Shown here: positions 1-41,085 of the stretch, piece by piece | Position numbering within the stretch: the stretch's first letter is position 1 | Layout of the letters: each line of letters starts with the position of its first letter | Source: a virus | Length of the DNA: 41,085 nucleotides | Direction: 5' to 3' (one strand) | IMG/VR virus record: IMGVR_UViG_3300034069_000436 | Location: 1-41,085 of that record | The notes under the pieces: generated by a model | The model's database searches: none | What the model saw: the letters and a program-made list of their open reading frames with translations, nothing else | Told to the model about the DNA's origin: nothing | Made by a program: the position numbers and the translations under genes

Positions 1-141
1 ACGCTGCATGGGGTCGAGTTCCATAATCTGCCACATGTCGGTATCCAGCACCAGCGCGTCGCGCGTAGTGCCGATGTTCCGATCCGGCACGAACGCCAAC
101 TCGCCGAAGTCCGACACGTACACGTCGGCGCCGCCGATGAT
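1..141. repeat. Left copy of the 141-bp terminal direct repeat (identical to 40945-41085)
   Basis: Base-by-base comparison: acgctgcatggggtcgag...ggcgccgccgatgat occurs at both window ends. Both copies lie inside the capsid coding sequence. Confidence 0.97.
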
Positions 142-864
142 CTTGGCCAGCTTATCGCCGGTATCCCGCCGCTGCTGCGCGATGCCGGTAAAGCCACCCG
201 CCGCCATCTTGAGCAGCGGCGACATCAACACCATCGTCGGATTGCCGCCCGACTGATACACCGCTGCGTTTACCGTCTTGAGCAACAGTTCGGTGTAGGG
301 CCGCGTCGTGCCGTTGGTCGCCGCCGCGTTCGGATACCCCATCGTGGTGCCGGACAGCGTCGGATTGGCGCCACCAGTACCGCGTGAAACGTTGGTTCGC
401 ATGAAAGCCAACGCACCAGCCGCCTGACCGGCAACCGTCGCGGTAGGAGGGACAGCGAAATAGTTGCCCGTGAACCGAGCCTCCATATCCCGCTTGATCT
501 CCTTGCCGCGCTTGGCGAGCTGGTACGAATGCTCGTTCGCACGCCCGGCCGACTTGACCGCCTGCTGCGTCGTAGAGGTGCCAACCACGCCGACAAAAAT
601 TTGCGTGTAGTTGCCGAGCCGAGTGGTCGGCGGGCGCAGATCGTTAGCGAGGTCGTCACCCTGCACGGTCGCGTTGTTCGGATTTGCGGCCACCAGCGTG
701 TCAGTCTGCCATTCGGTGTAGACCGCGCTGGCCTTGCCTCGCCCATTGGCATTGATCGCCGAAATGAACGGCGTGTCCACGGGGCTAATGTTGTAGATCG
801 TGTCCGACAGGTCCTCGCGATTGCCGACCCGGCTAACCGTCTGGATGGTGTTCGTGGCAACCAT
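1..864 (-). CDS. Major capsid protein, N-terminal 288 codons. The gene runs off the left edge and continues at 40944..40831 across the circular junction, about 325 aa in total.
   Basis: Absent from the ORF track because it has no stop codon before position 1. My translation from the ATG at 864 (AAAGGA upstream) reads MVATNTIQTVSRVGNREDLSDTIYNISPVDTPFISAINANGRGKASAVYTEWQTD... The REDLSD-IYNISP-DTPF N-terminus is typical of a widespread HK97-fold capsid family. The frame is continuous with ORF 40831..41067 through the overlap. The gene follows the scaffold gene. Confidence 0.85.
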   Translation of the reverse strand, partial: MVATNTIQTVSRVGNREDLSDTIYNISPVDTPFISAINANGRGKASAVYTEWQTDTLVAANPNNATVQGDDLANDLRPPTTRLGNYTQIFVGVVGTSTTQQAVKSAGRANEHSYQLAKRGKEIKRDMEARFTGNYFAVPPTATVAGQAAGALAFMRTNVSRGTGGANPTLSGTTMGYPNAAATNGTTRPYTELLLKTVNAAVYQSGGNPTMVLMSPLLKMAAGGFTGIAQQRRDTGDKLAKIIGGADVYVSDFGELAFVPDRNIGTTRDALVLDTDMWQIMELDPMQR

Positions 865-883
865 GGGTATGTCCTTTCGCGTC

Positions 884-902
884 AGCCTCGACGCGCGAGG
901 CT
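884..902 (-). promoter_or_regulatory. Stem-loop between the scaffold stop and the capsid start
   Basis: AGCCTCG-acgcg-CGAGGCT: 7-bp stem, 5-nt loop, directly after the scaffold stop (904) and before the capsid SD. No U-tract, so it is more likely an mRNA-processing or stability element than a full terminator. Confidence 0.3.
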
Positions 903-903
903 A

Positions 904-1857
904 TTATCCAAGTTGTGCCGCGATGGCGGATGCCGCGTCTTCGAGACTGCCGGTCTTAGCCAACCGCTGCGTTGCGCTCTTCTGCGCCTGTTGCCGCTGC
1001 GCCCCTTGAGGCTGGGCGACGCCAGGCGTCACTGTCTTTCGCTGCGCCCTCACACCCGCCATCTGCTTTCCGACGATCGCATCGTACTTCGCGGCCTTTT
1101 GCTTCCACGCCAGCGCCCTGTTGAGCGCCGCTAGGTCGCCCGCGTCGGCCTGAGCCATCAACTCGCGGCTGTAACCGAGGTCCGACCCGACGTTTATCAG
1201 GTCCTGCTCCAGCTTGGGCCGCTTCTCGGCATCAAACCAATCGGGCAGGATTTCGCGGAGCTTTTGCTCGTTGGCCTGCTTGCGATCGGCCATAAGCCGT
1301 TCGTCGATAGTCTGGGCTTCCGCGTGAATCCCACCGATCTGCTGCATCAACTGCTGATGCTGCCGAGCGCGAAACTCGTACTGAGCGTTTTCCCGCTGAT
1401 ACTGCTGAATGTCGGAATAGTCCGCCGGGTTGGGCGGCTGGGGCGCATACGCATTTGCAAGAGCCGTAAACTGGCTGGCGTAATGTCGCTGCGCTTGTGC
1501 AATCGCGCCTGCTGCTGAGGCTTGAGCCTCGCGCTGGGCATTCGCGGCACCCGTTGTAACCTCGGTGACTTGGCGATTACGGCGGGTTTCAATTTCCGCC
1601 ATGATGCGCTGGGCTTCCAGAGGCAGCTGCGCGAACTTCGCCCGATCTTCCGGGTTCAGGGTAACAGGGGCTTCGATGGCCGGTTCGCCCGGTTCGTCAC
1701 TCTCGCTATCCTGGGCCTCCTCCTCGTCACCTTCCGGCTCTTCGGATTCGTCCTGATCCGGCTCCTTATCATCAGCCAACTCATCTTGCAAGGCCTCTTC
1801 GAGCGCGGCGGCGCCTTCGTCGAGGTCCATGTAATCGTCGTTCGGTTCGTCAGCCAT
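904..1857 (-). CDS. Scaffolding protein (putative)
   Basis: 317 aa. Very acidic N-terminus (DEPNDDYMDLDE...EEPEGDEEEAQDSESDE), then Q/A/E/R-rich predicted coiled coil. Lies between portal and capsid. Confidence 0.6.
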   Translation of the reverse strand: MADEPNDDYMDLDEGAAALEEALQDELADDKEPDQDESEEPEGDEEEAQDSESDEPGEPAIEAPVTLNPEDRAKFAQLPLEAQRIMAEIETRRNRQVTEVTTGAANAQREAQASAAGAIAQAQRHYASQFTALANAYAPQPPNPADYSDIQQYQRENAQYEFRARQHQQLMQQIGGIHAEAQTIDERLMADRKQANEQKLREILPDWFDAEKRPKLEQDLINVGSDLGYSRELMAQADAGDLAALNRALAWKQKAAKYDAIVGKQMAGVRAQRKTVTPGVAQPQGAQRQQAQKSATQRLAKTGSLEDAASAIAAQLG

Positions 1858-1866
1858 GGGAGGTCC

Positions 1867-2160
1867 TTAAAACAAGGGCTTCTTGTCGCGGGTATGCGCG
1901 ACACGGGTTGCGTGATCGCGGGCAACGGCGTCGGCCAGTTTGCCGTCGTCGGTAATCGATTGGATGGCGCGCTGAAGTTCGCCGATCAGTTTCAGCGATA
2001 ACGCGACCTTCTTCAGAATTTCCGTCTCCCACGGCTCGCACTGAACAGCCTCACGCATATGAGCTGCCGTCATATTGGCAAGCATGTCGGCAAGGCCGCC
2101 GGGTTCGTCAATGAAGGCTTGCCAGCGCTGAGCGCGTGCGATTTTGGCTTCGGGGGTCAC
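1867..2160 (-). CDS. Hypothetical protein (head module)
   Basis: 97 aa ORF. Its start overlaps the portal stop by 4 nt. No recognisable motif. Confidence 0.6.
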   Translation of the reverse strand: MTPEAKIARAQRWQAFIDEPGGLADMLANMTAAHMREAVQCEPWETEILKKVALSLKLIGELQRAIQSITDDGKLADAVARDHATRVAHTRDKKPLF

Positions 2161-4382
2161 TTATCCAAATCTCCACCCTTGCGAAACGATGCAATCTTGG
2201 CCTCATGCGCCTCCGAGGCGTGTTGCACCCGCTGCTCATGCTCTCGCCCGGCAATCTCCAGCTTCACCTGCAATTCCCGTTCTGCAAGCGCGGCATCGGC
2301 GTTCTGCTGCCTCACCGCCAATTCCGCCTGTGCTTGCTGCTGCTGCTCGGCAAGGGCCTGCTTATGCTGCTGGGCGGCCTCGGCAAGACTGGCCGCATGG
2401 CTCGCCTTTTGCGTCTCCAGATCGCTTGCCGCCTGCTGTGCCTGCTGCTGGAGTTGCAGCTTGCTCATTGCCTGTTCGTGGTCCTGCTGCGCCTGCTGTT
2501 GCGCCAAGGCAGCCTTGCCCTGTGCCTCAATCGCCTTGGGGTCCTGCTTGGGCGGCTGACTCGCTGCTGCCTGTTGTGCTTCGGGAGTTGAAGGGTCGGT
2601 ATAGAACTCGTTGGGCGTCCCCAGCCCCATATCCCGAATGGCACCGTCGCGAGCCCGATACATGTTTTCAGGCGTCACCAGCGGCGATCCATTCTGAAAT
2701 AGCCCGTTCTGGTCCTCAATGAGCAACTGCCAATTCTGGATGCGCTGCGCCTTTTGGCCCGTCCCCAGTCCAACCCGCACCTCAACGGGCATGTCACCAT
2801 CCCATGCAGTAGGGTTCGCCTGCCGGTATTCCCCGTCTAGGCGCAGCATGATCGGATCGCCCTCCGCAATCATCAGCCGCATCTTCTTGGCAAACAGACG
2901 CCCGCAAGCGCCGCCGGCCTGCCGGGCAACATACTCCTCCATCTGTTGGCCTTGTGCCTGCATCATGGCAGTGCCGGTCGCCGTCTTGCTGATCGCGTCA
3001 GCGTCTAGACCTTGGTTGAGCCGGGTAATGCCCGTGCGGCTTTCACGTTCGCCGACAAGAAATTGGAGGAGACCGAGTCCTTGAGATGGATCAAAAGCGT
3101 CGGCGATAGCTTTGATCTCGCCGCCACCTTTGGTGCGAATAAGCACGCCGGGACCAGCCGTAAGCCAATCGTCGATGGTGCTTTCGCCAATGGCATTTTC
3201 GTCAATCTGCCCGCGTGGGCGATTGGTCAACATCACGCCGTCAATCGTCTGACGCGTCACCATCGTCCGCAACGCCTGAATGTCGGCTACTTTCTCGGCA
3301 AGGCTCTGGCCAACCATTCGATGCGCGCGAGGGAACGGGCAGAAAACGACAAACGGCTGCTCGTCAACCTCGCTGACTTCAAAAATTACGTCACCAACGC
3401 GCAAAACCTGCAACAGTTCGGCAATGCCATCGCCGTCACGGTCAGCACGGACATATTCTTCCAACAGCGTAACCTCGGCGAGCGGGCCGTCATTGTCCTG
3501 CGTGTCCCAGCTCTCACCCCAACGGGCAAGCGATCTGGGATCGCCCCACCATTCGGCTGTGGAATCTGCCGGCAAGTCATCGACCATGCGCCGGTCAAAG
3601 CCCATCTCAACAAGGTCGGAACGGGTTTTCCGACTTCGCTGAGCGATGTACGCGGCATCGTCCTCGTGACGCGCCCGCTGCGAAAAGATAAATTCCTCGC
3701 TCGGTACCGGCATGTCGATGTAACGCTTGCTCGACTGCGGCGTGTGAATACTTGCGGTAAAAGTGCCGTCACCGTGATCTTGCGCACCCATTAGCTGGGC
3801 GCCAGGCCGCTCCGGGTGCAGCCCAGCCGACAGTGCCGCTAGCTGTTCGCCATCAACCGTTAGCCGCTCACGTTTCGTCCGCCGCTTGGTGACGACAGCC
3901 GTTTTCACGATGCCGATCTTTTCGATCAAGCCCGACTGGATCCAGTCAATCAGCACCTTGAGGCCATCTTGGTCGTTCATGAAAGCGTGAGAAACCGCTT
4001 CGGTGGCTTCTCGCGCTGCCTCCTCCTGGCCCGGCTGGCGGGGAACAAACTCCACAATTCGATCGCCAGCGATGAACGTGCGCGCCACGCTGATCGTCAT
4101 GTAGTCGACTGTCTCCGCTACATCGGGAACGACGACTTGGCTTTGCCCCTCAACCTCGTTGCCGAGCGGGCGAGCGTCGTAATAGTCCAGTGCCGTTGCC
4201 TGTTCCTGAGCGAGTTGCGAGTTGCGAAACAGTGAGGCTTGGTCTTCCTCGCGCTGTAGCAGCGACAGTAGCGCGGCATCGTCCATGCCAAGTTGAGCCG
4301 GCTCCGTCGAGTCCTGCTCCTCCCATTGATGCGGAAGTGGAATGTTATGCGGATCACCAAGAACGGGAATGGGAACTGTCAT
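2157..4382 (-). CDS. Portal protein
   Basis: 741 aa, downstream of terL and upstream of scaffold/capsid. Globular core followed by a long Q/A/E-rich C-terminal helix (AQQQAQQDHEQAMSKLQLQQQAQQAASDLE...), reminiscent of P22-type portal barrels. Confidence 0.8.
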   Translation of the reverse strand: MTVPIPVLGDPHNIPLPHQWEEQDSTEPAQLGMDDAALLSLLQREEDQASLFRNSQLAQEQATALDYYDARPLGNEVEGQSQVVVPDVAETVDYMTISVARTFIAGDRIVEFVPRQPGQEEAAREATEAVSHAFMNDQDGLKVLIDWIQSGLIEKIGIVKTAVVTKRRTKRERLTVDGEQLAALSAGLHPERPGAQLMGAQDHGDGTFTASIHTPQSSKRYIDMPVPSEEFIFSQRARHEDDAAYIAQRSRKTRSDLVEMGFDRRMVDDLPADSTAEWWGDPRSLARWGESWDTQDNDGPLAEVTLLEEYVRADRDGDGIAELLQVLRVGDVIFEVSEVDEQPFVVFCPFPRAHRMVGQSLAEKVADIQALRTMVTRQTIDGVMLTNRPRGQIDENAIGESTIDDWLTAGPGVLIRTKGGGEIKAIADAFDPSQGLGLLQFLVGERESRTGITRLNQGLDADAISKTATGTAMMQAQGQQMEEYVARQAGGACGRLFAKKMRLMIAEGDPIMLRLDGEYRQANPTAWDGDMPVEVRVGLGTGQKAQRIQNWQLLIEDQNGLFQNGSPLVTPENMYRARDGAIRDMGLGTPNEFYTDPSTPEAQQAAASQPPKQDPKAIEAQGKAALAQQQAQQDHEQAMSKLQLQQQAQQAASDLETQKASHAASLAEAAQQHKQALAEQQQQAQAELAVRQQNADAALAERELQVKLEIAGREHEQRVQHASEAHEAKIASFRKGGDLDK

Positions 4383-4567
4383 CAGCTACCCTGTCCAACC
4401 GCAAACTGGTCCAGCATCGCCAGCGGAAACATGATCCCGGCGCCGGAAGGACCAGACCCAAGCATCAGCCGATTGGCGTCGGTGTGCGCGCCATCGGGAA
4501 TGGCGAAGAAGGTCCACACGCCGTCCTTGCGCTCGGCTAGGATGTTGAGAGTGATGTCGGGGGTCAT
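4382..4567 (-). CDS. Hypothetical protein
   Basis: 61 aa ORF, coupled by overlaps to both neighbours. Confidence 0.5.
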   Translation of the reverse strand: MTPDITLNILAERKDGVWTFFAIPDGAHTDANRLMLGSGPSGAGIMFPLAMLDQFAVGQGS

Positions 4568-4791
4568 GCGGAAACCCCGTCCTTGCGAGGCACCCGAACC
4601 TTTCTCGGATGCCGCGAAGCCAGCGCCTCTGACACACCGCCATAATTGGCTTGATCGCTCACCTGCGTTTTTCCGCAGCTAAGGCATCGCCGCTCTTGCA
4701 CGAGATACCAGCCCACCTGAGAGTGGAACCAAGTGAGGATGCCTTCTTCGGTCACGACCCAATCAGTCCACTTGTGACGGTGAAACATCAC
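4564..4791 (-). CDS. Hypothetical protein
   Basis: 75 aa ORF, ATGA-type overlap with the terL stop. Contains a CLSCG motif. Confidence 0.5.
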   Translation of the reverse strand: MMFHRHKWTDWVVTEEGILTWFHSQVGWYLVQERRCLSCGKTQVSDQANYGGVSEALASRHPRKVRVPRKDGVSA

Positions 4792-6290
4792 ACCACTCCC
4801 CGGCGCATGTTGCTGTAGTCGATCGGCTTGGCAGCCACCGGAGCAGGGCGGATTGCAGCCGTTTCAAACGACTTGTAGCCGTGACTGAACTCATCATGCA
4901 GGGCGTAGGATTTGAATACGCCCAACTTGTCGTCCCATGCCTTGCGGTAATTATCCAGACACTGGACCAGACGCGCGCAACGCTCTTTGTCGATCCACAC
5001 ACTTGCGAGGAAAGCTCGGCTAGCATCAATGCCGGCCTGCTCGCTCTCGATCCGCTTCACAACCTGGACCGGCTTGATACCGCTACGCTCGGCATGAACA
5101 CGCCGGGGTTCAGCCGTATCAGTCAGCGAGCGCTGGTCCGCGTCATGTGGCATGTAATGACGAGAGTAGTTATAGCCCTTTTCGGTCAGGACGCGCGCGT
5201 AATGTGCGAAACCCTCTCCGCTGTTTTCGTAGTAGTCGATTGCCCGGCGCTCAAACCCATGGTCCTGCCAGAACGTGATTGTCATGCTATCGTTCAGGCC
5301 AAGGTCCCACGTCGTGTAGACTGGTGCGTCCATAATCGGGATGCGGCAGAGGCGTCCTTCACGCCTCATCTTCGACATCTCGCGAGAAAAGTAAGCGCCT
5401 TCAACCGAAGCCTCAAACGCTTCCTGTGCTGTCGATGGGAACTCGCGGCGCATATCGTCGCCCTGCTGCTCGGCCTTCTTAACGTACCAAGCCCGCTGAT
5501 CGCGAGTTAGGAAAATGCCATGGTCGGCTTCAAGCTTGCGGAAGTAGTCCTGCATTTCTCGCGGCTCATCGACTGCTTCGGCGAGGACGTATTCGGGGCT
5601 TGTCCACCACGGCAGAAAGTGGAACTTAAAATCGAGAGCGGTCAACGCTTCGCCTTCCTCTGCCCGCTTTCGCGCTGCTTCAGCCATGTCGTAGAAGTGC
5701 CCAGCTTGGCCCTCTGCCGTGCTTTCTACCGTAATCGTCTGCCCCGCCTGGACGGTGTTGAAAGCGCCGGAACGAACCTCCCGCGCTCGCTCAGGGGCTT
5801 TTGCGCACAGTTTACCGTACTCACTCACATGCAACCGCTGGAGCGTACCGGAGCGAAGGGAAGTGCCCACTCGAATGGACGAGCCGTTGTTGAAACGGAT
5901 GCTTTTGGCGCTGTCCTGCTCAGCCGAGCGAACCCGCCGGAAAGCCGCTGGCAAATTGTCGTAGGCAAACTTGATCTTGTCGGCGAAGAACGCTTCGGCG
6001 TCAGTTAGGTTGTGAGCGATAACGCCGGCAGACAGGTTAGGCGTGAACAAGCAATCGTCCAGCATATCCAGCTGAACGTAGGTTGTGATGCCCTTCTGCC
6101 TAGCCTTGAGCACGATATCCATGCCGTGGCGTTCGTCAGCAAACTGGCGCTGGTCGTCGTTCATTCGAAACGGCACGACGGCGCCGAACTTGTCTTTAAT
6201 CGAATAGAACCCGCCCTCAAGCCGGCTCCGCTTCGTAGGGTAGCGGGTTCGGACACGGCCGAAGAACTCCTGCTCGGCTGGGCTAAGCAT
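4788..6290 (-). CDS. terL: Terminase large subunit
   Basis: Track ORF 4788..6368. Preferred start is MLSPAEQEFF at 6290, overlapping the terS stop. ATPase-like N-terminal half (DIVLKARQKGITT, LHVSEYG) and nuclease-like C-terminal half (TTWDLGLNDSMTITFWQ, HYMPHDA). Confidence 0.85.
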   Translation of the reverse strand: MLSPAEQEFFGRVRTRYPTKRSRLEGGFYSIKDKFGAVVPFRMNDDQRQFADERHGMDIVLKARQKGITTYVQLDMLDDCLFTPNLSAGVIAHNLTDAEAFFADKIKFAYDNLPAAFRRVRSAEQDSAKSIRFNNGSSIRVGTSLRSGTLQRLHVSEYGKLCAKAPERAREVRSGAFNTVQAGQTITVESTAEGQAGHFYDMAEAARKRAEEGEALTALDFKFHFLPWWTSPEYVLAEAVDEPREMQDYFRKLEADHGIFLTRDQRAWYVKKAEQQGDDMRREFPSTAQEAFEASVEGAYFSREMSKMRREGRLCRIPIMDAPVYTTWDLGLNDSMTITFWQDHGFERRAIDYYENSGEGFAHYARVLTEKGYNYSRHYMPHDADQRSLTDTAEPRRVHAERSGIKPVQVVKRIESEQAGIDASRAFLASVWIDKERCARLVQCLDNYRKAWDDKLGVFKSYALHDEFSHGYKSFETAAIRPAPVAAKPIDYSNMRRGVV

Positions 6291-6717
6291 CACGCTCGCC
6301 CAGCCAAGCCGCCGTCGCGGGATCAACAACGTGAGTAACAGTCTGCTCGGTCTTATCGCGCCACGCATCCGGGCGGCGATTTTTCAGCCAGAAAATGGCA
6401 GCCGTGGTGTCAGGCGGATAGCGCTCAACGTAGGGCTCGGTAATAACACTGCCCTCGAAGGACATGATCTTTACCGCGTCGTGCGAATACCCCAAGGCTC
6501 GGCGGTACAAAGACTGTTCGACCCTCGCATCGGCCGTCTCTTTGCCGACCTTTAGGGACTCCGAAAATTCAGGATGCGTGTGCTTCCACAGGTGAAGCGT
6601 GCTCTCGGCAACCTCGAAAAACTCGGCAGCTTCCCGATCAGTGGCACCCAGAGCAGCAAGCTTTCGCGCTTGCTCAACGTACTCAGGCTTAAAGCTGGTT
6701 GGGCGGCCCATAACCAC
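6283..6717 (-). CDS. terS: Terminase small subunit
   Basis: 144 aa. GRPTSFKPEYVEQARKLAALGATDREAAEFFEVAESTLHLWKHTHPEFSESLK...VEQSLYRRALGY is a typical HTH small-terminase N-terminus. Lies immediately upstream of terL. Confidence 0.8.
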   Translation of the reverse strand: MVMGRPTSFKPEYVEQARKLAALGATDREAAEFFEVAESTLHLWKHTHPEFSESLKVGKETADARVEQSLYRRALGYSHDAVKIMSFEGSVITEPYVERYPPDTTAAIFWLKNRRPDAWRDKTEQTVTHVVDPATAAWLGERDA

Positions 6718-6744
6718 CGCACCTACCCCATTTCGCGAGCGGGT

Positions 6745-7044
6745 TCAATCCCGCTCCGCATGAACGCGCTTGATGGCGGCGAGGGCGATTTGGGTCGCGC
6801 TGTAAGCGTCTCCATTGCCAGCGGCGATTTTACCAGCCGTGACCGGAGAACAGCCGACGATTGCAAGACTGGCCACCTCCCTCGCCAACACCAAATCCGG
6901 GTCCACCGGCGCGGGAAGCTCGGCTGCGATAGCGCGGGCCAAATCCCGGTTAATAGTCTGCTGCAAGGAGCCTGGTCGGCCTTGGGCGACCTGTCGCACC
7001 AGCGCAACACACCGCTCCACCAACTCCGGGCTAATCTCGGTCAT
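6745..7044 (-). CDS. Hypothetical protein
   Basis: 99 aa ORF, co-oriented, with plausible composition. Confidence 0.55.
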   Translation of the reverse strand: MTEISPELVERCVALVRQVAQGRPGSLQQTINRDLARAIAAELPAPVDPDLVLAREVASLAIVGCSPVTAGKIAAGNGDAYSATQIALAAIKRVHAERD

Positions 7045-7306
7045 CGTTGTTCTCCCTCACCGTACGCAACCCAAGCGGGTCAAGGATTGCGACTTTGGTG
7101 AGAAGCTGGGCATAAGCAACCCGGTCGGCGAAATCCCAAGTTTTATGATCCTTGCCTGTCGTTTTTCCCCATCCTTCAAGCTGCTGCCACGCCCACTGAA
7201 AGACCGAGGTGTCGAACTCACTACTCGTCCCCGTAAACGGCTTTTCTGTCTCCGACTTTTCCTTGTCGGCCGGCCCAGATAAATTCGGCGCTTCCTCACT
7301 CATCAT
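7031..7306 (-). CDS. Hypothetical protein
   Basis: Track ORF 7031..7519 trimmed to MMSEEAPNLSG at 7306, where the upstream gene's stop (7296) overlaps. Confidence 0.5.
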   Translation of the reverse strand: MMSEEAPNLSGPADKEKSETEKPFTGTSSEFDTSVFQWAWQQLEGWGKTTGKDHKTWDFADRVAYAQLLTKVAILDPLGLRTVRENNDDRD

Positions 7307-7544
7307 CGTCCTCCAATGCAGTCCGGGCGAATTCTTCAATGCATGAGGCGCAATCTGCACCAACAGCTCGGCTGTGAATGCATTGATCCAGCTTGCTAGG
7401 CCTTCCGTCTGCTCGCCATCGCTTTCCAAGCGGGCGGGGGATATTGCTCTCCGCAATCTCCCGCAACGCCGCCTCCATCCTCTCAAACTGGCGCTTGCGC
7501 TTGGCGCGGTGACGGGCACTGGCTCGGACGCTGGCGGCGGTCAT
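7296..7544 (-). CDS. Hypothetical protein
   Basis: 82 aa. Basic N-terminus, Cys pairs, acidic tail. ATGA overlap with the upstream mini-ORF. Confidence 0.5.
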   Translation of the reverse strand: MTAASVRASARHRAKRKRQFERMEAALREIAESNIPRPLGKRWRADGRPSKLDQCIHSRAVGADCASCIEEFARTALEDDDE

Positions 7545-7681
7545 TCTTCGTTATCCTGACAACCAACACCTTCGAAGTCCGGGCATTGACCGACATCGGT
7601 CTCTAAATACGGATCATCTGTTTGCGGTTCATGTCGATACAAGCGACCCTCCACACACCGAAAGCTTTTGAGGACGGTCAT
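7541..7681 (-). CDS. Hypothetical 46-aa protein (below the track cutoff)
   Basis: My translation: MTVLKSFRCVEGRLYRHEPQTDDPYLETDVGQCPDFEGVGCQDNEE. The start overlaps the upstream stop (TGATG) and the stop overlaps the next start (ATGA). Confidence 0.45.
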   Translation of the reverse strand: MTVLKSFRCVEGRLYRHEPQTDDPYLETDVGQCPDFEGVGCQDNEE

Positions 7682-7902
7682 CAGCGAACAATCCGATTTG
7701 CACCAGCATGATTAATAGCGCGGCGAGCGCTCAATTCGCTGACGTGCCAAGACCATACCTGAAGTCGATCGTTGCGATCTCGCCGCATCAAGGCGATCGG
7801 CTTTGGAGCGCTATCCACATCATTATAATCCATCCAAGATTGGACCTGCCGAGAAGCAGCGGGGTGGATTTCGAAGCCGGGCGCTACACTGAAGCTCATC
7901 AT
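7681..7902 (-). CDS. Hypothetical protein
   Basis: Track ORF 7681..7917 trimmed to the ATGATG at 7902, preceded by the strong SD GGGGAGGAGattg. Confidence 0.55.
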   Translation of the reverse strand: MMSFSVAPGFEIHPAASRQVQSWMDYNDVDSAPKPIALMRRDRNDRLQVWSWHVSELSARRAINHAGANRIVR

Positions 7903-7943
7903 CAATCTCCTCCCCACCCATATGCCGACATGTCACGACATAG

Positions 7944-8063
7944 TCAACCCCTCGCCCTCCACATCCGCAAATAAAATCCCGCCGCCTCCTCGCTGATCTC
8001 ATATTTCACCGCCAACCGCGCCGGATCAGCCCGCGACAGGCTCCCGGCCGGCGCGCGGGTCAT
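7944..8063 (-). CDS. Possible 39-aa HTH-like peptide
   Basis: My translation: MTRAPAGSLSRADPARLAVKYEISEEAAGFYLRMWRARG. No clear SD, so this is tentative. Confidence 0.3.
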   Translation of the reverse strand: MTRAPAGSLSRADPARLAVKYEISEEAAGFYLRMWRARG

Positions 8064-8091
8064 GGCGAGGATGAAGGCTTGGAGTCCGGTG

Positions 8092-8316
8092 TCACCCGCC
8101 TGCATCGTTGCTCCCCAGAGCCATCACCCGCTTCCGCCAGCGCCTGGCAGTCCGCTCGGGTATCCTCGCCAACCACGCCGCCTCCTTCAGTGTGGCGCTG
8201 GCCTCGACGTAGGCCATGAAGAGAGCGGCCTGTTCGTCGGTGTTGATGACGCGAGTCTGGGTTGCGTAATGCCATGCCGATGGCTTTGACTGACCTGCCG
8301 CTTGCCCCACCCTCAC
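8092..8316 (-). CDS. Small helix-turn-helix DNA-binding protein
   Basis: C-terminal part of track ORF 8092..8439: TDEQAALFMAYVEASATLKEAAWLARIPERTARRWRKRV is HTH-like. Start chosen at the GTG at 8316, preceded by AGAGGtagggaa. The start is uncertain. Confidence 0.5.
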   Translation of the reverse strand: MRVGQAAGQSKPSAWHYATQTRVINTDEQAALFMAYVEASATLKEAAWLARIPERTARRWRKRVMALGSNDAGG

Positions 8317-8337
8317 TTCCCTACCTCTGTCGCGCGC

Positions 8338-8461
8338 TGCCACACTGCCCCACCACCCCACCTCCCTACGGGAGGGGGAGGTGGTGGTGGGGCGGTTTGG
8401 CAGTATTGGATTGCCCCACCTGCCACACCTTTGCCACACCCGCTATTTTCAAGGTGTGGCA
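8338..8461. promoter_or_regulatory. Repeat-rich intergenic region downstream of the primase-helicase gene: 8-mer iterons plus a GC-only hairpin
   Basis: TGCCACAC occurs at 8338-8345, 8421-8428 and 8432-8439, with an inverted GTGTGGCA at 8454-8461. TGCCACACC (8432-8440) and GGTGTGGCA (8453-8461) form a 9-bp inverted repeat with a 12-nt spacer abutting the primase stop. There is an imperfect C-run/G-run hairpin at 8348-8392 (ccccaccaccccacctccc / gggagggggaggtggtggtgggg). Confidence 0.4.
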
Positions 8462-10540
8462 TCACAATTCCACCCACCGACCGACGACCACAAACTTTCG
8501 TTGCATACGCTTGTTGTCGAGCATTTCGACAACCTCAAAAGCACCTTCCCGGAGCCAAGCCTTAAGCAACCGAGAAGCCTTTTTTCGGTCTTTTTCATTG
8601 TTGGAATCGATGCCCAGAGCTGCGCAGATCGGCACGCCGACCCATGCTTCTCCGGTTTGGATATTCTCGCGCCACTGGCCTTCGCTGACGGCTTTTTGAA
8701 CATCGTAGAGCTTGCGCGCGGTGATGCCGTCGAACAGGTCAGGCGGCGTCCATGGGCAGGCGACGCCGACCTTATCGCCATTAGCTAGATCGACGTTATT
8801 CATGCGATACCAGTCGCCGGACTCGGCCGGGGCAAGGTTTGCCTTATCGTTGTCGACACGAAAGAAGAACCGCCGCTCGTCTTGATCGACACCAAGCGTA
8901 TTGGCTTCGTCGACTGACATGCGATTGTAGACCAAAACTGAACGAGCCTTTCCGATCAATGCAGAGGCTCCTCGCGCGCTATCGGCCGTTGCCTCTGCAC
9001 CGTTCTGCTTGCGAACGTGGTGAACAAGATTGATGGCCGCGTTGGTTTTCTCGGCGACTATATTCCATTCCCTGGCCACTAGGTCGATCGCGTTGTTGTC
9101 ATTCTCGCTGACCTGATGCGAGCTGATGAACGGGTCGACGGAAAGAACATCGATCTTCCGGGCCAACATCTCAGCAATCAGCGCGTCCACCACGGGGCGG
9201 GCTATCTGAGCGCCATCCGGTCCTTCCGTGGCGATGATAAGCGGTTGGTCACGCCCGCTGTCGACATAGAGCCGGTCCTCGATATACTGCGGCTGTATTC
9301 CAAAATGTTGGGCGGTAGCGTGGAGACGGCGCTCCGTTTCGTCGTGTGGGTCTTCAAGGTTGTAGAGCCAGACGGACAGCGCCCCCTCAGGCAAGCCTTT
9401 CCCGTAAAAGTCCTGTCCGGATGCCATCGCCAGCGCCTCGCCAACCTTGAGCGATGATTTGCCGACGCCGCCGGCCGCTACGTCGAGGGAGACGAACTTT
9501 CGCAGCAGGTGCTTGCCGTAAAGCCATTCGCGCTTCGGTATCTGGTCGGTCGGGCGCCAAGCGAAGGGGGTGGCTTTGAGTAGCGCCCCACTCCCATTCT
9601 CGCCAGCCTCTTCAGGTGTGGCAAGTGTGGCAAACAAGGACGCCACGGCTTCCAAGCCGAATTCAGCCGCCATGTCGTTGAAGTCGTCGCCGCCCTCGGT
9701 GACCAGGCCATGCATATCCGGGAATATGAGTCTGGCGCCTAGGTTGCGAGCCGCATGCCCCGCACATTCCTTGCCTTTATTGGGGATCGGTGGCGTGCGC
9801 TCCGGCAAATGCCAGTCGTCCTCTCCGGCTACAATGAAGGGTCTTCCAGCCCATTTGTGGCCTGCCCATCGCGATACCTCGACCATGTTAGAAGCGTCGA
9901 TGCAGGCCGCCACGGGATAGCCTGTGGCTTCATGGATTGAAGCGCCTGTCGAGAATCCCTCGCAGAGCACGATAGGACCATCGCCGGAAAAGTCGCCGAT
10001 AGGGCAGTAACATCCGGCTTTCTCGCTACCGCGCCAAAATAGCCGGGAACCATCGTGCGCGATTTGCTGCAATGTACGCAGCTCGCCATTTACGTTGTAA
10101 AGGGGGATCAGCAGACCCTCGCCCTTTACGCGTGCGCCGTTCGATTGAATTTGCTTGCGCTGGAGATAGGGGTGCTCAGCCGCCGTCGTCCCATTGACAG
10201 CTTTTCCCCAATAGGCTTGCGCAGCCTCCGCTGCACGGTCGAAATTAGCTTTTCGCTCGCGATCCCGCTGGCGGCGCCGTTCGGTAATAACAGTGCGATC
10301 CTCGCTGCTGACCGAGCTGTCGCTAAACCAACGATGGCGTTTCGCCTCATCGCGCCAGTCCATAAAGACGCCGACCGGCTTTTCATCCGCGTGTAAGAGG
10401 TAGCGCCCCGGTTTCGACGATTTATGACGCGTGCCTTCGATGTTGAACCGATGCCAGCGGCCGTCTGCAATGATGGGGCCAGGGTCAGTGCCGCATGTCG
10501 ACTCGATGAAACGCCGAAACTGGTCGACCGCGTCCGTCAC
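8462..10540 (-). CDS. Bifunctional DNA primase / replicative helicase (Toprim primase plus RecA-like AAA_25/RepA-type NTPase)
   Basis: 692 aa. Toprim-like VLCEGFSTGASIHEATGYPVAACIDASN...VAGEDDWH. Walker A VAAGGVGKSSL. Walker B/RecA-like KIDVLSVDPFISSH and NLVHHVRKQ. Confidence 0.85.
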   Translation of the reverse strand: MTDAVDQFRRFIESTCGTDPGPIIADGRWHRFNIEGTRHKSSKPGRYLLHADEKPVGVFMDWRDEAKRHRWFSDSSVSSEDRTVITERRRQRDRERKANFDRAAEAAQAYWGKAVNGTTAAEHPYLQRKQIQSNGARVKGEGLLIPLYNVNGELRTLQQIAHDGSRLFWRGSEKAGCYCPIGDFSGDGPIVLCEGFSTGASIHEATGYPVAACIDASNMVEVSRWAGHKWAGRPFIVAGEDDWHLPERTPPIPNKGKECAGHAARNLGARLIFPDMHGLVTEGGDDFNDMAAEFGLEAVASLFATLATPEEAGENGSGALLKATPFAWRPTDQIPKREWLYGKHLLRKFVSLDVAAGGVGKSSLKVGEALAMASGQDFYGKGLPEGALSVWLYNLEDPHDETERRLHATAQHFGIQPQYIEDRLYVDSGRDQPLIIATEGPDGAQIARPVVDALIAEMLARKIDVLSVDPFISSHQVSENDNNAIDLVAREWNIVAEKTNAAINLVHHVRKQNGAEATADSARGASALIGKARSVLVYNRMSVDEANTLGVDQDERRFFFRVDNDKANLAPAESGDWYRMNNVDLANGDKVGVACPWTPPDLFDGITARKLYDVQKAVSEGQWRENIQTGEAWVGVPICAALGIDSNNEKDRKKASRLLKAWLREGAFEVVEMLDNKRMQRKFVVVGRWVEL

Positions 10541-10758
10541 GCTGCTTCCAGCCGAAAGGCAGCAACCAGCGTGTCTGTCTGACGACGAGTAAGGTCGCCA
10601 CGCTCATAGGCGGCAAGGATCGCCTCTTTGCGCTCAATATCGGTAGCCGCAACAGGAAATAGGGCATCCTCCGCGAAGCGGACCAGGAGCGTATCCAGCA
10701 ACGCCCCGAAGGGTTGCACGGCCGTCTCAACGTCTGTAGATGCGTTCATGCGCGGCAT
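10537..10758 (-). CDS. Hypothetical protein
   Basis: Track ORF 10537..10914 trimmed to MPRMNAS (AGGAGAGG adjacent). An alternative ATG lies at 10749. The stop overlaps the primase start. Confidence 0.5.
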   Translation of the reverse strand: MPRMNASTDVETAVQPFGALLDTLLVRFAEDALFPVAATDIERKEAILAAYERGDLTRRQTDTLVAAFRLEAA

Positions 10759-10814
10759 CCTCTCCTGCCGTTGCCAGGGCGAGGCGGTGGTCGCACACCC
10801 CTCGCCCGCCCTTT

Positions 10815-11384
10815 CTATCCTAGCGTCACACCTTCGGCAAGCACGGCATTGACCGCCATAAGCATTACGATCTCGCATCCACGCGGCGAGCGAGCGCCCT
10901 TTCTTAGATTGCACGTCCGATGCATCGCCACCCGGTTGTTGCGATCTTTTCCGCCTAGGACACGGGGTAGCACGTGATCGAACGTTGCACGCAAGGGGTC
11001 GTCATGACTGCCCCCAAACTCAAGCTGTTCTCCACACGCCGCGCAACGCATGGCTTGGGCCTTTGCAATGCGGAACAGCAGTGACTTATGGGCTAGGTAA
11101 CGTTGGCGCTTTCGAGCCGGCATTATGGAGCAGATGGGCTTTTTGCCGCCGGCTTCCCAAGCCGCATAGCGCGCGGCGTCTCGTTCATCCGACAAGCCAA
11201 GCGAACGAGCCTCGGACTTTGTCAGGTTGGTAAGGCTATAGTCCAGCGGTGAAACGACAATAGCTGGGCGCTTAGAAAGGCTATTTACATACGAACGACT
11301 TTTCGGTTGGCGCGGTTTGGCGCGAAGTAGCACCGTCATACGCTTAGCGCACTCTTCCAAGGTCATTGGTCCTTGGCCTTTCAT
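10815..11384 (-). CDS. HNH endonuclease
   Basis: 189 aa. CAACGEQL...ATFDHVLPRVLGGKDRNNRVAMHRTCNLRKG gives the Cys pair plus the H-N-H core. Confidence 0.8.
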   Translation of the reverse strand: MKGQGPMTLEECAKRMTVLLRAKPRQPKSRSYVNSLSKRPAIVVSPLDYSLTNLTKSEARSLGLSDERDAARYAAWEAGGKKPICSIMPARKRQRYLAHKSLLFRIAKAQAMRCAACGEQLEFGGSHDDPLRATFDHVLPRVLGGKDRNNRVAMHRTCNLRKGARSPRGCEIVMLMAVNAVLAEGVTLG

Positions 11385-11822
11385 TCATTTGGTCCTTACA
11401 GGCGCACCGATCTCAGCCAGCCACCTGACCGCGCTTTCCGGCACAAAGAAACACGCCACTGGCCAGCCCATGTCATGCAGCCGATTGCCAAAGTCGATTT
11501 GATTCTGGCTTAGCGTGCCGGCGCGGCCAGACTTATCGTAACCCTTCATCTCAATTAGAGCGTGTCCATGGTTCCACCACAGCGCGAGGTCAAACGCGCC
11601 TGACTTGATGCCTTCTGCCTTGGCTTGACGTGGGTTGCGCTTACCAGCGTTGGGGATTGCGCGCACCTCGATTGAGGGTGCGCAGTGGCGAAGGAGACTG
11701 AGGAGCGTAGTCTGTCGGGGCAGCTCGGCGATGTGTTTGCGCCCGTCCGGTGGCTCGACCGGGAAGCGTGGTTCTGCGGTCAGGGTCTCGTCTAGGGCAG
11801 CGAGGATTGTTGCAAGGGTCAT
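11385..11822 (-). CDS. VRR-NUC domain nuclease
   Basis: 145 aa. GAFDLALWWNHGHALIEMKGYDKSG...LSQNQIDF gives a PD-(D/E)xK core typical of VRR-NUC. Confidence 0.75.
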   Translation of the reverse strand: MTLATILAALDETLTAEPRFPVEPPDGRKHIAELPRQTTLLSLLRHCAPSIEVRAIPNAGKRNPRQAKAEGIKSGAFDLALWWNHGHALIEMKGYDKSGRAGTLSQNQIDFGNRLHDMGWPVACFFVPESAVRWLAEIGAPVRTK

Positions 11823-12010
11823 GCGCGATCATCACGATTAAGCCGCATCAACCGATGATACCCCGCCACCTTCAACGACACGCCGTACCGCGCTGCCAAG
11901 TCCGCATCGGTGATCGCCCGCACTGCTTCAATCCGAGCGGTCGCGCAGAACGTCAGGCAGTCGCGCGCGCGGTCGGCGCCTGTGCGTTTGGGGTTGTCGT
12001 AGCGGGTCAT
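11819..12010 (-). CDS. Hypothetical protein
   Basis: 63 aa, with 4-nt overlaps to both neighbours. Confidence 0.5.
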   Translation of the reverse strand: MTRYDNPKRTGADRARDCLTFCATARIEAVRAITDADLAARYGVSLKVAGYHRLMRLNRDDRA

Positions 12011-12333
12011 GCGTAGACCTTGAGGGGGCGCTTTTTCGCCACCTTACGATCAGCGCCGGTGTCAGTCAGGACGATCTTGCGGAAATGGGTCGACTGATAG
12101 CCGTTACGTCGCCCGATAAAATACAGCATAAACATACTCGCGCCCTTGCGTGGGCCTTCTGACGACGCCTTATAAGCTACATCCGATACCATCAACCTAT
12201 CGCCAACAAGAGGAGGGGCTTCGCTATATAGTTCGAAATGACCTACACACTCAGCCATATCCCCCGGCTTCCAGTCGACCGACGTAGGCCCGAAGTGCAC
12301 AGGCTTACGGCGCCTGCGAAACGGCCAGATCAT
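12007..12333 (-). CDS. Hypothetical protein
   Basis: 108 aa ORF, coupled to the downstream gene. Confidence 0.55.
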   Translation of the reverse strand: MIWPFRRRRKPVHFGPTSVDWKPGDMAECVGHFELYSEAPPLVGDRLMVSDVAYKASSEGPRKGASMFMLYFIGRRNGYQSTHFRKIVLTDTGADRKVAKKRPLKVYA

Positions 12334-12346
12334 GCCATATCTCCCA

Positions 12347-12976
12347 TCACAACAACCCCGAGGAAACGCCGCCCAAGGTCTGCGTCACCACTCGATCCGG
12401 CACCCGGAACGTATCGACCAGAGCCGCGCCCATCCGCACCTTGGCGAGCTGCTTATCGAACGCCGACATATCGGCCTCAATAATCCGCCGCGCCTCCGCT
12501 CTGCCGTACATCGCGCCGATGCGGTAGAACTCGTCGTGACGATCCGGCGGGCACCAAGCCATGCGAGCTGCGCGTTTTACCCGCGCTACCTCGCTGATAG
12601 TTCGACCGGCTTTTGCCCGGCTTTCCGCGCTCCGTGTGGTCTCAATGTTACGCGCACCAACACGACGGCCAGACTCTCGCATTTTGTTCACGATTTCGGG
12701 GTTGGCGGCCCTGGTGGCCTTGCCTTTTATGCCGCCGGCCTTGCGAATGGTGGCGCGTTCAGGCGCTTGGTTGAACGCCGTCATCCGCACCTTCATAAGC
12801 TCTCGATACGCCGGGTCTTTCGCCTTCGCCTGATTGTCGCACGCGCGGCACATGCCTTTGCTACGCCAACTGATCGGCTTATCGCAGCCGCCGCACGTGC
12901 GCGACGATCGGCAGGTCAGACACACCGGGTCCTTGGCCGTAGCGCCCATGACGCGTTCACAGGACGTGCAGATCAT
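12347..12976 (-). CDS. Cys-rich zinc-ribbon / basic DNA-binding-like protein
   Basis: 209 aa. The N-terminus has four CxxC-type pairs (CTSCE..CLTCR..CGGCD..CRACD), followed by a basic K/R-rich middle region. Confidence 0.6.
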   Translation of the reverse strand: MICTSCERVMGATAKDPVCLTCRSSRTCGGCDKPISWRSKGMCRACDNQAKAKDPAYRELMKVRMTAFNQAPERATIRKAGGIKGKATRAANPEIVNKMRESGRRVGARNIETTRSAESRAKAGRTISEVARVKRAARMAWCPPDRHDEFYRIGAMYGRAEARRIIEADMSAFDKQLAKVRMGAALVDTFRVPDRVVTQTLGGVSSGLL

Positions 12977-13062
12977 TCACACCATCCTTCGTTGTCGGAA
13001 CGGTCGAATATGAGGAATGCGGCCAAAGCGGCGATGGCAATCAGGGCGGACAGGATGCGCAC
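12973..13062 (-). CDS. Possible 29-aa single-pass membrane peptide
   Basis: My translation from the GTG at 13062: (M)RILSALIAIAALAAFLIFDRSDNEGWCE. It starts 2 nt after the Cro-like stop and ends in an ATGA overlap with the next gene. Confidence 0.3.
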   Translation of the reverse strand: MRILSALIAIAALAAFLIFDRSDNEGWCE

Positions 13063-13063
13063 C

Positions 13064-13258
13064 CTATCGGTCCACCATCATTTCAGGCATCGGCTTACCT
13101 GCAACGGCGCCGAGCATTGCGATCGTATTACGATGCAGCTTCGGGACGCCGTTGTAGCGCCAATAGGAAAACGCCTGCCGGCTGATCCGCATGTGCGCCC
13201 TGATTGGAGCGAATCCCAGCCGATCAAGAGCCGCTGCGTCGGGATGATGCTGTTTCAT
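13064..13258 (-). CDS. Cro/YdaS-like HTH transcriptional regulator
   Basis: Only the last 64 aa of track ORF 13064..14086 look real: MKQHHPDAAALDRLGFAPIRAHMRISRQAFSYWRYNGVPKLHRNTIAMLGAVAGKPMPEMMVDR. It is the first gene of the leftward block and faces the divergent control region. Confidence 0.65.
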   Translation of the reverse strand: MKQHHPDAAALDRLGFAPIRAHMRISRQAFSYWRYNGVPKLHRNTIAMLGAVAGKPMPEMMVDR

Positions 13259-13363
13259 GAAACGCGATATGACACGCCAAAATAATTGACGCAAGAGGGT
13301 TGACGCGCAAAGCCTTTGACGGCAGATAGGGGCAGCAGGCCACCCCGGCTTTGGGAGAGCACC
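13259..13363. promoter_or_regulatory. Divergent early control region with three TTGACG direct repeats
   Basis: TTGACG occurs at 13286-13291, 13300-13305 and 13316-13321 (spacing 14 and 16 nt), in an AT-richer stretch (aaaataattgac). SD GGGAGAG lies before the GTG at 13364. The Cro-like ATG at 13258 has almost no leader. Confidence 0.45.
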
Positions 13364-14143
13364 GTGACGACAACCGCACCGACGATCGATCAAGACCGCT
13401 TGGCGGAGGTTGCAAAGCGCGGCCTCGATAGCGGCGCACATCATGGCTTCGAAGATGGCATGTGCGCGATGGAAGCTGCCAGCTACATCGCTGGTGAGCC
13501 CTGGAGCGACCATCCCAAGTGCGTCAGCCCGGTCATCGCAGCGTTCCTTCGTAGCTGGAATGACAGCCTGCCAACCGATGAGCGTAACGCGTTGATAACG
13601 CCGGACGTGATCGCTATAACGATCGGCACGCGCGGGTCTGCCAAGCTGGAAGAGCGCCGCTCGCTGATGGCAGCCGACTGGCTGGTCCGCACGCATACCG
13701 TGGCATGGCTCCGGCTCGCGAAGCTGGACAAGCAAGCCGACGCGTTGGAAGGTTTGCCCGAAATTACGGCAATGGCGCAGGTGCCGCCAATGCGGGCACC
13801 TATTGAGGGTGTGCGTGCTGACGCAAACGCTGCCTGGGACGCTGCCGGGGCCGCTGCCGGGGCCGCTGCCAGGGACGCTGCCAGGGCCGCTGCCAGGGAC
13901 GCTGCCAGGGCCGCTGCCAGGGACGCTGCCAGGGCCGCTGCCAGGGCCGCTGCCTGGGCCGCTGCCGGGGCCGCTGCCGGGGCCGCTGCCAGGGCCGCTG
14001 CCGGGGCCGCTGCCGGGGCCGCTGCCTGGGACGCTGCCGGGGACGCTGCCAGGGCCGCGCTCATGCCGACCCGTCTGACTCTGCAAGCATCTGCTGGCGA
14101 TCTGATCCGCCGCATGTGCGCACTGACCGAGGTGGCCTCGTAA
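13364..14143 (+). CDS. Early protein with a globular N-terminal domain and a (A-A-W/G/R-D/A)19 repeat C-terminal half
   Basis: Track ORF 13316..14143. Start preferred at the GTG at 13364 after GGGAGAGcacc. The N-domain motif is CAMEAASYIAGEPWSDHPKCVSPVIAAFLRSWNDSLPTDERNAL. The C-terminal half is encoded by the 12-bp array. Confidence 0.7.
   Translation: MTTTAPTIDQDRLAEVAKRGLDSGAHHGFEDGMCAMEAASYIAGEPWSDHPKCVSPVIAAFLRSWNDSLPTDERNALITPDVIAITIGTRGSAKLEERRSLMAADWLVRTHTVAWLRLAKLDKQADALEGLPEITAMAQVPPMRAPIEGVRADANAAWDAAGAAAGAAARDAARAAARDAARAAARDAARAAARAAAWAAAGAAAGAAARAAAGAAAGAAAWDAAGDAARAALMPTRLTLQASAGDLIRRMCALTEVAS
13829..14056 (+). repeat. In-frame 12-bp tandem array, 19 units
   Basis: The unit is GCTGCC[T/G/A]GGG[A/C]C. 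I counted the units one by one: 13829-13840 ... 14045-14056. Only 2 of the 12 positions vary. Confidence 0.95.
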
Positions 14144-14415
14144 TGTACGCCGCCCCCATTACCCCCGTCGACCAGCCCAGCGTAGAGGACCGTATCCGCG
14201 CCGTCCGCGCCGCGCAGGAGGCTGACCGCCAGATCACCCCGACGCAGTTCATGCGTCAGATCGACGCCGAGGCTGATCGGCTGTTCCGTGGCCGCACGAC
14301 CCGAATTGTTCGGGGGGGCGGGCAAGTGACCCGCCGTGAGCATCACGCCGTGTCGTTCCTGCTGGCGATCGGCTTTGCACTGTCGTTCTGTGCGATGTGG
14401 GCGGTGCTGGCATGA
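14143..14415 (+). CDS. Hypothetical protein with a C-terminal TM segment
   Basis: Track ORF 14116..14415 trimmed to MYAAPITPV (TAATG overlap with the upstream stop). The C-terminus AVSFLLAIGFALSFCAMWAVLA is hydrophobic. Confidence 0.55.
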   Translation: MYAAPITPVDQPSVEDRIRAVRAAQEADRQITPTQFMRQIDAEADRLFRGRTTRIVRGGGQVTRREHHAVSFLLAIGFALSFCAMWAVLA

Positions 14416-14627
14416 GCCACACTCCCGGACCATGGGCGGTCAGCAAGCAAAAGGCCCGGCGCGTCACCGCCAGCGGCGTCATCATCTGCAACGCCGTCCT
14501 CCGCAATCAGGGTGGTCCAAAGCACAAGGCGTACCTGAAGGACGAGCATGAGGCGGAGGCCAATGCCAATCTGATCGCTGCTGCGCCTGACTTGGTGGAA
14601 GTCGCCGGAGATGCCTTGTCTGGCTAG
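14412..14627 (+). CDS. Hypothetical small phage protein (GPW ... ANANLIAAAPDL motif family)
   Basis: MSHTPGPWAV...EAEANANLIAAAPDLVEVAG, with an ATGA overlap upstream. I recognise this motif pair from many small phage proteins of unknown function. Confidence 0.6.
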   Translation: MSHTPGPWAVSKQKARRVTASGVIICNAVLRNQGGPKHKAYLKDEHEAEANANLIAAAPDLVEVAGDALSG

Positions 14628-14725
14628 CGCTATATTCGTCAGCAGCATGGTGATTTGCCCGGCGTCGGCTGGGCACGAGTTGAGCAAGCGCTCACCGCCG
14701 CGCTCGCTAAAGCCCGAGGTGAGGC

Positions 14726-14947
14726 ATGAATCCCTTCGACGCCCTAAATCGCTCAGGGCTGGCGATGCTGTCCGAAGCTGCGCCTATCGAAACCGACGCT
14801 CTGGTCGCTTTCTGGCAAGACCCGGAGCCGTTCTACGCCGAGCAGCGCGAGATGCGTGCGCAGGCCAGTGTAGCGCATGCCGCAGCCATGACTCCCTTGA
14901 ACGCCAAACAAGCCGCTCGTTGGGCGGATGAGGAGAAGATAGCATGA
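14726..14947 (+). CDS. Hypothetical protein
   Basis: 73 aa, with SD GAGGTGAGG upstream. Confidence 0.55.
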   Translation: MNPFDALNRSGLAMLSEAAPIETDALVAFWQDPEPFYAEQREMRAQASVAHAAAMTPLNAKQAARWADEEKIA

Positions 14948-15234
14948 GCGCTCCCAACATCGCATGCGTCCTTGCTGACGCGGTTGGTCCGCTTCTTGCC
15001 GGCCTAACCGACGCCATGGGCTGCAAAGCCGACGTGTCTTGGTTTTCCGCCTCCGATCGCTGTCATGCGTTCTGGAGCGTTAACCTGCACGATCATGATC
15101 GATGCTTTAGCGGCAACGACATTGACAGCCCGAGCCGCGCCTTGATGAAAGCTAATGCCCAGCGGCAGGAATGGGAGGAGCAGCAGACTCGTGGCCAGAA
15201 ATTGTTGGCCCAGGACGCACAGGTGTCGGCGTGA
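14944..15234 (+). CDS. Hypothetical protein
   Basis: 96 aa, with an ATGA overlap upstream. Confidence 0.55.
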   Translation: MSAPNIACVLADAVGPLLAGLTDAMGCKADVSWFSASDRCHAFWSVNLHDHDRCFSGNDIDSPSRALMKANAQRQEWEEQQTRGQKLLAQDAQVSA

Positions 15235-15920
15235 ATAAGCCTCACATTACCTACCACGCCGACTTTGACCAAGGTTCGGAGCAATGGCTGGCGGCGCGTT
15301 GCGGGCTGCTCACCGCGAGCGAGATGAAGCTGATCCTTACGCCGACGCTCAAGGTCTCCAACAACGATAAGACACGCCAGCACGTTTATGAGATCGCTGG
15401 CCAGCGTATCACCGGATATGTCGAACCGCACTACATTGGCGACGACATGCTGCGTGGTCACGAAGACGAGGTGCGCGCACGGCTTGCCTATGCCGAAAAG
15501 TTTGGCGAGGTCACGGAGTGCGGGCTGGTCACGAATGACAGTTTCGGCTTTACCATAGGCTATTCGCCCGACGCTCTTGTTGGCAATGGCGGCCTGATCG
15601 AGTGTAAGTCGCGTCGGCAAAAGTATCAGGTGCAAACGATTATTGCTGGCGTGCCGGACGAGCACGTTTTGCAGCTTCAGACCGGTTTGTTGGTCACCGA
15701 GCGAGCGTGGATTGACTACGTGTCATACTCGGGCGGAATGCCGATGGCGGTGATCCGCGTCGAATCTGACGCAGAAATGCAGACAGCTATTGTTGCGGCG
15801 GCGACTGACTTTGAGCAGCGCGTTACCGATGCGATCAGTGATTACCAATCCGCCCTTTCGTCTGGCCGCCTTCGCTGGTGCCCGACCGAGCGCGTTATCG
15901 AACAGGAAATGCATCTATGA
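15231..15920 (+). CDS. YqaJ-like (lambda Exo-type PD-(D/E)xK) recombination exonuclease
   Basis: Track ORF 15171..15920. Start at the GTG at 15231 (GTGA overlap). Motifs: FDQGSEQWLAARCGLLTASEM, GYSPDALV, LIECKS. Confidence 0.8.
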   Translation: MNKPHITYHADFDQGSEQWLAARCGLLTASEMKLILTPTLKVSNNDKTRQHVYEIAGQRITGYVEPHYIGDDMLRGHEDEVRARLAYAEKFGEVTECGLVTNDSFGFTIGYSPDALVGNGGLIECKSRRQKYQVQTIIAGVPDEHVLQLQTGLLVTERAWIDYVSYSGGMPMAVIRVESDAEMQTAIVAAATDFEQRVTDAISDYQSALSSGRLRWCPTERVIEQEMHL

Positions 15921-16561
15921 GTGACATGTCTGCCGTCATTGTCGCCAAGAGCGATCAGTGGAACGCTGACGATTTCGTCAACGGCGCCCGCACCTTCACC
16001 ATTGAGGACGTTTCGATCCGCCCCGGCACAGAACAGCCGGTGCAGATCAAGCTCGCCGGCAGCAACAAGTTCTTCCGTCCGTGCAAGACCGTCAGCCGTG
16101 TCTTGGTCGCGGCTTGGGGCGCGGATGCCAATGCATATCGTGGCCGATCGCTAACGCTCTACACCGACCCGGCGGTTCTCTGGGGTGGCATGAAGGTGGG
16201 TGGCATCCGGGTCAGCCACCTGTCAGACCTGACGCAGCCGCTTGTCATCGCCCTTCAGGAAAAGAAGGGTAGCCGCAAGATGACGACCGTGCAGCCGCTC
16301 AAGGTCGAGTCCGCGCAGTCTAACGGCAGCGACTTGCTCACGATCGACCAAGCGCGCGCGGATATCACCAACGCGGCAGACCTGGGCGATTTGCGCCGGT
16401 TGTGGTCGCGCCGGGCAATGGCGCCGTTCCGCGATGAACTTCAGGAAGCGCTCGACATTCGCAAGGAAGAACTGTCCAACATCGACGCTCGCGAAGGCCG
16501 TTCCGACGACCAACATGGCGACCAACACGACGGCGAGACCATTGAGGAAAACGGCCAATGA
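15917..16561 (+). CDS. Hypothetical protein. Its position suggests an ssDNA-binding or annealing partner of the exonuclease, but this is unproven.
   Basis: Track ORF 15878..16561 trimmed to MSDMSAVIVAKSDQWNADDF (ATGA overlap). Beta-rich N-terminal half and acidic tail. The functional suggestion rests on synteny only. Confidence 0.35.
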   Translation: MSDMSAVIVAKSDQWNADDFVNGARTFTIEDVSIRPGTEQPVQIKLAGSNKFFRPCKTVSRVLVAAWGADANAYRGRSLTLYTDPAVLWGGMKVGGIRVSHLSDLTQPLVIALQEKKGSRKMTTVQPLKVESAQSNGSDLLTIDQARADITNAADLGDLRRLWSRRAMAPFRDELQEALDIRKEELSNIDAREGRSDDQHGDQHDGETIEENGQ

Positions 16562-16707
16562 CCGGCAGCTACCGAGACATCCTCGCCCGCCGCGAGCGCA
16601 AACGCCCGGACGGGACGTCTGTCTGGCCGCTGCGCAACAGCGACAATCCCAGCCGGTTTCGGACCGATGCTGGGTCTCAGGTAAGCGGGGAGAGCGCACG
16701 TGGCTGA
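16558..16707 (+). CDS. Hypothetical 49-aa protein (below the track cutoff)
   Basis: My translation: MTGSYRDILARRERKRPDGTSVWPLRNSDNPSRFRTDAGSQVSGESARG. ATGA overlap upstream, and an 8-nt overlap with the next GTG start. Confidence 0.4.
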   Translation: MTGSYRDILARRERKRPDGTSVWPLRNSDNPSRFRTDAGSQVSGESARG

Positions 16708-17239
16708 CCTGCTGTCCGCACTTCGCGAGCCGCCCGTCGTGGGTCGGTTCTACATGGTCCCGGTCATCCGCGACTACCCGCTGGGTGGCAAGCTCGGCAC
16801 CTGGCCTGTGATCGGGCCGAAACATTCGGACATCGATTTCCTCAATTTCCGAGACGAGCATTATCATGTCGATGCGCGGTTCGTCACCGCTGCCCAAGAG
16901 CGGGCCATCACTGTTGGCGGACAACGTAGCTTAGAGGCGGTTGTCGGCAGTTGGCCGCTTGCATCTTACAGGCACGAGTTGCCGAAGGGCAGGCCCGCAC
17001 TGGCTCGGCTGAAGTGTCGCCGCAGCGCTTATGGCTATGCCTATGGTCATCAGCCGGCAATCAAGAAGCTGCGTGAGCATTACGGCGACCCGGCCGAGCC
17101 TATCCGCCTCGCCGATAGACGCCTGCTCTGCCCGCACCGCAAGGCCGATCTGTCCAGCTTTGCTCCGGGCGATGATGGCCTCGTGATTTGCCCGCTTCAC
17201 GGCCTGCGCGTGCGTTGTGCTCAAGGCCAGACCTCATGA
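16700..17239 (+). CDS. Protein with a C-terminal Rieske-type [2Fe-2S] ligand motif
   Basis: 179 aa. CPH-x17-CPLH (CPHRKADLSSFAPGDDGLVICPLH) fits the Rieske pattern CxH-x(15-17)-CxxH. Confidence 0.55.
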   Translation: MADLLSALREPPVVGRFYMVPVIRDYPLGGKLGTWPVIGPKHSDIDFLNFRDEHYHVDARFVTAAQERAITVGGQRSLEAVVGSWPLASYRHELPKGRPALARLKCRRSAYGYAYGHQPAIKKLREHYGDPAEPIRLADRRLLCPHRKADLSSFAPGDDGLVICPLHGLRVRCAQGQTS

Positions 17240-17268
17240 CCCGTCAACCACAACCAAGGGAGGGCGCG

Positions 17269-17955
17269 ATGCCCGTTGAGAAGTTCGAAGTCCGCAACCG
17301 CTGGTCCAGTCGCATCCAGTTCACTGCCGAGATCACCTGCGCGCCCGACGCCACGATCGGCGTGAAGTTGGGGCTGGCAGTAAGGTGGGCGAGAAAGAGC
17401 GGTGCCGTCCTGCGCGGTGCCGACCTGAGCGGTGCCGTCCTGCGCGACGCCGTCCTGCGCGACGCCGTCCTGCGCGACGCCGACCTGCGCGACGCCGTCC
17501 TGCGCGACGCCGACCTGAGCGGTGCCGTCCTGCGCGACGCCGTCCTGCGCGACGCCGACCTGAGCGGTGCCGTCCTGCGCGACGCCGACCTGAGCGGTGC
17601 CGTCCTGCGCGGTGCCGTCCTGCGCGGTGCCGACTGGCTCCCGCGTATCACCAACATTCACCAGTCGATCTACAATGCCGCTCGCCAGGAAGGCGCCCTC
17701 GACATGGCATCGTGGCACCGTAATGGCTACTGCGGCACGACGCATTGCCGGGCTGGATGGGCGGTGGTGCTGACCGGCGAGGGCGGCCGGGTGCTTGAGG
17801 GCATCTACGGCACCAACGCCGCTGCTGCGCTGATTTATCAGGCCAGCGACCCAAAGCTGGAGCGTATCCCTAACTGGATCGCGTCAAACCAAGACGCGCT
17901 GGACGACATGCGGATGAAGGCGGAAGCGGAAGCTGCCTCTGCGGTCTCCTCATGA
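17269..17955 (+). CDS. Pentapeptide-repeat protein with a Cys/His-containing C-terminal domain
   Basis: Track ORF 17188..17955. Start at MPVEKFEV, preceded by AGGGAGGgcgcg. It carries 16 consecutive [G/D]A[V/D]L[R/S] pentapeptides. The C-domain motif is WHRNGYCGTTHCRAGWAVVL. Confidence 0.8.
   Translation: MPVEKFEVRNRWSSRIQFTAEITCAPDATIGVKLGLAVRWARKSGAVLRGADLSGAVLRDAVLRDAVLRDADLRDAVLRDADLSGAVLRDAVLRDADLSGAVLRDADLSGAVLRGAVLRGADWLPRITNIHQSIYNAARQEGALDMASWHRNGYCGTTHCRAGWAVVLTGEGGRVLEGIYGTNAAAALIYQASDPKLERIPNWIASNQDALDDMRMKAEAEAASAVSS
17401..17637 (+). repeat. In-frame 15-bp tandem array, about 16 units
   Basis: Units are GGTGCCGTCCTGCGC, GACGCCGTCCTGCGC, GACGCCGACCTGCGC, GACGCCGACCTGAGC and GGTGCCGACCTGAGC, counted consecutively from 17401. 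Several adjacent units are 15/15 identical. Confidence 0.95.
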
Positions 17956-17987
17956 CCCCTCCCATGGATAGAGGCGAGGGGCGGGAG
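17952..17987 (+). repeat. Junction module copy J1
   Basis: atgacccctcccATGGATAGAGGCGAGGGGCGGGAG. The last 24 nt are identical to J2 18791-18814. Confidence 0.9.
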
Positions 17988-18758
17988 ACGCGCTCCGGCA
18001 TCATTCGTGACATTGATGGCGTGCTGCACGTCGTCGCGCTCTCCGGTGGTCACGACAGCACCATCCTGTCATTGCTGCTGAACGAGCGCGAGCCGCGTCC
18101 GTACCTTCATGTCTGTACGCCGACTGGCGATGAGTTGCCGGCAATGTTTGAGCATTGGAACCGGCTTAGCGGGATGCTCGGCAGCCGTATTATGCCGATC
18201 ATGGCGGGAAGCCTCAAAGGCGTCATCAGCCAAAAGGGGTGTTTGCCCAATTTCCGCCGGCGGTTCTGCACCCGCGTTTTGAAGATTGAGCCTTTCCGCG
18301 CTTTCATGGCTGCACAGGCCAAGGATGGGCCGGTCGTCTCCTATGTGGGTCTGCGCGCTGATGAGCCGGGACGGGCTGGCGGCGCTTACGACAACATTCC
18401 CGGCGTCACAATTCGTTACCCTTTACGCGAATGGGGCATGGGCGAGGACGAGGTTCAGGCCGGCTTGGCTGAGCGCGGCGTCAAGTGCCCCGATCGGACT
18501 GACTGCGGTCTGTGCTATCACCAGCGCATCGGCGAGTGGTGGGAATTGTGGAAATACCATCCCGACCGGTTTGATGATGGGGTAACGATTGAACAGCGCT
18601 ACGGGGAAACGTTTCGCACGCCGGGGCGCGATAGCTGGCCCACGTCGCTGAAGGAAATGGGCGAACGCTTTGAGGCCGGCGACAAGCCGAACACCAGCCT
18701 CAATCGCATGGCTCGGGAGCGTCAGCAAACGGGCTCTTGTCGCGTGTGTTCGCTATGA
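17952..18758 (+). CDS. PP-loop ATP pyrophosphatase, PAPS-reductase-like family
   Basis: 268 aa. VVALSGGHDSTILSLLL is the SGGxDS PP-loop. ATGA overlaps at both ends. Confidence 0.75.
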   Translation: MTPPMDRGEGRETRSGIIRDIDGVLHVVALSGGHDSTILSLLLNEREPRPYLHVCTPTGDELPAMFEHWNRLSGMLGSRIMPIMAGSLKGVISQKGCLPNFRRRFCTRVLKIEPFRAFMAAQAKDGPVVSYVGLRADEPGRAGGAYDNIPGVTIRYPLREWGMGEDEVQAGLAERGVKCPDRTDCGLCYHQRIGEWWELWKYHPDRFDDGVTIEQRYGETFRTPGRDSWPTSLKEMGERFEAGDKPNTSLNRMARERQQTGSCRVCSL

Positions 18759-18814
18759 CCATCCCCACCCATTCAGCAGGATCAGACACCATGGATAGAG
18801 GCGAGGGGCGGGAG
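18755..18814 (+). repeat. Junction module copy J2 (longest form)
   Basis: atgaccatccccacccattcagcaggatcagacaccatggatagaggcgaggggcgggag. It shares its 5' block with J3 and its 3' block with J1. Confidence 0.9.
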
Positions 18815-19606
18815 GGTGCGCAGCTTCGTGTGCTGTCGCTGTTTGCTGGCATCGGTGGCTTCGACTTGGGTCTTGAGCGGACCGGCGAATTTCGCACGGT
18901 TGCCTTTTGCGAGATCGATAAACGTTGCCGGCACGTGCTGGCGAAAAACTGGCCTGGAGTGCCGATCTATGAAGACGTGCTCGACCTTAGTGCCCAGCAT
19001 CTCGCCGCAGCAGGAATTGCCATTGATGTCATCTGCGGCGGGTTCCCATGCCAGAACATCAGTCTTGCCGGACGAATGGAGGGGATTGGTGGCGTCAAGT
19101 CTGGACTATGGCAGCACTACCTTCGTCTCGTCGAAGAAGTCCGTCCGCGCTGGGTCGTTGTCGAAAACAGTCCCGTCCTTCGCTCTCGCGGATTGGAAAT
19201 CATGCTCGGGCAGCTTGCTGCGATCGGGTATGATGCGGAGTGGCACTGTCTACCCGTTAATGCCTTTGGCGCGCCTCACCGGCGGGATCGCCTCTGGATT
19301 GTGGCCTACCCCGCTGGCGACCGAGACGGGCTTCCGCCGCTCCAGATTTCCACAGGGTGGGACCAGTCTAAGCACCGCGCTTGGTGGGATACCGAACCCG
19401 CTGTGGGTCGAGTGGTTGATGCGGTTTCCGCCGAACCACACCGCCTTGCCGAGCTCGGAAACGCCGTCTGTCCGGTAATTCCGGAGGAGATTGGCCGGGC
19501 AATTCTAGACGATGCGTTTGACCGCGCTGTCCGGCGTCCTTGCCCTGGTTGTGACCGACCGAACTACGACCATCATTGGAATTGCGCCGCGCAGGTCGCC
19601 GCATGA
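18755..19606 (+). CDS. DNA (cytosine-5)-methyltransferase, compact form
   Basis: Motif I LSLFAGIGGFDLG. Motif IV GGFPCQNIS. Motif VI VVENSP. Motif VIII HRRDRLWIV. Motif X GNAVCP. The variable region is very short. An alternative start is at 18791 (MDRGEGRE, AGGA 10 nt upstream). Confidence 0.85.
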   Translation: MTIPTHSAGSDTMDRGEGREGAQLRVLSLFAGIGGFDLGLERTGEFRTVAFCEIDKRCRHVLAKNWPGVPIYEDVLDLSAQHLAAAGIAIDVICGGFPCQNISLAGRMEGIGGVKSGLWQHYLRLVEEVRPRWVVVENSPVLRSRGLEIMLGQLAAIGYDAEWHCLPVNAFGAPHRRDRLWIVAYPAGDRDGLPPLQISTGWDQSKHRAWWDTEPAVGRVVDAVSAEPHRLAELGNAVCPVIPEEIGRAILDDAFDRAVRRPCPGCDRPNYDHHWNCAAQVAA

Positions 19607-19658
19607 CTCCCACCCATCTAGCAGGATCAGACAACATGGTAGAGCGAGAGGCGCGAGA
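19603..19658 (+). repeat. Junction module copy J3
   Basis: atgactcccacccatctagcaggatcagacaacatggtagagcgagaggcgcgagag. It aligns to J2 with a few substitutions and two small indels. Confidence 0.85.
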
Positions 19659-20166
19659 GATCTTGGCGCAAGCTTATGAGCGGGCGAACCTGACCTGCCC
19701 GGCCACCGACATTCGTGCTGGCAACAAGGTAGATTGGGTCAGGGAAGCGGTTGCCTTGGACGCTATCTCCGCCGCCCTCCACCCCACCCAGCCTGTAGGT
19801 GAGCCCGAAGGATGGCGGGAGGCCCACTCTGACGATCTGGCCGTTGATAGGTTCGCGGCAAAGATGAAAGCGAAGCTGGCGCAGGCTCGCGACAAAGGTC
19901 GCGGTGGCTGGGACGACCCGGAGCAGTGTGGCCCAACCATTCTGCTGCCAATGCTGCACGATCACCTCGCTAAGGGCGACCCGGTGGACGTGGCGAATTT
20001 TGCTATGATGCTGGATCACTACGGCGCGTCCACAGCCCCTTTCCCCACGTCGAACGTACAACGAGCCCGCGTCAAATGTGATCGGCTAGGTTGCGATTGG
20101 GCCAACGGTCGTGCCGCCCTTGCATCCCTGCCCACCAATGATGCCACGGAGACATTAAATGGATAG
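19603..20166 (+). CDS. Hypothetical protein. The middle region faintly resembles MazG-like all-alpha NTP-PPase helices but lacks the acidic metal motif.
   Basis: Track ORF 19576..20166 trimmed to MTPTHLAGSDNM (ATGA overlap). ...KLAQARDKGRGGWDD...HDHLAKGDPVDVANFAMMLDH. Confidence 0.5.
   Translation: MTPTHLAGSDNMVEREAREILAQAYERANLTCPATDIRAGNKVDWVREAVALDAISAALHPTQPVGEPEGWREAHSDDLAVDRFAAKMKAKLAQARDKGRGGWDDPEQCGPTILLPMLHDHLAKGDPVDVANFAMMLDHYGASTAPFPTSNVQRARVKCDRLGCDWANGRAALASLPTNDATETLNG
20128..20143 (+). repeat. DR1 left copy (ctgcccaccaatgatg)
   Basis: Perfect 16-nt match to 20417-20432. It encodes LPTND in the 3' end of gene 19603..20166. Confidence 0.9.
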
Positions 20167-20452
20167 CCAATGGTCGGAAATTGCCGCCAACGGTATCATT
20201 CACGCTGCTACAATGGCTTTTCAGGCTTGGGAGCAAAACTCATACGAGTTCACGCGTCCTTGCGTCCTGTTCAAGCCCGTATTGTCAAGAGACGGAAATC
20301 AGTGGTGCGCTTTGCTAGGCGACAATCTGCAAGAAGGTATCGCAGGTTTTGGAAACACGCCTTATCTTGCAATGTATGCTTTTGACAAAGCGTTCAATAC
20401 AGAAACCATCGTCCCTCTGCCCACCAATGATGAGGATCGCAGCCGTGGGTGA
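20159..20452 (+). CDS. Hypothetical protein in a low-GC cassette
   Basis: 97 aa. It looks visibly AT-richer than its neighbours (by eye near 50% GC). It is bracketed by the two DR1 copies. Confidence 0.6.
   Translation: MDSQWSEIAANGIIHAATMAFQAWEQNSYEFTRPCVLFKPVLSRDGNQWCALLGDNLQEGIAGFGNTPYLAMYAFDKAFNTETIVPLPTNDEDRSRG
20417..20432 (+). repeat. DR1 right copy
   Basis: Perfect 16-nt match to 20128-20143. It encodes LPTND in the 3' end of gene 20159..20452. Confidence 0.9.
20432..20452 (+). repeat. DR2 left copy (gaggatcgcagccgtgggtga)
   Basis: 18/21 match to 20688-20708. Contains the upstream stop and an embedded GTG start. Confidence 0.85.
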
Positions 20453-20708
20453 TTATCAGCTTTTTGTGTACCCGCCGTTTCGTGCTGCGCCGCGTGTGCT
20501 GATGCACGTCGATGATAGCGGAGAGCTTCCAGACGGCCGGAGGTGCGGCCATTTCGTCTGCCGCAAGTGCGGTTATGCCGAATGGCGAGCGGCGGGACTA
20601 ACCAACCAGCGACGCGGACTGCCTTGCCCCACTTGTAACGGCAAAGGCCAAAAAGTTCGCGCCCTCCACCCCAGCACCGCAGGACAGGAGGATCAGAGCC
20701 GTGGTTGA
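20445..20708 (+). CDS. Zinc-ribbon protein
   Basis: Track ORF 20349..20708. The GTG at 20445 is chosen by analogy with the paralogous DR2 junction at 20701. ATGs at 20427/20430 are alternatives. Motifs: CRKCGYAEW...CPTCNGKG. Confidence 0.55.
   Translation: MGDYQLFVYPPFRAAPRVLMHVDDSGELPDGRRCGHFVCRKCGYAEWRAAGLTNQRRGLPCPTCNGKGQKVRALHPSTAGQEDQSRG
20688..20708 (+). repeat. DR2 right copy (gaggatcagagccgtggttga)
   Basis: 18/21 match to 20432-20452. Contains the stop of the Zn-ribbon gene and the GTG start of gene 20701. Confidence 0.85.
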
Positions 20709-21174
20709 GAGCGAGTTCCAATCCATCGTGGGGCAAGAGGCGATCGACTTGCTTGTCGATCTGTGCGGGCCGGGCTCATCGCAATCCGGAACCAACTGTC
20801 GGGTGGTCGAGGATCACTTGAAGCAGTTTGCCCGCGCCATTGCCCCCAAGCCTCCCGCCGTCAGCAGCGAGAGCGCAGGGGTGGAGGATGATCGGTTGTT
20901 CATTGCCGCTGCGTTGGATTTTTCGAACGCCGGTCCTAACCACTTTAGCCCTGGCTTCCTTCAGTACCGCGATCTTGCACTTGCCGCCTCCCGCGTAAGT
21001 CTCGCCGCCCAGCCCACCACAGAGCAGCCGGGCGGGGTGACGCGGGAGCGCGAGCGCTGCGCCCGGATCGCGGAGAACTTCACCCGCGCCAGCCGGGATT
21101 GGGTGCCTGACAGCCTGTGGGACAACATCACCAAGGGCATTGCTGCGGCCATTCGAGGGGAGGGTGGCAAGTGA
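20701..21174 (+). CDS. Hypothetical protein
   Basis: 157 aa, with a GTG start inside DR2. Confidence 0.55.
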   Translation: MVESEFQSIVGQEAIDLLVDLCGPGSSQSGTNCRVVEDHLKQFARAIAPKPPAVSSESAGVEDDRLFIAAALDFSNAGPNHFSPGFLQYRDLALAASRVSLAAQPTTEQPGGVTRERERCARIAENFTRASRDWVPDSLWDNITKGIAAAIRGEGGK

Positions 21175-21314
21175 CTCTAGCGGTATACCATCATCCCTGC
21201 GGCAAGCGAGAAGTCTTGCTCCCGTGGGAGACGATGCAGCCCTGCGCCGCGTGTGACCTTCACCGCAGAATGGTCCGTTGGGGTCTCGTTAAACGCTGGG
21301 GTGAACGCGCATGA
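21171..21314 (+). CDS. Hypothetical 47-aa Cys-containing protein
   Basis: GTG at 21171 (GTGA overlap, GGGGAGGGTGG upstream): (M)TLAVYHHPCGKREVLLPWETMQPCAACDLHRRMVRWGLVKRWGERA. Confidence 0.45.
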   Translation: MTLAVYHHPCGKREVLLPWETMQPCAACDLHRRMVRWGLVKRWGERA

Positions 21315-21667
21315 CCGACCTCAACCAGATCGCGGAGCTGCGGGGGCTGGTGGCGAAGGCGACCCAAGAAAACTTGGCGGATGGCGGCCGGTATTTCGCC
21401 GACAGCTACACCGACCTTACCCGCTGCCGACATGAAGAGATCGGCGAGTACCAAAACCGGCACGACGGCCCTGCCATCGAAGCGCTTTGGAATGCTCGTC
21501 ACGCCCTGCTGGATGCAGCGGAGAGGGTGGGGCGGCTGGAGGAGGCGGTTCGTGCCTATTGCGACGCCTTCGATGCCGGCACTGGAACGGTCTATGTCGA
21601 GCCGCTGATGCGCTCCCTCCTCACCGACACCACCCATGACACCGCTGAACACGGAGAAGGGGAATGA
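21311..21667 (+). CDS. Hypothetical protein
   Basis: 118 aa, with an ATGA overlap upstream. Confidence 0.55.
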   Translation: MTDLNQIAELRGLVAKATQENLADGGRYFADSYTDLTRCRHEEIGEYQNRHDGPAIEALWNARHALLDAAERVGRLEEAVRAYCDAFDAGTGTVYVEPLMRSLLTDTTHDTAEHGEGE

Positions 21668-21840
21668 GCGCGCTCGCAAACCGCCGATACCTCGTCCACA
21701 CGTGCCGAACCGTCCGTGGCGGGCAAATTCAACGCGCCGCCTATGGGCCATATTCGCGGTGGGGCGCCACCGCCCTGCGATGCTGGTTGGGCCTTGGCCG
21801 TAACGTGCGAGCATGGGTTGAGGGGATGGCTAGGGCATGA
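21664..21840 (+). CDS. Hypothetical 58-aa protein (below the track cutoff)
   Basis: My translation: MSALANRRYLVHTCRTVRGGQIQRAAYGPYSRWGATALRCWLGLGRNVRAWVEGMARA. ATGA overlaps at both ends. Confidence 0.4.
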   Translation: MSALANRRYLVHTCRTVRGGQIQRAAYGPYSRWGATALRCWLGLGRNVRAWVEGMARA

Positions 21841-22010
21841 CTGGAGAGTTTCGCATCATTCCGCCCGATGCGCGTGGATACCCTGGATTGACTGCGCTTA
21901 AGCTGACGGACGGTCGAGAACTAGCCGCAATGGGGGTAGGGGCAGAGGTGGAGCGCATGTTGGGCGACGAAGCTATTAAGCGAGTGAAAGGTGTGCATGA
22001 TGCTAGATGA
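21837..22010 (+). CDS. Hypothetical 57-aa protein (below the track cutoff), the last gene of the rightward operon
   Basis: My translation: MTGEFRIIPPDARGYPGLTALKLTDGRELAAMGVGAEVERMLGDEAIKRVKGVHDAR. Confidence 0.4.
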   Translation: MTGEFRIIPPDARGYPGLTALKLTDGRELAAMGVGAEVERMLGDEAIKRVKGVHDAR

Positions 22011-22066
22011 TCGTGCCACAGCAGCACCAGCGCACTTTCCCTACGCGCACCGAACGGTGGCTGAGG

Positions 22067-22312
22067 TCATGCCTCGCCTGAGGGGTATTCGAACGAAGGC
22101 GTCTCCCCCGTCACCCAAGCCAGATACGCATACGCCGTCGTCTGAAGGTGAAACGTCGGGCTGATCCGCTTGCACTGGCTGTCGGGTTCTTGTCCCGGTA
22201 GCTGGACACGCACGCACCAACGCTGGCCGTAGCCGTCCATATCGACAAAGACTCGGCCGCCGGGTGGGATACGCGGCGGTTCGCGCCCCACCAAACGGCC
22301 GAGCCAGCCCAC
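22067..22312 (-). CDS. Hypothetical protein (accessory island)
   Basis: 81 aa. The start overlaps the upstream stop by 1 nt. Confidence 0.5.
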   Translation of the reverse strand: MGWLGRLVGREPPRIPPGGRVFVDMDGYGQRWCVRVQLPGQEPDSQCKRISPTFHLQTTAYAYLAWVTGETPSFEYPSGEA

Positions 22313-22623
22313 TACAGCTTGCCTGTCGTCGCCAGTTTCTCGGCTTCAGCGATGATTTCCGGCCAGTGCGCGGTGATCGTAGCCTGCGCGAGGTGAAGCG
22401 CCATGCTGGTCGAAAGATTCACGCCCTTCACGTCCGCGACCAGCTTCTTCGCCTGATTGGCGAGCGCGAGCAGCGAGGCAAACTCGTCGGGTAGCGACTT
22501 GCTGAATGCGGCGAGATCGTCACCGACAACGGGCAGGAGGTCGGACACCACCTTCTCGGCGGCGGTGAGATTGTGACCGCTGAAAAGGTGGCCGAGCGAC
22601 TTGAAGAACGAACCGATGCTCAT
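22312..22623 (-). CDS. Hypothetical helical protein (accessory island)
   Basis: 103 aa, with plausible composition. Confidence 0.55.
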   Translation of the reverse strand: MSIGSFFKSLGHLFSGHNLTAAEKVVSDLLPVVGDDLAAFSKSLPDEFASLLALANQAKKLVADVKGVNLSTSMALHLAQATITAHWPEIIAEAEKLATTGKL

Positions 22624-22635
22624 GGGATGCTCCTT

Positions 22636-22863
22636 CTATGCGGTGATGGCCTTGACCGCCCACATGACGGCTTCTTCGGTCTTGGTCTTGGCGATAGACA
22701 GTTCGCGGCCACTGCCAGCTTTGGCGATTAGGTCAAGCATGTGTGCGCCCGCATCCTTGATGGCCACCATCTGCGCCTTCTCGTCGTCGGTTAGGACGCG
22801 ATACTGATGGCGAACGGCATTGTTGGCAGTTCGTTCGTCTGATTCGCTGTCTACGTCAGTCAT
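22636..22863 (-). CDS. Small helical-hairpin protein, possibly of the Acb2/Tad1-hairpin-like family (a candidate signalling-nucleotide sponge)
   Basis: Track ORF 22636..22998 trimmed to MTDVDSE at 22863, preceded by AGGAGcatctc. The motif pattern is YRVLTDDEKAQMVAIKDAG...GRELSIAKTKTEEAVMWAVKAIT. The family assignment is from memory of this motif only, with no search run. Confidence 0.45.
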   Translation of the reverse strand: MTDVDSESDERTANNAVRHQYRVLTDDEKAQMVAIKDAGAHMLDLIAKAGSGRELSIAKTKTEEAVMWAVKAITA

Positions 22864-23020
22864 GAGATGCTCCTGTGATGCTGCGATTGACGTAGCATAC
22901 GGACAGGCCCATGAACAGGGAGCCGGGGTCAGGTTGGAGCCTGCCCCGGCGGACAACGCGGTTGGGCGCGCTGCCACAATGAGGTGGCTACACGGCACAG
23001 CCGCTCCGGTAAAGGAGCGA
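22864..23020. promoter_or_regulatory. Divergent intergenic region of the accessory island
   Basis: 157 bp between divergent starts at 22863 (-) and 23021 (+). Contains TTGACG (22887-22892) and an imperfect hairpin, gccggggtcagg-ttggag-cctgccccggc (22922-22950). Confidence 0.35.
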
Positions 23021-23362
23021 ATGATGGAAACGATGGCAGCTTACGCGATGGGTGCGGTTAATCGCGGCAAGGATCTCATGGTCTTTGATTGGGATAAGGC
23101 AGCCGAACGCATTGCGGTAGCCCGCCCGTTAGAAGCTAATGCCGGGTTAAGCGGGGACTGGGAATTTACGGGCGGCCTGATTTACCGCAATGGCGCTCCT
23201 GTGCCCCGGGAGAGCACGTATACGTATTTGGCAAGCACTTGGGCTAAGCCAGAGTTGGAGATGGATGGCGTATTGGAGGATTGCTACAGAATGCAGTCTG
23301 ATACACCGGGCTGGGACAGTGAAACTTTTTGGCCGGAAACTGCCTTAGCATTACTTGGCTAA
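23021..23362 (+). CDS. Hypothetical protein, a lone rightward gene
   Basis: Track ORF 22820..23362 trimmed to the ATGATG at 23021, preceded by AAAGGAGcga. 113 aa. MVFDWDKAAERIA...GLSGDWEFTGGLIYRNGAPV. Confidence 0.6.
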   Translation: MMETMAAYAMGAVNRGKDLMVFDWDKAAERIAVARPLEANAGLSGDWEFTGGLIYRNGAPVPRESTYTYLASTWAKPELEMDGVLEDCYRMQSDTPGWDSETFWPETALALLG

Positions 23363-23373
23363 TTAACATTATA

Positions 23374-23396
23374 ACCGGCGGCGCGTAAGCCGCCGG
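23374..23396 (-). terminator. Intrinsic terminator at the end of the late/lysis operon, shared with convergent gene 23021..23362
   Basis: CCGGCGGC-gcgtaa-GCCGCCGG: 8-bp GC stem directly after the minus-strand stop at 23397. On the minus strand it is followed by UUAUAAUGUUAAUUA. Confidence 0.7.
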
Positions 23397-23669
23397 CTAC
23401 TTCGCCACCGCCACCTCATTCGGCACGCGCGGGTCATTAGCGATGTTGGCAAGCTGCGTCGCGCGGTGGCGGGTCTTTAACTGGCCCCACACAATGATGG
23501 CACCACCGCCGACCATGCCGAGCATCGTTGCGGTGTCGCCTTCGATCCAATGGCGGCCTAGCGCAAAAGCAATGATAGCCGTGGTCATCTGCCGTACACC
23601 GGACCAAAGCTGATCTGGCAATGGTGATGCGCTGACCTCAATCTGTGGCGTCTCGTTGTCGTCGCTCAT
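23397..23669 (-). CDS. Membrane protein of the lysis cassette
   Basis: Track ORF 23397..23897 trimmed to MSDDNETPQ (ATGA overlap with the endolysin stop). Two hydrophobic segments: MTTAIIAFALG and MLGMVGGGAIIVWG. Confidence 0.55.
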   Translation of the reverse strand: MSDDNETPQIEVSASPLPDQLWSGVRQMTTAIIAFALGRHWIEGDTATMLGMVGGGAIIVWGQLKTRHRATQLANIANDPRVPNEVAVAK

Positions 23670-24118
23670 GGCCGCTTCCCTGTCTCGATCGCCGTAATTA
23701 CCCGCGAAGCGCGAGCCGGTGTTTGTTGCTTCGCCCACTTGGATTGGCGCAGGTTGGCAGCCGCGCCGCGCCAGTCCCCCTTGGCGATACACGCAAAGGC
23801 GTTGGCGAAAACCTCGTCCGATCCGGCGCCTAGCTGGAACTGCATGTTGAGGATGGCGGCCAGCCTCACAGCGTCGCCACGCACGGCGGAATACCACGGC
23901 TCCTTCTGAACACCCGTCAGCAGCAGCTTGAGCCGGTTAGCGTCGATGAACGACATTTCCTCGGGCAGCAGACGCCCGCCTTTGCGACGATCAATCATGA
24001 TGCCTCGGCCGATGGTCCAATAGCCCAGCGAGTCCTGATAGGCGTAGGGGATCGTTCCCTCATCGCGGTCTAGGTCGGTGTCGGCGTAGGCTAGGGCCTG
24101 TTGTTCGGTGGGGGTCAT
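23666..24118 (-). CDS. Endolysin, T4-lysozyme-like (GH24) muramidase
   Basis: Track ORF 23666..24277 trimmed to MTPTEQQALAY at 24118. Motif: DRDEGTIPYAYQDSLGYWTIGRGIMID. Confidence 0.8.
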   Translation of the reverse strand: MTPTEQQALAYADTDLDRDEGTIPYAYQDSLGYWTIGRGIMIDRRKGGRLLPEEMSFIDANRLKLLLTGVQKEPWYSAVRGDAVRLAAILNMQFQLGAGSDEVFANAFACIAKGDWRGAAANLRQSKWAKQQTPARASRVITAIETGKRP

Positions 24119-24606
24119 GCAGGGCCTCCTACAGGTGGAATAGCGGCCAGCCGGCTCAATGCCCGCGCGTATGGGTCGCCATCGCCCAGAACAGCCGCCG
24201 CCATGGCGATCAGCTCGCGCCCTTGCGAAAGGGCGGCGTTGGTCGGGTCTTTCGACTCCAAAGCGTTGGCGAAGCACGCGCTGGCGTTGGCAACATAGGT
24301 CATGGCGTTGCCCAAGTTATTAACCTGTTTTTCGAGCGCCGTCATCCTGTCGGCCATAGCCTTAGCTTCGTCCGCGATCGCCTTTTTTTCCGCACCAGCT
24401 AGATCAGCGTCTTGCTTCTTGCCGACTTGCCACGCTGTTATCCAGGCAGGACCAAAGCGCACGACGACGCCTGTCAGGATGAAAAGTTGTAAGACAATGC
24501 CGGCCCACACGCCGATTGCTGTCGGGCTCCAACCGGTTTGCGCGTTGACAGTCGGGACAATCGCCCCGATCGTCTTAGCGGCCGAGACGGCGAGACCAGG
24601 AGCCAC
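24115..24606 (-). CDS. Membrane / coiled-coil protein of the lysis cassette (holin or spanin candidate)
   Basis: 163 aa, GTG start. TM segment WAGIVLQLFILTGVVV, followed by a helical K/E/A-rich segment. Confidence 0.5.
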   Translation of the reverse strand: MAPGLAVSAAKTIGAIVPTVNAQTGWSPTAIGVWAGIVLQLFILTGVVVRFGPAWITAWQVGKKQDADLAGAEKKAIADEAKAMADRMTALEKQVNNLGNAMTYVANASACFANALESKDPTNAALSQGRELIAMAAAVLGDGDPYARALSRLAAIPPVGGPA

Positions 24607-24856
24607 AGAAGATCATCAAAGCGGCGCCAAAGCCCGCGAAAATGTAGCAGATGGCCAGCGCGTCATCGGACTCGGGGAGGTATTGGGTCACGCCAGTAAA
24701 CGTCAGCCGGTTGACGGCAAGAAGCCACGTCGCAGCCATCACAGGCTCATACGACCGCAAATCCGGCGCGACCTTCATCGTCCGGTATGTGGGCTTCAGG
24801 AAATTGACCACGATGACCAGCCAAAGGATTCCGGTAATGGCCCGTTCAACGATCAC
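24575..24856 (-). CDS. Membrane protein (holin candidate)
   Basis: 93 aa, with 2-3 hydrophobic segments (ITGILWLVIVVNFL, ICYIFAGFGAALMIFCG). Confidence 0.5.
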   Translation of the reverse strand: MIVERAITGILWLVIVVNFLKPTYRTMKVAPDLRSYEPVMAATWLLAVNRLTFTGVTQYLPESDDALAICYIFAGFGAALMIFCGSWSRRLGR

Positions 24857-25320
24857 GGCTTTTCCTCCGTCGCCAAAGCGGACGCAAGGCCAGCACCCAG
24901 ATTGAATCGGCCGCCAGAAGCGCTAAGCCTACGCCCAACAATTCCATGGATCACCCACCCTCCGCAGAGAGCAACCTGTACCCACGCTAGGCAGGACAGA
25001 GCCCAGTAGCTGTAATATGTAGGCCCTGCACTCTTATCGGACAAACCGTAAGCGGCGTGGCAGATTAGTTGAACGCTATACACACCCATAATGGCGGATT
25101 GCCAATGCGAACGCCTGATCGTGTAGATCGCGAGCGCGGCGAGATAATCAGCGACGATGTAGAACAACCAAGGGTAAGGATCGTGCGTGATCCATGCCAC
25201 TGCCGAGCAAACGACCCAGTTGAGCAGCAGGATGGCCGACGTTCCCGCCCGCGCAAGACAGCGCATCAGCACGCTGACCGTGCATAGCGCCAGCAGCGCA
25301 GACAGGAACGCCTCCATCAT
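24853..25320 (-). CDS. Polytopic membrane protein
   Basis: 155 aa, with at least four hydrophobic segments. Confidence 0.55.
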   Translation of the reverse strand: MMEAFLSALLALCTVSVLMRCLARAGTSAILLLNWVVCSAVAWITHDPYPWLFYIVADYLAALAIYTIRRSHWQSAIMGVYSVQLICHAAYGLSDKSAGPTYYSYWALSCLAWVQVALCGGWVIHGIVGRRLSASGGRFNLGAGLASALATEEKP

Positions 25321-25323
25321 GGC

Positions 25324-25524
25324 TTAGCCGTGCGTCGGCGGGTTCTTGGTCGGCGGGGGAGGCGGCGGGGGCGTGTTGTTGCCACTACCCTCATCGAGCG
25401 TGTGCACGTTGCCGGCGTCAGTCACCGCCTTCTCGCCATGCAGCTTCTCGCCCAGCTTGTGGAACGCCGACTTGCCCTCGCCGTTCTCCAGCAGCGCAAT
25501 CACCTCGCTGAAATCTTCTGCCAT
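25324..25524 (-). CDS. Hypothetical protein with a poly-proline tail
   Basis: 66 aa, ending ...NNTPPPPPPPTKNPPTHG. Confidence 0.5.
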   Translation of the reverse strand: MAEDFSEVIALLENGEGKSAFHKLGEKLHGEKAVTDAGNVHTLDEGSGNNTPPPPPPPTKNPPTHG

Positions 25525-25560
25525 TCGTCACACTCCAGCCGGGAAACCGCCCGGCGCGGA

Positions 25561-26106
25561 TCATTGGCTGCGGAACTCGACAGCCGCAATCTGGTTGTAA
25601 TTGGTGCCGTCCGGATAAATCAGCGGGGGCAAAAAGTCACTGGCCACGCCGATCGGATTCATCGTTGCGCGCTGTGTTGCCGGGGCTGGTTTCTGGCCGC
25701 CGAAGAACGCTACGCCGGCATGATTCTGGTTGCGGGTAAAGCCGCGCGGGTTGACCACGCCGAACGACAAAGCACCTCGGTAGACGGTGAACATGATGTA
25801 CCCTCCGCCTGACACCTTGCCATCGGACAGGTCCGAAGATGAAGACATGCGCTTGGCGTAAACACCGTCATTTGTGGCGTTGTAAGTTGCCACGGTAGTC
25901 CAGTTTGACCCGGGAGGCGGAGGCGCGGCGTTAGACGAGCCCGGTTGCGCCTGCCCAAAAAACAAGACGGTGTCGCCAATTTTAGCGATTGTCGGCACTT
26001 GATAGAACGTACCGTTCGTATCACCGCCGTTGCTCACCGCATAGGCGCCAACGAACGCAACCGTCGCAGGGGATGCCCCGGTGGATGCAAGCAGCGCGCC
26101 GCTCAT
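25561..26106 (-). CDS. Hypothetical tail-associated protein
   Basis: Track ORF 25561..26601 trimmed to MSGALLAS at 26106 (ATGA overlap with the fibre gene). 181 aa. Confidence 0.55.
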   Translation of the reverse strand: MSGALLASTGASPATVAFVGAYAVSNGGDTNGTFYQVPTIAKIGDTVLFFGQAQPGSSNAAPPPPGSNWTTVATYNATNDGVYAKRMSSSSDLSDGKVSGGGYIMFTVYRGALSFGVVNPRGFTRNQNHAGVAFFGGQKPAPATQRATMNPIGVASDFLPPLIYPDGTNYNQIAAVEFRSQ

Positions 26107-26681
26107 CCGACACCCACGCCGTAGATCAGCCAAGTGTCGGTGCCGATTTTCAGCAGCGTGGCAACGCCGTTCTGCGCCAAGGCCCGCGCGCCAGTCGAGT
26201 TGGTGGCGGCAAGCGTCAGTGTAACCCCGCTGGCTGGCGTTATGGCTTGGCTGGCGGTTCCGGTATTCAGGATGATGACGATATCCCCAGCCGCAAACGG
26301 CACCGTCGCGTTGGTGGGCACCGTAATGCCGCCCGTCGTGATCGGGATCGCCATCGCCACATCGGTAAGAGCGATCGTATAGGCTGCCGTGCGCTGCTGG
26401 GTGAACGGCAAGGTGCGATAGCCTAGCAATCGCTCGGCGCCTGCCGTGTCGTAGATGGTGGATGTGTTGCCGAACCGCTTGACCGCTGCGCCGAGGAGAT
26501 CGTTGACAGTCGTAGCGCCAGATCGAACCAGCGTCGGCAGCAGGACCGCCACCTGTGCCATAATCGCGCGGATAGCATTGTTGATGCCGCCTGGGGGGCA
26601 ACCCTCGTCAATGTTGATCCCTGCGACATCGGTATTGTTGTCGCTATTTGTTGACCAGTCACTTACCGTCGCTTTTGCCAT
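26103..26681 (-). CDS. Tail fibre protein
   Basis: 192 aa. The N-terminus TVSDWSTNSDNNTDVAGINIDEGCPPGGINNAIRAIMAQ matches the conserved fibre N-terminal motif I know from alphaproteobacterial phage and GTA fibres. Confidence 0.6.
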   Translation of the reverse strand: MAKATVSDWSTNSDNNTDVAGINIDEGCPPGGINNAIRAIMAQVAVLLPTLVRSGATTVNDLLGAAVKRFGNTSTIYDTAGAERLLGYRTLPFTQQRTAAYTIALTDVAMAIPITTGGITVPTNATVPFAAGDIVIILNTGTASQAITPASGVTLTLAATNSTGARALAQNGVATLLKIGTDTWLIYGVGVG

Positions 26682-26683
26682 GG

Positions 26684-27214
26684 CTACGTCCTAAACCAAG
26701 TCTTGCGCTTTTGAATGTTGCGGATGGTATCTGCGCAAACGCTATACTTATTCGCGAGCGATGGCGCGCTGTTTCCGGCAGCGAGTGCAGCCCTTATTTC
26801 ATCAACGCTTTGCTGTGTAAGTTTCGCGAAAGGCGAGGTTTCACCATGATGAGGATTCGTGCCGTGGGCGTAGGCATCCGCGATGTTCTCCGCACGGGTG
26901 CCCCAACGTAGGTTTTCCGCTCTTGCGTTCCTGCGGTCTCCATCCTTGTGAAGCACCTCGCATCCTTGGGGCTTTTCTCCGTGAAAGGCGGTGCACACTA
27001 AAATGTGGACGGGCATGTTTTTGCGGACAAGGGTTGTGACATTAACAACGGGATAGCCGCGTGTGTATCCCGGCGACAGAAAGGTTCCTTTGCGGCGATA
27101 TCCCGGCAAGCTACGCACTCTGCCGTGAGAACTTACTTCATAGCTACCCTCGGCGCCCACTACCGGACGCCACTCTTCGCTGGTATAATCGGGGGTAGTC
27201 ATAGCGTGCTCCAT
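26684..27214 (-). CDS. Free-standing HNH homing endonuclease (NUMOD4 + HNH_3 + C-terminal HTH)
   Basis: Track ORF 26684..27409 trimmed to MEHAMTTPDY. Motifs: EEWRPVVGAEGSYEVSSHGRVRS, HKDGDRRNARAENLRWGT, SLANKYSVCADTIRNIQKRKTW. It looks lower in GC than the flanks, with a 145-bp non-coding leader at 27215-27359. Confidence 0.8.
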   Translation of the reverse strand: MEHAMTTPDYTSEEWRPVVGAEGSYEVSSHGRVRSLPGYRRKGTFLSPGYTRGYPVVNVTTLVRKNMPVHILVCTAFHGEKPQGCEVLHKDGDRRNARAENLRWGTRAENIADAYAHGTNPHHGETSPFAKLTQQSVDEIRAALAAGNSAPSLANKYSVCADTIRNIQKRKTWFRT

Positions 27215-27359
27215 CACGTTGTGATTAGAGCCGGGCAGCGTTGACCGCGCTGTTCCGGCTCGTTTTCGATATACACTAAAACGGGTCCAAGTGCTACGAT
27301 GCGGCATGACGATGACCGGCATCGCTTTGGGTTGTGCGCTGAAGGGCGTGGTCATGGCT

Positions 27360-30356
27360 TTATTGTCCCGCGACCGGGAGCAGCCCGAGGCCGGCTCCGA
27401 ACATGCCACCGAGGCGGCGACCGGTCGAATTGTCGATATACGCCCGATACGCGTTCTGACGCGCGAGAAGCGCCGTTAGCGCGTTCGACGCTTCCGCCGG
27501 GTTAGTGTTGAATACATATGGCGCGATCTGGTCCGCCTTAGCCACGGCTTTGTTTCCCAGCCCGAGCGCGACACGGTCTTTTAGGCCCAAGCCCGCAATG
27601 CGTGCGGCGGTACCCGGCAACGTAGCCCCGCCAGTCGCCATTGCGGCAGCGCCATGCAAGCCCGCTTCGATCAGCGGATTCGCGGCGAAATCTGCGTCGG
27701 CAATTTGACGCGCCGCCGTCAATGAGTTGCCCAACACCGTGTTGTTCGTGCGGGCAAGCTGGCCCTCTAGATCGCGGGTGCGCAGCAGCGCCGCGTTTCC
27801 CGGATTGTTCGGATACAGGCTCGCAAGCCTCTGTTCAGCGGCCGGCGTTCCCAGAGTGGCGTCGAACGGGTTGCTAGCGTAGCGCGCGCTATTGGCCCGG
27901 TCCATTAACGCGCCGCGATAGCCAAGCTGCATCTGCGAAATGTTGCCCGGTGCCGTGTTCGCCAAGTCAACGCCAAGCTGGTTAGGATTGGCGGTGAACG
28001 CATCCTGCCCTGCCTGCAAGGCGTTGGTCGCCTCCATGGGACCAGCATAGGCGCGCCGCGCCTGCCCGTAGAGCGGATTCGCGTTGTCCAGCGTGGATAG
28101 AAAGCTTTTTCGGGTGTCGTTAATCGCGTTTCCGGCAGTGTTCAGGCGCTGCGTCAGCGGATCGCGGGCGGCGTCGACCGTATCGTCAAGACCCCGCTTT
28201 ACATAGTCGAGCGTCTGCCACGAAGGTACACGGGTCAATGTCGGGTTGCCTTGCGGATCAAGGTCAAAGCCGAGCGTCGTAGGATCACGTCCTTCTTCAG
28301 CCGCAATGTTACGGGCGCGGCCGAGCGCGTTTTGTACCGAAGGCTTGGCAAGGAATGGCTTAATCTGTGGGTATGCCGCGCCCGCCCCAGGTGCCGCGTA
28401 TGCCGCATCATACAGCGGCCTGGCCTGCGTGCGCGCCTGCTTGAGCAAGTCCTCACTCATCTGCGGCACGTTACCGACCGGCCCAAGATTGGTCGTGACA
28501 GACTGCCCTAGCCGATCAATTTGCCCGCGCGCCCGAGCGCCAAACGTATCCTGCGCGATTTGCGCCGCGTCGGGCGATCGGCGTACAACCTGACCGCCAA
28601 GAGTGGCCATCTGCGCGCCGGTATCGGCCAGCGACATAGGCACGCCGAGCCGCTGCGCTTCGGCGAGCTGATCCGTAATGCTGGCTGGGCCGATCTGCTT
28701 AGCGCGGGTGGCCAAGAGGTTTTCGCCAGCGTTAAGAGGTGAAGGGGCGCCGCGCTTGGCGAACATGCCGCCAACCTTGCGCCCGAACATCCCCCCGCCA
28801 ACGCCAGCACCAGCGCCAAGCAGCGCACCGCCCAAACGACTACTGTCGTCGGCCGCGCCAGCGCCAGACACACCGCCGAATAGAGCATCCGCACCCCGCG
28901 CGACCCAAGGCGACGCGGCAGAAATGCCGGCACGCCCTGCCGCTGCACCAACACCGAGTTCGGTCCCAGCCGCCGCCAGTCCCGCACCAGTGATATCACC
29001 GAGCAGTCCCGACGTAGGGTTGGCCGCGCTCGCACCCGCCAGTCCCGCGCGGGCCAACGCGGGGTCGGCTGTCATGTTGTCCAGCGTGTTGCCGGTCAGC
29101 GCGTTGGCGGCGCTCATGGCATAGGTGCCCAGCGGCGAGGTGCCGCCGTTGAGCGAAAACGCGGGCTGAAGCTGCGGCTTCATCGCTGGCGCGACGTTCG
29201 GCCCGAAGCTGCCGTACCCATGGTTGGCACGGCGGTACTTCAGATTGTCCAGCAAGCCCGAGGCGGCGGGGTCGATGCCGGCTCCCTTGGCAAACGCCGT
29301 CACCTCGTCGTCGGGCCGCCCCGATGCGAGCATGGACGAAAGTTGGTCCACGACTTTCTGACGATCGGGATCGGGAGCCATGCCGCCGGGGCCGGAACCG
29401 ATGCCCATACCGGCGGGACCGGGAGGTGGCGTGCCGCCCGGCCCGGAGCTGCCGCCTGCACCTGTATCACCGCCAGTATTCGGCAAACCGCCCTGATGGC
29501 CCTGCACGGCCTGTGCAACCAGCGCGGCGGTGCTTTCCGGCACTGAAAAGCCAGGTTGGTTGGTCAAGCCCTTGTAGGCGCCGTTAATGCCCGCATGGAT
29601 CGCCGCCATGCGGTTAGCCATGTCGGTCTTCATCTGGTCGAACGCCGATTGCTTCTGGTCGACACTGCCGCTGCCGTTGATTGTGCTCATCGCCTCATGG
29701 CGCGCACTATCCGACAGTGTACCGGCGCCGCTTGGGCTGCCGGCAACAACCTTGGCGTATTCGTTGACGAACGTGTTGTAGGCAGCGTCAGCGGCGGAAA
29801 TCGTTGTTCCCCCAAACCGACGCTGCACCCAATCGCTAATGGCGTTTAGCGGCGCAAAACGGGTCTGACCGGGCAATTCACGGCTGCGGTCGAGAAATTG
29901 CTGCCCATTGGTGAGCGCCGTCTGTTCGTTGACGCCGATCGTGCCCGCCATGTTTTCCAAGTTGGCGATTTGCTTCGACCCGGCTTTGTAGTGCGCCACC
30001 TGTGTCGCGAGGTCGGCGCCATTGAGCCCGCGCGCGCCTGCCTGCCGCGCGACTTCGGCCATGACTGCCTGTCGCGCGGCAGCGGCCTGCTTGCCCATGC
30101 CCAGCGCAGGCATCTGGCCTCCAGCAAGCACCTGCTGCGCCATGTAGCTGACCGTCGCGGGGTCAATTGCCGGCTCGTCCTGTTGCGCAGCTTCGCGCGC
30201 CAGCTTGGCGTTTTGCAGTCGCCGCGCCTCTAGTTCCGCTGCAGCTTGTGCGCCCTTGTACCGATACGCCGGGTCGGGGTCGCCAACCGCCACGTACCCC
30301 GCATATGGGTTGGCGCTCGGCACCGCGTATTTCGCGTAAGGATTGTCCTGCGCCAT
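27360..30356 (-). CDS. Large internal virion / DNA-ejection protein (putative)
   Basis: Track ORF 27360..30419 trimmed to MAQDNPYAKYAV at 30356 (TAATG overlap). 998 aa, A/G-rich, with a G/P low-complexity linker. It follows the SLT-domain protein, as in podovirus ejectosome gene sets. Confidence 0.55.
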   Translation of the reverse strand: MAQDNPYAKYAVPSANPYAGYVAVGDPDPAYRYKGAQAAAELEARRLQNAKLAREAAQQDEPAIDPATVSYMAQQVLAGGQMPALGMGKQAAAARQAVMAEVARQAGARGLNGADLATQVAHYKAGSKQIANLENMAGTIGVNEQTALTNGQQFLDRSRELPGQTRFAPLNAISDWVQRRFGGTTISAADAAYNTFVNEYAKVVAGSPSGAGTLSDSARHEAMSTINGSGSVDQKQSAFDQMKTDMANRMAAIHAGINGAYKGLTNQPGFSVPESTAALVAQAVQGHQGGLPNTGGDTGAGGSSGPGGTPPPGPAGMGIGSGPGGMAPDPDRQKVVDQLSSMLASGRPDDEVTAFAKGAGIDPAASGLLDNLKYRRANHGYGSFGPNVAPAMKPQLQPAFSLNGGTSPLGTYAMSAANALTGNTLDNMTADPALARAGLAGASAANPTSGLLGDITGAGLAAAGTELGVGAAAGRAGISAASPWVARGADALFGGVSGAGAADDSSRLGGALLGAGAGVGGGMFGRKVGGMFAKRGAPSPLNAGENLLATRAKQIGPASITDQLAEAQRLGVPMSLADTGAQMATLGGQVVRRSPDAAQIAQDTFGARARGQIDRLGQSVTTNLGPVGNVPQMSEDLLKQARTQARPLYDAAYAAPGAGAAYPQIKPFLAKPSVQNALGRARNIAAEEGRDPTTLGFDLDPQGNPTLTRVPSWQTLDYVKRGLDDTVDAARDPLTQRLNTAGNAINDTRKSFLSTLDNANPLYGQARRAYAGPMEATNALQAGQDAFTANPNQLGVDLANTAPGNISQMQLGYRGALMDRANSARYASNPFDATLGTPAAEQRLASLYPNNPGNAALLRTRDLEGQLARTNNTVLGNSLTAARQIADADFAANPLIEAGLHGAAAMATGGATLPGTAARIAGLGLKDRVALGLGNKAVAKADQIAPYVFNTNPAEASNALTALLARQNAYRAYIDNSTGRRLGGMFGAGLGLLPVAGQ

Positions 30357-30796
30357 TACTGCTGCCCCGACATACGCGCGACCACAGCTTGCGCGTAGGC
30401 ATTGGTTTTTGGCCCCCACAGGCGGCGATCGGGGCCACCATGATAGTAGCGCGCCGCATCATAGTGATTGCCGGTCTTTTCCAAACCTTCCTGGTAGTAG
30501 GCGTTGCCAAGCGCACGCTGATATTGCGCGGCCTCCGGGGTGGTGGCGCGCATAAGGTCGGGCCGCCAATCAACGCCCAGCTTGGCCGCCATGCCTTGCG
30601 CTGTCCCGTCGAGAAGCTGCATATTGCCCTTTGCCTGCCCCCACCGCGTCATTGGCCCGACTGCGCCCGCGTGCCCATTGCTTTCCACATGCGCCACGGC
30701 GTCAGTGGCCTGCTGGATAGAGGGGAAAGCCGCCCGGCCCGGTTGCCGGGGCCGCACCTCCTGTCCCAAGAACGCGTGCGGCTGAGCCGGCACCAA
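30356..30796 (-). CDS. Lytic transglycosylase (SLT-domain) virion protein
   Basis: AHVESNGHAGAVGP...GNMQLLDGTA...YYHGGPD. The start is uncertain: TTG at 30796, GTG at 30757 and GTG at 30697 are all possible. The 5' 95 nt overlap the upstream ORF. Confidence 0.7.
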   Translation of the reverse strand: MVPAQPHAFLGQEVRPRQPGRAAFPSIQQATDAVAHVESNGHAGAVGPMTRWGQAKGNMQLLDGTAQGMAAKLGVDWRPDLMRATTPEAAQYQRALGNAYYQEGLEKTGNHYDAARYYHGGPDRRLWGPKTNAYAQAVVARMSGQQ

Positions 30797-31292
30797 AATG
30801 CTGGTCGAACATGGCCGCTTCGCCGGGGTTGGCCTTCAAACGCGCAACGGCCTCAGGGTCAATGGCCGGAACGCTCGCGCTGGCGCCACCCGGAGCGCGC
30901 ATCATCTGCTGCCCGTTGACGGTAATCATTCCAGGACCCTGCCCGCCACCATTGGCGGCGTAGTTTTGCAGGAAACGGTTACCCGCGCCGCCGCCAAGCG
31001 CTTGATCTAGATAAGCAGCGTTTTTGGCGATAGCCGGTGTGTCAGGCGGCGGCGCGAACAGCACCTTCCCACTCGCCGGATCGATCAGACTGCCACCGAC
31101 ATTGACCGGCGCGGGGTGCGCCGCCTGATACTGCTGCTGCGCAAATGCGAAATTCTGGTTAAGCCGGTCCCGCGTAACTGAATTGCCGGCCCAAATGTCC
31201 CCGATCAGGCCAATCTTGTCGAGCGTCGAAGGCTCCGGCGGTTGAAATCCCGCAATAGAGCCGGCCTTTGCTCCGCTACCGAACATGCCCAT
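30702..31292 (-). CDS. Internal virion protein (putative)
   Basis: Track ORF 30702..31304 trimmed to the ATG at 31292 (TGAtATG after the upstream stop). G/A/P-rich. Confidence 0.5.
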   Translation of the reverse strand: MGMFGSGAKAGSIAGFQPPEPSTLDKIGLIGDIWAGNSVTRDRLNQNFAFAQQQYQAAHPAPVNVGGSLIDPASGKVLFAPPPDTPAIAKNAAYLDQALGGGAGNRFLQNYAANGGGQGPGMITVNGQQMMRAPGGASASVPAIDPEAVARLKANPGEAAMFDQHFGAGSAARVLGTGGAAPATGPGGFPLYPAGH

Positions 31293-31293
31293 A

Positions 31294-33240
31294 TCAACCC
31301 CCACCCTGCGCTGCGGCGGCCGACTGCGCAGACTTGCCCAGCAATTCCATAATTGACGGAGAATTCTTTTGAGTTGTCGTTCCTGCGCTCACGTTCGTCC
31401 CGTACTTACCAGTCAACGCGCTAATTAGGTTGGCGTAGGCATCTGTTCCCACGTACGGCAGCGCAGCCGCAGCGTTCGCCAGCGCGATCGTCGGTGACAC
31501 ACCGTTGTAGGACGCCGCATCAAGACCGCTTGTCAGCCCCAGCGCAGAAAGAATCTGCTGCACCTGCGCCTGCTGTGCCGCGTCCGCCGAGGTCGCCGCA
31601 TTGAGGTTAAGCGTGCCGGTCTGATTGAACAGCGAACCGAGCGAAGATGCCGCTCCCTGCGCGTTGGACTGACCCTGGTTGTATAGCGACCCCGCCGCCT
31701 GCGCCGCGTTAGCCGCGTTCGACTGGCTCGCGTTGTACAGATTGCCCGCCCCAAGCGCTGCGCTCTGTGCGTTGGATTGCCCGGCATTGTAAAGGTTGCC
31801 CGCCGCCGATGCCGCACTGGCCGCGTTCGACTCGCCGGAATCGAATAGAGACCCGAGCGACTTCAACGTGTCCGCCTGCTGGCCGTAGCCGGTTGCGTAC
31901 TGGCTTCCCAGCGTGCCAGCCGCCGACAAGCGGTTCGCGGTGTCGTTGTTCAGCGTCGAGGACAGCCCCGATGCCGCTGCAAGCTGGTTGGCGGTGCGCG
32001 CCTGATCCGCCGACGAGAGCTGCCCGAGCGCGCCAAGGCGGGTCGCTGCATCGGCACGCGAGCCAGTGGACAGGCTGTTCGCCGCCGACAGCGATCGATC
32101 TTGCCCCGCGTTGTAGTTGGACGAGATTCGTCCCGACGCGCCCTCCATGTTGTTGCGCTCGGCGGCATAAGCGCTGTCCGCCTGTCCTGCTGCCGTGATT
32201 TGGCGGTTGGCTGCGTCATTGTAGGCGGTATAGCGCGTGGTGTTGTTGGCGTCGGCCACGGCAGAGCCCAACGCAGCATCATAGGCGGTCGATAGGCCAG
32301 CACCTAGGCCCGATGCCCCGAAACGCTGGTTCTGTGCCTTGCGAGCCGCCGCCGTCGCCTGATCCGTAATGGCGTCCACGAACGGGTTCACCGCCGGGTC
32401 GCCATTGATGAGCTTGCTGTAGAGCGCATAGCCCGGTTCGGCGTTAAGATACTTGCCGGCGATGACCGACTGATCGTAACCGTCCGCGCCGTTGGAAGTG
32501 CCGTTGTTGCCGGTGCCGGCGAACAATCCGAGCGTGCCGTCTCCCGCGCCCAACGTGCCGGTGCCGTACCCATAAGCCGCCAGCCCGCCCGTCGCGCTAT
32601 TGCGGCCCCCGTTCAACAACGAGGCATAGGCCAGCGATGCGGGGTTGGACGCATCGCCGTTCGCAATTGACGACAGCGTGCCCGTGGCTGGATTGCTGTA
32701 GGACGACCCCAGCGACGACAGGGCGGACAACGCAGGATTGTTCAGCGCCGACGACGACAGGCCATTTAGCGTACTGATGGACGGGTTAGCCGTTGCGGAT
32801 GTCGCCAGCCCGTTGAGCGTGCCGATCGACGAGTTGTTAAGCGCAGACGACGACAGGCCGCCCAGTGTACCAATCGACGGGTTGGCGGTGGCCGACGAGG
32901 TAAGCCCGCTCAACGTCGACAGCGCCGGGTTCTGCGCCGCCTGTAGCTGCTGATAGGTCTGCGCGCCGGGGTTTGCGCCGTACAGCGCGCCAGAACCGAT
33001 CGCCGAGGCGTTGGCCTGCGCCTGCTGCACGTAGGGTGACGCACTCAGCGACTGTGGCGCGATGTTGTTGAAGCCCGTCGTCAGCGCGCTCGACAGCCCT
33101 TGCAGGTTGCCTTGGTTCGCGTTGAACACCGACTGCCCGCTGGCGAGCGCTTGGTTTATGTACGGGGAGTACTGATCCAGCGGCGACGACGTGCTGGTGT
33201 TGTTGCTGGTCGTCTTATTGCTGGACGATGAAAGACCCAC
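31294..33240 (-). CDS. S/N/A/G/Q-rich repeat-containing internal virion / ejection protein (putative)
   Basis: 648 aa, GTG start preceded by ACGGAG. Seven ~16-aa NPxIxTLxGLxSSAxx repeats and GNLYNxGQSNAxxAA repeats. Confidence 0.5.
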   Translation of the reverse strand: MGLSSSSNKTTSNNTSTSSPLDQYSPYINQALASGQSVFNANQGNLQGLSSALTTGFNNIAPQSLSASPYVQQAQANASAIGSGALYGANPGAQTYQQLQAAQNPALSTLSGLTSSATANPSIGTLGGLSSSALNNSSIGTLNGLATSATANPSISTLNGLSSSALNNPALSALSSLGSSYSNPATGTLSSIANGDASNPASLAYASLLNGGRNSATGGLAAYGYGTGTLGAGDGTLGLFAGTGNNGTSNGADGYDQSVIAGKYLNAEPGYALYSKLINGDPAVNPFVDAITDQATAAARKAQNQRFGASGLGAGLSTAYDAALGSAVADANNTTRYTAYNDAANRQITAAGQADSAYAAERNNMEGASGRISSNYNAGQDRSLSAANSLSTGSRADAATRLGALGQLSSADQARTANQLAAASGLSSTLNNDTANRLSAAGTLGSQYATGYGQQADTLKSLGSLFDSGESNAASAASAAGNLYNAGQSNAQSAALGAGNLYNASQSNAANAAQAAGSLYNQGQSNAQGAASSLGSLFNQTGTLNLNAATSADAAQQAQVQQILSALGLTSGLDAASYNGVSPTIALANAAAALPYVGTDAYANLISALTGKYGTNVSAGTTTQKNSPSIMELLGKSAQSAAAAQGGG

Positions 33241-33500
33241 TTGGCGCGCTCCGTAAACAGGGCGTCGCCTGGCCGTGGGAACGGTGGGACTGTGAGCGTC
33301 TTAGCGCGTTTTTGCTGAACGCGCAAGAGTTGCTACGGGCCGGGCTTGATACCGGCTACCCATTTCAGGCGGCGCTTACCGCACGCTGGCTACTTTCGTA
33401 GTCGCCAAGGCCGCGAATCAGTGACTACGCGTGGGAACAACCATCGGAGCGTGTCCTTCCACGCCGCCGCAGCGATATGAGAATAACCATATCGGACTGT

Positions 33501-33878
33501 CTAAGCAAGCACTTTGCGGATAGTCGTCTGATAAGACCGATACCCCCGCGAGCGCAGCAGCCGCATCCACCCCGGCCGCGATTCGATTTGCGCTGCGATA
33601 GCGCCGGCCTGTGCCGCCTCCTGCTCGGCAAGCGGGATTAGCACGTCAATGATTGCCTTCGCATCGCCAGCCGCTACCAGACCTTCCACCTGCCATGCGC
33701 CAGACGGATATTGCCGGTATTCGTAGACGATCGCGGCGTCAGGGATGGCGACAATCCTCGCCGACCCTTCCGCTACCCGTTCGTCCAGCCACGCCAGCGG
33801 ATAAAGCGCTTCGTCTATCGCCTTCGCGAACTCGGAGCGCCAGTGGAGGTAAGCGGTCCAGGCTTCGGGTGGGATCAT
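33501..33878 (-). CDS. Hypothetical protein flanked by non-coding DNA on both sides. A GNAT-like fold is possible but very tentative.
   Basis: 125 aa: MIPPEAWTAYLHWRSEF...IESRPGWMRLLRSRGYRSY. No obvious SD. Confidence 0.45.
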   Translation of the reverse strand: MIPPEAWTAYLHWRSEFAKAIDEALYPLAWLDERVAEGSARIVAIPDAAIVYEYRQYPSGAWQVEGLVAAGDAKAIIDVLIPLAEQEAAQAGAIAAQIESRPGWMRLLRSRGYRSYQTTIRKVLA

Positions 33879-33997
33879 AGCTTGACAGTATGATTAGCCG
33901 CATCCACCATGTCTATATCGGTTGGGCGCTACTCGGCCGGTGTGGCCCGCCCTGGTCATTGTTTCCGCCTCCATGCGGCTGGGGTCCGTGGCATTTA

Positions 33998-34059
33998 GCC
34001 CCTTTCGCCTTTGGTAATCCCTGCGCCCGTAAAGCATATCGGGGAAAGGCGGAAAGGGC
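33998..34059 (-). other. Long RNA hairpin immediately downstream of the stop at 34063
   Basis: 33998-34012 pairs with 34045-34059 (15 positions: 1 mismatch, 1 G-U), checked base by base. A 32-nt interior has further CCCG/CGGG pairing potential. No U-tract. Confidence 0.4.
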
Positions 34060-34062
34060 AGA

Positions 34063-34299
34063 TTACAGGCTTAGACCTGCCGCATCGCGCCATACACCGG
34101 ACACTGCGTCCCACCATTCCGGCTTCTTCGTGGTGGTGTTCCAACGCCCTTGCGCGAGCGCAGGCCGAGCCGGGCGCTGCGCGGTAGTCCCGACATCAGT
34201 CAGGCGGGCGCTAAGCTGGTTGATGGCCTTCGCCGCCTGCCGTTGCCAATCCTCGATGCCGACCGGGCTGCTGTTCGGGACAGTTGGCACAGTCGTCAT
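34063..34299 (-). CDS. Hypothetical protein
   Basis: 78 aa, with a 4-nt overlap upstream. Confidence 0.5.
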   Translation of the reverse strand: MTTVPTVPNSSPVGIEDWQRQAAKAINQLSARLTDVGTTAQRPARPALAQGRWNTTTKKPEWWDAVSGVWRDAAGLSL

Positions 34300-35729
34300 G
34301 CGCGTGAGCCCTGTTCGTAATCCAGATCAATGCCTTGAAAGAACGTCCACGACTGCGGTGGAATGACCACCCATGCCTGTACGTAGTTCCAGCTCTCACG
34401 TACCCTTATCGTTCCCGATGCTCGCGCCGAGGCATAGGTCGTCGTCGTCTGCGAGCCAGCAAGAGAGTTCGACCCGGCAATGCCGACTTGCGGGCTGGGA
34501 GCGTCCGTCATCGGTCGGACCGCTTGCAACCTAGCCCGATAGCCCGGAATCAGTTCCTTGCGCCCGTCGCCGAACGTGGCGGGTAGGGGCATCCCCGTAA
34601 ACGAGCCGAGCGTGTTGCTCCCGTCGAACGCCAGCAGGATTGGATACCCACCTCGTAGCGCGATACTGTCGAGGGAGAAGGGAATGGCATCGATCGAGCC
34701 ATACAACCCGTCAAGCTGTTCCAGCGACGTAGCGTTTGCAAGGCCGCTGACCAACCGGGACACCGGGGTTGTCGCGGTAGACCATTTGTCCAGCAGATAG
34801 TTGTAGATCAGCAGCCGATTGGCCGGAAAGGCCGATGGCAGGGTGACGATGTAAAGCGAGTTCTGCGGATCGACCACCGCCGTCACGCTATCAATGTAAG
34901 AGCGGTCGGACAGCCCCCGAAACCAGCGGTCAACCTTTTCCGATCCGATCGGCGTCATGGTCGAGCCGTCGAACGACATGAACCCGCGATTGGACAGGAA
35001 GAACGTCGTTGTGCCCCACGTCGCCAGCGTACCCGGCGCGACGCAACCCACGTCCTTCGCAACCTCGTCGAACTGCCACACCCGGCTATCGGCCGTGTAG
35101 CTCATGCGGACGATGCGGTTTTCCTGATAGACGTAGCCGGCCTGATTGTTGCCGCCGACAAGTCCCGTCACGTCGCCGCCCGTTGCCATGTCGGCCACGC
35201 CAGCCTCCGATGCAGTGCTGGGCGTCCATGATTCCGGCGCGCCTTGGTCGGACCATGCGATGCGGTTAGGCGATCCCGAGGCGTAGCCTAGCACCGTAAA
35301 GCCACCCACAACGGCAATATAGCGAGCGACCGGAGGCGAACCGCCCAGATTGGCAATGGCGTTTGTTGGCGCCGGGGTGAATTTCTTCACGGGATCGGCG
35401 CCGTTGGTCATAATAAGCAGCGAGGCATAAGGAACGGCCTGCACGCCAATCAGGTTGTTCAGGCCCGTCGCCATGCTGGTAAAGCCACCGGCCGCCACCG
35501 AATAGATGGTGGTGGCGTCCGCAGCAAACGAGTAAGTGACGCCAGCCGTGCGGTAGGCAAATCCGCCATAGGGTCGGCTGCCCAATCCTCCGTTGGCATT
35601 GGGGACGAACGAGTAGAATGGTCCGTAGCCGTTCTTAACGGGAAAACAGCCATCGGCAGTTACAATCCCTTCGCTCAAAAAAGGGGGCTGATCGGGCAAC
35701 CAGCTTCCGAATGTAACACGCTGCTTCAC
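34296..35729 (-). CDS. Tail structural protein (tail tube / nozzle candidate)
   Basis: 477 aa, beta-rich, MKQRVTFGSWLPDQPPFLSEG... The call rests on position in the tail block only. Confidence 0.45.
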   Translation of the reverse strand: MKQRVTFGSWLPDQPPFLSEGIVTADGCFPVKNGYGPFYSFVPNANGGLGSRPYGGFAYRTAGVTYSFAADATTIYSVAAGGFTSMATGLNNLIGVQAVPYASLLIMTNGADPVKKFTPAPTNAIANLGGSPPVARYIAVVGGFTVLGYASGSPNRIAWSDQGAPESWTPSTASEAGVADMATGGDVTGLVGGNNQAGYVYQENRIVRMSYTADSRVWQFDEVAKDVGCVAPGTLATWGTTTFFLSNRGFMSFDGSTMTPIGSEKVDRWFRGLSDRSYIDSVTAVVDPQNSLYIVTLPSAFPANRLLIYNYLLDKWSTATTPVSRLVSGLANATSLEQLDGLYGSIDAIPFSLDSIALRGGYPILLAFDGSNTLGSFTGMPLPATFGDGRKELIPGYRARLQAVRPMTDAPSPQVGIAGSNSLAGSQTTTTYASARASGTIRVRESWNYVQAWVVIPPQSWTFFQGIDLDYEQGSRA

Positions 35730-36361
35730 GCTCGCACGCCGAGCCCGTCATAGACGTTGGCGCGCATGACGATCGGCCCCCCGTAACGCGCGCGGTTGCC
35801 GGCTTTGTTGATATCGTCGATAATCGACGCCAACTTGGCTTGGATGATCGGCAAGCGGCTATCCGTCCAGCCGAAGAACTCCGCTTGCAGCAGCGTACCG
35901 AACAGATAGGCGTCGGGATGCTTGGTCAGCAGCCAGTTGGTCTCGTTGTCGGGCGTGATCGCGGGAATCGCCTGCCGATAGACCAGATTGATGGTGTACG
36001 CGGCGTCAGGCGAAGGCCAGACATACAAGTTCTGATTGCTGGTAGCGTAATATTGGGGCTGGCCCGCTACGGGCGCAGGTAGCGCGTAGAACTCGTTGAA
36101 GCCAAGCTGCTCCAGCGGCCACGAAGGAGCGCCGACAATGGCGAGAGACCGGATGCTGTCCACGTCGGCGGGTAGCGCAGGATTGAACGGATCGATCGTC
36201 ACCGTTGCTTCCATGTCGGGCGTGACGATGTTGCGCCGGAAATCCGCTTCTGCCAGCGCAATCATATTGGGAATATTGTCAGTCAGCGAATCCCCGGCGT
36301 CGTCGAGCCACGCCTGTACCGCCGCAACTAGCCCGTCATAAGTGCGGATATCCTGCGCCAT
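35726..36361 (-). CDS. Head-tail adaptor / tail tubular A-like protein (putative)
   Basis: 211 aa. The N-terminus YDGLVAAVQAWLDDAGDSLTDNIPNMIALAEADFRR resembles an adaptor-family motif I recall from podoviruses. Confidence 0.4.
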   Translation of the reverse strand: MAQDIRTYDGLVAAVQAWLDDAGDSLTDNIPNMIALAEADFRRNIVTPDMEATVTIDPFNPALPADVDSIRSLAIVGAPSWPLEQLGFNEFYALPAPVAGQPQYYATSNQNLYVWPSPDAAYTINLVYRQAIPAITPDNETNWLLTKHPDAYLFGTLLQAEFFGWTDSRLPIIQAKLASIIDDINKAGNRARYGGPIVMRANVYDGLGVRA

Positions 36362-36371
36362 AACTGCACCC

Positions 36372-37100
36372 TTACGCCTTTCCGAGCATCACAGCAGCCC
36401 CGTCCGTGCCGCTGCTAAATGTCATTGAAGGGGCTGCGCTCGGCAGAGCGCCATAAGCCACAGTTCCCACTAGATATCGGCCCGGAGTACTAAGATCTTC
36501 ACCAATTGCACGGGGATAGATACCCATTGCAGAAGTGCTGATACCCTTGACCGTCGCGGGAGTAGAGCCTTGCTTAAACAAGGCCGCCGCGAAGTAGATG
36601 CCCGGATTGAGATAGGCGTTCATGCCGTTCAGAAACAGGCGAGCGCCCGCAACCGCCGCCGAGTTGACGGCCGAGTCCAACGACAGCTCGCCCGCGTCTT
36701 TCACCAGCGCGCCGAACCCTCCCGTGCTGCGATCCAGCCCGTACATGCCCATGCGGACCGCGCAGCCTGTCTGCGGGGTGGTCAGATGGATGCCGATACT
36801 GTTGATGTTGACCTTGCGGTGGAACACGAACTTCTGGGCGATCAGCAGCCCGGCCGCCGGGGTGCGGTCGGTCAGCGCCGTGATGCCGGGCGCGAACTGC
36901 GCGAAGCCGGACGGCCAATACTGGTCGTCGAACGCCGTCAGTATCCACTCGGCCGAGCCGGTCGTGGCGTTGGCGCAGGTCCACTGTTCACCGGTGTTGC
37001 GGTTGAACCAGCTGGAGCCGATCACATAGCCCTGGCTGGCGTCGTTGCCGGCATTGGGGTCGATGGTCGCAGAGAGGTTGTTCTTGATGTCGGCCATCAT
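36372..37100 (-). CDS. Tail fibre-like protein
   Basis: 242 aa. DPNAGNDASQGYVIGSSWFNRNTGEQWTCANATTGSAEW is a common fibre motif. Confidence 0.55.
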   Translation of the reverse strand: MMADIKNNLSATIDPNAGNDASQGYVIGSSWFNRNTGEQWTCANATTGSAEWILTAFDDQYWPSGFAQFAPGITALTDRTPAAGLLIAQKFVFHRKVNINSIGIHLTTPQTGCAVRMGMYGLDRSTGGFGALVKDAGELSLDSAVNSAAVAGARLFLNGMNAYLNPGIYFAAALFKQGSTPATVKGISTSAMGIYPRAIGEDLSTPGRYLVGTVAYGALPSAAPSMTFSSGTDGAAVMLGKA

Positions 37101-38435
37101 TCAGAGCTCCAGAACAGCATCGCGCATCGAGGCGAGCTGGGGTGTGGGTTGAAAATCGGCGGTGTAGGCGCAGGGCATCTCGCCCGCGGTCGACATCCAG
37201 CTGTTGTAGCCGTTGTCGAGTGTCCACTCGACCAGCATGCCGCCACCGGTCGACTGAACGATGGGCAGCGCGACATCGAGGTACTGCTTGCGGATGTTGC
37301 TCGCGATCCGCTCGTACTCGTAGGCGCTGTAGCTGGTCGGCGCGGGCGTATCGACCTTGCCATAGGCGTCGATGATGCCATCGCCGTAGCCCGTCCGGAC
37401 GTCGATCTCGGAGACGATGATCTTGAGCCCGAGGCCGACGAGGCCTTGCAGAAAGCTGCGCAGGCGCGGCGCCGAGAACGACAGCCGGAACTGCATGTGC
37501 GCCTGCTGGGCATAGCCATCAACCACTGCGCCCGCCTGTATCGCCGCCGTGATGCCGGCGAGCGTGTTCTGGGCAAGGTTGTTGAACGTCGACGAGCCCA
37601 GCTGCTCCGTCTGGTCCTGACACCAGAACAGCGGCACGCCGGGTAGCTTCTGCCGCACGCGAGCGATGGCGAACAGCACCGGCGCCAGATAGTCGTCCTG
37701 GGTGGCGGTCGAGGCGGTGCGGCCAGCGACCGTCGCCGCCGCGGTGTTCCACGGATTGGTCCGCCAGCCGCCCGGATTGGTGGAGCCCGCGGAGAAGAGC
37801 TCGTTCACGACGTCGGCGTTCGCGATGATGTCGGTGTATCCGGCGAGCAGCCCGCAGATCGCGTCGATGCGGGCGGCCATCAGCGTCTGCCACTGGCCGG
37901 GGTTCTGCTGGAGGTACGTGTCGATCCAGGTGCCGATGTCGCGCTTGGGGTAGACGCCGATGACGTGGCCGCGGACCTTCTTCCCCTTGGCTCGCGCGTC
38001 GTCCAGGAATGCCTTGGCGGGGTTGAGGTTGAAGCTGCCCAGCGACGGATTGAAGTTGTCGCCCATCATCACGTAGCCGGGCACGTACAAGTCGACGTTG
38101 TCCGCGATCCACGCCTGCCGGGTGGCATAGCCCGCTGGCCCCGCCGCGCCCATGACGTCGCCGCCCTGGATCGAGGTGCCGAGCAGGATGCCCTTGTTGG
38201 CGCTGATCGTCTTGAGCAGCCCGCCGGGATCGACGGTGTAGCTGCCGACCAAAGCATTCCCAGAAACATCTGTTTCTCGGTTATTAGCTAGGTCAATTAA
38301 GGTACCCGCAATGCGGGTGGGAGCGACCAAAATAACGGCGGGTTGATGCCCACCCATCGAATTGACGATGACATCCTCGTCAGGAGTGGGCTGCCGACCG
38401 CCATACGACGCCAGCGTGTCCGACAACACAGACAT
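37101..38435 (-). CDS. Tail-associated glycoside hydrolase, GH10-like (clan GH-A TIM barrel)
   Basis: 444 aa. The ordered motif series is KGKKVRGHVIGVY, ADVVNELF, LFWCQDQTE, VDGYAQQAHMQ, LKIIVSEIDVR, LVEWTLDNGYNSW. This parallels GH10 RGH / WDVVNE / NDYN / G.Q.H / ITELD / WG..D..SW. Confidence 0.65.
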   Translation of the reverse strand: MSVLSDTLASYGGRQPTPDEDVIVNSMGGHQPAVILVAPTRIAGTLIDLANNRETDVSGNALVGSYTVDPGGLLKTISANKGILLGTSIQGGDVMGAAGPAGYATRQAWIADNVDLYVPGYVMMGDNFNPSLGSFNLNPAKAFLDDARAKGKKVRGHVIGVYPKRDIGTWIDTYLQQNPGQWQTLMAARIDAICGLLAGYTDIIANADVVNELFSAGSTNPGGWRTNPWNTAAATVAGRTASTATQDDYLAPVLFAIARVRQKLPGVPLFWCQDQTEQLGSSTFNNLAQNTLAGITAAIQAGAVVDGYAQQAHMQFRLSFSAPRLRSFLQGLVGLGLKIIVSEIDVRTGYGDGIIDAYGKVDTPAPTSYSAYEYERIASNIRKQYLDVALPIVQSTGGGMLVEWTLDNGYNSWMSTAGEMPCAYTADFQPTPQLASMRDAVLEL

Positions 38436-38644
38436 CAGCCGCCGCTTAGCTTGCCGATAATGGCGAGAGCCACATCACCGGCAGGAGCCAAGCTGACCTG
38501 CCCGGCCGGGCCGATTGGCGGCTCAAAATCGATTACCGTTGGAGAGCCGTGGTAGTCGATGCTTTCGATCTCGTCGGCGCCAACGTAATATCCATCGCCA
38601 TTCTCGCGGAGTGAAAAAGTACGGCCGGCTATATTGATATCCAT
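38435..38644 (-). CDS. Hypothetical protein
   Basis: 69 aa, with 1-nt overlaps at both ends. Confidence 0.5.
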   Translation of the reverse strand: MDINIAGRTFSLRENGDGYYVGADEIESIDYHGSPTVIDFEPPIGPAGQVSLAPAGDVALAIIGKLSGG

Positions 38645-39072
38645 TATTGCCTCCCGACGACGCGGACGGGAAGGCCCGAGGTCGCGTTAGAAATTGGCGA
38701 AACTGTCAACCCGAGTAATGCCGTTGCCACAGTCGGCAAGGTGGTTGCTACAAGCTGCCAGCACTTCCCGCTGAACGTAGTGGCCGTCACAGCACTAACC
38801 GTACATTTGTAGGGCGTGTTACCCGATGAGGGGATGTCCGCCAGATACCCGGTTGGCGGCGCGCTGAACGGAATGGCCCACGTTCCTGAGAACGTACCAT
38901 CGGACAGCGTGTTCGTTGTCGCTGCCTGAATTTGTCCCTGCATGAGAGTCAAGTTAGTCGCAGCGGCTGCGGACAAATCGTCTGGGCTAACCCCGTTGGG
39001 GGCTACGGTCGCTTGGCCAAAGACCGGAGAGCAGATAAGGCAAATCGCTCCTGCGGCTTGTAGGACCTTCAT
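38644..39072 (-). CDS. Predicted secreted protein (Sec-type signal peptide)
   Basis: 142 aa. MKVLQAAGAICLICSPVFG|QATVAPN. Low-GC codon usage. ATGA overlap upstream. Confidence 0.55.
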   Translation of the reverse strand: MKVLQAAGAICLICSPVFGQATVAPNGVSPDDLSAAAATNLTLMQGQIQAATTNTLSDGTFSGTWAIPFSAPPTGYLADIPSSGNTPYKCTVSAVTATTFSGKCWQLVATTLPTVATALLGLTVSPISNATSGLPVRVVGRQ

Positions 39073-39863
39073 TTTGCCTGCCCCGAAAGAGTGATCGGCG
39101 CGGTGCCGACTGGCGTGTATGTCGTGCAGCTAGTTGAAAACAGAAGCGTTACACCGGTCGACAAAAGCAAGGGCGTAGTAAATCCCTTATCATAGCTGCT
39201 CGATGCCGCAAGTTGATAACAATACGGCGTACTCGCCGCCGCCAACGTAGCGCCACTAGCCGGGGCAGCGCTGGCATTGTAAACCACAATATACCCCGCC
39301 GCTGTCGAATTTACGATATTGATGCTGTAAAGCGCACCTGCGGTGGCCTTGATGACAACTGCCGTTACACCCTGCGCCGTCGTTCCTGCAACCGGTCCAG
39401 GTGTCGTGTAAAGGTTGCCGAAAAAGTCGCACTGCAAACTACCCTGATACTGGTCGGCCCACGCAGCTCGGGTAGCGTAACTCTTGCACCCGATAAGATC
39501 AGATGTAAGCGTGGTGGAAAGCATCGTCGCTGGATCGACGTTACCGGCAGATGACACACCGACTTTCAAACGACCCGTTGTGATGCAGTTCAGCGGGTTA
39601 CTCGTTCCTACGATGTAGGTCTGATTGCCCGTGACAGCCGTACACAGCGACAGCGTGCCACCTTGCCCCATCGTCGTAGAGCCCTGCGCGCTACCGCCGA
39701 TGCTAGCCACCAGCGGCACACGGAGGGTTTTCCCGCTTCCGTCATTCGCCGGGACTGTCGTGGCTGCATCATAAGGAGGTGTGTTCTCCTTTTGAGTGAC
39801 GGTCTGCGCCTGCGCCACAATCGGCAGCAACAGCGGCAGAGTGTGAAGCAGGCGCAGCCGCAT
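39069..39863 (-). CDS. Predicted secreted T/S/G/A-rich beta protein (Sec-type signal peptide)
   Basis: 264 aa. MRLRLLHTLPLLLPIVAQA|QTVTQK. Low-GC region. TAATG overlap upstream. Confidence 0.55.
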   Translation of the reverse strand: MRLRLLHTLPLLLPIVAQAQTVTQKENTPPYDAATTVPANDGSGKTLRVPLVASIGGSAQGSTTMGQGGTLSLCTAVTGNQTYIVGTSNPLNCITTGRLKVGVSSAGNVDPATMLSTTLTSDLIGCKSYATRAAWADQYQGSLQCDFFGNLYTTPGPVAGTTAQGVTAVVIKATAGALYSINIVNSTAAGYIVVYNASAAPASGATLAAASTPYCYQLAASSSYDKGFTTPLLLSTGVTLLFSTSCTTYTPVGTAPITLSGQAK

Positions 39864-40279
39864 TACTTGTTGCCCTTCTTGGTGTGATGCTCGGGCGTGT
39901 CGATGTACGCCGCGCGCTGAGCCTCGGCATGACTGACACCGCCCTTGGGCGTGTCGTTGGTCTCACCCGGCGTCGGAGTATCGTTCTCCGCGACGACCAG
40001 CATCTGCGGCACATCCCGACCGGCGAGCGGCGGCTGTTCGCGCATGCCGTCATAGGTGCCGTCGTCGGGCTGAATGGCGCCGGACGAATGCTCCGAACGG
40101 CTCACCTGCTCGTCGGTGCCGACCAGCTTGTCCGTCGTATCAGCCTCGCCGGTAACTTCCTGCGTCTTTGCGTTGGCCTCGTCCGACACCTTGACGCGCG
40201 CCTTCTGCTGATCGTCCAGCGCCTTGGCCGTCTGCGTGTTGATGTTGTCGTCCGGCTTGTCGATCTTCTTGGTGGTCAT
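39863..40279 (-). CDS. Acidic, likely disordered virion-module protein
   Basis: 138 aa, D/E/T/K-rich. Confidence 0.5.
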   Translation of the reverse strand: MTTKKIDKPDDNINTQTAKALDDQQKARVKVSDEANAKTQEVTGEADTTDKLVGTDEQVSRSEHSSGAIQPDDGTYDGMREQPPLAGRDVPQMLVVAENDTPTPGETNDTPKGGVSHAEAQRAAYIDTPEHHTKKGNK

Positions 40280-40289
40280 GTCACGTCTC

Positions 40290-40613
40290 CTAAAGGCGGA
40301 ACTGGTTGGTCCGCAAATGAGCGTATTCGCTGCTGTTCAAAAGGCGACGGACGCCTTCCTTGTGATTAGGGTCATACAGGTTGACCCCGTGCTTGTTGAT
40401 CCATTCCATGATCGTCACGGCAGGGATATGAGCGGCGTGCCACATGTCGGCGCGACGGTCGAACCCCTCCGCTTGCTGTTCCTTGTTGGCGTCAAGAATC
40501 GGCGTGGCGTCCTGGCGATAACGAAACCCCCATGTGTCACCGTCGTCCTGTGCGGCAAACTCCGTGGTCAGCCCCGTGGTGGGATCGTGATCCAATTGCC
40601 GCCAAGCACTCAC
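40290..40613 (-). CDS. Hypothetical head-module protein
   Basis: 107 aa, with a 4-nt overlap upstream. Confidence 0.55.
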   Translation of the reverse strand: MSAWRQLDHDPTTGLTTEFAAQDDGDTWGFRYRQDATPILDANKEQQAEGFDRRADMWHAAHIPAVTIMEWINKHGVNLYDPNHKEGVRRLLNSSEYAHLRTNQFRL

Positions 40614-40819
40614 ACCAGCACCGCCTTGCCCTGTGCCACGAGGTCATCGGCAACGTAATCCGGCACCTCTGCCGTATCGCCGTTGTAGATGACGCGCTCG
40701 TCGCCGAGGAACAGGTCTGCCGGCACGGTAGCCTTGATCGTCACCAGATCAGTTGCCAGGGCCTCGTCAGCGAGGATGGCATCCTGTGTCACCGGATTTC
40801 TCATTCTACCGCGCGGCAT
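40610..40819 (-). CDS. Hypothetical small protein downstream of the capsid gene
   Basis: 69 aa, 11 nt after the capsid stop. Confidence 0.5.
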   Translation of the reverse strand: MPRGRMRNPVTQDAILADEALATDLVTIKATVPADLFLGDERVIYNGDTAEVPDYVADDLVAQGKAVLV

Positions 40820-40830
40820 TCCTTGTCTCC

Positions 40831-41085
40831 TTACGACGGGGTGATATCGGCGATCACACCGGATGCCGCGTCATTGCTGCACCGCAGAGTAACCTCCGTG
40901 TACATGGCATCACGGTCGGCAAGCCCGGTCGTCGCCAGCTTGCGACGCTGCATGGGGTCGAGTTCCATAATCTGCCACATGTCGGTATCCAGCACCAGCG
41001 CGTCGCGCGTAGTGCCGATGTTCCGATCCGGCACGAACGCCAACTCGCCGAAGTCCGACACGTACACGTCGGCGCCGCCGATGAT
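40831..41085 (-). CDS. Major capsid protein, C-terminal segment (same gene as 1..864; 40945-41085 duplicates 1-141)
   Basis: Track ORF 40831..41067 is in frame with my capsid reading across the overlap. Position 40945 corresponds to position 1 at a codon boundary. Confidence 0.85.
   Translation of the reverse strand: MIGGADVYVSDFGELAFVPDRNIGTTRDALVLDTDMWQIMELDPMQRRKLATTGLADRDAMYTEVTLRCSNDAASGVIADITPS
40945..41085. repeat. Right copy of the 141-bp terminal direct repeat
   Basis: Identical to 1-141. Confidence 0.97.

What the first reader, a model, noticed from the sequence alone, without database searches (positions are those of the whole stretch)
13829..14056. 19-unit in-frame 12-bp minisatellite in the first early gene, varying at only two nucleotide positions
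The unit GCTGCC[T/G/A]GGG[A/C]C is repeated 19 times without interruption. All variation is confined to the first base of the xGG codon (W/G/R) and the middle base of the GxC codon (D/A). This gives (AA[W/G/R][D/A])19, probably a long Ala-rich helical array.

The array is stop-free in several frames. Track ORFs cross it in two plus and two minus frames, which explains the spurious PGSGPGS and LPGPLPG ORFs. The gene is the first one downstream of the divergent early promoter region. Its N-terminal domain (CAMEAASYIAGEPWSDHPKCVSPVIAAFLRSWND) is one I recognise only from uncharacterised proteins.

Restricting variation to two sites suggests selection on a combinatorial surface, or recent unit shuffling. 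The array is also a classic substrate for slipped-strand length variation.
Basis: partly seen in the sequence, partly recalled or inferred. Interest (0 to 1): 0.68.

Follow-up and report, generated by a model that had tools for sequence, protein, structure and literature searches.

The report
Hypervariable alanine-repeat stalk in phage protein
A phage gene contains a real 19-copy, 12-base in-frame repeat that most likely forms a variable-length two-helix stalk on a protein from a very large uncharacterised family, and relatives show the repeat evolving quickly while selection keeps a mix of amino acids at two positions.

Summary
Positions 13829-14056 hold 19 gap-free 12-nt units, GCTGCC[A/G/T]GGG[C/A]C, inside a 259-aa gene (13364-14143, +).

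The gene belongs to a very large unnamed phage and prophage family. Its only library match is phrog_3416. A search of 50%-identity representatives found at least 5,001 matches, spread over many bacterial phyla.

Every close relative carries an (Ala-Ala-[W/G/R]-[D/A])n array at the same place, with n from about 2 to about 60 and a different unit order. AlphaFold places the array at the tip of a native helical hairpin in a compact all-alpha domain that has no PDB match. Adding units would therefore lengthen a protruding stalk.

In 94 arrays, the silent codon positions are identical within an array but differ freely between arrays. Only nt 7 and nt 11 stay polymorphic. Arginine is AGG or CGG within an array, and almost never both (3 mixed arrays against 70 expected). 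This fits slippage-driven concerted evolution plus amino-acid-level selection for heterogeneity. It argues against DGR-like hypermutation.

The biochemical function is unknown. An early-region position and fast turnover suggest a role in host conflict, which is inference only. The exact unit count cannot be verified without reads, and related contigs often break inside the array.

The parts
12977..13363 (.). Divergent intergenic region upstream of the gene. It carries three TTGACG motifs (about 13287, 13301 and 13317) and a Shine-Dalgarno-like GGGAGAG at 13353-13359.
   Evidence: Sequence read. The promoter scan gave only one weak sigma-70-like site. The cumulative GC-skew minimum lies here.
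13364..14143 (+). The gene: GTG start, 259 codons plus stop. Its product equals P0001 and is a member of phrog_3416.
   Evidence: ORF. The gene call of identical length in the source database is P0001, 259 aa, on a contig of 41085 bases. phrog_3416 matches at E 5.5e-8 over residues 7-222.
13364..13828 (+). Conserved all-alpha N-terminal domain, aa 1-155. Invariant residues are G24, H26, C34, E37, E45, P51, C53, F61, N66, D67, R99, D105, W106, R109 and W115.
   Evidence: Alignments A1 and A2. AlphaFold pLDDT is above 90 for roughly residues 10-110. There are 657 word-index homologues and at least 5,001 representative clusters. No Pfam, NCBIfam, PADLOC or PDB relative was found.
13829..14056 (+). 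The 19-unit 12-nt in-frame minisatellite GCTGCC[A/G/T]GGG[C/A]C. It encodes aa 156-231, (AA[W/G/R][D/A])19, and is predicted to form the two arms and tip of a helical hairpin.
   Evidence: AlphaFold gives helices 144-195 and 202-253 with a turn at 196-201, and pLDDT 57-81 in the array.
14057..14140 (+). Conserved C-terminal helix, aa 232-259 (ALMPTRLTLQASAGDLIRRMCALTEVAS). The family motif is L-x-P-T-x3-L-Q-x-S-A-x2-L-x2-R-M. The helix is predicted to fold back onto the N-terminal domain.
   Evidence: T236, L240, Q241, L247, R250 and M251 are invariant in A1. pLDDT is 89-94. The same helix in the short-array member P0015 has pLDDT 96-98.

Best explanation
**What the array encodes.** The array codes for a 76-residue (Ala-Ala-[Trp/Gly/Arg]-[Asp/Ala])19 segment of a 259-aa phage protein.

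**Where it sits.** The segment lies at the tip of a helical hairpin. That hairpin is a native part of a compact all-alpha domain, made of the N-terminal 155 aa plus a C-terminal helix that folds back onto them. Each added or lost 12-nt unit therefore lengthens or shortens a protruding two-helix stalk without disturbing the domain.

**How it evolves.** The DNA behaves as a minisatellite. Replication slippage and unequal recombination add, delete and homogenise units. Selection on the protein keeps a mixture of residues at the third and fourth positions of the tetrad.

**Why W/G/R and D/A.** Trp has only the codon TGG, and columns are homogenised across all units. The alternatives at position 3 are therefore confined to NGG (Gly GGG, Arg AGG or CGG), and those at position 4 to GMY (Asp or Ala).

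**Function.** The protein belongs to a very large uncharacterised family of accessory proteins in phage and prophage early regions. Its biochemical activity is unknown. The most likely role is a fast-evolving interaction or spacing element used in phage-host or phage-phage conflict.

**Shown:** the repeat, the gene, the family, length and order variation, the codon pattern, and the lack of known relatives.

**Predicted:** the hairpin-stalk geometry.

**Inferred:** slippage as the mechanism, selection for heterogeneity, and the role in host conflict.
For: **Repeat and gene:**

**Family:**
- 657 homologues were found with the N-terminal domain alone, all with an array at the same site.
- There are 273 relatives in viral contigs and 87 in species-representative genomes spanning Proteobacteria, Actinomycetota, Acidobacteriota, Verrucomicrobiota, Gemmatimonadota and Planctomycetota.
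- At least 5,001 of the 50%-identity representatives match.
- An isolated phage, Ralstonia RS-CA1, carries a member.

**Length and order variation:**
- Arrays run from about 2 to about 60 units.
- Among five complete pairs with 100% identical N-domain DNA, L017 and L027 have genes of 246 and 402 aa, so L027 carries 39 more units. Two other pairs differ by one residue in the array.

**Structure:**
- For the window protein the mean pLDDT is 84.7, with a hairpin of helix 144-195, a turn, then helix 202-253. The C-terminal helix scores 89-94.
- The short-array member P0015 scores pLDDT 95.2 and pTM 0.89, with the same hairpin (helices 129-149 and 155-177).

**Concerted evolution plus selection:**
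- In 63 viral arrays the mean within-array heterozygosity per unit nucleotide is 0, 0.03, 0, 0.02.58.13.05.08.44.09. The silent nucleotides 3 and 6 take all four bases between arrays.
- The same pattern recurs in 31 genome arrays.
- Position-3 codons are TGG 426, GGG 309, AGG 262 and CGG 112. CGC and GGC are absent from the listed codons (the 14 commonest), although they dominate in the N-domains.
- Arrays are AGG-only or CGG-only. Three of 80 are mixed, against 69.9 expected.
- GAC goes with GCC and GAT goes with GCT within an array.
- Adjacent units avoid the same residue type (lag-1 z of -5.3, -2.9 and -3.8), the opposite of what simple duplication gives.

**Context:**
- In prophages the gene lies in the early operon between the immunity region and the recombination and integrase genes.
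- A YqaJ exonuclease gene lies within 6 kb in 14 of 80 viral loci, on the same strand in 13 of them.
- One prophage has an Acb2/Tad1-type gene four genes downstream.
Against: - No experiment or homology assigns a function. The host-conflict role rests only on position and rate of change.
- Confidence in the array part of the model is moderate (pLDDT 57-81). AlphaFold tends to draw helices for Ala-rich low-complexity sequence.
- Gly at about 30% of the third positions would weaken a helix.
- No 7- or 9-unit periodicity was found, which a regular coiled-coil core would give.
- Arrays are related by descent, and some loci are duplicates, so the counts of arrays are not independent.
- Some length differences between near-identical contigs could be assembly errors. 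Contigs often break in the array, and some records read through it out of frame.
- The window's own array has a run of seven Arg units, unlike the family trend.
Confidence: 0.55

Rival explanations
1. **Neutral spacer.** The array is a tolerated low-complexity insertion in a surface hairpin. Its length drifts by slippage. Positions 3 and 4 vary only because they are unconstrained. There is no selection for diversity and no role in conflict.
For: - Length varies over a 30-fold range with no obvious optimum.
- Unit order is close to random apart from lag 1.
- Some arrays lack Gly, or Trp, or Arg altogether.
- Other subfamilies carry quite different low-complexity arrays at the same site, such as ATAADD in P0209 and A/V/D arrays in L126, L132 and L157.
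Against: - Truly unconstrained sites should be no more polymorphic than the fourfold-degenerate silent sites of the same units. Yet heterozygosity is 0.58 and 0.44 at nt 7 and nt 11, against 0.01-0.03 at the silent sites.
- The synonymous AGG/CGG pair is almost never polymorphic within an array, while the amino-acid-changing alleles at the same nucleotide always are.
- The same alphabet persists across phyla.
- Adjacent units avoid the same residue type.
Confidence: 0.22
2. **Assembly artefact in the details.** A repeat exists, but the 19 units and their order in this window are wrong, either collapsed, expanded or mis-ordered.
For: - 21 of 80 viral contigs and 18 of 80 genome contigs end inside the homologous array.
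- Out-of-frame read-through occurs in P0202, L110, L119 and L120.
- L017 and L027 differ by 39 units despite identical flanks.
Against: - The longest exact internal repeat is 63 nt, and no 77-mer repeats within the array.
- The contig closes with a 141-nt overlap, which suggests a k=141 assembly that would resolve the array.
- The array is in frame and flanked on both sides by the conserved parts of the protein.
- Arrays of 22-54 units lie within megabase-scale contigs of isolates and in one chromosome-level MAG (L094, L099, L105, L122, L124).
Confidence: 0.1
3. **DNA-level element.** The 12-nt repeats act as DNA, for example as iterons of a replication origin, a recombination hotspot or a protein-binding array. 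The coding capacity is secondary.
For: - The array lies at the strand-switch and cumulative GC-skew minimum of the genome.
- It lies next to the early control region.
- Phage origins can lie inside genes (general knowledge, for example lambda ori in gene O).
Against: - Between arrays it is the wobble positions (nt 3, 6 and 12) that change, while the amino-acid pattern is kept. That is the signature of selection on the protein.
- The array occurs in phages and prophages with unrelated replication modules, and in variable gene neighbourhoods.
- Copy number ranges from 2 to about 60.
- The single strand folds less well than shuffled sequence (z = +6.9).
Confidence: 0.05
4. **Targeted hypermutation.** A diversity-generating retroelement, or some other site-specific mutator, rewrites nt 7 and nt 11. 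In this window these are the only positions of the unit that can be adenine.
For: In the window's unit, adenine occurs only at the two variable positions. This resembles the adenine-specific mutagenesis of DGRs.
Against: - No reverse transcriptase was found among the ORFs scanned, including all ORFs of 300 aa or more taken as genes.
- There is no second (template) copy of the unit in the genome.
- Arrays whose silent nt 6 is adenine (L001, L002, L003, L005 and others) show zero variation there.
- Blind mutagenesis would mix AGG and CGG in one array. Three arrays are mixed, against 70 expected.
Confidence: 0.03

Closest known systems
PHROG family phrog_3416 (phage proteins of unknown function)
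   Same: The window protein matches the profile over residues 7-222 at E 5.5e-8. It is a phage-encoded protein of similar length.
   Different: The family has no annotation, structure or described function. The repeat, its evolutionary behaviour and the breadth of the family did not turn up in the literature searched.
Variable in-frame minisatellite in gene clg55 of Corynebacterium phage CL31 (PMC8002715)
   Same: It is a tandem in-frame repeat in a phage gene that short-read assembly could not resolve. Copy number differed (4, 6 or 8) between plaques of one phage stock.
   Different: The unit there is 42 bp (14 aa), with few copies, one variant codon and an unrelated protein. No family-wide, cross-phylum pattern of column-restricted polymorphism is reported.
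Diversity-generating retroelement (DGR) variable regions
   Same: Variation is confined to a few defined nucleotide positions of a phage protein-coding segment, giving a combinatorial set of residues.
   Different: There is no reverse transcriptase, no template repeat and no adenine specificity, and synonymous alleles are not mixed. Diversity here comes from tandem-repeat turnover plus selection.
Tetrapeptide-repeat surface antigens such as the Plasmodium circumsporozoite NANP/NVDP repeats, and tandem-repeat bacterial surface proteins such as streptococcal M and alpha-C proteins (from general knowledge)
   Same: These are 12-nt or longer in-frame units with only a few variant types. Copy number and order differ between strains, and the arrays are homogenised by concerted evolution.
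   Different: Those are exposed antigens of cellular pathogens under immune pressure and are not helical hairpins. Here the protein is a cytoplasmic-looking phage early-region protein, and no signal peptide was looked for.
Alanine-rich helical hairpins and antiparallel 'Alacoil' packing, for example the hyperactive type I antifreeze protein Maxi (from general knowledge)
   Same: It is a long Ala-rich helix predicted to fold back on itself as a two-helix hairpin.
   Different: Those have 7- or 11-residue periodicity. Here the period is 4, and no 7- or 9-unit phasing of residue types is seen. The geometry is predicted only.

Membership tests
phrog_3416 | Significant match to the family profile HMM | tested here: met
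   E 5.5e-8, 34 bits, protein residues 7-222 against profile positions 2-207 of 248.
Any Pfam-A, NCBIfam or PADLOC family | Profile match at or near the curated threshold | tested here: not met
   The window protein has no family match. The 27 members scanned gave only scattered hits at E >= 0.015 in single members.
Diversity-generating retroelement target | Reverse transcriptase gene in the element | tested here: not met
   No RT family was found among the ORFs scanned against Pfam and PHROGs, including all ORFs of 300 aa or more taken as genes.
Diversity-generating retroelement target | A near-identical template repeat elsewhere in the genome | tested here: not met
   All exact matches to the unit pattern lie in the array. 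Only six scattered single 12-mers with one mismatch lie elsewhere. TRF finds no second array of this unit.
Diversity-generating retroelement target | Variation specific to template adenines, giving any base | tested here: not met
   Arrays with A at silent nt 6 show no variation there. AGG and CGG are mutually exclusive within arrays, with 3 mixed against 69.9 expected.
Phase-variable contingency locus (simple-sequence on/off switch) | A change in repeat number shifts the reading frame or the promoter spacing | tested here: not met
   The unit is 12 nt, so every copy-number change stays in frame. The 59 complete viral homologues read through to the conserved C-terminal helix. The few out-of-frame records look like sequencing errors.
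Variable-number tandem repeat (minisatellite) coding region | Head-to-tail units whose number differs between close relatives | tested here: met
   There are 19 units here, and about 2 to 60 in relatives. L027 carries 39 more units than L017 despite 100% identical flanking DNA. Variation within this phage's own population was not testable.
Pentapeptide-repeat proteins (PF00805) | Five-residue A(D/N)LXX repeats that match the Pfam model | tested here: not met
   The period is 4 residues and there is no Pfam hit. The neighbouring gene 17188-17955 is the pentapeptide protein (E 1.1e-24).
Regular antiparallel coiled coil or Alacoil hairpin | Heptad-phased (or 11-residue-phased) small core residues along both helices | tested here: inconclusive
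   AlphaFold predicts a two-helix hairpin. Residue types show no 7- or 9-unit periodicity. No coordinates or experiment were available.
Iteron-type replication origin | The repeats are conserved as DNA rather than as codons | tested here: not met
   The wobble columns 3, 6 and 12 differ freely between arrays, while the encoded AA-x-(D/A) pattern is kept.

The most novel reading that the evidence does not exclude
The array is a retroelement-free diversification device. A minisatellite continually reshuffles a small alphabet (W/G/R by D/A) and the length of a projecting helical stalk. That gives phages across many bacterial phyla a fast-evolving interaction or decoy surface on a new-fold, possibly enzymatic, early protein that counters or evades host defences. 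The domain has an invariant Cys at the N-terminus of a helix, plus invariant His, Cys and acidic residues.
Probability: 0.2. Interest if true: 0.8.

Novelty: new variant of a known kind. Interest (0 to 1): 0.57.

Why it matters
**A large unnamed family.** The N-terminal domain matches at least 5,001 of the 50%-identity representatives. Members occur in phages and prophages of Proteobacteria, Actinomycetota, Acidobacteriota and other phyla. The family has no Pfam or NCBIfam model and no solved or matching structure, and the literature searches found nothing on it.

**An unusually clean evolutionary signature.** The tandem repeat is homogenised at every silent site, yet it stays polymorphic at exactly the two nucleotides that change amino acids, in nearly every array examined. 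The synonymous AGG/CGG pair at one of those nucleotides acts as a built-in control, and it separates selection from hypermutation.

**If the stalk is an interaction surface.** This would be a simple, widespread alternative to DGRs for generating protein diversity in phages. It would also be a candidate family for anti-defence or host-takeover screens.

**A practical point.** These arrays are frequent break points of short-read assemblies, in about a quarter of related contigs. Copy numbers in databases should therefore be treated with care.

Tried and rejected
- **DGR-like adenine mutagenesis.** This was suggested by the fact that the two variable positions are the only adenines of the window's unit. 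It was rejected on four grounds: there is no RT and no template repeat, silent adenines are invariant in other arrays, and AGG and CGG do not mix.
- **Named families and structures.** Pfam, NCBIfam and PADLOC gave no family. A PDB sequence profile search gave nothing below E 0.6. Foldseek against the PDB gave no match with E below 1 for either model. BFVD returned only uncharacterised phage proteins.
- **Literature.** Searches for the peptide motifs and for phage minisatellites found nothing on this family. They found only the CL31 precedent.
- **Coiled-coil phasing.** There is no 7- or 9-unit periodicity of W, G, R or D.
- **Slipped-strand hairpin potential.** The array folds less well than shuffles (z = +6.9).
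- **Known RNAs.** There are no Rfam hits and no tRNAs.
- **A fixed partner gene.** Neighbourhoods vary. YqaJ exonuclease lies within 6 kb in only 14 of 80 loci.
- **Near-identical phages, to compare arrays directly.** Exact searches with the two flanks found nothing in metagenome or viral contigs. The best non-self protein is 76% identical.
- **Mirror pairing of units across the predicted hairpin.** This was inspected by eye for the window only. No complementarity (W opposite G, or R opposite D) was apparent, and it was not pursued.
Full report
**1. The observation**

Positions 13829-14056 hold 19 head-to-tail 12-nt units with no gaps. Tandem Repeats Finder reports 13828-14058, period 12, 19.2 copies, 0% indels and score 350.

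Ten of the twelve columns are invariant. Column 7 is A9/G7/T3 and column 11 is C13/A6. That gives six unit types, which translate as AA[W/G/R][D/A].

All exact matches to GCTGCCNGGGNC in the 41-kb window are in the array, and there is no second copy elsewhere. If the 16 departures from the consensus fell at random, the chance of all landing in two columns is about 2e-11.

The array is open in two plus and two minus frames, which accounts for the PGSGPGS, LPGPLPG and AAPAAAL shadow ORFs.

**2. The gene and the genome**

- **The gene.** It runs 13364-14143 on the plus strand. It has a GTG start five bases after a GGGAGAG motif and encodes 259 aa. The source database made the same gene call (P0001).
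- **The phage.** The window is a phage genome. It encodes portal, large terminase, scaffold, virion proteins, primase, two HNH endonucleases, a YqaJ-type exonuclease, a methyltransferase-like protein, a lysozyme-like protein and a GH10-like protein.
- **Assembly.** The two ends share an exact 141-nt repeat, so this is a circular assembly of about 40.9 kb.
- **Relatives.** The portal is only about 30% identical to those of cultured podoviruses.
- **Position.** The gene is the first plus-strand gene after a 387-nt divergent gap. A consensus promoter scan gave only one weak site there.

**3. The family**

The N-terminal 155 aa alone retrieve 657 proteins of 127-272 aa. Every close relative inspected has three parts: the conserved N-terminal domain, an (AA-x-x)n array at the same place, and a conserved C-terminal helix with the motif L-x-P-T-x3-L-Q-x-S-A-x2-L-x2-R-M.

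A full scan of 1.84 billion 50%-identity representatives gives at least 5,001 hits at E <= 1e-3 and 2,132 at E <= 1e-10.

Relatives occur in several collections:
- 273 viral contigs carry one.
- Species-representative genomes of Alpha-, Beta- and Gammaproteobacteria, Actinomycetota, Acidobacteriota, Verrucomicrobiota, Gemmatimonadota and Planctomycetota carry relatives. The best of these is a Beijerinckiaceae MAG at 81% identity.
- The isolated Ralstonia phage RS-CA1 has a member.

The only library match is phrog_3416, of unknown function. Pfam, NCBIfam, PADLOC, PDB sequences and the literature searches gave nothing.

**4. Structure (predicted)**

For the window protein, AlphaFold gives a confident all-alpha N-terminal domain, with block-mean pLDDT of 93-98 over residues 11-110. 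It then gives a long hairpin: helix 144-195, a turn at 196-201, and helix 202-253. The C-terminal helix scores pLDDT 89-94 and packs back on the domain. The array itself scores 57-81.

A natural short-array member, P0015 (187 aa, about two units), is predicted at pLDDT 95.2 and pTM 0.89. It has the same hairpin in miniature, with helices 129-149 and 155-177.

The array is therefore an expansion at the tip of a native hairpin. Both ends are anchored to the domain, so unit gain or loss changes the length of a projecting stalk. For the window, 52 residues per arm gives about 78 Å, which is my estimate from 1.5 Å per helical residue.

Neither model has a significant PDB match. The BFVD library returned only uncharacterised phage proteins.

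**5. How the array evolves**

I extracted the DNA of arrays with at least 8 units from 63 viral loci and, separately, from 31 bacterial genome loci.

- **Heterozygosity by column.** In the viral set, the mean within-array heterozygosity for the 12 unit nucleotides is 0, 0.03, 0, 0.02.58.13.05.08.44.09. In the genome set it is 0, 0.03, 0, 0.01.58.05.02.02.46.05.
- **Silent positions.** The silent third positions of the two Ala codons (nt 3 and nt 6) take all four bases between arrays, yet they are uniform within each array. This is concerted evolution. The units of an array share a very recent common origin or are continually homogenised, as replication slippage and unequal recombination would do.
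- **Codons at tetrad position 3.** Across 1,255 units, the position-3 codon is almost always NGG: TGG 426, GGG 309, AGG 262, CGG 112. CGC and GGC are absent from the listed codons (the 14 commonest), although they are the preferred Arg and Gly codons in the N-domains of the same genes.
- **Why NGG.** Trp has only TGG, and columns 8 and 9 are shared by all units. Gly must therefore be GGG, and Arg must be AGG or CGG.
- **The decisive control.** AGG and CGG are synonymous alleles of the variable nucleotide itself. Arrays are AGG-only or CGG-only: 36, 16 and 2 mixed in the viral set, and 16, 10 and 1 mixed in the genome set. Pooled, 3 of 80 are mixed, against 69.9 expected if the two were drawn freely.
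- **Position 4.** GAC goes with GCC and GAT goes with GCT within an array.

Within an array, then, only alleles that change the amino acid are polymorphic. That is what amino-acid-level selection for heterogeneity predicts. Blind hypermutation predicts something else.

Two further observations fit this:
- Adjacent units carry the same residue type less often than chance (lag-1 z of -5.3 for W, -2.9 for G and -3.8 for R). Simple duplication would give the opposite.
- Arrays change faster than their flanks. Among five complete pairs with 100% identical N-domain DNA, one pair differs by 39 units and two pairs differ by one residue inside the array.

These arrays are related by descent, and a few are duplicates. 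The counts are descriptive, not independent trials.

**6. Function**

Nothing assigns a biochemical function.

- **Prophage context.** In four prophages the gene sits in the early operon that runs from the immunity region (HTH or S24 repressor-like genes) towards the recombination genes (Rad52-like, SSB, NinB) and the integrase. In lambda this operon holds accessory host-modulating genes (general knowledge).
- **Viral contigs.** A YqaJ exonuclease gene lies within 6 kb in 14 of 80 loci, on the same strand in 13 of them. One prophage has an Acb2/Tad1-type gene four genes downstream.
- **This window.** The same early operon carries a pentapeptide-repeat protein, a PAPS-reductase-like protein and a methyltransferase-like protein.
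- **The domain.** It has 18 invariant residues (alignment A2), including H26, C34 (at the N-terminus of a helix), C53 and several acidic residues and arginines. That hints at a binding or catalytic site.

My best guess is that this is an early accessory protein whose stalk is a fast-evolving interaction or spacing element in phage-host or phage-phage conflict. This step is inference only.

**7. Rivals**

- **Neutral spacer.** This is the main rival. It explains the wide length range but not the 20-fold or greater excess of replacement over silent polymorphism. It also does not explain the AGG/CGG exclusivity.
- **Assembly error in the details.** This cannot be excluded without reads. Related contigs end inside the array in 21 of 80 and 18 of 80 cases, and a few records read through it out of frame. 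Against it, this array has no exact internal repeat longer than 63 nt, and the contig looks like a k=141 assembly. Arrays of 22-54 units also lie within megabase-scale contigs of isolates and in one chromosome-level MAG.
- **DNA-level role such as iterons.** This is unlikely, because the wobble bases are what differ between arrays. The single strand also folds worse than shuffles.
- **DGR-like mutagenesis.** This fails each defining feature that was tested.

**8. Comparison and verdict**

In-frame minisatellites that vary within a phage population are known. Gene clg55 of Corynebacterium phage CL31, with a 42-bp unit, is one example (PMC8002715). Repeat-driven variation of surface proteins is classic in cellular pathogens (general knowledge).

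Three things did not turn up in anything I could search: the protein family, its predicted fold and stalk architecture, and the cross-phylum pattern of a 12-nt unit GCN-GCN-NGG-GMY homogenised everywhere except the two replacement sites.

I rate it a new variant of a known kind, of moderate to good interest.

Noticed in passing
window 17404-17626 (gene 17188-17955, +): A second in-frame minisatellite. It has 14.9 copies of a 15-nt unit, GCCG[T/A]CCTG[C/A]GCG[GT/AC], encoding (A[V/D]L[R/S][G/D])n inside a pentapeptide-repeat protein (PF00805, E 1.1e-24). Here the silent nt 15 co-varies with the unit type (GGT against GAC), unlike the 12-nt array.
   Followed up: partly
window 1-141 and 40945-41085: There is an exact 141-nt direct repeat at the two ends of the window. 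This indicates a circular or terminally redundant assembly of about 40,944 bp, and probably a k=141 assembler.
   Followed up: partly
L003, L004, L006, L010, L030, L034, L036, L039, L041, L044, L046, L057, L059, L061-L064, L072, L074, L076, L079; L086, L087, L097, L098, L102 and others: About a quarter of related contigs (21 of 80 viral, 18 of 80 genomic) stop inside the homologous array. These repeats are systematic break points of metagenome assemblies.
   Followed up: yes
P0202; L110, L119, L120 (array regions): Some database records read through the array in a shifted frame (GRRTGRR..., LRGTLRGT..., SRSGSRSG...). L110 also carries a masked run of N. These are probably indel errors in the repeat.
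   Followed up: no
L121, L126, L132, L143, L157, L158; P0209: A mostly actinobacterial subfamily carries quite different low-complexity arrays at the equivalent site, either A/V/D-rich (such as AVAVAAADAV) or ATAADD. They are flanked by extra conserved helices. This loop seems to be a recurrent site of repeat expansion.
   Followed up: no
P0155 (890 aa): One relative is a fusion. An unrelated region of about 620 aa precedes the conserved domain (matched at residues 629-762), followed by a short degenerate array.
   Followed up: no
window 13287-13325: Three TTGACG motifs, spaced 14-16 nt apart, lie just upstream of the gene in the divergent intergenic region. They could be -35 elements or operator sites.
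   Followed up: no
window 37101-38435 (-): A 444-aa ORF in the structural module matches glycosyl hydrolase family 10 (PF00331, E 2.3e-19). It may be a virion-associated polysaccharide depolymerase.
   Followed up: no
window 31691-31832 (inside ORF 31294-33240, -): TRF reports a degenerate 54-nt repeat (2.6 copies, 65% matches) inside a 648-aa ORF that has no PHROG or Pfam match.
   Followed up: no
L082 11926-12195: In the Hyphomicrobium methylovorum prophage, a gene with an Acb2/Tad1 hairpin domain (an anti-CBASS/anti-Thoeris sponge family) lies four genes downstream of the family member.
   Followed up: no
L081 3959-4615 (Ralstonia phage RS-CA1, XDQ96087.1): In this cultured phage the family member lies between the annotated endolysin and holin genes, not in an early operon. 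It offers an experimentally tractable member.
   Followed up: partly

Follow-up and report, generated by a model that had tools for sequence, protein, structure and literature searches.

The five genes at positions 16700-20166 of this phage genome are best read as a mosaic in which accessory cassettes, most likely for counter-defence, are stacked and can be exchanged independently, and not as a dedicated multi-enzyme pathway, a reading that we favour with modest confidence. The initial annotation had left open whether the block was such a stack of anti-restriction functions or whether a PP-loop enzyme and a C5 methyltransferase (MTase) in it act together on one base. Two observations favour the stack, namely, that the genes are not co-inherited over ~100 loci and that a related phage fragment, L170, carries a replaced cassette in the same place. 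The window, which is the whole stretch of 41,085 nucleotides that was analysed, represents a tailed phage genome of ~41 kb (~40.9 kb) and the host is probably a sphingomonad.

Organization of the block

The block consists of five co-directional ORFs, named g1 to g5 (Table 1), that appear to sit in an early-type operon, and from this context early expression of these genes is plausible. Four of the five earlier gene descriptions stand, namely, the Rieske motif, the pentapeptide repeats, the PP-loop, and the compact C5-MTase, and the fifth, a MazG-like remnant, does not. The genes had also been described as translationally coupled, and ATGA start/stop overlaps are indeed present at 17236-17239, 17952-17955, 18755-18758, and 19603-19606, but in g2, g4, and g5 an in-frame ATG further downstream is no less plausible a start than the overlapping one. 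In g2 this is ATG 17269, preceded by GGGAGG, while ATG 18791 in g4 and ATG 19636 in g5 each have AGGA 9 nt upstream, and the g5 start is further supported by JGI, which calls a gene of 176 aa here, and by a homologue, P0243, that begins MVEREARE. Because of the downstream ATGs of g4 and g5, strict translational coupling from g3 to g4 and from g4 to g5 is not certain.

Table 1. Genes and junction repeats of the block, in window coordinates
Feature	Position	Strand	Description
g1	16700..17239	+	179 aa; C-terminal Rieske-type 2Cys-2His motif (C144, H146, C164, H167)
g2	17269..17955	+	Pentapeptide-repeat protein; 228 aa from ATG behind GGGAGG; alternative ATG 17236 overlaps g1 stop
g3	17952..18758	+	268 aa (264 aa from start 17964); by sequence, SspD-family PP-loop ATP pyrophosphatase / putative sulfurtransferase
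g4	18755..19606	+	283 aa (271 aa from start 18791); by sequence, compact orphan C5 cytosine DNA methyltransferase
g5	19603..20166	+	187 aa; start 19636 more likely (176 aa)
Junction repeat copy 1	17937..17987	+	g2/g3 boundary; leader ATGGATAGAGGCGAGGGGCGGGAG = MDRGEGRE at g3 start; repeat family D9
Junction repeat copy 2	18755..18814	+	g3/g4 boundary; spacer ATGACC..CCCACCCATTCAGCAGGATCAGACACC, then leader ATGGATAGAGGCGAGGGGCGGGAG
Junction repeat copy 3	19603..19659	+	g4/g5 boundary; spacer ATGACT.CCCACCCATCTAGCAGGATCAGACAAC, then leader-like ATGGTAGAGCGAGAGGCGCGAGAG

Junction repeats and cassette replacement in a sibling phage

Repeats lie at three of the gene boundaries (Table 1) and a 20-mer of these junctions occurs twice in the window as against 0.03 times expected by chance. 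The sibling fragment L170 retains g2, at 86% nucleotide identity, and the 5' end of g5, while g3 and g4 together are replaced by a single unrelated C5-MTase of 239 aa that has the same leader and spacer repeats at its borders. This replacement MTase is headed by the same leader as copy 1 and the g5 homologue is preceded by a spacer identical to that of copy 3. In addition, L170 has another gene at the position of g1. Since the genes in L170 have been swapped at the same junction repeats and the g1 slot holds a different gene, the block is therefore most readily explained as a mosaic stack of cassettes.

g3 is an orphan relative of SspD

The earlier description of g3 as a PAPS-reductase-like PP-loop enzyme with an SGGHDS motif was borne out in that the motif is present and g3 matches phrog_424, 'PAPS reductase', with E = 3e-29. 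The best family, however, is SspD (PADLOC, E = 2e-37) whereas DndC gives only 7e-3. The SspD score of g3 is 127 bits compared to 367 for operon SspD, and its cellular relatives, with ~30% identity, are located in sspB-sspC-sspD-sspFGH operons. The key residues of g3 are SGGHDS (31-36), C55, C106, C185-x2-C188, and C-terminal C263-x2-C266. Residues common to at least 90% of the phage-clade sequences and at least 80% of operon SspD include H26, SGGxDS, T58, E61, R104, C106, T107, K111, YVGLRADE, R141, C185, C188, Q191, E195, W196, E214, W229, P230, C263, and C266, and none of the residues that are invariant in genuine SspD, encoded in sspB-sspC-sspD operons, has been lost from g3. Judged by these comparisons, g3 is a member of the SspD family, SspD being the sulfurtransferase of Ssp DNA phosphorothioation, and it clusters with SspD and not with sulfate-assimilation enzymes.

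Like SspD of the SspABCD-SspE/SspFGH single-strand phosphorothioation systems, g3 is in the length class of ~250-280 aa and keeps SGGxDS, C106-T107, YVGLRADE, CxxC, and the C-terminal CxxC. Unlike SspD, it occurs as an orphan. Neither the window nor ~100 phage-clade loci contain SspB, SspC, SspA, or sensor/restriction genes, and g3 belongs to a separate phage/prophage clade with the signature CTPTGDELP in place of FCDTDKELT. Phage 'PAPS reductase' or NinC-like proteins (phrog_424), among them those annotated NinC in Chi-like Salmonella phages, are of the same broad superfamily and, like g3, are typically placed among non-essential early or nin-type genes, but the identity of the NinC-annotated proteins to g3 is only ~23% (E ~5e-4) and, compared with g3, they seem to be much further from SspD.

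About 2,100 homologues of g3 were found, mostly in phage or prophage early or replication modules, and the g3 clade is found in prophages of many lineages. The neighbours in this clade are DUF2800 nuclease, SNF2 helicase, PolA, SSB, and recombinases, and the closest relatives of g3 adjoin CI/Cro-type regulators and Erf/Rad52/YqaJ recombinases in early operons. Homologues of g1, g2, and g5 were present in none of the ~100 loci with a g3 homologue, and a g4-like C5-MTase was present in four (L053, L067, L080, and L087). Thus, g3 is a mobile orphan, and the five-gene order, whose recurrence in other phage genomes had been put forward as a test, is essentially not found elsewhere.

Possible roles of g3

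PT synthesis requires a P-loop NTPase besides the PAPS-reductase domain (PMC12914056). Since neither the ATPase (SspC/DndD) nor the subunit for DNA recognition (SspB/DndE), both of them required for PT, accompanies g3, counter-defence is the most likely role, and an anti-defence function has been proposed for PAPS reductases of phages that are Aca-regulated (PMC13551039). We propose that g3 would hydrolyse ATP to AMP and PPi, thereby activating a phosphate or carbonyl oxygen, that its C-terminal CxxC tail would relay persulfide sulfur from the host cysteine desulfurase IscS, and that g3 would counter PT-based immunity (Dnd/Ssp/BREX-4) by plugging into or interfering with the host PT machinery so that phage DNA would escape PT-dependent restriction. 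Weighing against the plug-in route is the identity to cellular SspD of only ~30%, considering that g3 would have to dock on host SspB/SspC or DndD/E. Also, many of the prophage-bearing lineages of the g3 clade may be without PT systems, and this would speak for a function that is autonomous or of another kind.

It is also conceivable, though unlikely, that g3 disables host PT immunity without modifying phage DNA, for example by titrating IscS persulfide or SspB/SspC (DndD/E) or by removing or altering the PT marks needed by SspE-type sensors. The SspD family membership of g3, its orphan status, and its place in early operons, which are the usual site for host-defence inhibitors, agree with such a poisoning role, but the catalytic residues are fully conserved over ~90 diverse phage sequences, which argues for a working enzyme and against a decoy that only binds, and restriction modules whose target is unmodified DNA would not be quickly inactivated by a block on new modification.

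A role outside defence, in which g3 thiolates or modifies RNA by ThiI, MnmA, TtcA, or TtuA-like chemistry or serves replication or recombination, is not a likely explanation either; g3 would then be one of the NinC-like phage 'PAPS reductase' group. The predicted model of g3 has a PP-loop fold (pLDDT 88) whose structural neighbours LarE, TtuA, and MnmA score similarly to CysH, the genes around g3-clade members are chiefly for replication and recombination, and distant phage relatives are annotated as NinC or 'NinC-like recombination protein'. On the other hand, the similarity to SspD is far above that to any tRNA-thiolation family (TilS E = 0.04, MnmA E = 0.5-0.7) and g3 is without an RNA-binding domain such as THUMP or PUA.

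g4 and the question of a PP-loop/MTase partnership

In g4, motifs I (FAGIGG), IV (GFPCQ), VI (ENS), VIII (HRRDR), and X (GNAV) were read, with a spacing between motifs VIII and X of only ~55 residues and hence a very short TRD, and the protein ends in an extension of ~30 aa with CPGC...HHWNC. It matches phrog_363 (E = 4e-68), TIGR00675 (114.5 bits, over the cut-off of 100.65), and PF00145 (137 bits, with the N-terminal half of the profile alone aligned). These results uphold the earlier description of a C5-MTase with a short target region, but not that the shortness is unusual, since compactness is normal in a large phage MTase family of 245-255 aa that includes Che9d gp80 (252 aa) and phiGT1_51 (245 aa). 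The MTases of Mycobacterium phage Che9d (gp80), Sulfitobacter phage phiGT1 (gp51), and Synechococcus phage Ssp-JY42 are 42-46% identical to g4 over ~85% of its length, have the same short VIII-X spacing, and are likewise orphans of phage early regions, while the Cys/His-rich C-terminal extension and the MDRGEGRE leader set g4 apart from them. From its sequence, g4 is an ordinary orphan C5-MTase whose AdoMet and catalytic motifs are normal, and by methylating phage DNA it would protect this DNA from cytosine-methylation-sensitive restriction.

The proposal that the PP-loop protein and the MTase hypermodify one base found no support, the motifs of g4 being ordinary and the closest relatives of g3 by function acting on the DNA backbone (phosphorothioation) and not on cytosine. 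In a broader form, g3 and g4 would act on the same nucleotide, or g4 would supply sequence recognition to g3, giving a hypermodified or sulfur-containing mark without host Ssp/Dnd partners. The two genes are adjacent with a stop/start overlap, an MTase lies directly adjacent and on the same strand in ~5 of 90 non-redundant g3-clade loci, and a related PAPS domain and a DNA MTase occur as a natural fusion that functions in anti-Dnd defence. Still, we regard this joint pathway as quite improbable. An MTase-like ORF was in the flank of 16 of these 90 loci and none was detectable within 6-8 kb in the other 74, the three closest relatives of g3 (77-84% identity) have no adjacent MTase, and DNA MTases of any class make up 7 of the 147 immediate neighbour ORFs of g3 homologues. 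Furthermore, the class of the partner varies with the locus (C5, N6_N4, or MT-A70), an MTase alone fills the slot in L170, the g4 family is widespread without PP-loop partners, and the block has none of the P-loop NTPases that known PT synthesis needs.

The fusion is p0018 of the Vibrio crassostreae podophages 44E38.1 and 44E38.2, a PAPS-reductase–DNA-methylase that gives Dnd resistance (Piel et al., bioRxiv 10.1101/2021.05.05.442762). The evidence for this is genetic and p0018 was transferred along with a second gene (bioRxiv 10.1101/2021.05.05.442762). It is the only member of the SspD-like PP-loop/methyltransferase kind with genetic counter-defence evidence, and it calls for a qualification of the earlier remark that no characterised system with this gene order is known. 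The N-terminal domain of p0018 has SspD as its best match (E = 1.4e-15) and is 25% identical to residues 24-141 of g3 (E = 2e-8). Thus, p0018 resembles the block in pairing a phage-borne SspD-like PP-loop domain with a DNA methyltransferase, but it is one polypeptide of 479 aa with a Dam-type (N6-adenine) MTase whereas the block has two genes and a C5 MTase, and the PP-loop proteins are only distantly related, with no alignment to p0018 over the C-terminal half of g3, where both CxxC pairs lie. This fusion and the adjacent and nearby MTases leave room for some PP-loop/MTase cooperation.

That g3 is an auxiliary metabolic gene, a PAPS/APS reductase of the CysH type by which sulfate assimilation would be raised in infected cells, is the usual annotation ('PAPS reductase/FAD synthetase' in the source, with phrog_424 filed under auxiliary metabolic genes) and CysH/APS reductase heads the Foldseek list, but this is most improbable because that match is confined to the generic PP-loop core (TM 0.43-0.5), Pfam PAPS_reduct stays under its gathering score (20.3 bits, cut-off 22.5), CRVCSL stands at the C-terminus where a CysH-type catalytic tail is expected, the extra CxxC pair is common to g3 and SspD, and no other sulfur-assimilation genes are nearby.

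The flanking genes g1, g2, and g5

The genes g1, g2, and g5 would be further accessory cassettes, and anti-defence roles for them are guesses from context only. In g1, the Rieske-type CPH-x17-CPLH motif is present as had been noted, the Pfam Rieske score is 22.1 bits (cut-off 20.3) with the alignment limited to profile positions 42-74 of 88, and the four motif ligands are invariant in 25 homologues out of 169 found. An N-terminal cluster of H42, D44, H54, H56, and D58 is also invariant, as is C106, and g1 matches phrog_10072 (E = 1e-11). The conserved N-terminus among homologues supports the GTG start at 16700, and the shorter JGI gene of 161 aa appears to be truncated. The family-wide CxH-x17-CxxH with its CPH and CP.HG context is like that of Rieske [2Fe-2S] domains (PF00355), but only the two ligand loops match, the motif is at the extreme C-terminus, and the fold of the AF2 model (pLDDT 93) differs from the canonical Rieske domain. 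A search of PDB and BFVD with this model gave no Rieske protein and no other structural neighbour. Going by the model, g1 would be a metal-binding protein that combines a Rieske-type motif with a new fold.

The pentapeptide-repeat assignment of g2 was confirmed by PF00805 (E = 1e-24) and phrog_31265 (E = 1e-52, including the C-terminal domain), and a 15-nt periodicity runs through its DNA over 17352-17679. The protein has ~16-20 A(D/N)LxG-type repeats, for which a short right-handed β-helix is expected, and behind them a conserved domain of ~95 aa at the C-terminus to which no known family was assigned. The suggested likeness to the DNA mimics Qnr and MfpA would have the common repeat type as its sole basis; the family models are far under their cut-offs (MfpA 40 bits vs 360, Qnr 22 vs 240), the repeats amount to roughly half the length of Qnr/MfpA, and the C-terminal domain is unrelated.

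Neither Pfam, with g5 and 25 homologues, nor PDB profile searches gave a match to MazG or another NTP-pyrophosphatase. g5 matches phrog_8298 (E = 4e-21) and has a conserved core of ~70 aa (residues ~75-145) that reads HxDDxAVDRF...KGRGGWDD...KGDPVDVANFAMM. Three homologues, P0307, P0320, and P0325, carry this core in fusion with PF14354, the Lar restriction-alleviation domain.

Organization of the five genes

The five genes g1 to g5, which the initial annotation had read as a candidate DNA-modification or anti-restriction block, are best explained as a stack of independently acquired accessory cassettes. They are co-directional with ATGA at every boundary, and to that extent their description as translationally coupled holds. 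They are tightly packed and surely co-transcribed, but judging from the start regions it is uncertain whether g3/g4 and g4/g5 are strictly coupled through ATGA. A better ribosome-binding context is present at a downstream in-frame ATG in g2 (17269, behind GGGAGG), g4 (18791) and g5 (19636), the last two each 9 nt behind AGGA. The source gene calls of 264 aa for g3 and 176 aa for g5 favour downstream starts, and the N-terminus of P0243, a g5 homologue, favours the downstream start of g5. Promoter and terminator scans from 11.5 to 24.5 kb gave nothing above chance, and these scans found no plus-strand terminator-like site inside the block.

Positions of g1 to g5 and of other features of the phage genome
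Feature	Position	Strand	Description
Operon, long	begins near 12.3 kb	+	holds g1-g5
YqaJ-type exonuclease	15171-15920	+	in the plus-strand operon
g1	16700-17239	+	Rieske-motif protein, family of ~180 aa
g2	17269-17955	+	pentapeptide repeats, Pfam E = 1e-24
g3	17952-18758	+	orphan SspD-family PP-loop protein
g4	18755-19606	+	C5 cytosine DNA methyltransferase
g5	19603-20166	+	conserved core of ~70 aa
Primase/helicase and HNH endonuclease		-	

The orphan SspD-like protein g3

The proposal that g3 is a PP-loop protein was borne out. The SGGHDS motif is at residues 31-36, the model of g3 has a PP-loop fold (pLDDT 88), and PADLOC, whose models have no curated cut-off, matched g3 to SspD over nearly its full length (E = 2e-37, 127 bits, compared with 367 bits for an operon SspD) and to DndC and BrxP with E values of 7e-3 and 2e-2, respectively. 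Clustering of g3 with sulfate-assimilation enzymes had been named in the initial annotation as a refuting outcome, but its best match is SspD. Pfam PAPS_reduct (PF01507) aligned only to residues 27-140 and scored 20.3 bits, which is below the gathering score of 22.5, and Foldseek retrieved only generic PP-loop relatives (CysH, APS reductase, GMP synthase, LarE and TtuA) with TM of about 0.43-0.5. A CysH-type PAPS/APS reductase identity was rejected because the PF01507 score is below this threshold and the structural similarity is limited to the PP-loop core. The C-terminus of g3, ...GSCRVCSL, also seems to differ from the catalytic tail of CysH.

When 88 sequences of the phage clade were aligned with 47 of operon SspD, the PP-loop motif was invariant, and the catalytic-looking residues common to the phage clade (at least 90%) and operon SspD (at least 80%) include C106, C185, C188, C263, C266, R104, K111, YVGLRADE, Q191, E195 and W196, along with T107 and the PP-loop. 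C263-x2-C266 lies two residues from the C-terminal end of g3. The g3 family comprises 2,124 proteins at E <= 1e-5, mostly of 250-260 aa and many on contigs of 40-50 kb. When species-representative genomes were scanned with the g3-family alignment two groups were found. In the cellular group, which has about 30% identity to g3, the homologue is preceded by genes for 321 aa and 1,152 aa and followed by genes for 632 aa and 512 aa. PADLOC named these neighbours SspB, SspC, SspF and SspG and the homologue itself SspD (367 bits), and by these names the loci are bona fide Ssp systems. The phage and prophage group, with 40-84% identity to g3, does not have the SspB, SspC, SspF and SspG partners, and its neighbours are genes for DUF2800/PD-(D/E)XK nuclease, SNF2 helicase, family A polymerase, Enc34-type SSB, primase-polymerase and the like. 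The three nearest relatives of g3 (77-84% identity) are in early operons by CI/Cro-type regulators and Erf/Rad52/YqaJ recombinases. SspB, SspC and DndD/E were found neither in the block nor in about 100 phage-clade loci, and thus the block does not hold the set that makes up a complete phosphorothioation (PT) system (SspABCD, DndABCDE or BREX-4; PMC12914056), namely, a PAPS-reductase-domain protein with a P-loop NTPase (SspC/DndD/BrxC) and a subunit for DNA recognition or nicking (SspB/DndE). Because of the profile match, the conserved residues and the absent partners, g3 looks like a catalytically intact but orphan enzyme of the SspD family, with ATP pyrophosphatase and persulfide transfer as its putative activities.

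Neither the PDB sequence profile search nor Foldseek gave a solved SspD or DndC structure as an anchor for g3. The best PDB profile match to the g3 family was PptA (270 aa, 21fy chain C), which is weak (E = 0.16) but shares the CT..LK and C..C segments and may be a newly solved relative; a literature search on PptA (21fy) found no paper. Some long ORFs of the g3 clade (L055, L070, L007, L004 and L050) seemed to have a domain fused at the N-terminus, but the extensions are read-through of high-GC DNA, rich in Arg and Ala. The nearest g3 homologue among the annotated phages, with 49% identity, is in L001 (NC_023841, 'Dunaliella viridis virus SI2'), a Caudoviricetes genome for which a green alga is the recorded host. 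This host assignment looks doubtful, and the gene strands of the record are oddly interleaved.

Phage precedents and the probable role of g3

It has been reported that two phage-specific genes allow a Vibrio podophage to overcome the Dnd defence of its host and that one of these codes for a 479-aa fusion of a PAPS-reductase domain with a Dam-type methylase (Piel et al., bioRxiv 10.1101/2021.05.05.442762). We located this fusion protein, p0018, in the record of phage 44E38.2 (L168, 3016-4455). The best match of its N-terminal domain is SspD (E = 1.4e-15), and this domain aligns with residues 24-141 of g3, in the N-terminal half only, the similarity being weak but significant (25% identity, E = 2e-8). 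In a 2026 survey, phage PAPS reductases under Aca control were noted as homologues of DndC/SspD and as candidates for anti-defence (PMC13551039). In other papers prophage PAPS reductases are still handled as sulfur-metabolism genes, and distant g3 relatives in Chi-like Salmonella phages are annotated as NinC. According to work on BREX type 4, PT synthesis requires a P-loop NTPase as well as a protein with a PAPS-reductase domain, and PT was absent from isolates without the minimal gene set (PMC12914056).

The most likely job of g3, as an orphan SspD-like sulfurtransferase, would be counter-defence against phosphorothioate-based immunity, and since it is without ATPase and DNA-recognition partners it probably works with or against the PT machinery of the host. 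A full-featured SspD homologue without partners fits the idea, for which there is one genetic precedent, that such genes may be weapons against this kind of immunity. Phage 'PAPS reductase' genes are very common and are routinely filed as sulfur-metabolism auxiliary genes, the g3 clade alone having more than 2,000 homologues. It is rather improbable that the orphan phage relative of SspD marks DNA as a minimal device of its own, adding a sulfur mark (phosphorothioate or thio-base) to phage DNA with host IscS only, without SspB/SspC or DndD/E, and guided in some phages by an adjacent or fused methyltransferase. If it were so, phages would own a PT-type epigenetic camouflage. The locus, with its PP-loop gene adjoining a methylase, is a compact test case.

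The methylase g4 and its relation to g3

The translation of g4 has the C5-MTase motifs I (FAGIGG), IV (GFPCQ), VI (ENS), VIII (HRRDR) and X (GNAV), with only about 55 residues between motifs VIII and X, and it scored 137 bits with PF00145 and 114.5 with TIGR00675, whose cut-off is 100.65. The identification of g4 as a compact C5-MTase therefore stands, but the compactness, which had been called unusual, is common among phage MTases. Matches to g4 were found in 1,229 phage records, with at least 80% of g4 covered in 63, and Che9d gp80 (252 aa) and phiGT1 gp51 (245 aa) have the same compact form with 42-46% identity to g4. By these comparisons g4 is an ordinary orphan phage methylase, and its role would be protective.

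It had been suggested that g3 and g4 could act on the same base in a hypermodification pathway. Such a pathway keeps a small probability, given the known fusion of a PAPS domain to a methylase and the occasional adjacency of an MTase at g3-clade loci. In p0018 the two domains are fused. Here g3 and g4 are two genes, and the stop of g3 overlaps the start of g4. With nine methylase queries a methylase-like ORF was found in the flank of 16 of the 90 non-redundant loci, about 5 of these 16 being adjacent, and DNA methylases account for 7 of the 147 immediate neighbour ORFs (3 C5, 3 N6_N4 and 1 MT-A70). None of the three nearest relatives of g3 has an adjoining methylase. The joint pathway is not supported. 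The five genes are not co-inherited either: among about 100 phage-clade g3 loci g1, g2 and g5 are found in none, and a g4-like C5-MTase in 4 (L053, L067, L080 and L087). On this gene content g1 to g5 are not a unit.

Cassette replacement between g2 and g5

A repeat of about 50 nt is present at the starts of g3 (17937-17987), g4 (18755-18814) and g5 (19603-19659). The first part is a leader, ATGGATAGAGGCGAGGGGCGGGAG, by which g3 and g4 share MDRGEGRE as their first eight residues, and the second part is a spacer, ATGAC..CCCACCCAT..AGCAGGATCAGACA.C, that precedes g4 and g5. A public viral contig, L170, is from a sibling phage, with 85-92% nucleotide identity to the window in patches; for a second sibling, sought through P0242, there is no contig on record. 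In L170 g2 is retained together with the 5' part of g5, but g1 is replaced by an unrelated 143-aa gene, and g3 and g4 are replaced by one unrelated 239-aa C5-MTase. This MTase opens with the same leader (MTPPMDRGEGRG) and the same spacer follows it (L170 4990-5025 and 5700-5745). Since the replacement in L170 carries the same leader and spacer, the stretch from g2 to g5 is a site of variable cassettes, framed by short sequences that are conserved. Two cassettes occupy this site in the window, and each of them has a separate leader copy. The leader and spacer repeats look like recombination boundaries for cassette exchange, and the comparison of the siblings suggests how phages can exchange anti-defence cassettes by means of short sequences repeated at gene starts and gene ends.

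A search with the junction motif matched two viral contigs, L170 and one unrelated AT-rich DNA, and the single metagenome match, in a contig of 329 kb, was put down to chance. Another repeat that resembles a junction (…CTGCCCACCAATGATG…, which encodes …LPTND…) is located at the 3' end both of g5 and of the gene that follows it (20159-20452), at about 20095-20143 and 20414-20452 in the window and at 6021-6092 in L170.

The proteins g1, g2 and g5

The Rieske motif of g1, CPH-x17-CPLH, is real, and PF00355 scored 22.1 bits, just above its cut-off of 20.3. The Pfam alignment covers the two ligand loops only (profile positions 42-74 of 88), and with this partial match and an unmatched model the complete Rieske β-sandwich was not found. 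The ligands C144, H146, C164 and H167 are invariant among 25 g1 homologues, and H42, D44, H54, H56, D58 and C106 are further invariant residues of the family. The AlphaFold (AF2) model has a pLDDT of 93 and a pTM of 0.88, and neither PDB nor BFVD gave a Rieske or any other neighbour for it (best E 1.2 or worse, TM <=0.21). Because the motif is invariant and the model has no structural neighbour, g1 is probably a metal-binding protein in which ligands of the Rieske type sit in a fold without known match, and not a standard Rieske domain. It is a separate small puzzle, a confident model of a fold without a match, and it may represent a new fold of small metalloproteins that sphingomonad prophages carry. 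Homologues of g1 are found in early operons of temperate phages with varying neighbours, one of them directly upstream of a 901-aa N6/N4 methylase; among the loci compared none was near a g3 homologue.

Although the pentapeptide repeats of g2 were confirmed, the link to Qnr and MfpA was not. Membership in Qnr/MfpA is taken here as a family model above its cut-off together with a full-length β-helix of about 8-9 coils, and g2 falls short of this: it scored 39.8 bits with the MfpA model (cut-off 360) and 21.9 bits with the Qnr model (cut-off 240), and its array of about 330 nt, or about 20 repeats, is about half the length. The idea of DNA mimicry is thus a resemblance only. g2 belongs to the phage family phrog_31265 (E = 1e-52), in which a C-terminal domain of about 95 aa is also kept. 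A supposed second pentapeptide gene upstream (repeat family D6, 14472-14504) was rejected as chance DNA similarity, the ORF there having no repeats.

The reading of g5 as a MazG-like remnant is not supported. With E values up to 1 allowed, Pfam gave no match to MazG or all-α NTP pyrophosphatases for g5 or 25 homologues, nor was there a MazG match for g5 in the PDB profile search, and on these scans of 26 family members and the PDB a MazG identity was rejected. The core of about 70 aa is shared by proteins of 100-330 aa whose flanking parts differ, and in three homologues it follows an N-terminal Lar restriction-alleviation domain, fusions that may be taken as a lead towards anti-restriction and nothing more. 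g5 looks mosaic: the first 75 residues and the C-terminal tail have counterparts in the L170 homologue, which does not have the 70-aa core.

Genome setting and host

An exact direct repeat of 141 bp (1-141 and 40945-41085) is present at the two ends, from which the window is taken to contain the whole genome of the phage, about 40.9 kb in length; the repeat is either a terminal repeat or a circular-assembly overlap. The genome encodes an SU10-type portal. Megablast of the block against 50,697 phage records gave no match, and this public set has no close relative. The host is likely to be a sphingomonad because homologues of g1 and g5 are present in Sphingobium, Novosphingobium and Sphingomonas genomes. 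At 13780-14106, inside the plus-strand ORF 13316-14143, there is a tandem array of 12-nt units (GCTGCCGGGGCC-like, about 19-27 units). The 275-aa product of this ORF, which has a weak match to phrog_3416, accordingly ends in a repeat of four residues (AAGA/AARD/AAWD…) at its C-terminus, and the long opposite-strand ORFs at this array are probably repeat artefacts. In the structural region, a minus-strand gene (37101-38435) codes for a protein of 444 aa. It has a domain of glycosyl hydrolase family 10 (Pfam E = 2e-19) and may be a polysaccharide depolymerase of the tail.

Follow-up and report, generated by a model that had tools for sequence, protein, structure and literature searches.

Phage genomes are mosaics. 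Short conserved boundary (linker) sequences, part of the modular theory of phage evolution, were proposed for lambdoid phages; convincing examples of linkers are few, and gene 68 of mycobacteriophage Island3, flanked by a repeat of about 50 bp, is a documented case (PMC3029335). In T4-type phages with promoter-early stem-loop (PeSL) cassettes, recombination shuffles ORFs (PMC2839356, PMC4122927). In Cluster K mycobacteriophages, a conserved asymmetric sequence containing a Shine-Dalgarno (SD) element, called SAS or ESAS, precedes the starts of a subset of non-structural genes; in the available text of the source its consensus is a 13-bp sequence, GGGATAGGAGCCC, located 3-7 bp upstream of many start codons, its function is unproven, and cassette exchange is not put forward as a role (PMC3203893). 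Phage recombinases (Rad52-like, and the Sak/Sak4 annealases) recombine diverged sequences and drive mosaicism, as far as the available text of two studies states it (PMC3945230, PMC5499656).

The locus described here lies in a virus record of 41,085 nt (IMGVR_UViG_3300034069_000436), analysed over its whole length and called the window below; its features are collected in Table 1. Its repeated modules probably serve cassette exchange by recombination as short conserved boundary sequences, which lie in translation-initiation regions and donate start codons. As such they are a clear case of an already known mechanism. Like the described boundary sequences, they are conserved at gene boundaries between phages while the neighbours differ, and an inserted gene has a direct copy of the boundary on either side; general recombination enzymes are thought to cross over at these sequences. 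Unlike them, the boundary here is a translation-initiation region that runs 3-8 codons into the downstream gene, and unrelated enzymes therefore gain a common N-terminal leader. Also unlike the known cases, several junctions follow in a row and similar islands occur inside a gene. The likeness to PeSL is that small repeated regulatory cassettes stand between non-essential genes of a variable region, where ORFs are inserted, deleted, and replaced. However, a PeSL is a transcription unit that combines a sigma-70 promoter with a terminator hairpin, whereas no promoter-like or terminator-like site was found at any junction here, and the modules are translational signals inside one polycistronic operon that overlap coding sequence on both sides.

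The modules share with SAS, as the available text describes it, an SD-containing repeat before the starts of genes of different families. In contrast to SAS as so described, the copies here are far fewer and lack 17-bp inverted repeats, and conservation crosses the start codon into the ORF and reaches back into the end of the upstream gene. The SAS consensus itself is absent from the window, which has one match with 2 mismatches, at 29118 and off the junctions, against 0.94 expected. Integron cassettes use attC/attI sites and IntI, and some are translated from initiation signals in attI. As in integrons, ORFs that lack promoters are stacked co-oriented in an expression slot, some use resident translation signals, and they have repeats at their borders; unlike in integrons, no integrase was found among the window ORFs scanned, there is neither an attC hairpin nor a fixed crossover point, and the joints look homology-driven.

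Table 1. Junctions and genes of the locus, with positions in the window.
Feature	Position	Strand	Description
YqaJ / lambda-exonuclease-family recombination exonuclease (candidate)	15171..15920	+	same operon
J0, conserved junction island	16607..16711	+	3' end of upstream ORF, GTG start 16700, 3 codons
J(-1), start of pentapeptide gene	17236..17271	+	ATGA overlap, C-rich tract, AAGGGAGGG
Pentapeptide-repeat protein gene	17236..17955	+	Pfam Pentapeptide 1e-24; backbone gene left of variable slot
J1	17948..17987	+	ATGA overlap, CCCCTCCC, ATG 17964, leader GATAGAGGCGAGGGGCGGGAG (MDRGEGRE)
Cargo 1, PAPS-reductase-like PP-loop ATPase (SGGHDS motif)	17952..18758	+	in-frame fusion to J1 leader
J2, chimeric junction	18755..18814	+	left: ATGA, CCATCCCCACCCATTC, AGCAGGATCAGACACC; right: CCATGGATAGAGGCGAGGGGCGGGAG
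Cargo 2, C5 cytosine DNA methyltransferase (methyltransferase A)	18755..19606	+	in-frame fusion to leader
J3	19578..19659	+	about 25 nt of upstream 3' end, ATGA, CTCCCACCCATCT, AGCAGGATCAGACAAC, ATG 19636
geneY, mosaic protein	19603..20166	+	segments joined by short conserved linkers
Intragenic linker of geneY, AALHPTQPVGEPEGWREA	19770..19823	+	kept; flanks variable and permuted
Jx	20128..20166	+	copy 1 of 16-nt repeat CTGCCCACCAATGATG (D10), GGAG, ATG 20159
Extra small gene	20159..20452	+	bracketed by 16-nt direct repeat, 20128 and 20417
J5	20417..20452	+	CTGCCCACCAATGATG, GAGGATCGCAGCC, GTG start 20445, overlapping TGA
Small Cys-rich (zinc-ribbon-like) gene, probably started by J5	20445..20708	+	RING-type matches, weak only
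J4	20662..20715	+	C-rich tract, AGGAGGATCAGAGCC, GTG start 20701, GTTGAGAGCGAG

In the proposed mechanism, the modules are paralogous junctions at which translation starts within a single long early operon whose genes are translationally coupled. Their parts follow the order ATGA stop/start overlap, C-rich tract, AGGA SD, second in-frame start, and first 3 to 8 codons. In this phage group, junctions of 20-80 nt are near-identical while the adjoining genes differ, and are therefore taken as short conserved boundary sequences. When phages co-infect a cell, homologous or short-homology recombination between their junctions would replace, delete, or stack whole ORF cassettes without disturbing translation signals or reading frame. 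The slot between the pentapeptide gene and geneY holds two tandem DNA-modification cassettes, the ATPase and the C5 methyltransferase, with the cargo ORFs joined in frame to the resident leader. In the closest relative the same slot holds one different methyltransferase.

The three gene starts of the form ATGAC(C/T) reported in the initial annotation do overlap the TGA of the preceding ORF, as ATGACC at 17952 and 18755 and ATGACT at 19603. The 24-nt identity noted between J1 and J2 is exact: ATGGATAGAGGCGAGGGGCGGGAG has exactly two copies, at 17964 (J1) and 18791 (J2), has no match in 100 shuffles even with 3 mismatches allowed, and extends to 26/26 once the preceding CC is counted. The block said to be common to J2 and J3 is also borne out, with about 35/40 bases identical. 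Their gapped alignment scores 64, whereas 3718 random 75-nt windows from this genome reach at most 22, and AGCAGGATCAGACANCATGG occurs at 18775 (J2) and 19620 (J3) against 0.03 expected. The right halves of J1 and J3 give a weaker yet unusual score of 28, reached by 0.08% of background windows; they can be aligned only with 1-nt gaps, and are alike as DNA while their peptides differ (J3 has GTAGAGCGAGAGGCGCGAGAG after ATG 19636, giving MVEREARE). The motif AGGATC-N5-8-RTGG occurs four times (18778, 19623, 20433, 20689), in every case at a gene start, against 0.4 expected, and none of 100 shuffles had at least four. The reading frame of AGGATC at J2/J3 differs from that at J4/J5, where the core codes for the C-terminus of the upstream protein. 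This change of frame, together with the different peptides from the J1 and J3 right halves, indicates that it is the nucleotide sequence of the modules that is conserved.

The family exceeds its initial description. It has more than three copies, the J3 module begins about 25 nt upstream of its ATGA, J2 is chimeric, and similar short conserved islands are found also inside geneY. Weaker copies of the module stand at the next gene starts, 20445 and 20701. J4 appears to be a diverged paralogue of J2/J3, scoring 25 against both (reached by 0-0.08% of background windows; z = 4.0); the likeness of J4/J5 to J2/J3, and that of the right halves of J1 and J3, is modest. J(-1), which has the module layout at the start of the pentapeptide gene, and J1 have CCTCATGACCC-TC (repeat D19) in common, and a second in-frame ATG lies 33 nt downstream in J(-1). 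The spacing from the first ATG to the second is always a multiple of 3 (12, 33, 33, and 36 in the window; 33 and 33 in L002, 36 in L022, 33 in L025), as are the indels between them. The module copies number 4-7 and are clustered within 3.5 kb rather than dispersed over the early genes, and the leader has no further occurrence in the 41-kb genome.

Relatives carrying the modules are three viral contigs only (L002, L022, and L025), all from IMG metagenome 3300034069; the sampling is thin, and the exchange events in these relatives may be non-independent. All three carry the modules with different cargo, and the recombination linker suggested at the outset, which would allow swapping of cassettes, gains support from these comparisons. 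In L002, the closest relative, J1 is 37/38 identical and is fused to a different C5 methyltransferase (methyltransferase B), with no ATPase. J1-type sequence is followed by the ATPase, by methyltransferase A, or by methyltransferase B. J3 is found in five upstream contexts: after methyltransferase A in the window, after methyltransferase B in L002, in an intergenic spacer after a ProQ-C-like gene in L022, and in L025 after a DUF5131 gene and after an 87-aa ORF. It is followed by four different coding continuations, and J5 by four different genes; the breakpoints are 8-22 nt past the start codon. The occurrence of the same stretches ahead of other genes in related phages marks them as seams of recombinational swapping and stacking.

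The junctions are also better conserved than their surroundings. Between the window and L002, 136/142 aligned junction columns are identical (96%), against 368/421 (87%) in flanking orthologous coding sequence (P = 6e-4); the pentapeptide gene has 87% nucleotide identity over its full length. In L002, L022, and L025, J3, J5, and J0 form islands of 30-105 nt and 75-100% identity with unrelated flanks, and island identity is 92-100% except in the more diverged J3 copy of L022. In L025, islands of 32-34 nt are 100% identical within otherwise unrelated sequence. J3 matches L002 in 61/65 aligned columns and is conserved also in L022 and, in two copies, in L025. J5 is 97-100% identical in all three relatives. 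J0 is 92% identical to L002 3782-3887, where both flanks lack homology and the genes on each side differ. The leader of geneY is joined to three different continuations in the relatives. Its intragenic linker is 52/54 identical in L002, 93% in L022, and 98% in L025, and in L022 it stands after, not before, the HSDD domain. The extra small gene has no counterpart at the same position in L002, L022, or L025. The conservation of J5, together with its SD, suggests that the Cys-rich gene starts at GTG 20445. The junctions combine non-homologous flanks, differing neighbours, and conservation above that of neighbouring homologous sequence, the features by which boundary sequences are recognized.

The structure of J2 suggests how two cassettes came to be stacked. 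Its left half matches J3 of L002 in 35/37 positions (z = 14) and its right half matches J1 in 26/26. J2 is J3-type on the left and J1-type on the right, as expected if a crossover between non-allelic junctions produced it and stacked two DNA-modification cassettes. Neither of the predicted parents with a single cargo, pentapeptide-J1-ATPase-J3 or pentapeptide-J1-methyltransferase A-J3, was found. In L025, the 87-aa ORF is bracketed by CAGGATCAGACAACATG repeats, and L019/L020, an unrelated phage, carries an ATPase homologue between copies of a 40-nt repeat made up of a C-rich tract, an SD, an ATG, and 2 codons. Cassette stacking thus recurs, the extra small gene of the window, between its 16-nt repeats, being another instance. 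Chimeric J2 and the repeat-bracketed cassettes are probably indirect footprints of recombination, in which end states only are visible, and the pathway of recombination proposed here, like the succession of events, is a reconstruction.

The crossovers would be the work of host RecA or of the phage's own exonuclease/annealase system. YqaJ-type exonucleases are normally paired with an annealase. The exonuclease gene in the window matches Pfam YqaJ (2e-11), a PHROG exonuclease family (9e-28), and TIGR03033 (2e-8, below its cut-off); its partner annealase was searched for and not identified. The product is a candidate phage recombination function that may have taken part in the exchange events. 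By analogy with the phage recombinases mentioned above, such an activity would be plausible for crossovers at short imperfect homologies.

The leader does not come with the enzymes. Among ATPase homologues, 0/119 have it, and their N-termini are M(x1-5)RDxxGVLHV; P0361, in the same 90% cluster as the ATPase, begins with MTRDENG and has no leader. Among methyltransferase homologues, 0/59 have it, their N-termini being M..LRVLSLFAGIGG. Both kinds of homologue open directly at the conserved core. The leader is thus not part of a conserved domain of either enzyme, and its absence from all these homologues makes it a property of the locus, not of the cargo. The Pfam domains of the fusion proteins start at residues 25-27 (residue 25 for DNA_methylase in methyltransferase A, 9e-40); methyltransferase A also has a C-terminal extension not present in homologues. 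The ATPase matches PHROG 424 (3e-29) and Pfam PAPS_reduct (6e-4, below its cut-off). No in-frame ATG, GTG, or TTG occurs from 17964 to its conserved core, and the first alternative in-frame start, GTG 18021, is within the core. The ATPase appears to lack a plausible start codon of its own and probably depends on that of the resident leader. For the methyltransferases, possible internal starts lie about 10-12 nt past the G-rich leader (GTG 18828 in the window, a TTG in L002), and the leader might therefore partly serve as a methyltransferase SD and not be translated. Gene callers disagree on translation of the first 4-12 residues, three pipelines giving different starts, and the start codons assigned here are the probable ones.

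It is possible, on balance unlikely, that the modules are retained chiefly for translational control, as a standard initiation region shared by a set of early genes that it co-regulates and perhaps bound by a phage or host factor, and that exchange is a side effect. A translational role is compatible with the data because the conserved core consists of SD, spacer, and start codon, and that core recurs at the four AGGATC starts. That the junctions outconserve neighbouring genes, and are fully identical in otherwise unrelated contexts, agrees with such control, and the multiples of 3 between the first and second ATG suggest that both starts matter. In SAS, on the available text, there is a precedent for start-linked repeats with genes of different families (PMC3203893). 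Cases likened to such control are Cluster K mycobacteriophage SAS and T4 RegA target sites. The pairing of C-rich and G-rich halves put forward in the initial annotation, however, is not supported as a shared feature. The J1 RNA forms a hairpin somewhat more stable than the folds of shuffles (-29.2 kcal/mol, z = -2.0), in favour of control, but J2 and J3 fold worse than shuffles (z = +1.4 and z = +0.7), and as DNA neither forms a hairpin on either strand (z = +1.0 to +1.7). A shared RNA fold is not supported, the modules have no Rfam match, and their copies are few and lie close together. Translational control alone also fails to account for the chimera J2, for the codons conserved past the start, or for the islands in geneY. 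The two readings are mutually compatible, and we infer that the modules are kept for cassette exchange and not for translation alone, although their excess conservation is equally expected under selection for translation with recombination as by-product.

A bolder version of cassette exchange is doubtful. Here a standardised, near-invariant initiation adaptor with the parts of the module would, in this phage community, constitute a recombinase-independent cassette system, a homologous-recombination analogue of the integron, in which selection for exchangeability keeps adaptors identical across otherwise unrelated phages and a factor possibly binds them. If this were true, any ORF recombined into the adaptor, even one lacking an RBS or start of its own, would be expressed immediately as part of an anti-defence operon with translational coupling. 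The candidate cargo includes the pentapeptide protein, a possible DNA mimic, the methyltransferases, and the PP-loop enzyme.

The T4 internal-protein locus has variable genes with a common N-terminal capsid-targeting sequence. On this precedent, the leader peptides (MDRGEGRE, MVEREARE, MT.PTH.AGSD.) could be functional N-terminal tags for targeting, virion packaging, or regulated degradation, as had also been suggested. The leader is in frame in three fusions (the ATPase, methyltransferase A, and methyltransferase B), and the indels in multiples of 3 would preserve it. But a tag is very unlikely, since the 119 and 59 homologues have their own start codons and none such a tag, the leader occurs nowhere else in the genome, and callers disagree on whether its first residues are translated. 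In place of the amino-acid-level similarity of the T4 type, related copies here are similar as DNA, give different peptides in J1 and J3, and at J4/J5 are read in another frame as an upstream C-terminus.

More improbable still is that a dedicated site-specific system acts on the modules, as on attC/attI in integrons, or that they are small mobile repeats of the MITE type. Direct repeats do bracket cassettes, and the cargo ORFs lack promoters of their own, some in the window and L025 also lacking a start codon. Yet J2 and J3 have no inverted repeats, except one overlapping 11-nt palindrome just downstream of J2, nor hairpins on either strand, and no integrase or recombinase family was found among the approximately 25 window ORFs scanned, a set including part of the small ORFs. 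The repeat lengths (16, 17, 26, and 40 nt) and end points vary, as for homology-driven joints, and the modules are strictly co-oriented with genes and carry translation signals. Finally, although the window was assembled from a metagenome and the leader is a purine-rich sequence of low complexity, it is almost certainly wrong to read the repeats as chance similarity in a GC-rich genome or as chimeric assembly: shuffle and background tests, far exceeded by the similarity, rule out chance, a separately assembled Logan contig (L013, 1710 nt) spanning J1-ATPase-J2 is 100% identical over 17582-19291, the repeats, at most 26 nt, are far below the 141-nt terminal overlap at this contig's ends, and the modules recur in three other contigs.

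Read as boundary sequences for cassette exchange, the locus and its relatives make a dense natural set of linkers at single-codon resolution, in which junctions of 20-80 nt are joined to many genes, stacked cassettes come with duplicate junctions, and one junction is a recombinant of two more. The junction design could be copied in engineering as a portable in-frame expression adaptor. The common leader and the lost start codons affect gene calling and the boundaries of protein families. For the phages, the variable slot holds DNA-modification genes, and fast turnover there would let them change their anti-restriction repertoire.

At three successive gene starts in the early operon, those of a PP-loop ATPase, a C5 DNA methyltransferase and geneY, the initial annotation described ATGA stop/start overlaps followed by a repeated module (J1, J2, and J3, respectively). 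The overlaps are present in the sequence and the repetition is real. The 24-nt identity claimed for J1 and J2 is an exact 24-mer, ATGGATAGAGGCGAGGGGCGGGAG, which extends to 26 nt when the CC before it is counted, and shuffles yield no copy of it even with 3 mismatches. The block common to J2 and J3, CCCACCCAT..AGCAGGATCAGACA.CATGG, was also confirmed, with a gapped alignment score of 64, the background reaching 22 at most. J1 and J3 are related as DNA in their right halves (score 28, attained by 0.08% of background windows), but these align only with two 1-nt gaps and hence encode different peptides, MDRGEGRE and MVEREARE.

The junction family has more than three members. The motif AGGATC-N5-8-RTGG occurs 4 times in 41 kb (0.4 expected), each time at a gene start (18791, 19636, 20445, and 20701). 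The last two lie in weaker copies, J5 and J4, which align to J2 with z ~4. There the AGGATC core is in a different frame and codes for the C-terminal ..ED(R/Q)SRG of the upstream protein, indicating that what is shared is a DNA or RNA sequence and not a peptide. The pentapeptide gene start has the same layout: ATGA, a C-rich tract and AAGGGAGGG, with a further ATG in frame 33 nt downstream. A further island, J0 (16607-16711), is 92% identical to positions 3782-3887 of L002, the contig most closely related to the window; it holds a 3' end (..QVSGESARG*), a GTG start and VAD codons, and the genes on both sides differ between the two genomes. A 33-nt island, GCCCACCACAGAGGGGCGGGACGTAGCCGCC, is 94% identical at two different positions in two relatives: in L025 (6546-6578) at an ATGA junction after a DUF1643 gene, and in L002 (6095-6127) as codons 4-14 of the gene following J5. 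Its layout is similar to that of J1 (C-rich / GAGGGGCGGGA).

The exact 141-nt terminal repeat (1-141 = 40945-41085) indicates that the contig is circularly closed, a complete phage genome of ~40.9 kb; it encodes an SU10-type portal and a primase-helicase. Distant blastn against GenBank phages found no close relative, the matches being confined to the pentapeptide repeats and to segments of the methyltransferase; the pentapeptide gene also occurs in Caulobacter phage RapA, which lacks the window's architecture. The host is probably a sphingomonad, to judge by where the nearest named methyltransferase homologues come from. The junctions lie within a long plus-strand early operon that begins near 13316, with a promoter-like site at 13257 and no other further into the operon; neither promoters nor terminators were found at the junctions. 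The first early ORF (13316-14143) contains a 12-nt tandem array of ~19 copies (13780-14106) encoding an Ala-rich AARDAARAAA repeat, and the corresponding ORF of L002 differs. In the structural region, a minus-strand ORF contains a repeat of 54-nt period in three copies with 65-72% identity (31649-31835).

Features of the early region, with junction modules and geneY copies (window coordinates unless a contig is named)
Feature	Coordinates	Strand	ATG1/ATG2
YqaJ-type exonuclease	15171-15920	+	
Pentapeptide-repeat protein	17236-17955	+	
J1	17948-17987		
PAPS-reductase-like PP-loop ATPase	17952-18758	+	17952/17964
J2	18755-18814		
C5 DNA methyltransferase	18755-19606	+	18755/18791
J3	19578-19659		
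geneY, protein of unknown function	19603-20166	+	19603/19636
geneY intragenic linker	19770-19823		
Several small ORFs	after geneY	+	
J5	20417-20452		
J4	20662-20715		
geneY copy, L022	10001-10558		
geneY copy, L025	5690-6061		
geneY copy, L002	5706-6092		

The modules flank different cargo in related phages, as the initial annotation had anticipated for a recombination linker. They are carried by three IMG/VR contigs, L002, L022 (the source of protein P0242), and L025, all from metagenome 3300034069. In L002, the pentapeptide gene (87% identity to the window) is followed by J1 (37/38 identical) fused to a different C5 methyltransferase, the ATPase being absent; J3 comes next (61/65 aligned columns identical), then a geneY variant. 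In L022, J3 is intergenic, downstream of a ProQ-C-like gene, with ~25 nt still attached that resemble the methyltransferase 3' end (GCCGCCCAATGA), and the leader MVEREA is joined directly to the HSDD domain, the C-terminal half of the window's geneY. In L025, a DUF5131 gene precedes an ATGA-CCCCACCCATCCAGCAGGATCAGACAACATG fused straight to an unrelated 87-aa ORF, after which a second CAGGATCAGACAACATG-GTAGAGCGAGAGGCG heads another geneY variant. All four genomes carry J5 (CCCACCAATGATGAGGATCGCAGCCGTGGGTGA) at 97-100% identity, each time ahead of a different gene. Homology ends 8-22 nt past the start codon in every case. Between the window and L002, 136/142 aligned columns are identical in the junctions and 368/421 in the orthologous coding sequence that flanks them (P = 6e-4).

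By the same comparison geneY is itself a mosaic. The leader MVEREA, AALHPTQPVGEPEGWREA, and AALASxPTNDEDRSRG are kept at 88-100% identity, while the segments between them are unrelated among relatives or, in L022, permuted, with the HSDD domain ahead of the HPTQPVGEP linker. The kept pieces resemble the conserved demarcation motifs of polymorphic toxin systems.

Several cargo genes are bracketed by direct repeats. The window's ATPase segment is flanked by the 26-nt J1/J2 repeat, and the gene at 20159-20452, which has no counterpart at the equivalent position in L002, L022, or L025, by an exact 16-nt repeat, CTGCCCACCAATGATG (20128-20143 and 20417-20432), owing to which geneY and this extra gene both end ..LPTND.... 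The 87-aa ORF of L025 is bracketed by a 17-nt repeat of Shine-Dalgarno (SD) sequence, spacer, and ATG. In an unrelated Logan phage (L019/L020), an ATPase homologue (82% identical) is flanked by a 40-nt repeat, CCCTCCCCCACA(C/T)TCCCTAGAGGAGACGAGACATGGCGAC, with copies at 5969-6008 and 6778-6817 of L019 (98% identity) and also in L020; its architecture is as in the window, a C-rich tract, SD, ATG, and 2 codons. Insertion of this ATPase family with a duplicated junction thus appears to have happened on at least two independent occasions. J2 is a chimera: its left 40 nt align as a J3-family member (35/37 vs. L002 J3, with the length variant of L022), and its right 26 nt are identical to J1. Such a junction could arise by crossover between a J3-type junction that follows one cargo and a J1-type junction that precedes another, which would leave two tandem cassettes where L002 has one. 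That J1 and J2 match perfectly, and J2 and J3 at ~90%, suggests that the former duplication is more recent, or has been homogenised. In the L015 homologue, the SD region ahead of the native start (GGCGGGAGG) matches the end of the leader (GGCGGGAG), and the left joint may have formed through this microhomology.

In the homologues examined for the two cargo enzymes, the leaders are not part of a conserved domain. Among the matches listed, all 119 ATPase homologues start M(x1-5)RDxxGVLHVVALSGGHDS and none has the 14-18 extra leader residues; P0361, of the same 90% cluster as the window's ATPase, begins MTRDENG. All 59 methyltransferase homologues inspected start a few residues before LRVLSLFAGIGG, and the Pfam domains of the cargo enzymes start at residues 25-27. 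The leader therefore belongs to the locus and not to the cargo. Downstream of ATG 17964, no in-frame ATG, GTG, or TTG occurs before the conserved ATPase core, so the leader must supply the ATPase start. In the methyltransferase an internal start is possible at the in-frame GTG 18828, 12 nt past GGGAGGG and at the start position of homologue P0173. The ATG1-ATG2 distances, from the overlap start to the second in-frame ATG of the module, are all multiples of three, consistent with the coupled ATGA start and the SD-driven ATG both being used. In 3/3 fusions the leader is read in frame with the cargo (a chance probability of ~0.04-0.11), as expected if it is translated. JGI calls ATG2 for the ATPase and geneY and ATG1 for the methyltransferase, whereas Logan's choices for the ATPase and the methyltransferase are the reverse (ATG1 and ATG2, respectively); such disagreement produces protein clusters with inconsistent N-termini. 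At its other end, the methyltransferase has a Cys/His-rich C-terminal extension, RRPCPGCDRPNYDHHWNC (19530-19606), which none of the 59 inspected homologues has. The ending ..AA*, common to many homologues, matches GCCGCATGA of the window, L002, and L026, so the methyltransferase 3' end may be part of the conserved junction.

The relatives number three, from a single metagenome. The exact J1/J2 24-mer had no match in a viral-contig collection that lacks the window itself, nor had a 20-mer in metagenome contigs; a second metagenome-contig scan, aligning the pentapeptide C-domain, returned only a distant 1.5-kb contig, L021. The lone J2/J3-pattern match in genome contigs, a Spirochaetes MAG (L014), lies in unrelated low-GC context and is attributed to chance, since a pattern with 19 fixed bases should turn up ~4 times in 596 Gb; a match in L001 is likewise chance. 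Among the contigs with the closest cargo homologues (L015-L020, L026, L027), L015-L018, L026, and L027 are other phage backbones whose genes meet at ordinary ATGA/GTGA overlaps and lack the leader; L019/L020 is the exception, with the 40-nt junction duplication of its own.

A translational element similar to SAS (PMC3203893) or RegA sites is compatible with these results and may be the reason for module conservation. However, the pairing of C-rich and G-rich halves proposed for the modules was not borne out as a shared feature, no common fold of the junctions being found as RNA or DNA; they have no Rfam family, the SAS consensus is not present in the window, the copies are few, and the chimeric J2 and intragenic islands are left unexplained. 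That the leader serves as a peptide tag is argued against by frame changes among module copies and by leaderless homologues. Integron-like sites are not supported. Chance or misassembly is excluded by the shuffle and background tests and by a separately assembled Logan contig, 100% identical to the window over J1-ATPase-J2, which makes the arrangement independent of the JGI assembly.

The comparative evidence supports instead a role of the modules as recombination linkers. The junctions would be translation-initiation regions that double as short conserved boundary sequences, and recombination between them would exchange or stack ORFs while retaining coupling, SD, start, and frame. The recombining enzyme could be host RecA or a phage exonuclease/annealase pair; both the enzymology and the direction of these events are inferred. 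Phage recombinases that act on diverged sequences are a precedent (PMC3945230, PMC5499656). From its position, the ORF at 15917-16561, which overlaps and directly follows the YqaJ exonuclease gene, is a candidate annealase partner. Its sole match is a PHROG of unknown function (phrog_11517), with none in Pfam, NCBIfam, or PDB, and its single-sequence AlphaFold model is unusable (pLDDT 47). Further precedents are the boundary-sequence model, with Island3 gene 68 as a case (PMC3029335), and PeSL shuffling in T4-type phages (PMC2839356). The junctions are of a known kind but a new variety, because here the boundary sequences are initiation regions as well, and the genes they join receive start codons and leaders from them.

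Follow-up and report, generated by a model that had tools for sequence, protein, structure and literature searches.

In the pentapeptide-repeat proteins Qnr and MfpA the repeats are, as far as is known, degenerate and constant in number. Concerted evolution of coding minisatellites (VNTRs) is known from bacterial and fungal surface proteins, such as the streptococcal alpha C and Rib proteins and the Als proteins of Candida, in which in-frame, near-identical DNA units vary in copy number between close strains through slippage or unequal recombination. In the type III effectors SopA and NleL, which are HECT-like ligases, and PipB2, a pentapeptide solenoid is followed by a distinct functional domain, at the C-terminus, whose targets are host proteins.

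The gene described here is carried by a ~41-kb podophage with an SU10-type portal (IMG/VR record IMGVR_UViG_3300034069_000436, positions 1 to 41,085; this whole stretch of 41,085 nucleotides is referred to as the window). Its product resembles Qnr, MfpA and AlbG/McbG in its tandem A(D/N)LXX repeats, presumed right-handed quadrilateral beta-helix, cytoplasmic location and similar size. In contrast to these proteins, it is extended by an N-terminal cap and by an unrelated C-terminal domain of ~100 aa and is near neutral, and, in contrast to Qnr and MfpA, its repeats are homogenised in their DNA and, among relatives, vary in number. Its scores are 10-fold under the family cut-offs (NCBIfam Qnr, 21.9 bits against 240; MfpA, 39.8 against 360; all Qnr subfamilies, at most 20 against 450-480), and membership of either family was rejected. 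The repeat part also weakly matches PDB entries 3naw and 3sqv and PipB2, and the protein shares with SopA/NleL and PipB2 the layout of a solenoid followed by a separate domain; unlike in those effectors, however, that domain is an unrelated, small helical one, the protein comes from a phage and shows no evidence of a secretion signal, and its array is a dynamic minisatellite. In comparison with alpha C/Rib and Als, the unit is only 15 bp long, the repeats of this intracellular phage protein fold into a solenoid instead of a long stalk on the surface, and each unit varies solely by switching between two states at each of three exposed residues. True family members are found among the phrog_31265 proteins of Ralstonia phages (RSK1 ORF34, RsoP1IDN gp4 and BHDT_So9 ORF31), which go by the name of 'putative pentapeptide repeat protein' and have the same three-part layout and C-terminal domain at 42-56% identity. 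The arrays of Higashivirus are degenerate (10.8-11.1/15, with mixed Ala codons), whereas that of the window is homogenised. The gene and its parts are as follows.

17256..17264, + strand: Shine-Dalgarno-like AAGGGAGGG, ending 4 nt before the ATG at 17269 (putative, read from the sequence)
17269..17955, + strand: complete gene for a three-part pentapeptide-repeat protein, 228 aa plus stop (ORF list, sequence, Pfam, PHROG, GC3)
17269..17400, + strand: N-terminal cap, residues 1-44, beta-hairpin then helix, FEVRNRW..FTAEI..LGLAVRWA (AlphaFold, homologues)
17401..17640, + strand: coding minisatellite of 15 canonical and one degenerate 15-bp units, giving 16 pentapeptides (sequence, TRF, simulation, PDB matches)
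17491..17580, + strand: perfect 2 x 45-bp tandem duplication of the three-unit block DAVLR-DADLS-GAVLR (59-bp exact repeat, TRF period 45)
17641..17952, + strand: conserved helical C-terminal domain, residues 125-228 (AlphaFold of the domain alone, homologues)
17713..17760, + strand: signature motif W149-H150-x4-C155-G-T-T-H159-C160-R-A-G-W164 (77- and 65-sequence alignments)
17952..17955, + strand: ATGA overlap of the repeat-gene stop with the start of the downstream SspD-like/PAPS-reductase-like gene (sequence, ORF list)

The reading frame was matched by Pfam PF00805 at 86.6 bits against a cut-off of 20.2 (E 7.6e-25) and by phrog_31265 at E 9.3e-53 over residues 39-226 of 228, a span that takes in both the array and the C-terminal domain; GC3 in the frame of the gene was 0.79. 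An in-frame ATG at 17236, which overlaps the upstream ORF's stop codon, is an alternative start. Both flanking segments named in the initial annotation, N-terminal FEVRNRWSSRIQFTAEI and C-terminal WHRNGYCGTTHCRAGW, are present. AlphaFold modelled the cap at pLDDT 91-95 for residues 1-50, with strands at 3-10 and 16-23 and a helix at 30-43; the cap is common to most homologues and is also found in phrog_31567. When the full-length protein was modelled with the family alignment, the array was given a wrongly helical fold at pLDDT 42-66, for which the gaps in the alignment at that point are the probable cause. Because AlphaFold recovered no beta-helix, the fold of the array was read from its similarity to solved pentapeptide structures in the PDB, which it matches at up to 4e-39 (phmmer), and it is presumably a right-handed quadrilateral beta-helix with four repeats per coil and ~4 coils.

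Modelling of the C-terminal domain alone gave five helices at pLDDT 87.9 and pTM 0.82. No Pfam or NCBIfam model matches this domain, sequence and profile searches of the PDB returned nothing significant, Foldseek against the PDB gave no neighbour (best E 5.4), and the sole return from BFVD was a 74-aa homologue. Within its ~80 aa, no nuclease, NTPase or membrane effector could be recognised. The columns of the motif WH..C.T.HCRAGW are invariant or nearly so in the two alignments of 77 and 65 sequences, and invariant M146, W149, H150, H159, C160, R161 and G163 are common to 76 homologues. The motif is a possible metal-binding or catalytic His/Cys cluster, and the roles of its residues are putative.

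At the DNA level, the repeat block reported in the initial annotation is indeed present, as 15 units at 17401-17625 that match [G/D]A[V/D]L[R/S] in the frame of the 228-aa gene, followed by a 16th, degenerate unit, GADWL, at 17626-17640. The identity of neighbouring units noted there was also borne out, since the adjoining units at 17446/17461 and at 17596/17611 agree at 15/15 positions. The canonical units are of only five distinct kinds (6, 4, 3, 1 and 1 copies), and their differences are limited to columns 2 and 3 (GGT against GAC), 8 (T/A) and 13 (C/A). Every one of these differences alters an amino acid and purely synonymous differences amount to zero in the window array, in which the codons for Ala (GCC), Leu (CTG), Val (GTC), Arg (CGC), Ser (AGC) and Gly (GGT) are invariant; GGT has a share of only 16% among Gly codons in the other genes of the genome. 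TRF returned a period of 15 (14.9 copies) and a period of 45 (5 copies, 89% matches), and the longest exact direct repeat, of 59 bp, lies at 17484 and 17529 with an offset of 45. The corresponding 45-bp duplication at 17491-17580 is the latest visible expansion and the best substrate for slippage. In a scan of the window, the two-unit pattern occurred 15 times against 0.01 expected and was confined to the array.

Codon bias or peptide constraint was considered as the source of this identity, and the same peptide was back-translated 20,000 times with the codon usage of the genome. The simulated arrays held 13-15 distinct units with a mean pairwise identity of 9.6/15 (maximum 10.85), as against five units and 13.04 observed; codon bias thus cannot account for the near-identity and was ruled out. 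A simple-sequence contingency locus with phase-variable on/off expression was likewise rejected, since the unit of 15 bp is a multiple of three and changes in its number stay in frame, resulting in length variation rather than on/off switching.

The initial annotation took the near-identity of the units as a sign of recent expansion or concerted evolution and suggested a comparison of array length in related phages, and the relatives agree with it on both counts. Forty-five distinct, independent arrays were homogenised, with a mean unit identity of 12-14/15, as against 8.8-11.8/15 in 11 degenerate arrays that served as an internal control. Pairs of units that encode the same peptide nearly always had the same DNA (61/61, 43/43 and 24/24, among others), and minor codon variants within arrays numbered 208 non-synonymous and 10 synonymous, all at i-1, i+1 and i+2. 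The Ala codon (GCC, GCT, GCG or GCA) and the Leu codon (CTG or CTC) were uniform within an array and different between arrays and lineages, a pattern of synonymous sites that argues for concerted evolution. Copy number was found to differ between near-identical alleles in three pairs of relatives. L007 and L011 share 429/429 flanking nucleotides and have 24 and 22 units in a different order, the isolates BHDT_So9 and DLDT_So2 share 534/534 flanking nucleotides and are one 45-bp block apart, and P0016 and P0017 are identical except for two units. This is the opposite of the invariant length and synonymously diverged units that the initial annotation had named as speaking against its view. Thus the arrays carry both marks of a coding minisatellite under concerted evolution, synonymous homogeneity within arrays with divergence between them and a copy number that changes between near-identical alleles, and these data support recent expansion and a variable coil number among relatives. 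Judging from these alleles, the array expands, shrinks and reshuffles much faster than the remainder of the gene.

The gene is a member of phrog_31265, a phage and prophage family defined by the cap, a pentapeptide array of highly variable length and the conserved helical C-terminal domain. Relatives were found at 26 loci on viral contigs and 94 in genomes, among them cultured isolates and assemblies at chromosome level, and many copies lie in bacterial chromosomes, presumably in prophages. Most of the 76 homologues of the C-terminal domain have the order cap, array and domain with fewer repeats, and a few are without the cap or the array. A profile search with the domain returned 1,766 representative clusters; among the best 150 of these, 96 have pentapeptide arrays (3-28 units), 13 are stand-alone domains and 41 have other N-termini, which include LRR-like, HEAT-like, hexapeptide-like and DUF4116-like repeats. 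Array length in relatives ranges from 0 to >35 units with no preference for multiples of four. The genomes of L007 and L011 are otherwise unrelated and share only this gene of ~860 bp. P0014, P0015, P0013 and P0020 have a near-identical C-terminal domain (one or two substitutions) and different arrays, and P0020 also a different cap, while L018-L026 have the same unit and different C-terminal domains. The gene is a horizontally mobile accessory gene. Matches to plasmids came to only three records, all phage-sized and non-mobilizable, and an association with plasmid leading regions was rejected. Full-text searches of the literature found no paper on the family, on its motif or on homogenised pentapeptide arrays in phages.

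In the window, the operon holds the repeat gene, a YqaJ exonuclease, the SspD-like gene and a C5 methyltransferase; the gene immediately downstream matches the SspD model of PADLOC at 2e-37, and the ATGA overlap suggests that it may be translationally coupled to the repeat gene. PADLOC gave no match for the repeat protein, and its assignment as a known anti-phage defence component was rejected. In the Autographiviridae phages of Ralstonia, the family gene is located in the early region, and on the contig of the closest relative (L118) a CI-like repressor immediately precedes it and Rad52 and SSB follow downstream; RecT-like genes were found near it in seven loci. No conserved neighbour or partner gene that would hint at a target was found across ~105 loci, for which ORF calling was crude in high-GC DNA. 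A promoter and terminator scan of 11500-21500 gave counts at shuffle level and was uninformative. From its position in the genome, an early or host-directed role for the gene is plausible.

Taken together, the data show a real in-frame coding minisatellite inside the gene for a three-module phage protein, and we consider it probable that its array evolves in concert. Units would be repeatedly duplicated, deleted and exchanged, by replication slippage or by unequal recombination between perfect 15-, 30- and 45-bp repeats, and, as each unit is five codons, every such event would keep the reading frame and add or remove a quarter-turn of the helix. Synonymous sites are evened out within an array and the inward-facing Ala (i-2) and Leu (i) are fixed, and what variation persists takes the form of two-state switches at three outward-facing residues (V/D at i-1, R/S at i+1 and G/D at i+2), which selection on the surface of the helix or on its charge balance may preserve. 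Since unrelated pentapeptide genes carry the same DNA unit, arrays also serve as recombination joints at which N- and C-terminal modules are swapped.

How the protein works can be put forward only tentatively, and we rate the following proposal as possible at somewhat less than even chances. The C-terminal domain would be the constant functional module, binding or catalytic, possibly through the putative His/Cys metal site, and the N-terminal solenoid an adjustable binding surface or spacer, the two acting in the cell on a host factor, probably in early infection or lysogeny, in host takeover or counter-defence. The fast turnover of the array would then be the outcome of an arms race. Constraints of folding or solubility could, instead of an arms race, explain the two-state surface pattern, and, as the family is also prophage-borne, a role in lysogen defence may apply.

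The initial annotation had proposed an early-expressed DNA mimic that inhibits gyrase or restriction enzymes. On this reading the pentapeptide helix would pose as B-form DNA and thereby shut down a host DNA enzyme, whether gyrase (the target of Qnr and MfpA), RecBCD or a restriction enzyme of type I, and the C-terminal domain would do no more than dimerise or stabilise the protein; we regard it as unlikely. While the array matches solved MfpA (7.3e-12) and QnrB1 (1.5e-4), the protein remains far under the cut-offs of both families, and while the array alone, with 14 acidic residues to 11 basic ones, is mildly acidic (pI 4.6), the protein as a whole is near neutral (pI 6.3, net charge about -1, calculated as -1.2), with Arg in 11 of the 16 units and Val common at the surface, a composition at odds with the strongly electronegative, DNA-like surface that is a trait of Qnr and MfpA. 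The place of the gene in early and recombination modules, where phages keep inhibitors of RecBCD and restriction, would suit a mimic, as would its neighbours, YqaJ here, Rad52/SSB in L118 and RecT-like genes elsewhere, but PADLOC gave no match, and an array of 0 to >35 units without regard to multiples of four is odd for a shape-matched mimic. Moreover, the same C-terminal domain stands alone or is joined to LRR, HEAT or hexapeptide arrays, which a generic binding scaffold fits better than DNA mimicry. None of the tests supported the proposal.

A prophage-encoded defence or exclusion factor, in which the array senses the proteins of competing phages in the manner of NLR-like sensor repeats and the C-terminal domain is the effector, also seems doubtful to us. 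Pentapeptide repeats are listed among NLR sensor repeats (bioRxiv 10.1101/2022.07.19.500537), and a fast-evolving repeat sensor with a constant domain is the typical layout of an immune receptor; the constant domain here, however, is only ~80 aa in size, shows none of the recognisable effector types named above and, like the rest of the protein, matches no PADLOC model. The many chromosomal copies, presumably prophages, and the rexAB-like position in L118, directly downstream of the CI-like repressor on the same strand, point to such a role, whereas the presence of the family in the early region of strictly lytic-type Autographiviridae speaks against it.

It is very improbable that the near-identical array, or its copy number and unit order, is an artefact of repeat collapse or mis-joining of short reads. 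Logan contigs of SRR23972087 match the window at 100% identity on either side of the array, ending at 17448 and resuming at 17582; they were the only other assemblies of the exact phage found, two contigs both broken in the array. The array edges (units 1-3 and 13-16) were thereby matched independently at 100%, while for the 133 bp in between, and so for the exact number of units, the evidence is the window's own assembly. Exact matches to the array flanks were absent from IMG/VR and JGI metagenomes, no near-DNA match to the window phage was found among GenBank phages, and no record of the exact protein was found. Short-read assemblies often break inside such arrays (L004/L015, L006, L013, L014, L016 and several Bakolyvirus records), and many public contigs and phage records end within them, so that some of the differences in length or order among relatives could be assembly errors. 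Against an artefact, all k-mers of the array are unique at k of at least 60, so that ordinary reads of at least 150 bp could resolve it; arrays L008, L009 and L010 are identical in three different metagenomes, which indicates that their assembly can be reproducible; similar arrays occur in genomes of cultured isolates and in chromosome-level assemblies (L043, L055, L067); and the reading frame, the fold periodicity and the flanking domains are all intact. Because such arrays break short-read assemblies, annotations have been shortened, with several public Ralstonia phage records breaking off within the gene; long-read confirmation is needed for the copy numbers found in databases, that of the window among them.

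Finally, the idea of a diversity-generating retroelement (DGR) target, in which a reverse transcriptase would write adenine-directed mutations from a template repeat into the array, is effectively refuted. By coincidence, the only three adenines of the DADLS unit (GAT GCC GAC CTG AGC) are exactly the three variable nucleotides, and each variable site toggles between A and one other base. However, the window has no second copy or template of the unit, the ORFs scanned include no reverse transcriptase, ~100 loci lack a conserved neighbouring gene, only two of the four possible states occur at each site, and the variation is spread over a tandem array instead of being gathered in one variable region.

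Pentapeptide-repeat proteins are usually seen as static scaffolds with degenerate repeats, and here a large phage and prophage family of them has arrays that act like in-frame minisatellites, probably under concerted evolution. The rate of array change in phage populations, the tuning of host interaction by the length and surface of the helix, and the job of the widespread, unannotated WH..C.T.HCRAGW domain can now be tested. A bolder and rather speculative view, to which we give a low probability, is that the family is a modular phage toolkit in which a constant C-terminal effector is combined with interchangeable solenoid binders (mostly pentapeptide, but also LRR, HEAT or hexapeptide), of which the pentapeptide version is diversified by recombination between its repeats. 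If this were true, new binding surfaces would arise without a dedicated enzyme, from changes in length and from the two-state code carried by three exposed residues in each unit, and common DNA units would let phages swap binders and effectors. Recombination would in this way generate a repertoire for host targeting or counter-defence, loosely like cassette-built LRR receptors.

The pentapeptide-coding array, at 17401-17640 on the + strand, comprises 15 units of 15 bp encoding [G/D]A[V/D]L[R/S] and closes with a degenerate 16th unit, GADWL. The near-identity of these units described in the initial annotation was confirmed: five distinct canonical units are present, in 6, 4, 3, 1 and 1 copies, and two adjacent pairs are identical at 15/15 positions. 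Differences between units are confined to columns 2 and 3 (GGT versus GAC), 8 (T/A) and 13 (C/A), and every one of them changes an amino acid, none being purely synonymous. Glycine is encoded throughout the array by GGT, a minor Gly codon (16%) in the other genes of the genome. Tandem Repeats Finder, run on the window, found periods of 15 and, at a higher order, 45 in the array; an exact internal repeat of 59 bp at an offset of 45, the longest present, reflects a perfect 2 x 45-bp duplication at 17491-17580. A two-unit pattern searched window-wide occurred 15 times against 0.01 expected, and in the array only. When the array peptide was back-translated with the genome's own codon usage in 20,000 trials, mean unit identity was 9.6/15 (maximum 10.85) with 13-15 distinct units, as against the observed 13.04 and 5. 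This excluded peptide constraint or codon bias as the cause, and the identity of the array DNA is thus not a by-product of either.

The only three adenines of the DADLS unit (GAT GCC GAC CTG AGC) are exactly the three variable nucleotides, and in the window and all homogenised arrays among loci L001-L115 of its relatives each variable nucleotide is either A or a single alternative base (A/G, A/T or A/C). This adenine pattern resembles a DGR signature, but the window has no template repeat and the ORFs scanned included no reverse transcriptase, and the match between adenines and variable sites may be a coincidence or the product of an unknown bias.

Two Logan contigs from SRR23972087 matched at 100% identity over 13997-17448 and 17582-19291, both stopping within the array. 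The array edges are therefore independently confirmed; for the 133 bp between them, and with these the precise number of units, the source is the window's own assembly. As all array k-mers are unique from k=60, 150-bp reads would be able to resolve it. Public contigs ending within the gene are numerous, and three Bakolyvirus records do so too. The deposited 'complete genome' records of Ralstonia phages Adzire, Simangalove and Elie (MT740725, MT740747 and MT740735) break off among the pentapeptide units; each has a truncated gene, of which a 258-nt C-terminal piece is all that is annotated (hypothetical protein). In the permuted record of phage Sarlave the gene is intact (315 aa). Some array-length differences among relatives may thus be artefacts; the array pattern holds also in isolates and chromosome-level assemblies (L043, L055 and L067).

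Using the C-terminal 108 aa of the repeat protein as query, 76 homologues of 71-189 aa were found, every one shorter than the window's protein. Their commonest plan is an N-terminal cap (FEVRNRW..FTAEI..LGLAVRWA), 0 to about 12 pentapeptides and the C-terminal domain. Relatives in IMG/VR contigs carry 13 to more than 27 units, and 94 loci came from GTDB genomes, among them cultured isolates and chromosome-level assemblies, of Alpha-, Beta- and Gammaproteobacteria and of further phyla. Three groups of cultured Ralstonia phages (Firingavirus RSK1, Higashivirus and Bakolyvirus) also have the gene, annotated at best as 'putative pentapeptide repeat protein'. Xanthomonas sp. NCPPB 1128 (NZ_LFME01000002.1) bears two identical copies, L043 and L044, about 37 kb apart on one contig, which may represent tandem or duplicated prophages; their array has 12 units, only 2 of them distinct, with identical DNA in 34/34 same-peptide pairs.

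All fetched loci having 7 units or more were compared: 45 distinct arrays were homogenised (mean unit identity 12-14/15) and 11 were degenerate (8.8-11.8/15). The latter, which include those of Higashivirus phages and chromosomal Reyranella copies, represent ordinary pentapeptide genes and were used as internal control. In homogenised arrays almost every pair of same-peptide units is identical in DNA (61/61 in L007, 43/43 in L003, 24/24 in the window). Synonymous codon choice is uniform inside one array and different between lineages: most arrays use GCC for alanine, L002 and L003 use GCT, L005 and the Bakolyviruses GCG, and L025 GCA; leucine is CTG or CTC, by array; and Asp at i+2 is GAC in the window and GAT in most other sampled arrays. 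This pattern is characteristic of concerted evolution. Inside arrays, minor codon variants were non-synonymous in 208 cases and synonymous in 10, and lay at i-1 (D, V, N, Y), i+1 (R, S and others) and i+2 (G, D). Ala is fixed at i-2 and Leu makes up 98% at i, a constancy due in part to the array finder, which required these residues. In the established pentapeptide fold, i-2 and i face inward and i-1, i+1 and i+2 outward. Unit counts modulo 4 showed no preference (16, 11, 10 and 8 arrays per class), so the relative rotation of cap and C-terminal domain appears unconstrained.

Among relatives, array length and order vary under identical flanks, in keeping with the variable coil number initially envisaged. 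Loci L007 and L011 are identical over 429/429 flanking nt, yet L007 has 24 units and L011 has 22, in another order; one 45-bp block of three units sets isolate BHDT_So9 apart from DLDT_So2, their 534 flanking nt being identical; proteins P0016 and P0017 differ in two units only; and Sarlave has at least 35 units against about 8 in Jenny, with the same flanks. Three different metagenomes (L008, L009 and L010) gave identical 21-unit arrays; reproducible assembly is therefore possible, and such arrays are not hypermutable over very short time scales. The genomes of L007 and L011 are otherwise unrelated, having only this gene (roughly 860 bp) in common, and the window is likewise mosaic with respect to L001, its closest viral-contig relative (84% aa identity). 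Near-identical C-terminal domains stand behind differing arrays, even behind a different cap, and the genes at L018-L026, whose C-terminal domains are unrelated, contain the same DNA unit. The repeat gene thus behaves as a mobile accessory cassette, in which the arrays plausibly act as recombination joints.

The window is a phage genome with an SU10-type portal and adaptor, terminase, scaffolding protein, primase-helicase and lysozyme-like gene, for which GenBank phages held no close DNA relative. Its features relevant here are as follows.

10815-11384, 26684-27409 and 37101-38435, - strand: two HNH endonuclease genes and a gene for a 444-aa GH10-like protein (domain matches)
13828-14058, + strand: another homogenised coding array, of 12-bp tandem units (19.2 copies, 91% matches), in ORF 13316-14143
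16700-17236, + strand: upstream 179-aa ORF, phrog_10072, with a weak Rieske [2Fe-2S]-like match
17269-17955, + strand: repeat gene, 228 aa, with a good ribosome-binding site and a stop overlapping the next start as ATGA
17952-18755, + strand: SspD-like gene (PADLOC SspD, 2e-37; phrog_424, PAPS reductase, 2.9e-29)
18737-19603, + strand: C5 cytosine methyltransferase (Pfam, 9.7e-40), following the SspD-like gene
31691-31832, - strand: 54-bp tandem repeat (2.6 copies, 65% matches), in ORF 31294-33240

The repeat protein matched PF00805 (7.6e-25) and, over residues 39-226, phrog_31265 (9e-53). Its + strand block also includes a YqaJ-type exonuclease, a phrog_11517 protein, the ORF with the Rieske-like C-terminus, the SspD-like gene and the C5 methyltransferase. 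The SspD-like gene, directly 3' and translationally coupled through the ATGA overlap, may form a phage DNA-modification module with the C5 methyltransferase. The Rieske-like match, unusual in a phage early-region gene, covers only the last 35 residues (E 1.5e-4, barely over the Pfam cut-off). The 12-bp array gives an uncharacterised phrog_3416 protein its four-residue units (AAR[D/A], AAG and AAW), again with few switching nucleotides (CC[A/G/T]GGG, G[A/C]C); Logan contig L117 begins within it, at 13997. The 648-aa ORF holding the 54-bp repeat had no family match. One HNH gene, directly downstream of the 1,019-aa ORF 27360-30419, combines NUMOD4 and HNH_3, typical of homing endonucleases, and the 444-aa protein, which lies among virion genes and matches glycosyl hydrolase family 10 (2.3e-19), may be a polysaccharide depolymerase associated with the tail.

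Searching with a profile confined to the C-terminal domain retrieved 1,766 representative clusters (E<=1e-3), the domain being C-terminal in all; this uncharacterised family is a large one. Among the best 150 clusters, 96 carry pentapeptide arrays (3-28 units), 13 the stand-alone domain and 41 other N-termini, including LRR-like, HEAT-like, hexapeptide-like and DUF4116-like repeats. The 76 homologues share invariant M146, W149, H150, H159, C160, R161 and G163 and near-invariant C155, T157, T158 and W164. The domain is confidently predicted as a five-helix bundle (pLDDT 87.9, pTM 0.82) with a low-confidence loop around C155-C160 that would fit an unmodelled metal. It had no fold neighbour in the PDB, no PDB match by sequence or profile search, and no matching Pfam or NCBIfam model.

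No paper dealing with the repeat-protein family turned up in literature searches. Tentatively, and at somewhat less than even odds, the constant C-terminal domain would be the working module, possibly acting through a His/Cys metal or catalytic site, and the array an adjustable binding surface or spacer aimed at a host factor. The initial annotation had considered it plausible that an early-expressed, DNA-mimic-like helix inhibits host gyrase, restriction enzymes or other DNA-binding defences. This went unsupported and is unlikely, since Qnr and MfpA scores fall about ten-fold under the cut-off, the protein is near neutral with Arg in 11/16 units, array length is unconstrained and other solenoids can replace the array in relatives. 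A part in prophage defence seems equally doubtful. PADLOC gave no match for the repeat protein, no conserved partner gene was found across the relatives' loci, and only three plasmid records matched, all phage-sized. Gene position offers soft hints to function: the gene lies within the early region in Autographiviridae and adjoins recombination and DNA-modification genes in the window. The closest homologue, P0001 (L118, Logan SRR18762560 contig, 8001-8950), has a short array of about 7 units; its gene is flanked by a CI-like repressor (HTH plus Peptidase_S24), immediately upstream, and a DUF6197 gene, with Rad52 and SSB downstream, where lambdoid phages have accessory genes of lysogen-expressed or delayed-early type. 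The remaining probability falls to functions outside these readings.

The recent expansion or concerted evolution first suggested for the window's array is thus supported and extends, through the 45 homogenised arrays, their codon uniformity and array turnover, to a family-wide property. The repeat gene is a variant of pentapeptide-repeat proteins and coding minisatellites, joined to an uncharacterised domain.

Follow-up and report, generated by a model that had tools for sequence, protein, structure and literature searches.

Junction linkers as probable seams of gene exchange in the early-gene array of a phage

Short conserved boundary (linker) sequences belong to the modular theory of phage evolution (refs 21 and 22, cited by Pope et al., 2011; PMC3029335). 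In Island3, the inserted gene for gp68 repeats the C-terminus of the upstream gene via a repeat of ~50 bp, and for gene 68 versus Brujita the authors invoke short-repeat recombination without deciding between insertion and deletion (Pope et al., 2011; PMC3029335). The PeSL cassettes of T4-type phages carry intergenic early promoters and stem-loop terminators (Arbiol et al., 2010, PMC2839356; PMC4122927). Lambda Red recombines diverged sequences efficiently and has been proposed as a driver of phage mosaicism (PMC2327257).

The locus described here lies in a window of 41,085 nucleotides, the whole stretch of DNA that was analysed, which is a complete 41-kb phage genome. Like Island3 gene 68, it contains a small gene that is missing at the same site from two related contigs (L016 and L014), and the C-terminus of the inserted gene repeats that of the upstream gene in protein and DNA (LPTND, 16/16 nt). 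The repeat is ~50 bp (18 residues) in Island3 versus 16-23 bp here (5 residues, or 11 against gene A of the relatives); unlike in Island3, a donor family can be named here, the composition of the insert is foreign and the pattern recurs in the genes next to it. As in the modular theory, to the extent that it is represented in the citing paper, a short conserved boundary sequence flanks unrelated genes across phages with an identity far above that of its flanks, and exchange by general or homeologous recombination is proposed there as here. Unlike the linkers of that account, the present ones lie within coding sequence, where they overlap the stop, ribosome-binding site and start of a coupled array; several are located inside ORFs, and they are shared by phages without other detectable similarity. 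The locus also resembles PeSL cassettes in having repeated short motifs around small non-essential genes in a plastic region (PMC2839356; PMC4122927), in that indels and replacements distinguishing relatives fall at the motifs, and in that recombination of adjacent copies is proposed to drive them. No PeSL-type sigma-70-like promoter was found at any junction of 17.9-21.3 kb (promoter-like sites numbered 4 in 10.6 kb versus 2.4 expected, with 0 at a junction), nor did the junctions contain a terminator-like stem-loop, a stable fold or an Rfam match, and the PeSL and RNA-motif readings were rejected on these grounds. A transposon with target-site duplication was rejected for lack of a transposase, terminal inverted repeats and a fixed duplication length, and an integron cassette for lack of a tyrosine integrase (PF00589) and of significant structure at the junctions.

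The array around the repeats is laid out as follows.

19636..20166, + strand: gene A, 176 aa from ATG 19636, with an alternative upstream ATG at 19603 and a phrog_8298-like domain in its centre
20128..20143, + strand: DR1-left, the gene A 3' end as far as the left join
20144..20416, + strand: inserted segment, carrying a Shine-Dalgarno (GGAGA, 20148-20152) and an ATG (20159) of its own
20159..20452, + strand: 97-aa cargo gene of a widespread, uncharacterised family
20417..20432, + strand: DR1-right, the duplicated 3' end of gene A, in which the cargo ORF reads LPTND in the frame of gene A
20432..20452, + strand: DR2-left, the putative ancestral junction, with SD GAGGA, GTG 20445 of the next gene and TGA 20450-52
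20445..20708, + strand: Zn-ribbon gene, 87 aa, CxxC...CxxC, with weak RING/Zn-finger Pfam matches
20662..20708, + strand: DR2-right and its upstream flank, with SD AGGAGGA, GTG 20701 and TGA 20706-08
20701..21174, + strand: gene D, 157 aa, no known family

A preliminary description of this DNA had placed DR1 (CTGCCCACCAATGATG) at 20128-20143 and 20417-20432 and DR2 at 20432-20452 and 20688-20708. Both pairs are present there, with 16/16 and 18/21 identical positions, respectively, and the likeness of the DR1 copies runs ~7 nt further upstream if a 2-nt indel is permitted (C[A/G]TCCCT(CT)GCCC). Exact direct repeats spaced 60-1500 nt apart, counted outside two tandem arrays, numbered 2 versus 0.03 expected at ≥16 nt and 8 versus 0.48 expected at ≥14 nt; five of the eight fall within 17.9-21.3 kb. 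DR2 alone is not statistically significant, as an 18/21 local repeat is not rare (5 observed versus 1.07 expected, with a maximum of 4 in 30 simulations). DR2 carries weight because its two copies finish in register on the stop codons of consecutive genes, because none of the array's 171 pairs of non-adjacent junctions reaches its bracket score, and because of the relatives considered below. Both copies do contain a stop codon and an embedded GTG start (GTG 20445 and 20701; TGA 20450-52 and 20706-08), plus GAGGA. The statement that two unrelated proteins end with LPTND is correct in that both contain the pentapeptide, but in neither is it terminal: seven residues (ATETLNG) follow it in gene A, encoded by codons from the leader of the insert up to the stop (ATETLNG*), and six (EDRSRG) follow it in the 97-aa protein. 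The EDRSRG end of the latter and the EDQSRG tail of the Zn-ribbon protein are as described.

The 97-aa gene is compositionally foreign. It had been called visibly AT-richer, and its GC of 0.497 and GC3 of 0.51 indeed compare with 0.57-0.69 and 0.59-0.79 for its neighbours. In a windowed check of the whole genome, its 257-nt core (GC 0.482) was the genome minimum (z = -3.2), and all windows at or under this value overlap the gene. None of the 145 relatives in the cargo family has a Pfam domain. Their conserved core stops at about residue 80, their tails are different in all members, and the LPTNDEDRSRG tail of the 97-aa protein falls outside this core and matches ...PTNDEDRSRG of the gene A products of relatives. 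An AF2 model (mean pLDDT 86.8) predicts a long helix and a beta-beta-beta-alpha core for residues 1-81, followed by a low-confidence tail at residues 82-97 (pLDDT 57-66), and these last residues are a junction-derived tail. Fold matches were weak only (dsRBD-like or HicB-like); neither a nuclease or recombinase fold nor an enzyme match in Pfam or PHROG was found for the protein. The nearest cargo relative (L141) has 77% mean column identity over the whole alignment, ending at ...GCGTTCAAT, and DNA homology to it spans only ~20148 to ~20398.

The repeats had been read as the scar of serial cassette insertion. For DR1 this is largely supported by foreign GC, the tail and an empty site: two relatives (L003/L016 and L014) have an uninterrupted DR1+DR2 and no 97-aa gene, and their gene A ends ...(S/P)PTNDEDRSRG*. 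The left copy in the window matches these empty sites through 20143, where the alignment stops exactly after ...CCAATGATG, and the right copy matches them from 20417 to 20452; DR2-left is 21/21 identical to both L016 and L014. The Zn-ribbon gene has no such support, in that no junction followed directly by the 20701 gene, and thus no empty site, was found among the relatives. Serial insertion is moreover too narrow a term, since the seams serve insertion, deletion and replacement, and islands are found within ORFs as well. The relatives available for these comparisons numbered three or four contigs in all collections searched. A degenerate linker pattern had no matches in the genome contig and metagenome contig collections, and no annotated phage record resembled the region except at the methyltransferase gene; the phage group of the window is rare in collections. 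A scan of viral contigs with 14 nt of DR1 gave ~120 matches, which is chance level.

The preliminary description had also compared the locus with modules J1-J3 about 1 kb upstream. The elements concerned are these.

17937-17987, 18764-18814 and 19609-19659, + strand: J1-J3, bracketing PAPS-reductase-like and C5-methyltransferase genes
19775..19823, + strand: linker island in gene A, encoding ...LHPxQPVGEPEGWREA, at the site of divergence between A and its relatives

The comparison is apt, as DR2 and the J modules have the core AGGATC-N5-9-RTGG in common and hybrid copies exist. DR1, DR2 and J1-J3 make up one family of junction linkers of 30-56 nt that overlap stop and start codons. The core occurs four times, always on the + strand and at consecutive gene starts (a reversed-pattern control gave 1 occurrence). 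J2 resembles the 5' half of J3 joined to the 3' half of J1, and the DR2-right core (AGGATCAGAGCCGTGG) likewise looks hybrid, with a 5' part of J type (AGGATCAGA) and a 3' part of DR2-left type (GCCGTGG).

The identity of the linkers is far above that of their flanks, with islands of 31-56 nt at 92-100% amid unalignable DNA. L016 and L014 share only five islands (32-56 nt, 94-100% identity), and the window shares four with L148 (31-120 nt, 94-100%). With the 59.6-kb phage G001 the linkers are the only DNA shared with the window (92-100% identity); no terminase, portal or YqaJ match was found between the two, and the cargo gene is absent from G001. Gene A is itself mosaic: its island at 19775-19823 is 98% identical over 49 nt to L014, and L016 and L014 are 100% identical there over 50 nt with unalignable DNA on either side. 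A second ORF-internal island of equal identity lies away from any start, at 21502-21547.

Different genes follow the same linker in different phages. Between J1 and J3, L016 carries a single, different methyltransferase gene. At both DR2 copies the downstream gene is replaced in relatives: DR2-left is followed by the Zn-ribbon gene in the window, by a CxxCxGxG protein gene in L016 and by a DUF1643-like gene in L014, and the start of contig L148 is 100% identical to 20662-20692 with another gene after the junction. Non-homologous genes behind one linker are found at DR2-left and DR2-right, the latter with gene D in the window and a different N-terminus in L148. The tail of the Zn-ribbon gene (20660 onward) is made of linker-like pieces, and a 14-nt sequence (CGCCCTCCACCCCA) is common to this tail and to the linker within gene A at 19773; a relative of the Zn-ribbon protein (P0124, 91% identical) has the EDQSRG tail in common. 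Gene D is mosaic as well: in L148 its C-terminal 44 aa follow another N-terminus, and in L149 its N-terminal 46 aa are attached to an A-like domain.

We consider it likely that DR1 and DR2 mark seams at which genes have been exchanged by recombination within an array of translationally coupled early genes. The indel, its breakpoints, the linker family and the sharing of linkers between otherwise unrelated phages are documented at the level of sequence comparison, and short-homology recombination at conserved boundary sequences is the most likely mechanism. The array would consist of single-gene and sub-gene cassettes set apart by junction linkers of 30-56 nt, each of which would span the end of one gene, with its final codons and stop, and the beginning of its successor, with the ribosome-binding site, start and initial codons of the latter. 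A foreign low-GC 97-aa gene would have entered the junction that follows gene A through two joins that overlapped by 16 nt (up to ~23 nt) of the gene A 3' end, thereby giving rise to DR1. The insert would have supplied its own ribosome-binding site and start codon, and on its 3' side it would run into the duplicated segment. Because the duplicate is read in the frame of gene A, the insert would end with the original last 11 codons of A and with the GTG...TGA stop/start overlap, and because this overlap is inherited, the downstream gene would remain translationally coupled. The two DR2 copies would be paralogous linkers of one family that flank the Zn-ribbon cassette. Exchange would take place by short-homology recombination between co-infecting phages, with help from recombination functions of the phage or the host. 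To be captured in the first place, the foreign gene would have required at least one illegitimate or microhomology join; this capture is not expected to have been homology-driven on both sides, because a low-GC donor is unlikely to carry the linkers of this lineage.

The genome encodes candidate functions of this kind.

15171..15920, + strand: YqaJ (lambda Exo-like) recombination exonuclease (Pfam PF09588, E = 2e-11)
15917-16561: gene for an OB-fold-like protein directly after YqaJ (AF2 pLDDT 87; best fold match E = 0.055)

The product of 15917-16561 gave no Pfam or PDB sequence match and no significant fold match, with a weak OB-fold likeness; it could be an annealing or ssDNA-binding partner of YqaJ. 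No annealing protein was identified, and YqaJ was not found in G001. In weighing exchange we counted on its side the empty site, sharp breakpoints, foreign origin, linker family with its hybrid copies, islands, unrelated carriers, replaced downstream genes, YqaJ and the lambda Red and Island3 precedents, and on the other side the low-GC donor unlikely to bring linkers, the left join without homology, an empty site that deletion would equally produce, the insignificance of DR2 alone, the lack of a Zn-ribbon-less form, the lack of an annealing protein, G001 without YqaJ and the small number of relatives.

Bracketing of genes by similar junctions was also surveyed more widely. At 10 loci around the cargo gene family, a small and partly hand-picked sample, 12% of adjacent versus 1% of non-adjacent junction pairs scored ≥11. 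In 120 unselected viral contigs, taken from the ~120 chance matches of the DR1 scan, 509 tightly packed adjacent pairs showed no enrichment (1.0% versus 1.1%). Junction bracketing as a general phage rule was rejected on this result, and since unselected contigs show no enrichment we make no general claim for it.

A purely illegitimate insertion, which we think unlikely, would have joined foreign DNA to replicating phage genomes at two points, independently of homology and with a chance overlap of 16 nt; selection would have kept an intact A end and the downstream translation signals, and the linkers would be inactive in recombination. This is the prevailing model of phage mosaicism (PMC3029335), and the compositionally foreign donor agrees with it, as does the left join (20143/20144), which has no homology to the context of the nearest relative. 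The brackets around relatives of the cargo gene vary between phages (14, 16 and 41 nt), which fits selection on overlap and not a defined mechanism. Left unexplained are the at least five consecutive islands of 30-56 nt at 94-100% identity between unalignable DNA, the linkers as sole DNA common to two otherwise unrelated phages, and the hybrid linkers, as random joins should not keep reusing the same short sequences.

Insertion is favoured over deletion at DR1 from the low GC, the tail evidence and the two diverged relatives; we infer this polarity only, since a DR1 × DR1 deletion would equally leave an empty site. That the window has the ancestral arrangement and that L016 and L014 lost the 97-aa gene through DR1 recombination or replication slippage strikes us as distinctly improbable. 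Deletion between 16-nt direct repeats does yield exactly the observed empty site, and Pope et al. were unable to separate the two directions for Island3/Brujita (PMC3029335). The 3' end of A duplicated on an unrelated low-GC gene would still demand an earlier insertion, however, and the cargo family lacks this tail; the uninterrupted form occurs in both relatives, one of which has a gene A only 35% identical, and G001 is without the cargo.

It is very improbable that the repeats are alike for reasons of expression and not of recombination, as an initiation or coupling element or a regulator site. The core does have a Shine-Dalgarno-like AGGA 8-9 nt ahead of the start codon together with the stop/start overlap, and the junction RNAs are unstructured (fold z-scores -0.8 to +1.2), like good initiation regions. 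Against this, the core is used at only four consecutive genes and the other genes of the operon have different signals; DR1 lies upstream of the ribosome-binding site, and a different one follows DR1-left; equally identical islands lie within ORFs and away from starts (19775-19823 and 21502-21547); and 100% nucleotide identity between phages with unrelated flanks exceeds what a ribosome-binding site needs. An expression role is compatible with the exchange explanation as an additional role. The start-associated sequences of Cluster K mycobacteriophages reportedly consist of one 13-bp motif found at many genes of a genome, with a proposed role in expression. The present core resembles them as a conserved motif immediately upstream of several start codons; unlike them it is restricted to four adjacent genes, the linkers are longer and more varied, and there is direct evidence of gene exchange.

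We give practically no credence to a dedicated mobile element (transposase, integron-type integrase or homing endonuclease) with DR1 as its target-site duplication: direct repeats do surround a foreign gene and an HNH endonuclease is encoded at 10815-11384, but the cargo protein is without a nuclease or recombinase fold, the insert ends lack terminal inverted repeats, bracket length is not fixed across loci (14, 16 and 41 nt), the PF00589 tyrosine integrase is absent from the complete genome (a control matched 14/14 genomes), and the junctions have no attC-like hairpin.

A further-reaching proposal, which we hold to be rather doubtful, is that the linkers are a selectively maintained system of portable recombination sites, an integrase-free analogue of the integron. 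If it were true, units of 30-56 nt would be kept nearly identical in phages that have a host community in common but are otherwise unrelated, whatever gene lies between two linkers could be taken up, stacked or exchanged through ordinary short-homology recombination, and a newcomer would be plugged automatically into a coupled operon of DNA-modification or anti-defence cargo.

The array cleanly illustrates a known mode of phage gene shuffling that has rarely been documented, in which seams of exchange probably coincide with gene junctions. Mosaicism is usually ascribed to illegitimate recombination at random, since mosaic joints rarely show conserved boundary sequences. The array is a dense and unusually legible counter-example: its empty site is exact, its breakpoints are resolved to the base, a donor family is known and hybrid linkers are present. 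Because the end of the upstream gene is duplicated, a newcomer would inherit the stop/start overlap and leave downstream translation undisturbed. If recombination turns out to prefer the linkers as substrates, they would serve as natural 'recombineering arms' and may offer a practical way of adding genes to phages of this group.

The window is a complete tailed-phage genome of 41,085 bp with terminal repeats, and it encodes a portal protein, a large terminase, a primase and an HNH endonuclease. An early or accessory operon runs rightward from about 12.3 to 22 kb, with tightly packed genes at 17.2-21.7 kb.

Genes of the packed array
17188-17955, rightward: pentapeptide-repeat protein
17952-18758, rightward: PAPS-reductase-like protein
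18791-19606, rightward: C5 DNA methyltransferase
19636-20166, rightward: gene A, with a phrog_8298-like domain
20159-20452, rightward: 97-aa gene (cargo)
20445-20708, rightward: Zn-ribbon gene
20701-21174, rightward: gene D
21171-21314, rightward: small Cys-rich ORF of 47 aa
21311-21667, rightward: 118-aa gene

The repeats reported in the preliminary description were confirmed. DR1 (CTGCCCACCAATGATG), which surrounds the cargo, is identical at 16 of 16 positions in its two copies (20128-20143 and 20417-20432), and DR2, which surrounds the Zn-ribbon gene, at 18 of 21 (DR2-left, 20432-20452; DR2-right, 20688-20708). Both DR2 copies carry a stop codon and an embedded start, arranged as GAGGA, GTG 8 nt on and a TGA overlapping the start region. 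Two proteins had been described as ending with LPTND; in fact 7 and 6 more residues follow this motif. Outside two tandem arrays, 2 exact local direct repeats of at least 16 nt were observed where 0.03 were expected, and 8 of at least 14 nt where 0.48 were expected, 5 of these 8 lying in 17.9-21.3 kb. Local repeats matching at 18 of 21 positions are not rare by themselves (5 observed, 1.07 expected), so the weight of DR2 comes from its placement, each copy ending at the stop codon of one of two successive genes. When the junctions of the array were compared one by one, none of the 171 non-adjacent pairs reached the score of DR2. An exact 14-nt repeat, CTGCGCCGCGTGTG, is also shared by the Zn-ribbon gene (20485-20498) and the 47-aa ORF (21242-21255); it may be coincidental or a trace of common descent.

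Among the relatives, the 6.2-kb viral contig L003 (complete as L016) is closest, with 85-93% DNA identity to the window in the segments they share. The protein of its gene A ends in ARAALASSPTNDEDRSRG before the stop, and the DNA of this end, cgcccaccaatgatgaggatcgcagccgtgggtga, joins DR1 (15/16) straight to DR2-left (21/21); the 97-aa gene is absent. The same unbroken junction terminates gene A of the 59.6-kb L014 (record G001), a gene whose protein shows only 35% identity. In a joint alignment, the window matches this empty site on the left copy through the 3' end of gene A to CCAATGATG (20143), and on the right copy from CTGCCCACC (20417) to GTGGGTGA (20452). Cassette insertion, as initially proposed, is supported for the cargo by the empty sites in L016 and L014, but not for the Zn-ribbon gene, since no configuration without that gene was found among the relatives. 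Recombination between the two DR1 copies may also have produced the empty site by deleting the 97-aa gene, and it would leave an identical one; insertion is favoured rather than proven.

The low GC noted earlier for the 97-aa gene held up. Its GC is 0.497 and its GC3 0.51, compared with 0.57-0.69 and 0.59-0.79 for its neighbours. In a scan of the whole genome its 257-nt core was lowest (GC 0.482, z = -3.2), and all windows at or below 0.482 overlap this gene. Its family is widespread and uncharacterised (145 relatives, no Pfam domain); the conserved core stops near residue 80 (AFDKAFN), and the tail differs in every member. The nearest member is homologous in DNA from about 20148, at the cargo's own Shine-Dalgarno sequence, to 20398 and no further, and a structure model is confident for residues 1-81 and of low confidence in the tail. 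Together, these limits indicate that the insert carried its own ribosome-binding site and start codon. The predicted fold gave only weak matches, dsRBD-like or HicB-like, and the cargo encodes no mobilising enzyme. Its reading frame continues into the copied end of gene A, in phase with A, so that the cargo takes over the 11 codons that originally closed A together with the GTG...TGA overlap; this overlap probably couples its translation to that of the next gene.

Relatives of the 97-aa gene also lie between repeats elsewhere. On L001, an unrelated viral contig of lower GC, one is bracketed by 41-nt direct repeats (725-765 and 1001-1041, 88% identical) covering the upstream gene's last codons, Shine-Dalgarno sequence, stop and start, so that both proteins end in AAHGIKE; two positions downstream, a 222-aa gene lies between 23-nt repeats (1323-1345 and 1988-2010). 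In L002, a third relative lies between 13/14-nt repeats (AATGACTGACyTTA, 3928-3941 and 4158-4171) that contain an ATGA stop/start overlap.

A core, AGGATC-N5-9-RTGG, has 4 copies in the genome, all on the plus strand and each at one of four consecutive gene starts (18778, 19623, 20433 and 20689). DR1 and DR2 are members of this linker family. Two linkers are hybrids: J2, of the junction modules J1-J3 about 1 kb upstream, resembles the 5' half of J3 fused to the 3' half of J1, and DR2-right (AGGATCAGAGCCGTGG) resembles a J-type 5' part fused to the 3' part of DR2-left. The tail of the Zn-ribbon gene opens with a 14-mer that recurs in a linker inside gene A.

Comparison of related phages places different genes at these linkers. 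L016 and L014 share five islands of 32-56 nt (94-100% identity) separated by unalignable DNA, and the window and the related viral contig L148 share four of 31-120 nt (94-100%) with different genes between. The window and G001, compared as whole genomes, share linker islands only, with no terminase, portal or YqaJ match found; the linkers are the only DNA common to these two otherwise unrelated phages. DR2-left is followed by three different genes in three phages, DR2-right by a different gene in L148 than in the window, and between J1 and J3 there is one methyltransferase gene in L016 and two genes in the window. Mosaicism at internal islands extends to genes A and D. On L149, another related contig, the 252-aa protein P0123 (612-1370) pairs a domain resembling the centre of gene A (67% identity) with a C-terminus that matches the gene D N-terminus at 59% identity; A and D modules are thus joined in one gene elsewhere, without the window's two intervening cassettes.

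The linker architecture goes on downstream of gene D (window 21171-21667, L148:392-1270). There, L148 has a 192-aa P4_cII-like gene in place of the 47-aa ORF, flanked on one side by a 120-nt segment at the C-terminus of gene D (94%) and on the other by two further islands in the 118-aa gene, one at its start (40 nt, 95%) and one within it (46 nt, 100%). A further linker, CCCACCACAGAGGGGCGsGACGTAGCyGCC (encoding PTTEGRDVAA), opens two different genes in L014 (6546-6578) and L016 (6095-6127); a DUF1643-like gene separates it from the DR1-DR2 junction in L014, and the two are adjacent in L016. In L143, a temperate-looking Logan contig, an HNH-domain gene (3852-4436) and a YqaJ gene (5208-5834) each lie between junction repeats, TAGGAGTGTGTTGTGA (16 nt spanned, score 13) and AGGCCGCATAATG (13 nt).

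The data show an indel whose breakpoints are resolved to the base, an insert of foreign origin, and a linker family with hybrids. We infer that cassettes are gained, lost and replaced through recombination between linker copies of co-infecting genomes. The homology available at the linkers is short (30-56 nt). In recombineering practice, phage exonuclease/annealing systems function with arms of a few tens of homologous bases. They recombine diverged sequences with high efficiency and are proposed drivers of mosaicism (PMC2327257, PMC3945230). The window phage encodes a YqaJ-type exonuclease, and the neighbouring protein (15917-16561), of a large uncharacterised family (phrog_11517; 2,161 representatives), has a confidently predicted fold of a beta-barrel and helices with a weak, non-significant OB-fold resemblance, making it an unproven candidate for a ssDNA-binding or annealing partner of YqaJ. 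G001 has no YqaJ, so this role may also fall to host functions or to others. For the low-GC gene, the first capture would have required at least one illegitimate or microhomology join, since these linkers are unlikely to have been present in the donor. The overlap of two joins would be the present DR1, retained by selection because most of gene A and the entire downstream initiation region stay intact.

The array lacks the defining features of transposons and of integrons. Its way of working resembles that of the PeSL cassettes known from T4-type phages (PMC2839356), but we rejected membership since its junctions have no promoter-like site, terminator-like site or stable fold. A close parallel to the cargo is gene 68 of Island3: the last 18 residues of its protein repeat the C-terminus encoded by the gene upstream (PMC3029335). 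The array shows all the sequence-level features of the short conserved boundary sequence model.

Junction bracketing appeared enriched in ten chosen loci, but the enrichment was gone in 120 unselected contigs. Such bracketing is not general in phages, and the window's array is therefore exceptional rather than typical. Overall, the observations of the preliminary description stand and its interpretation is supported in part, and the array is an unusually clear case of what is probably gene exchange at boundary sequences.
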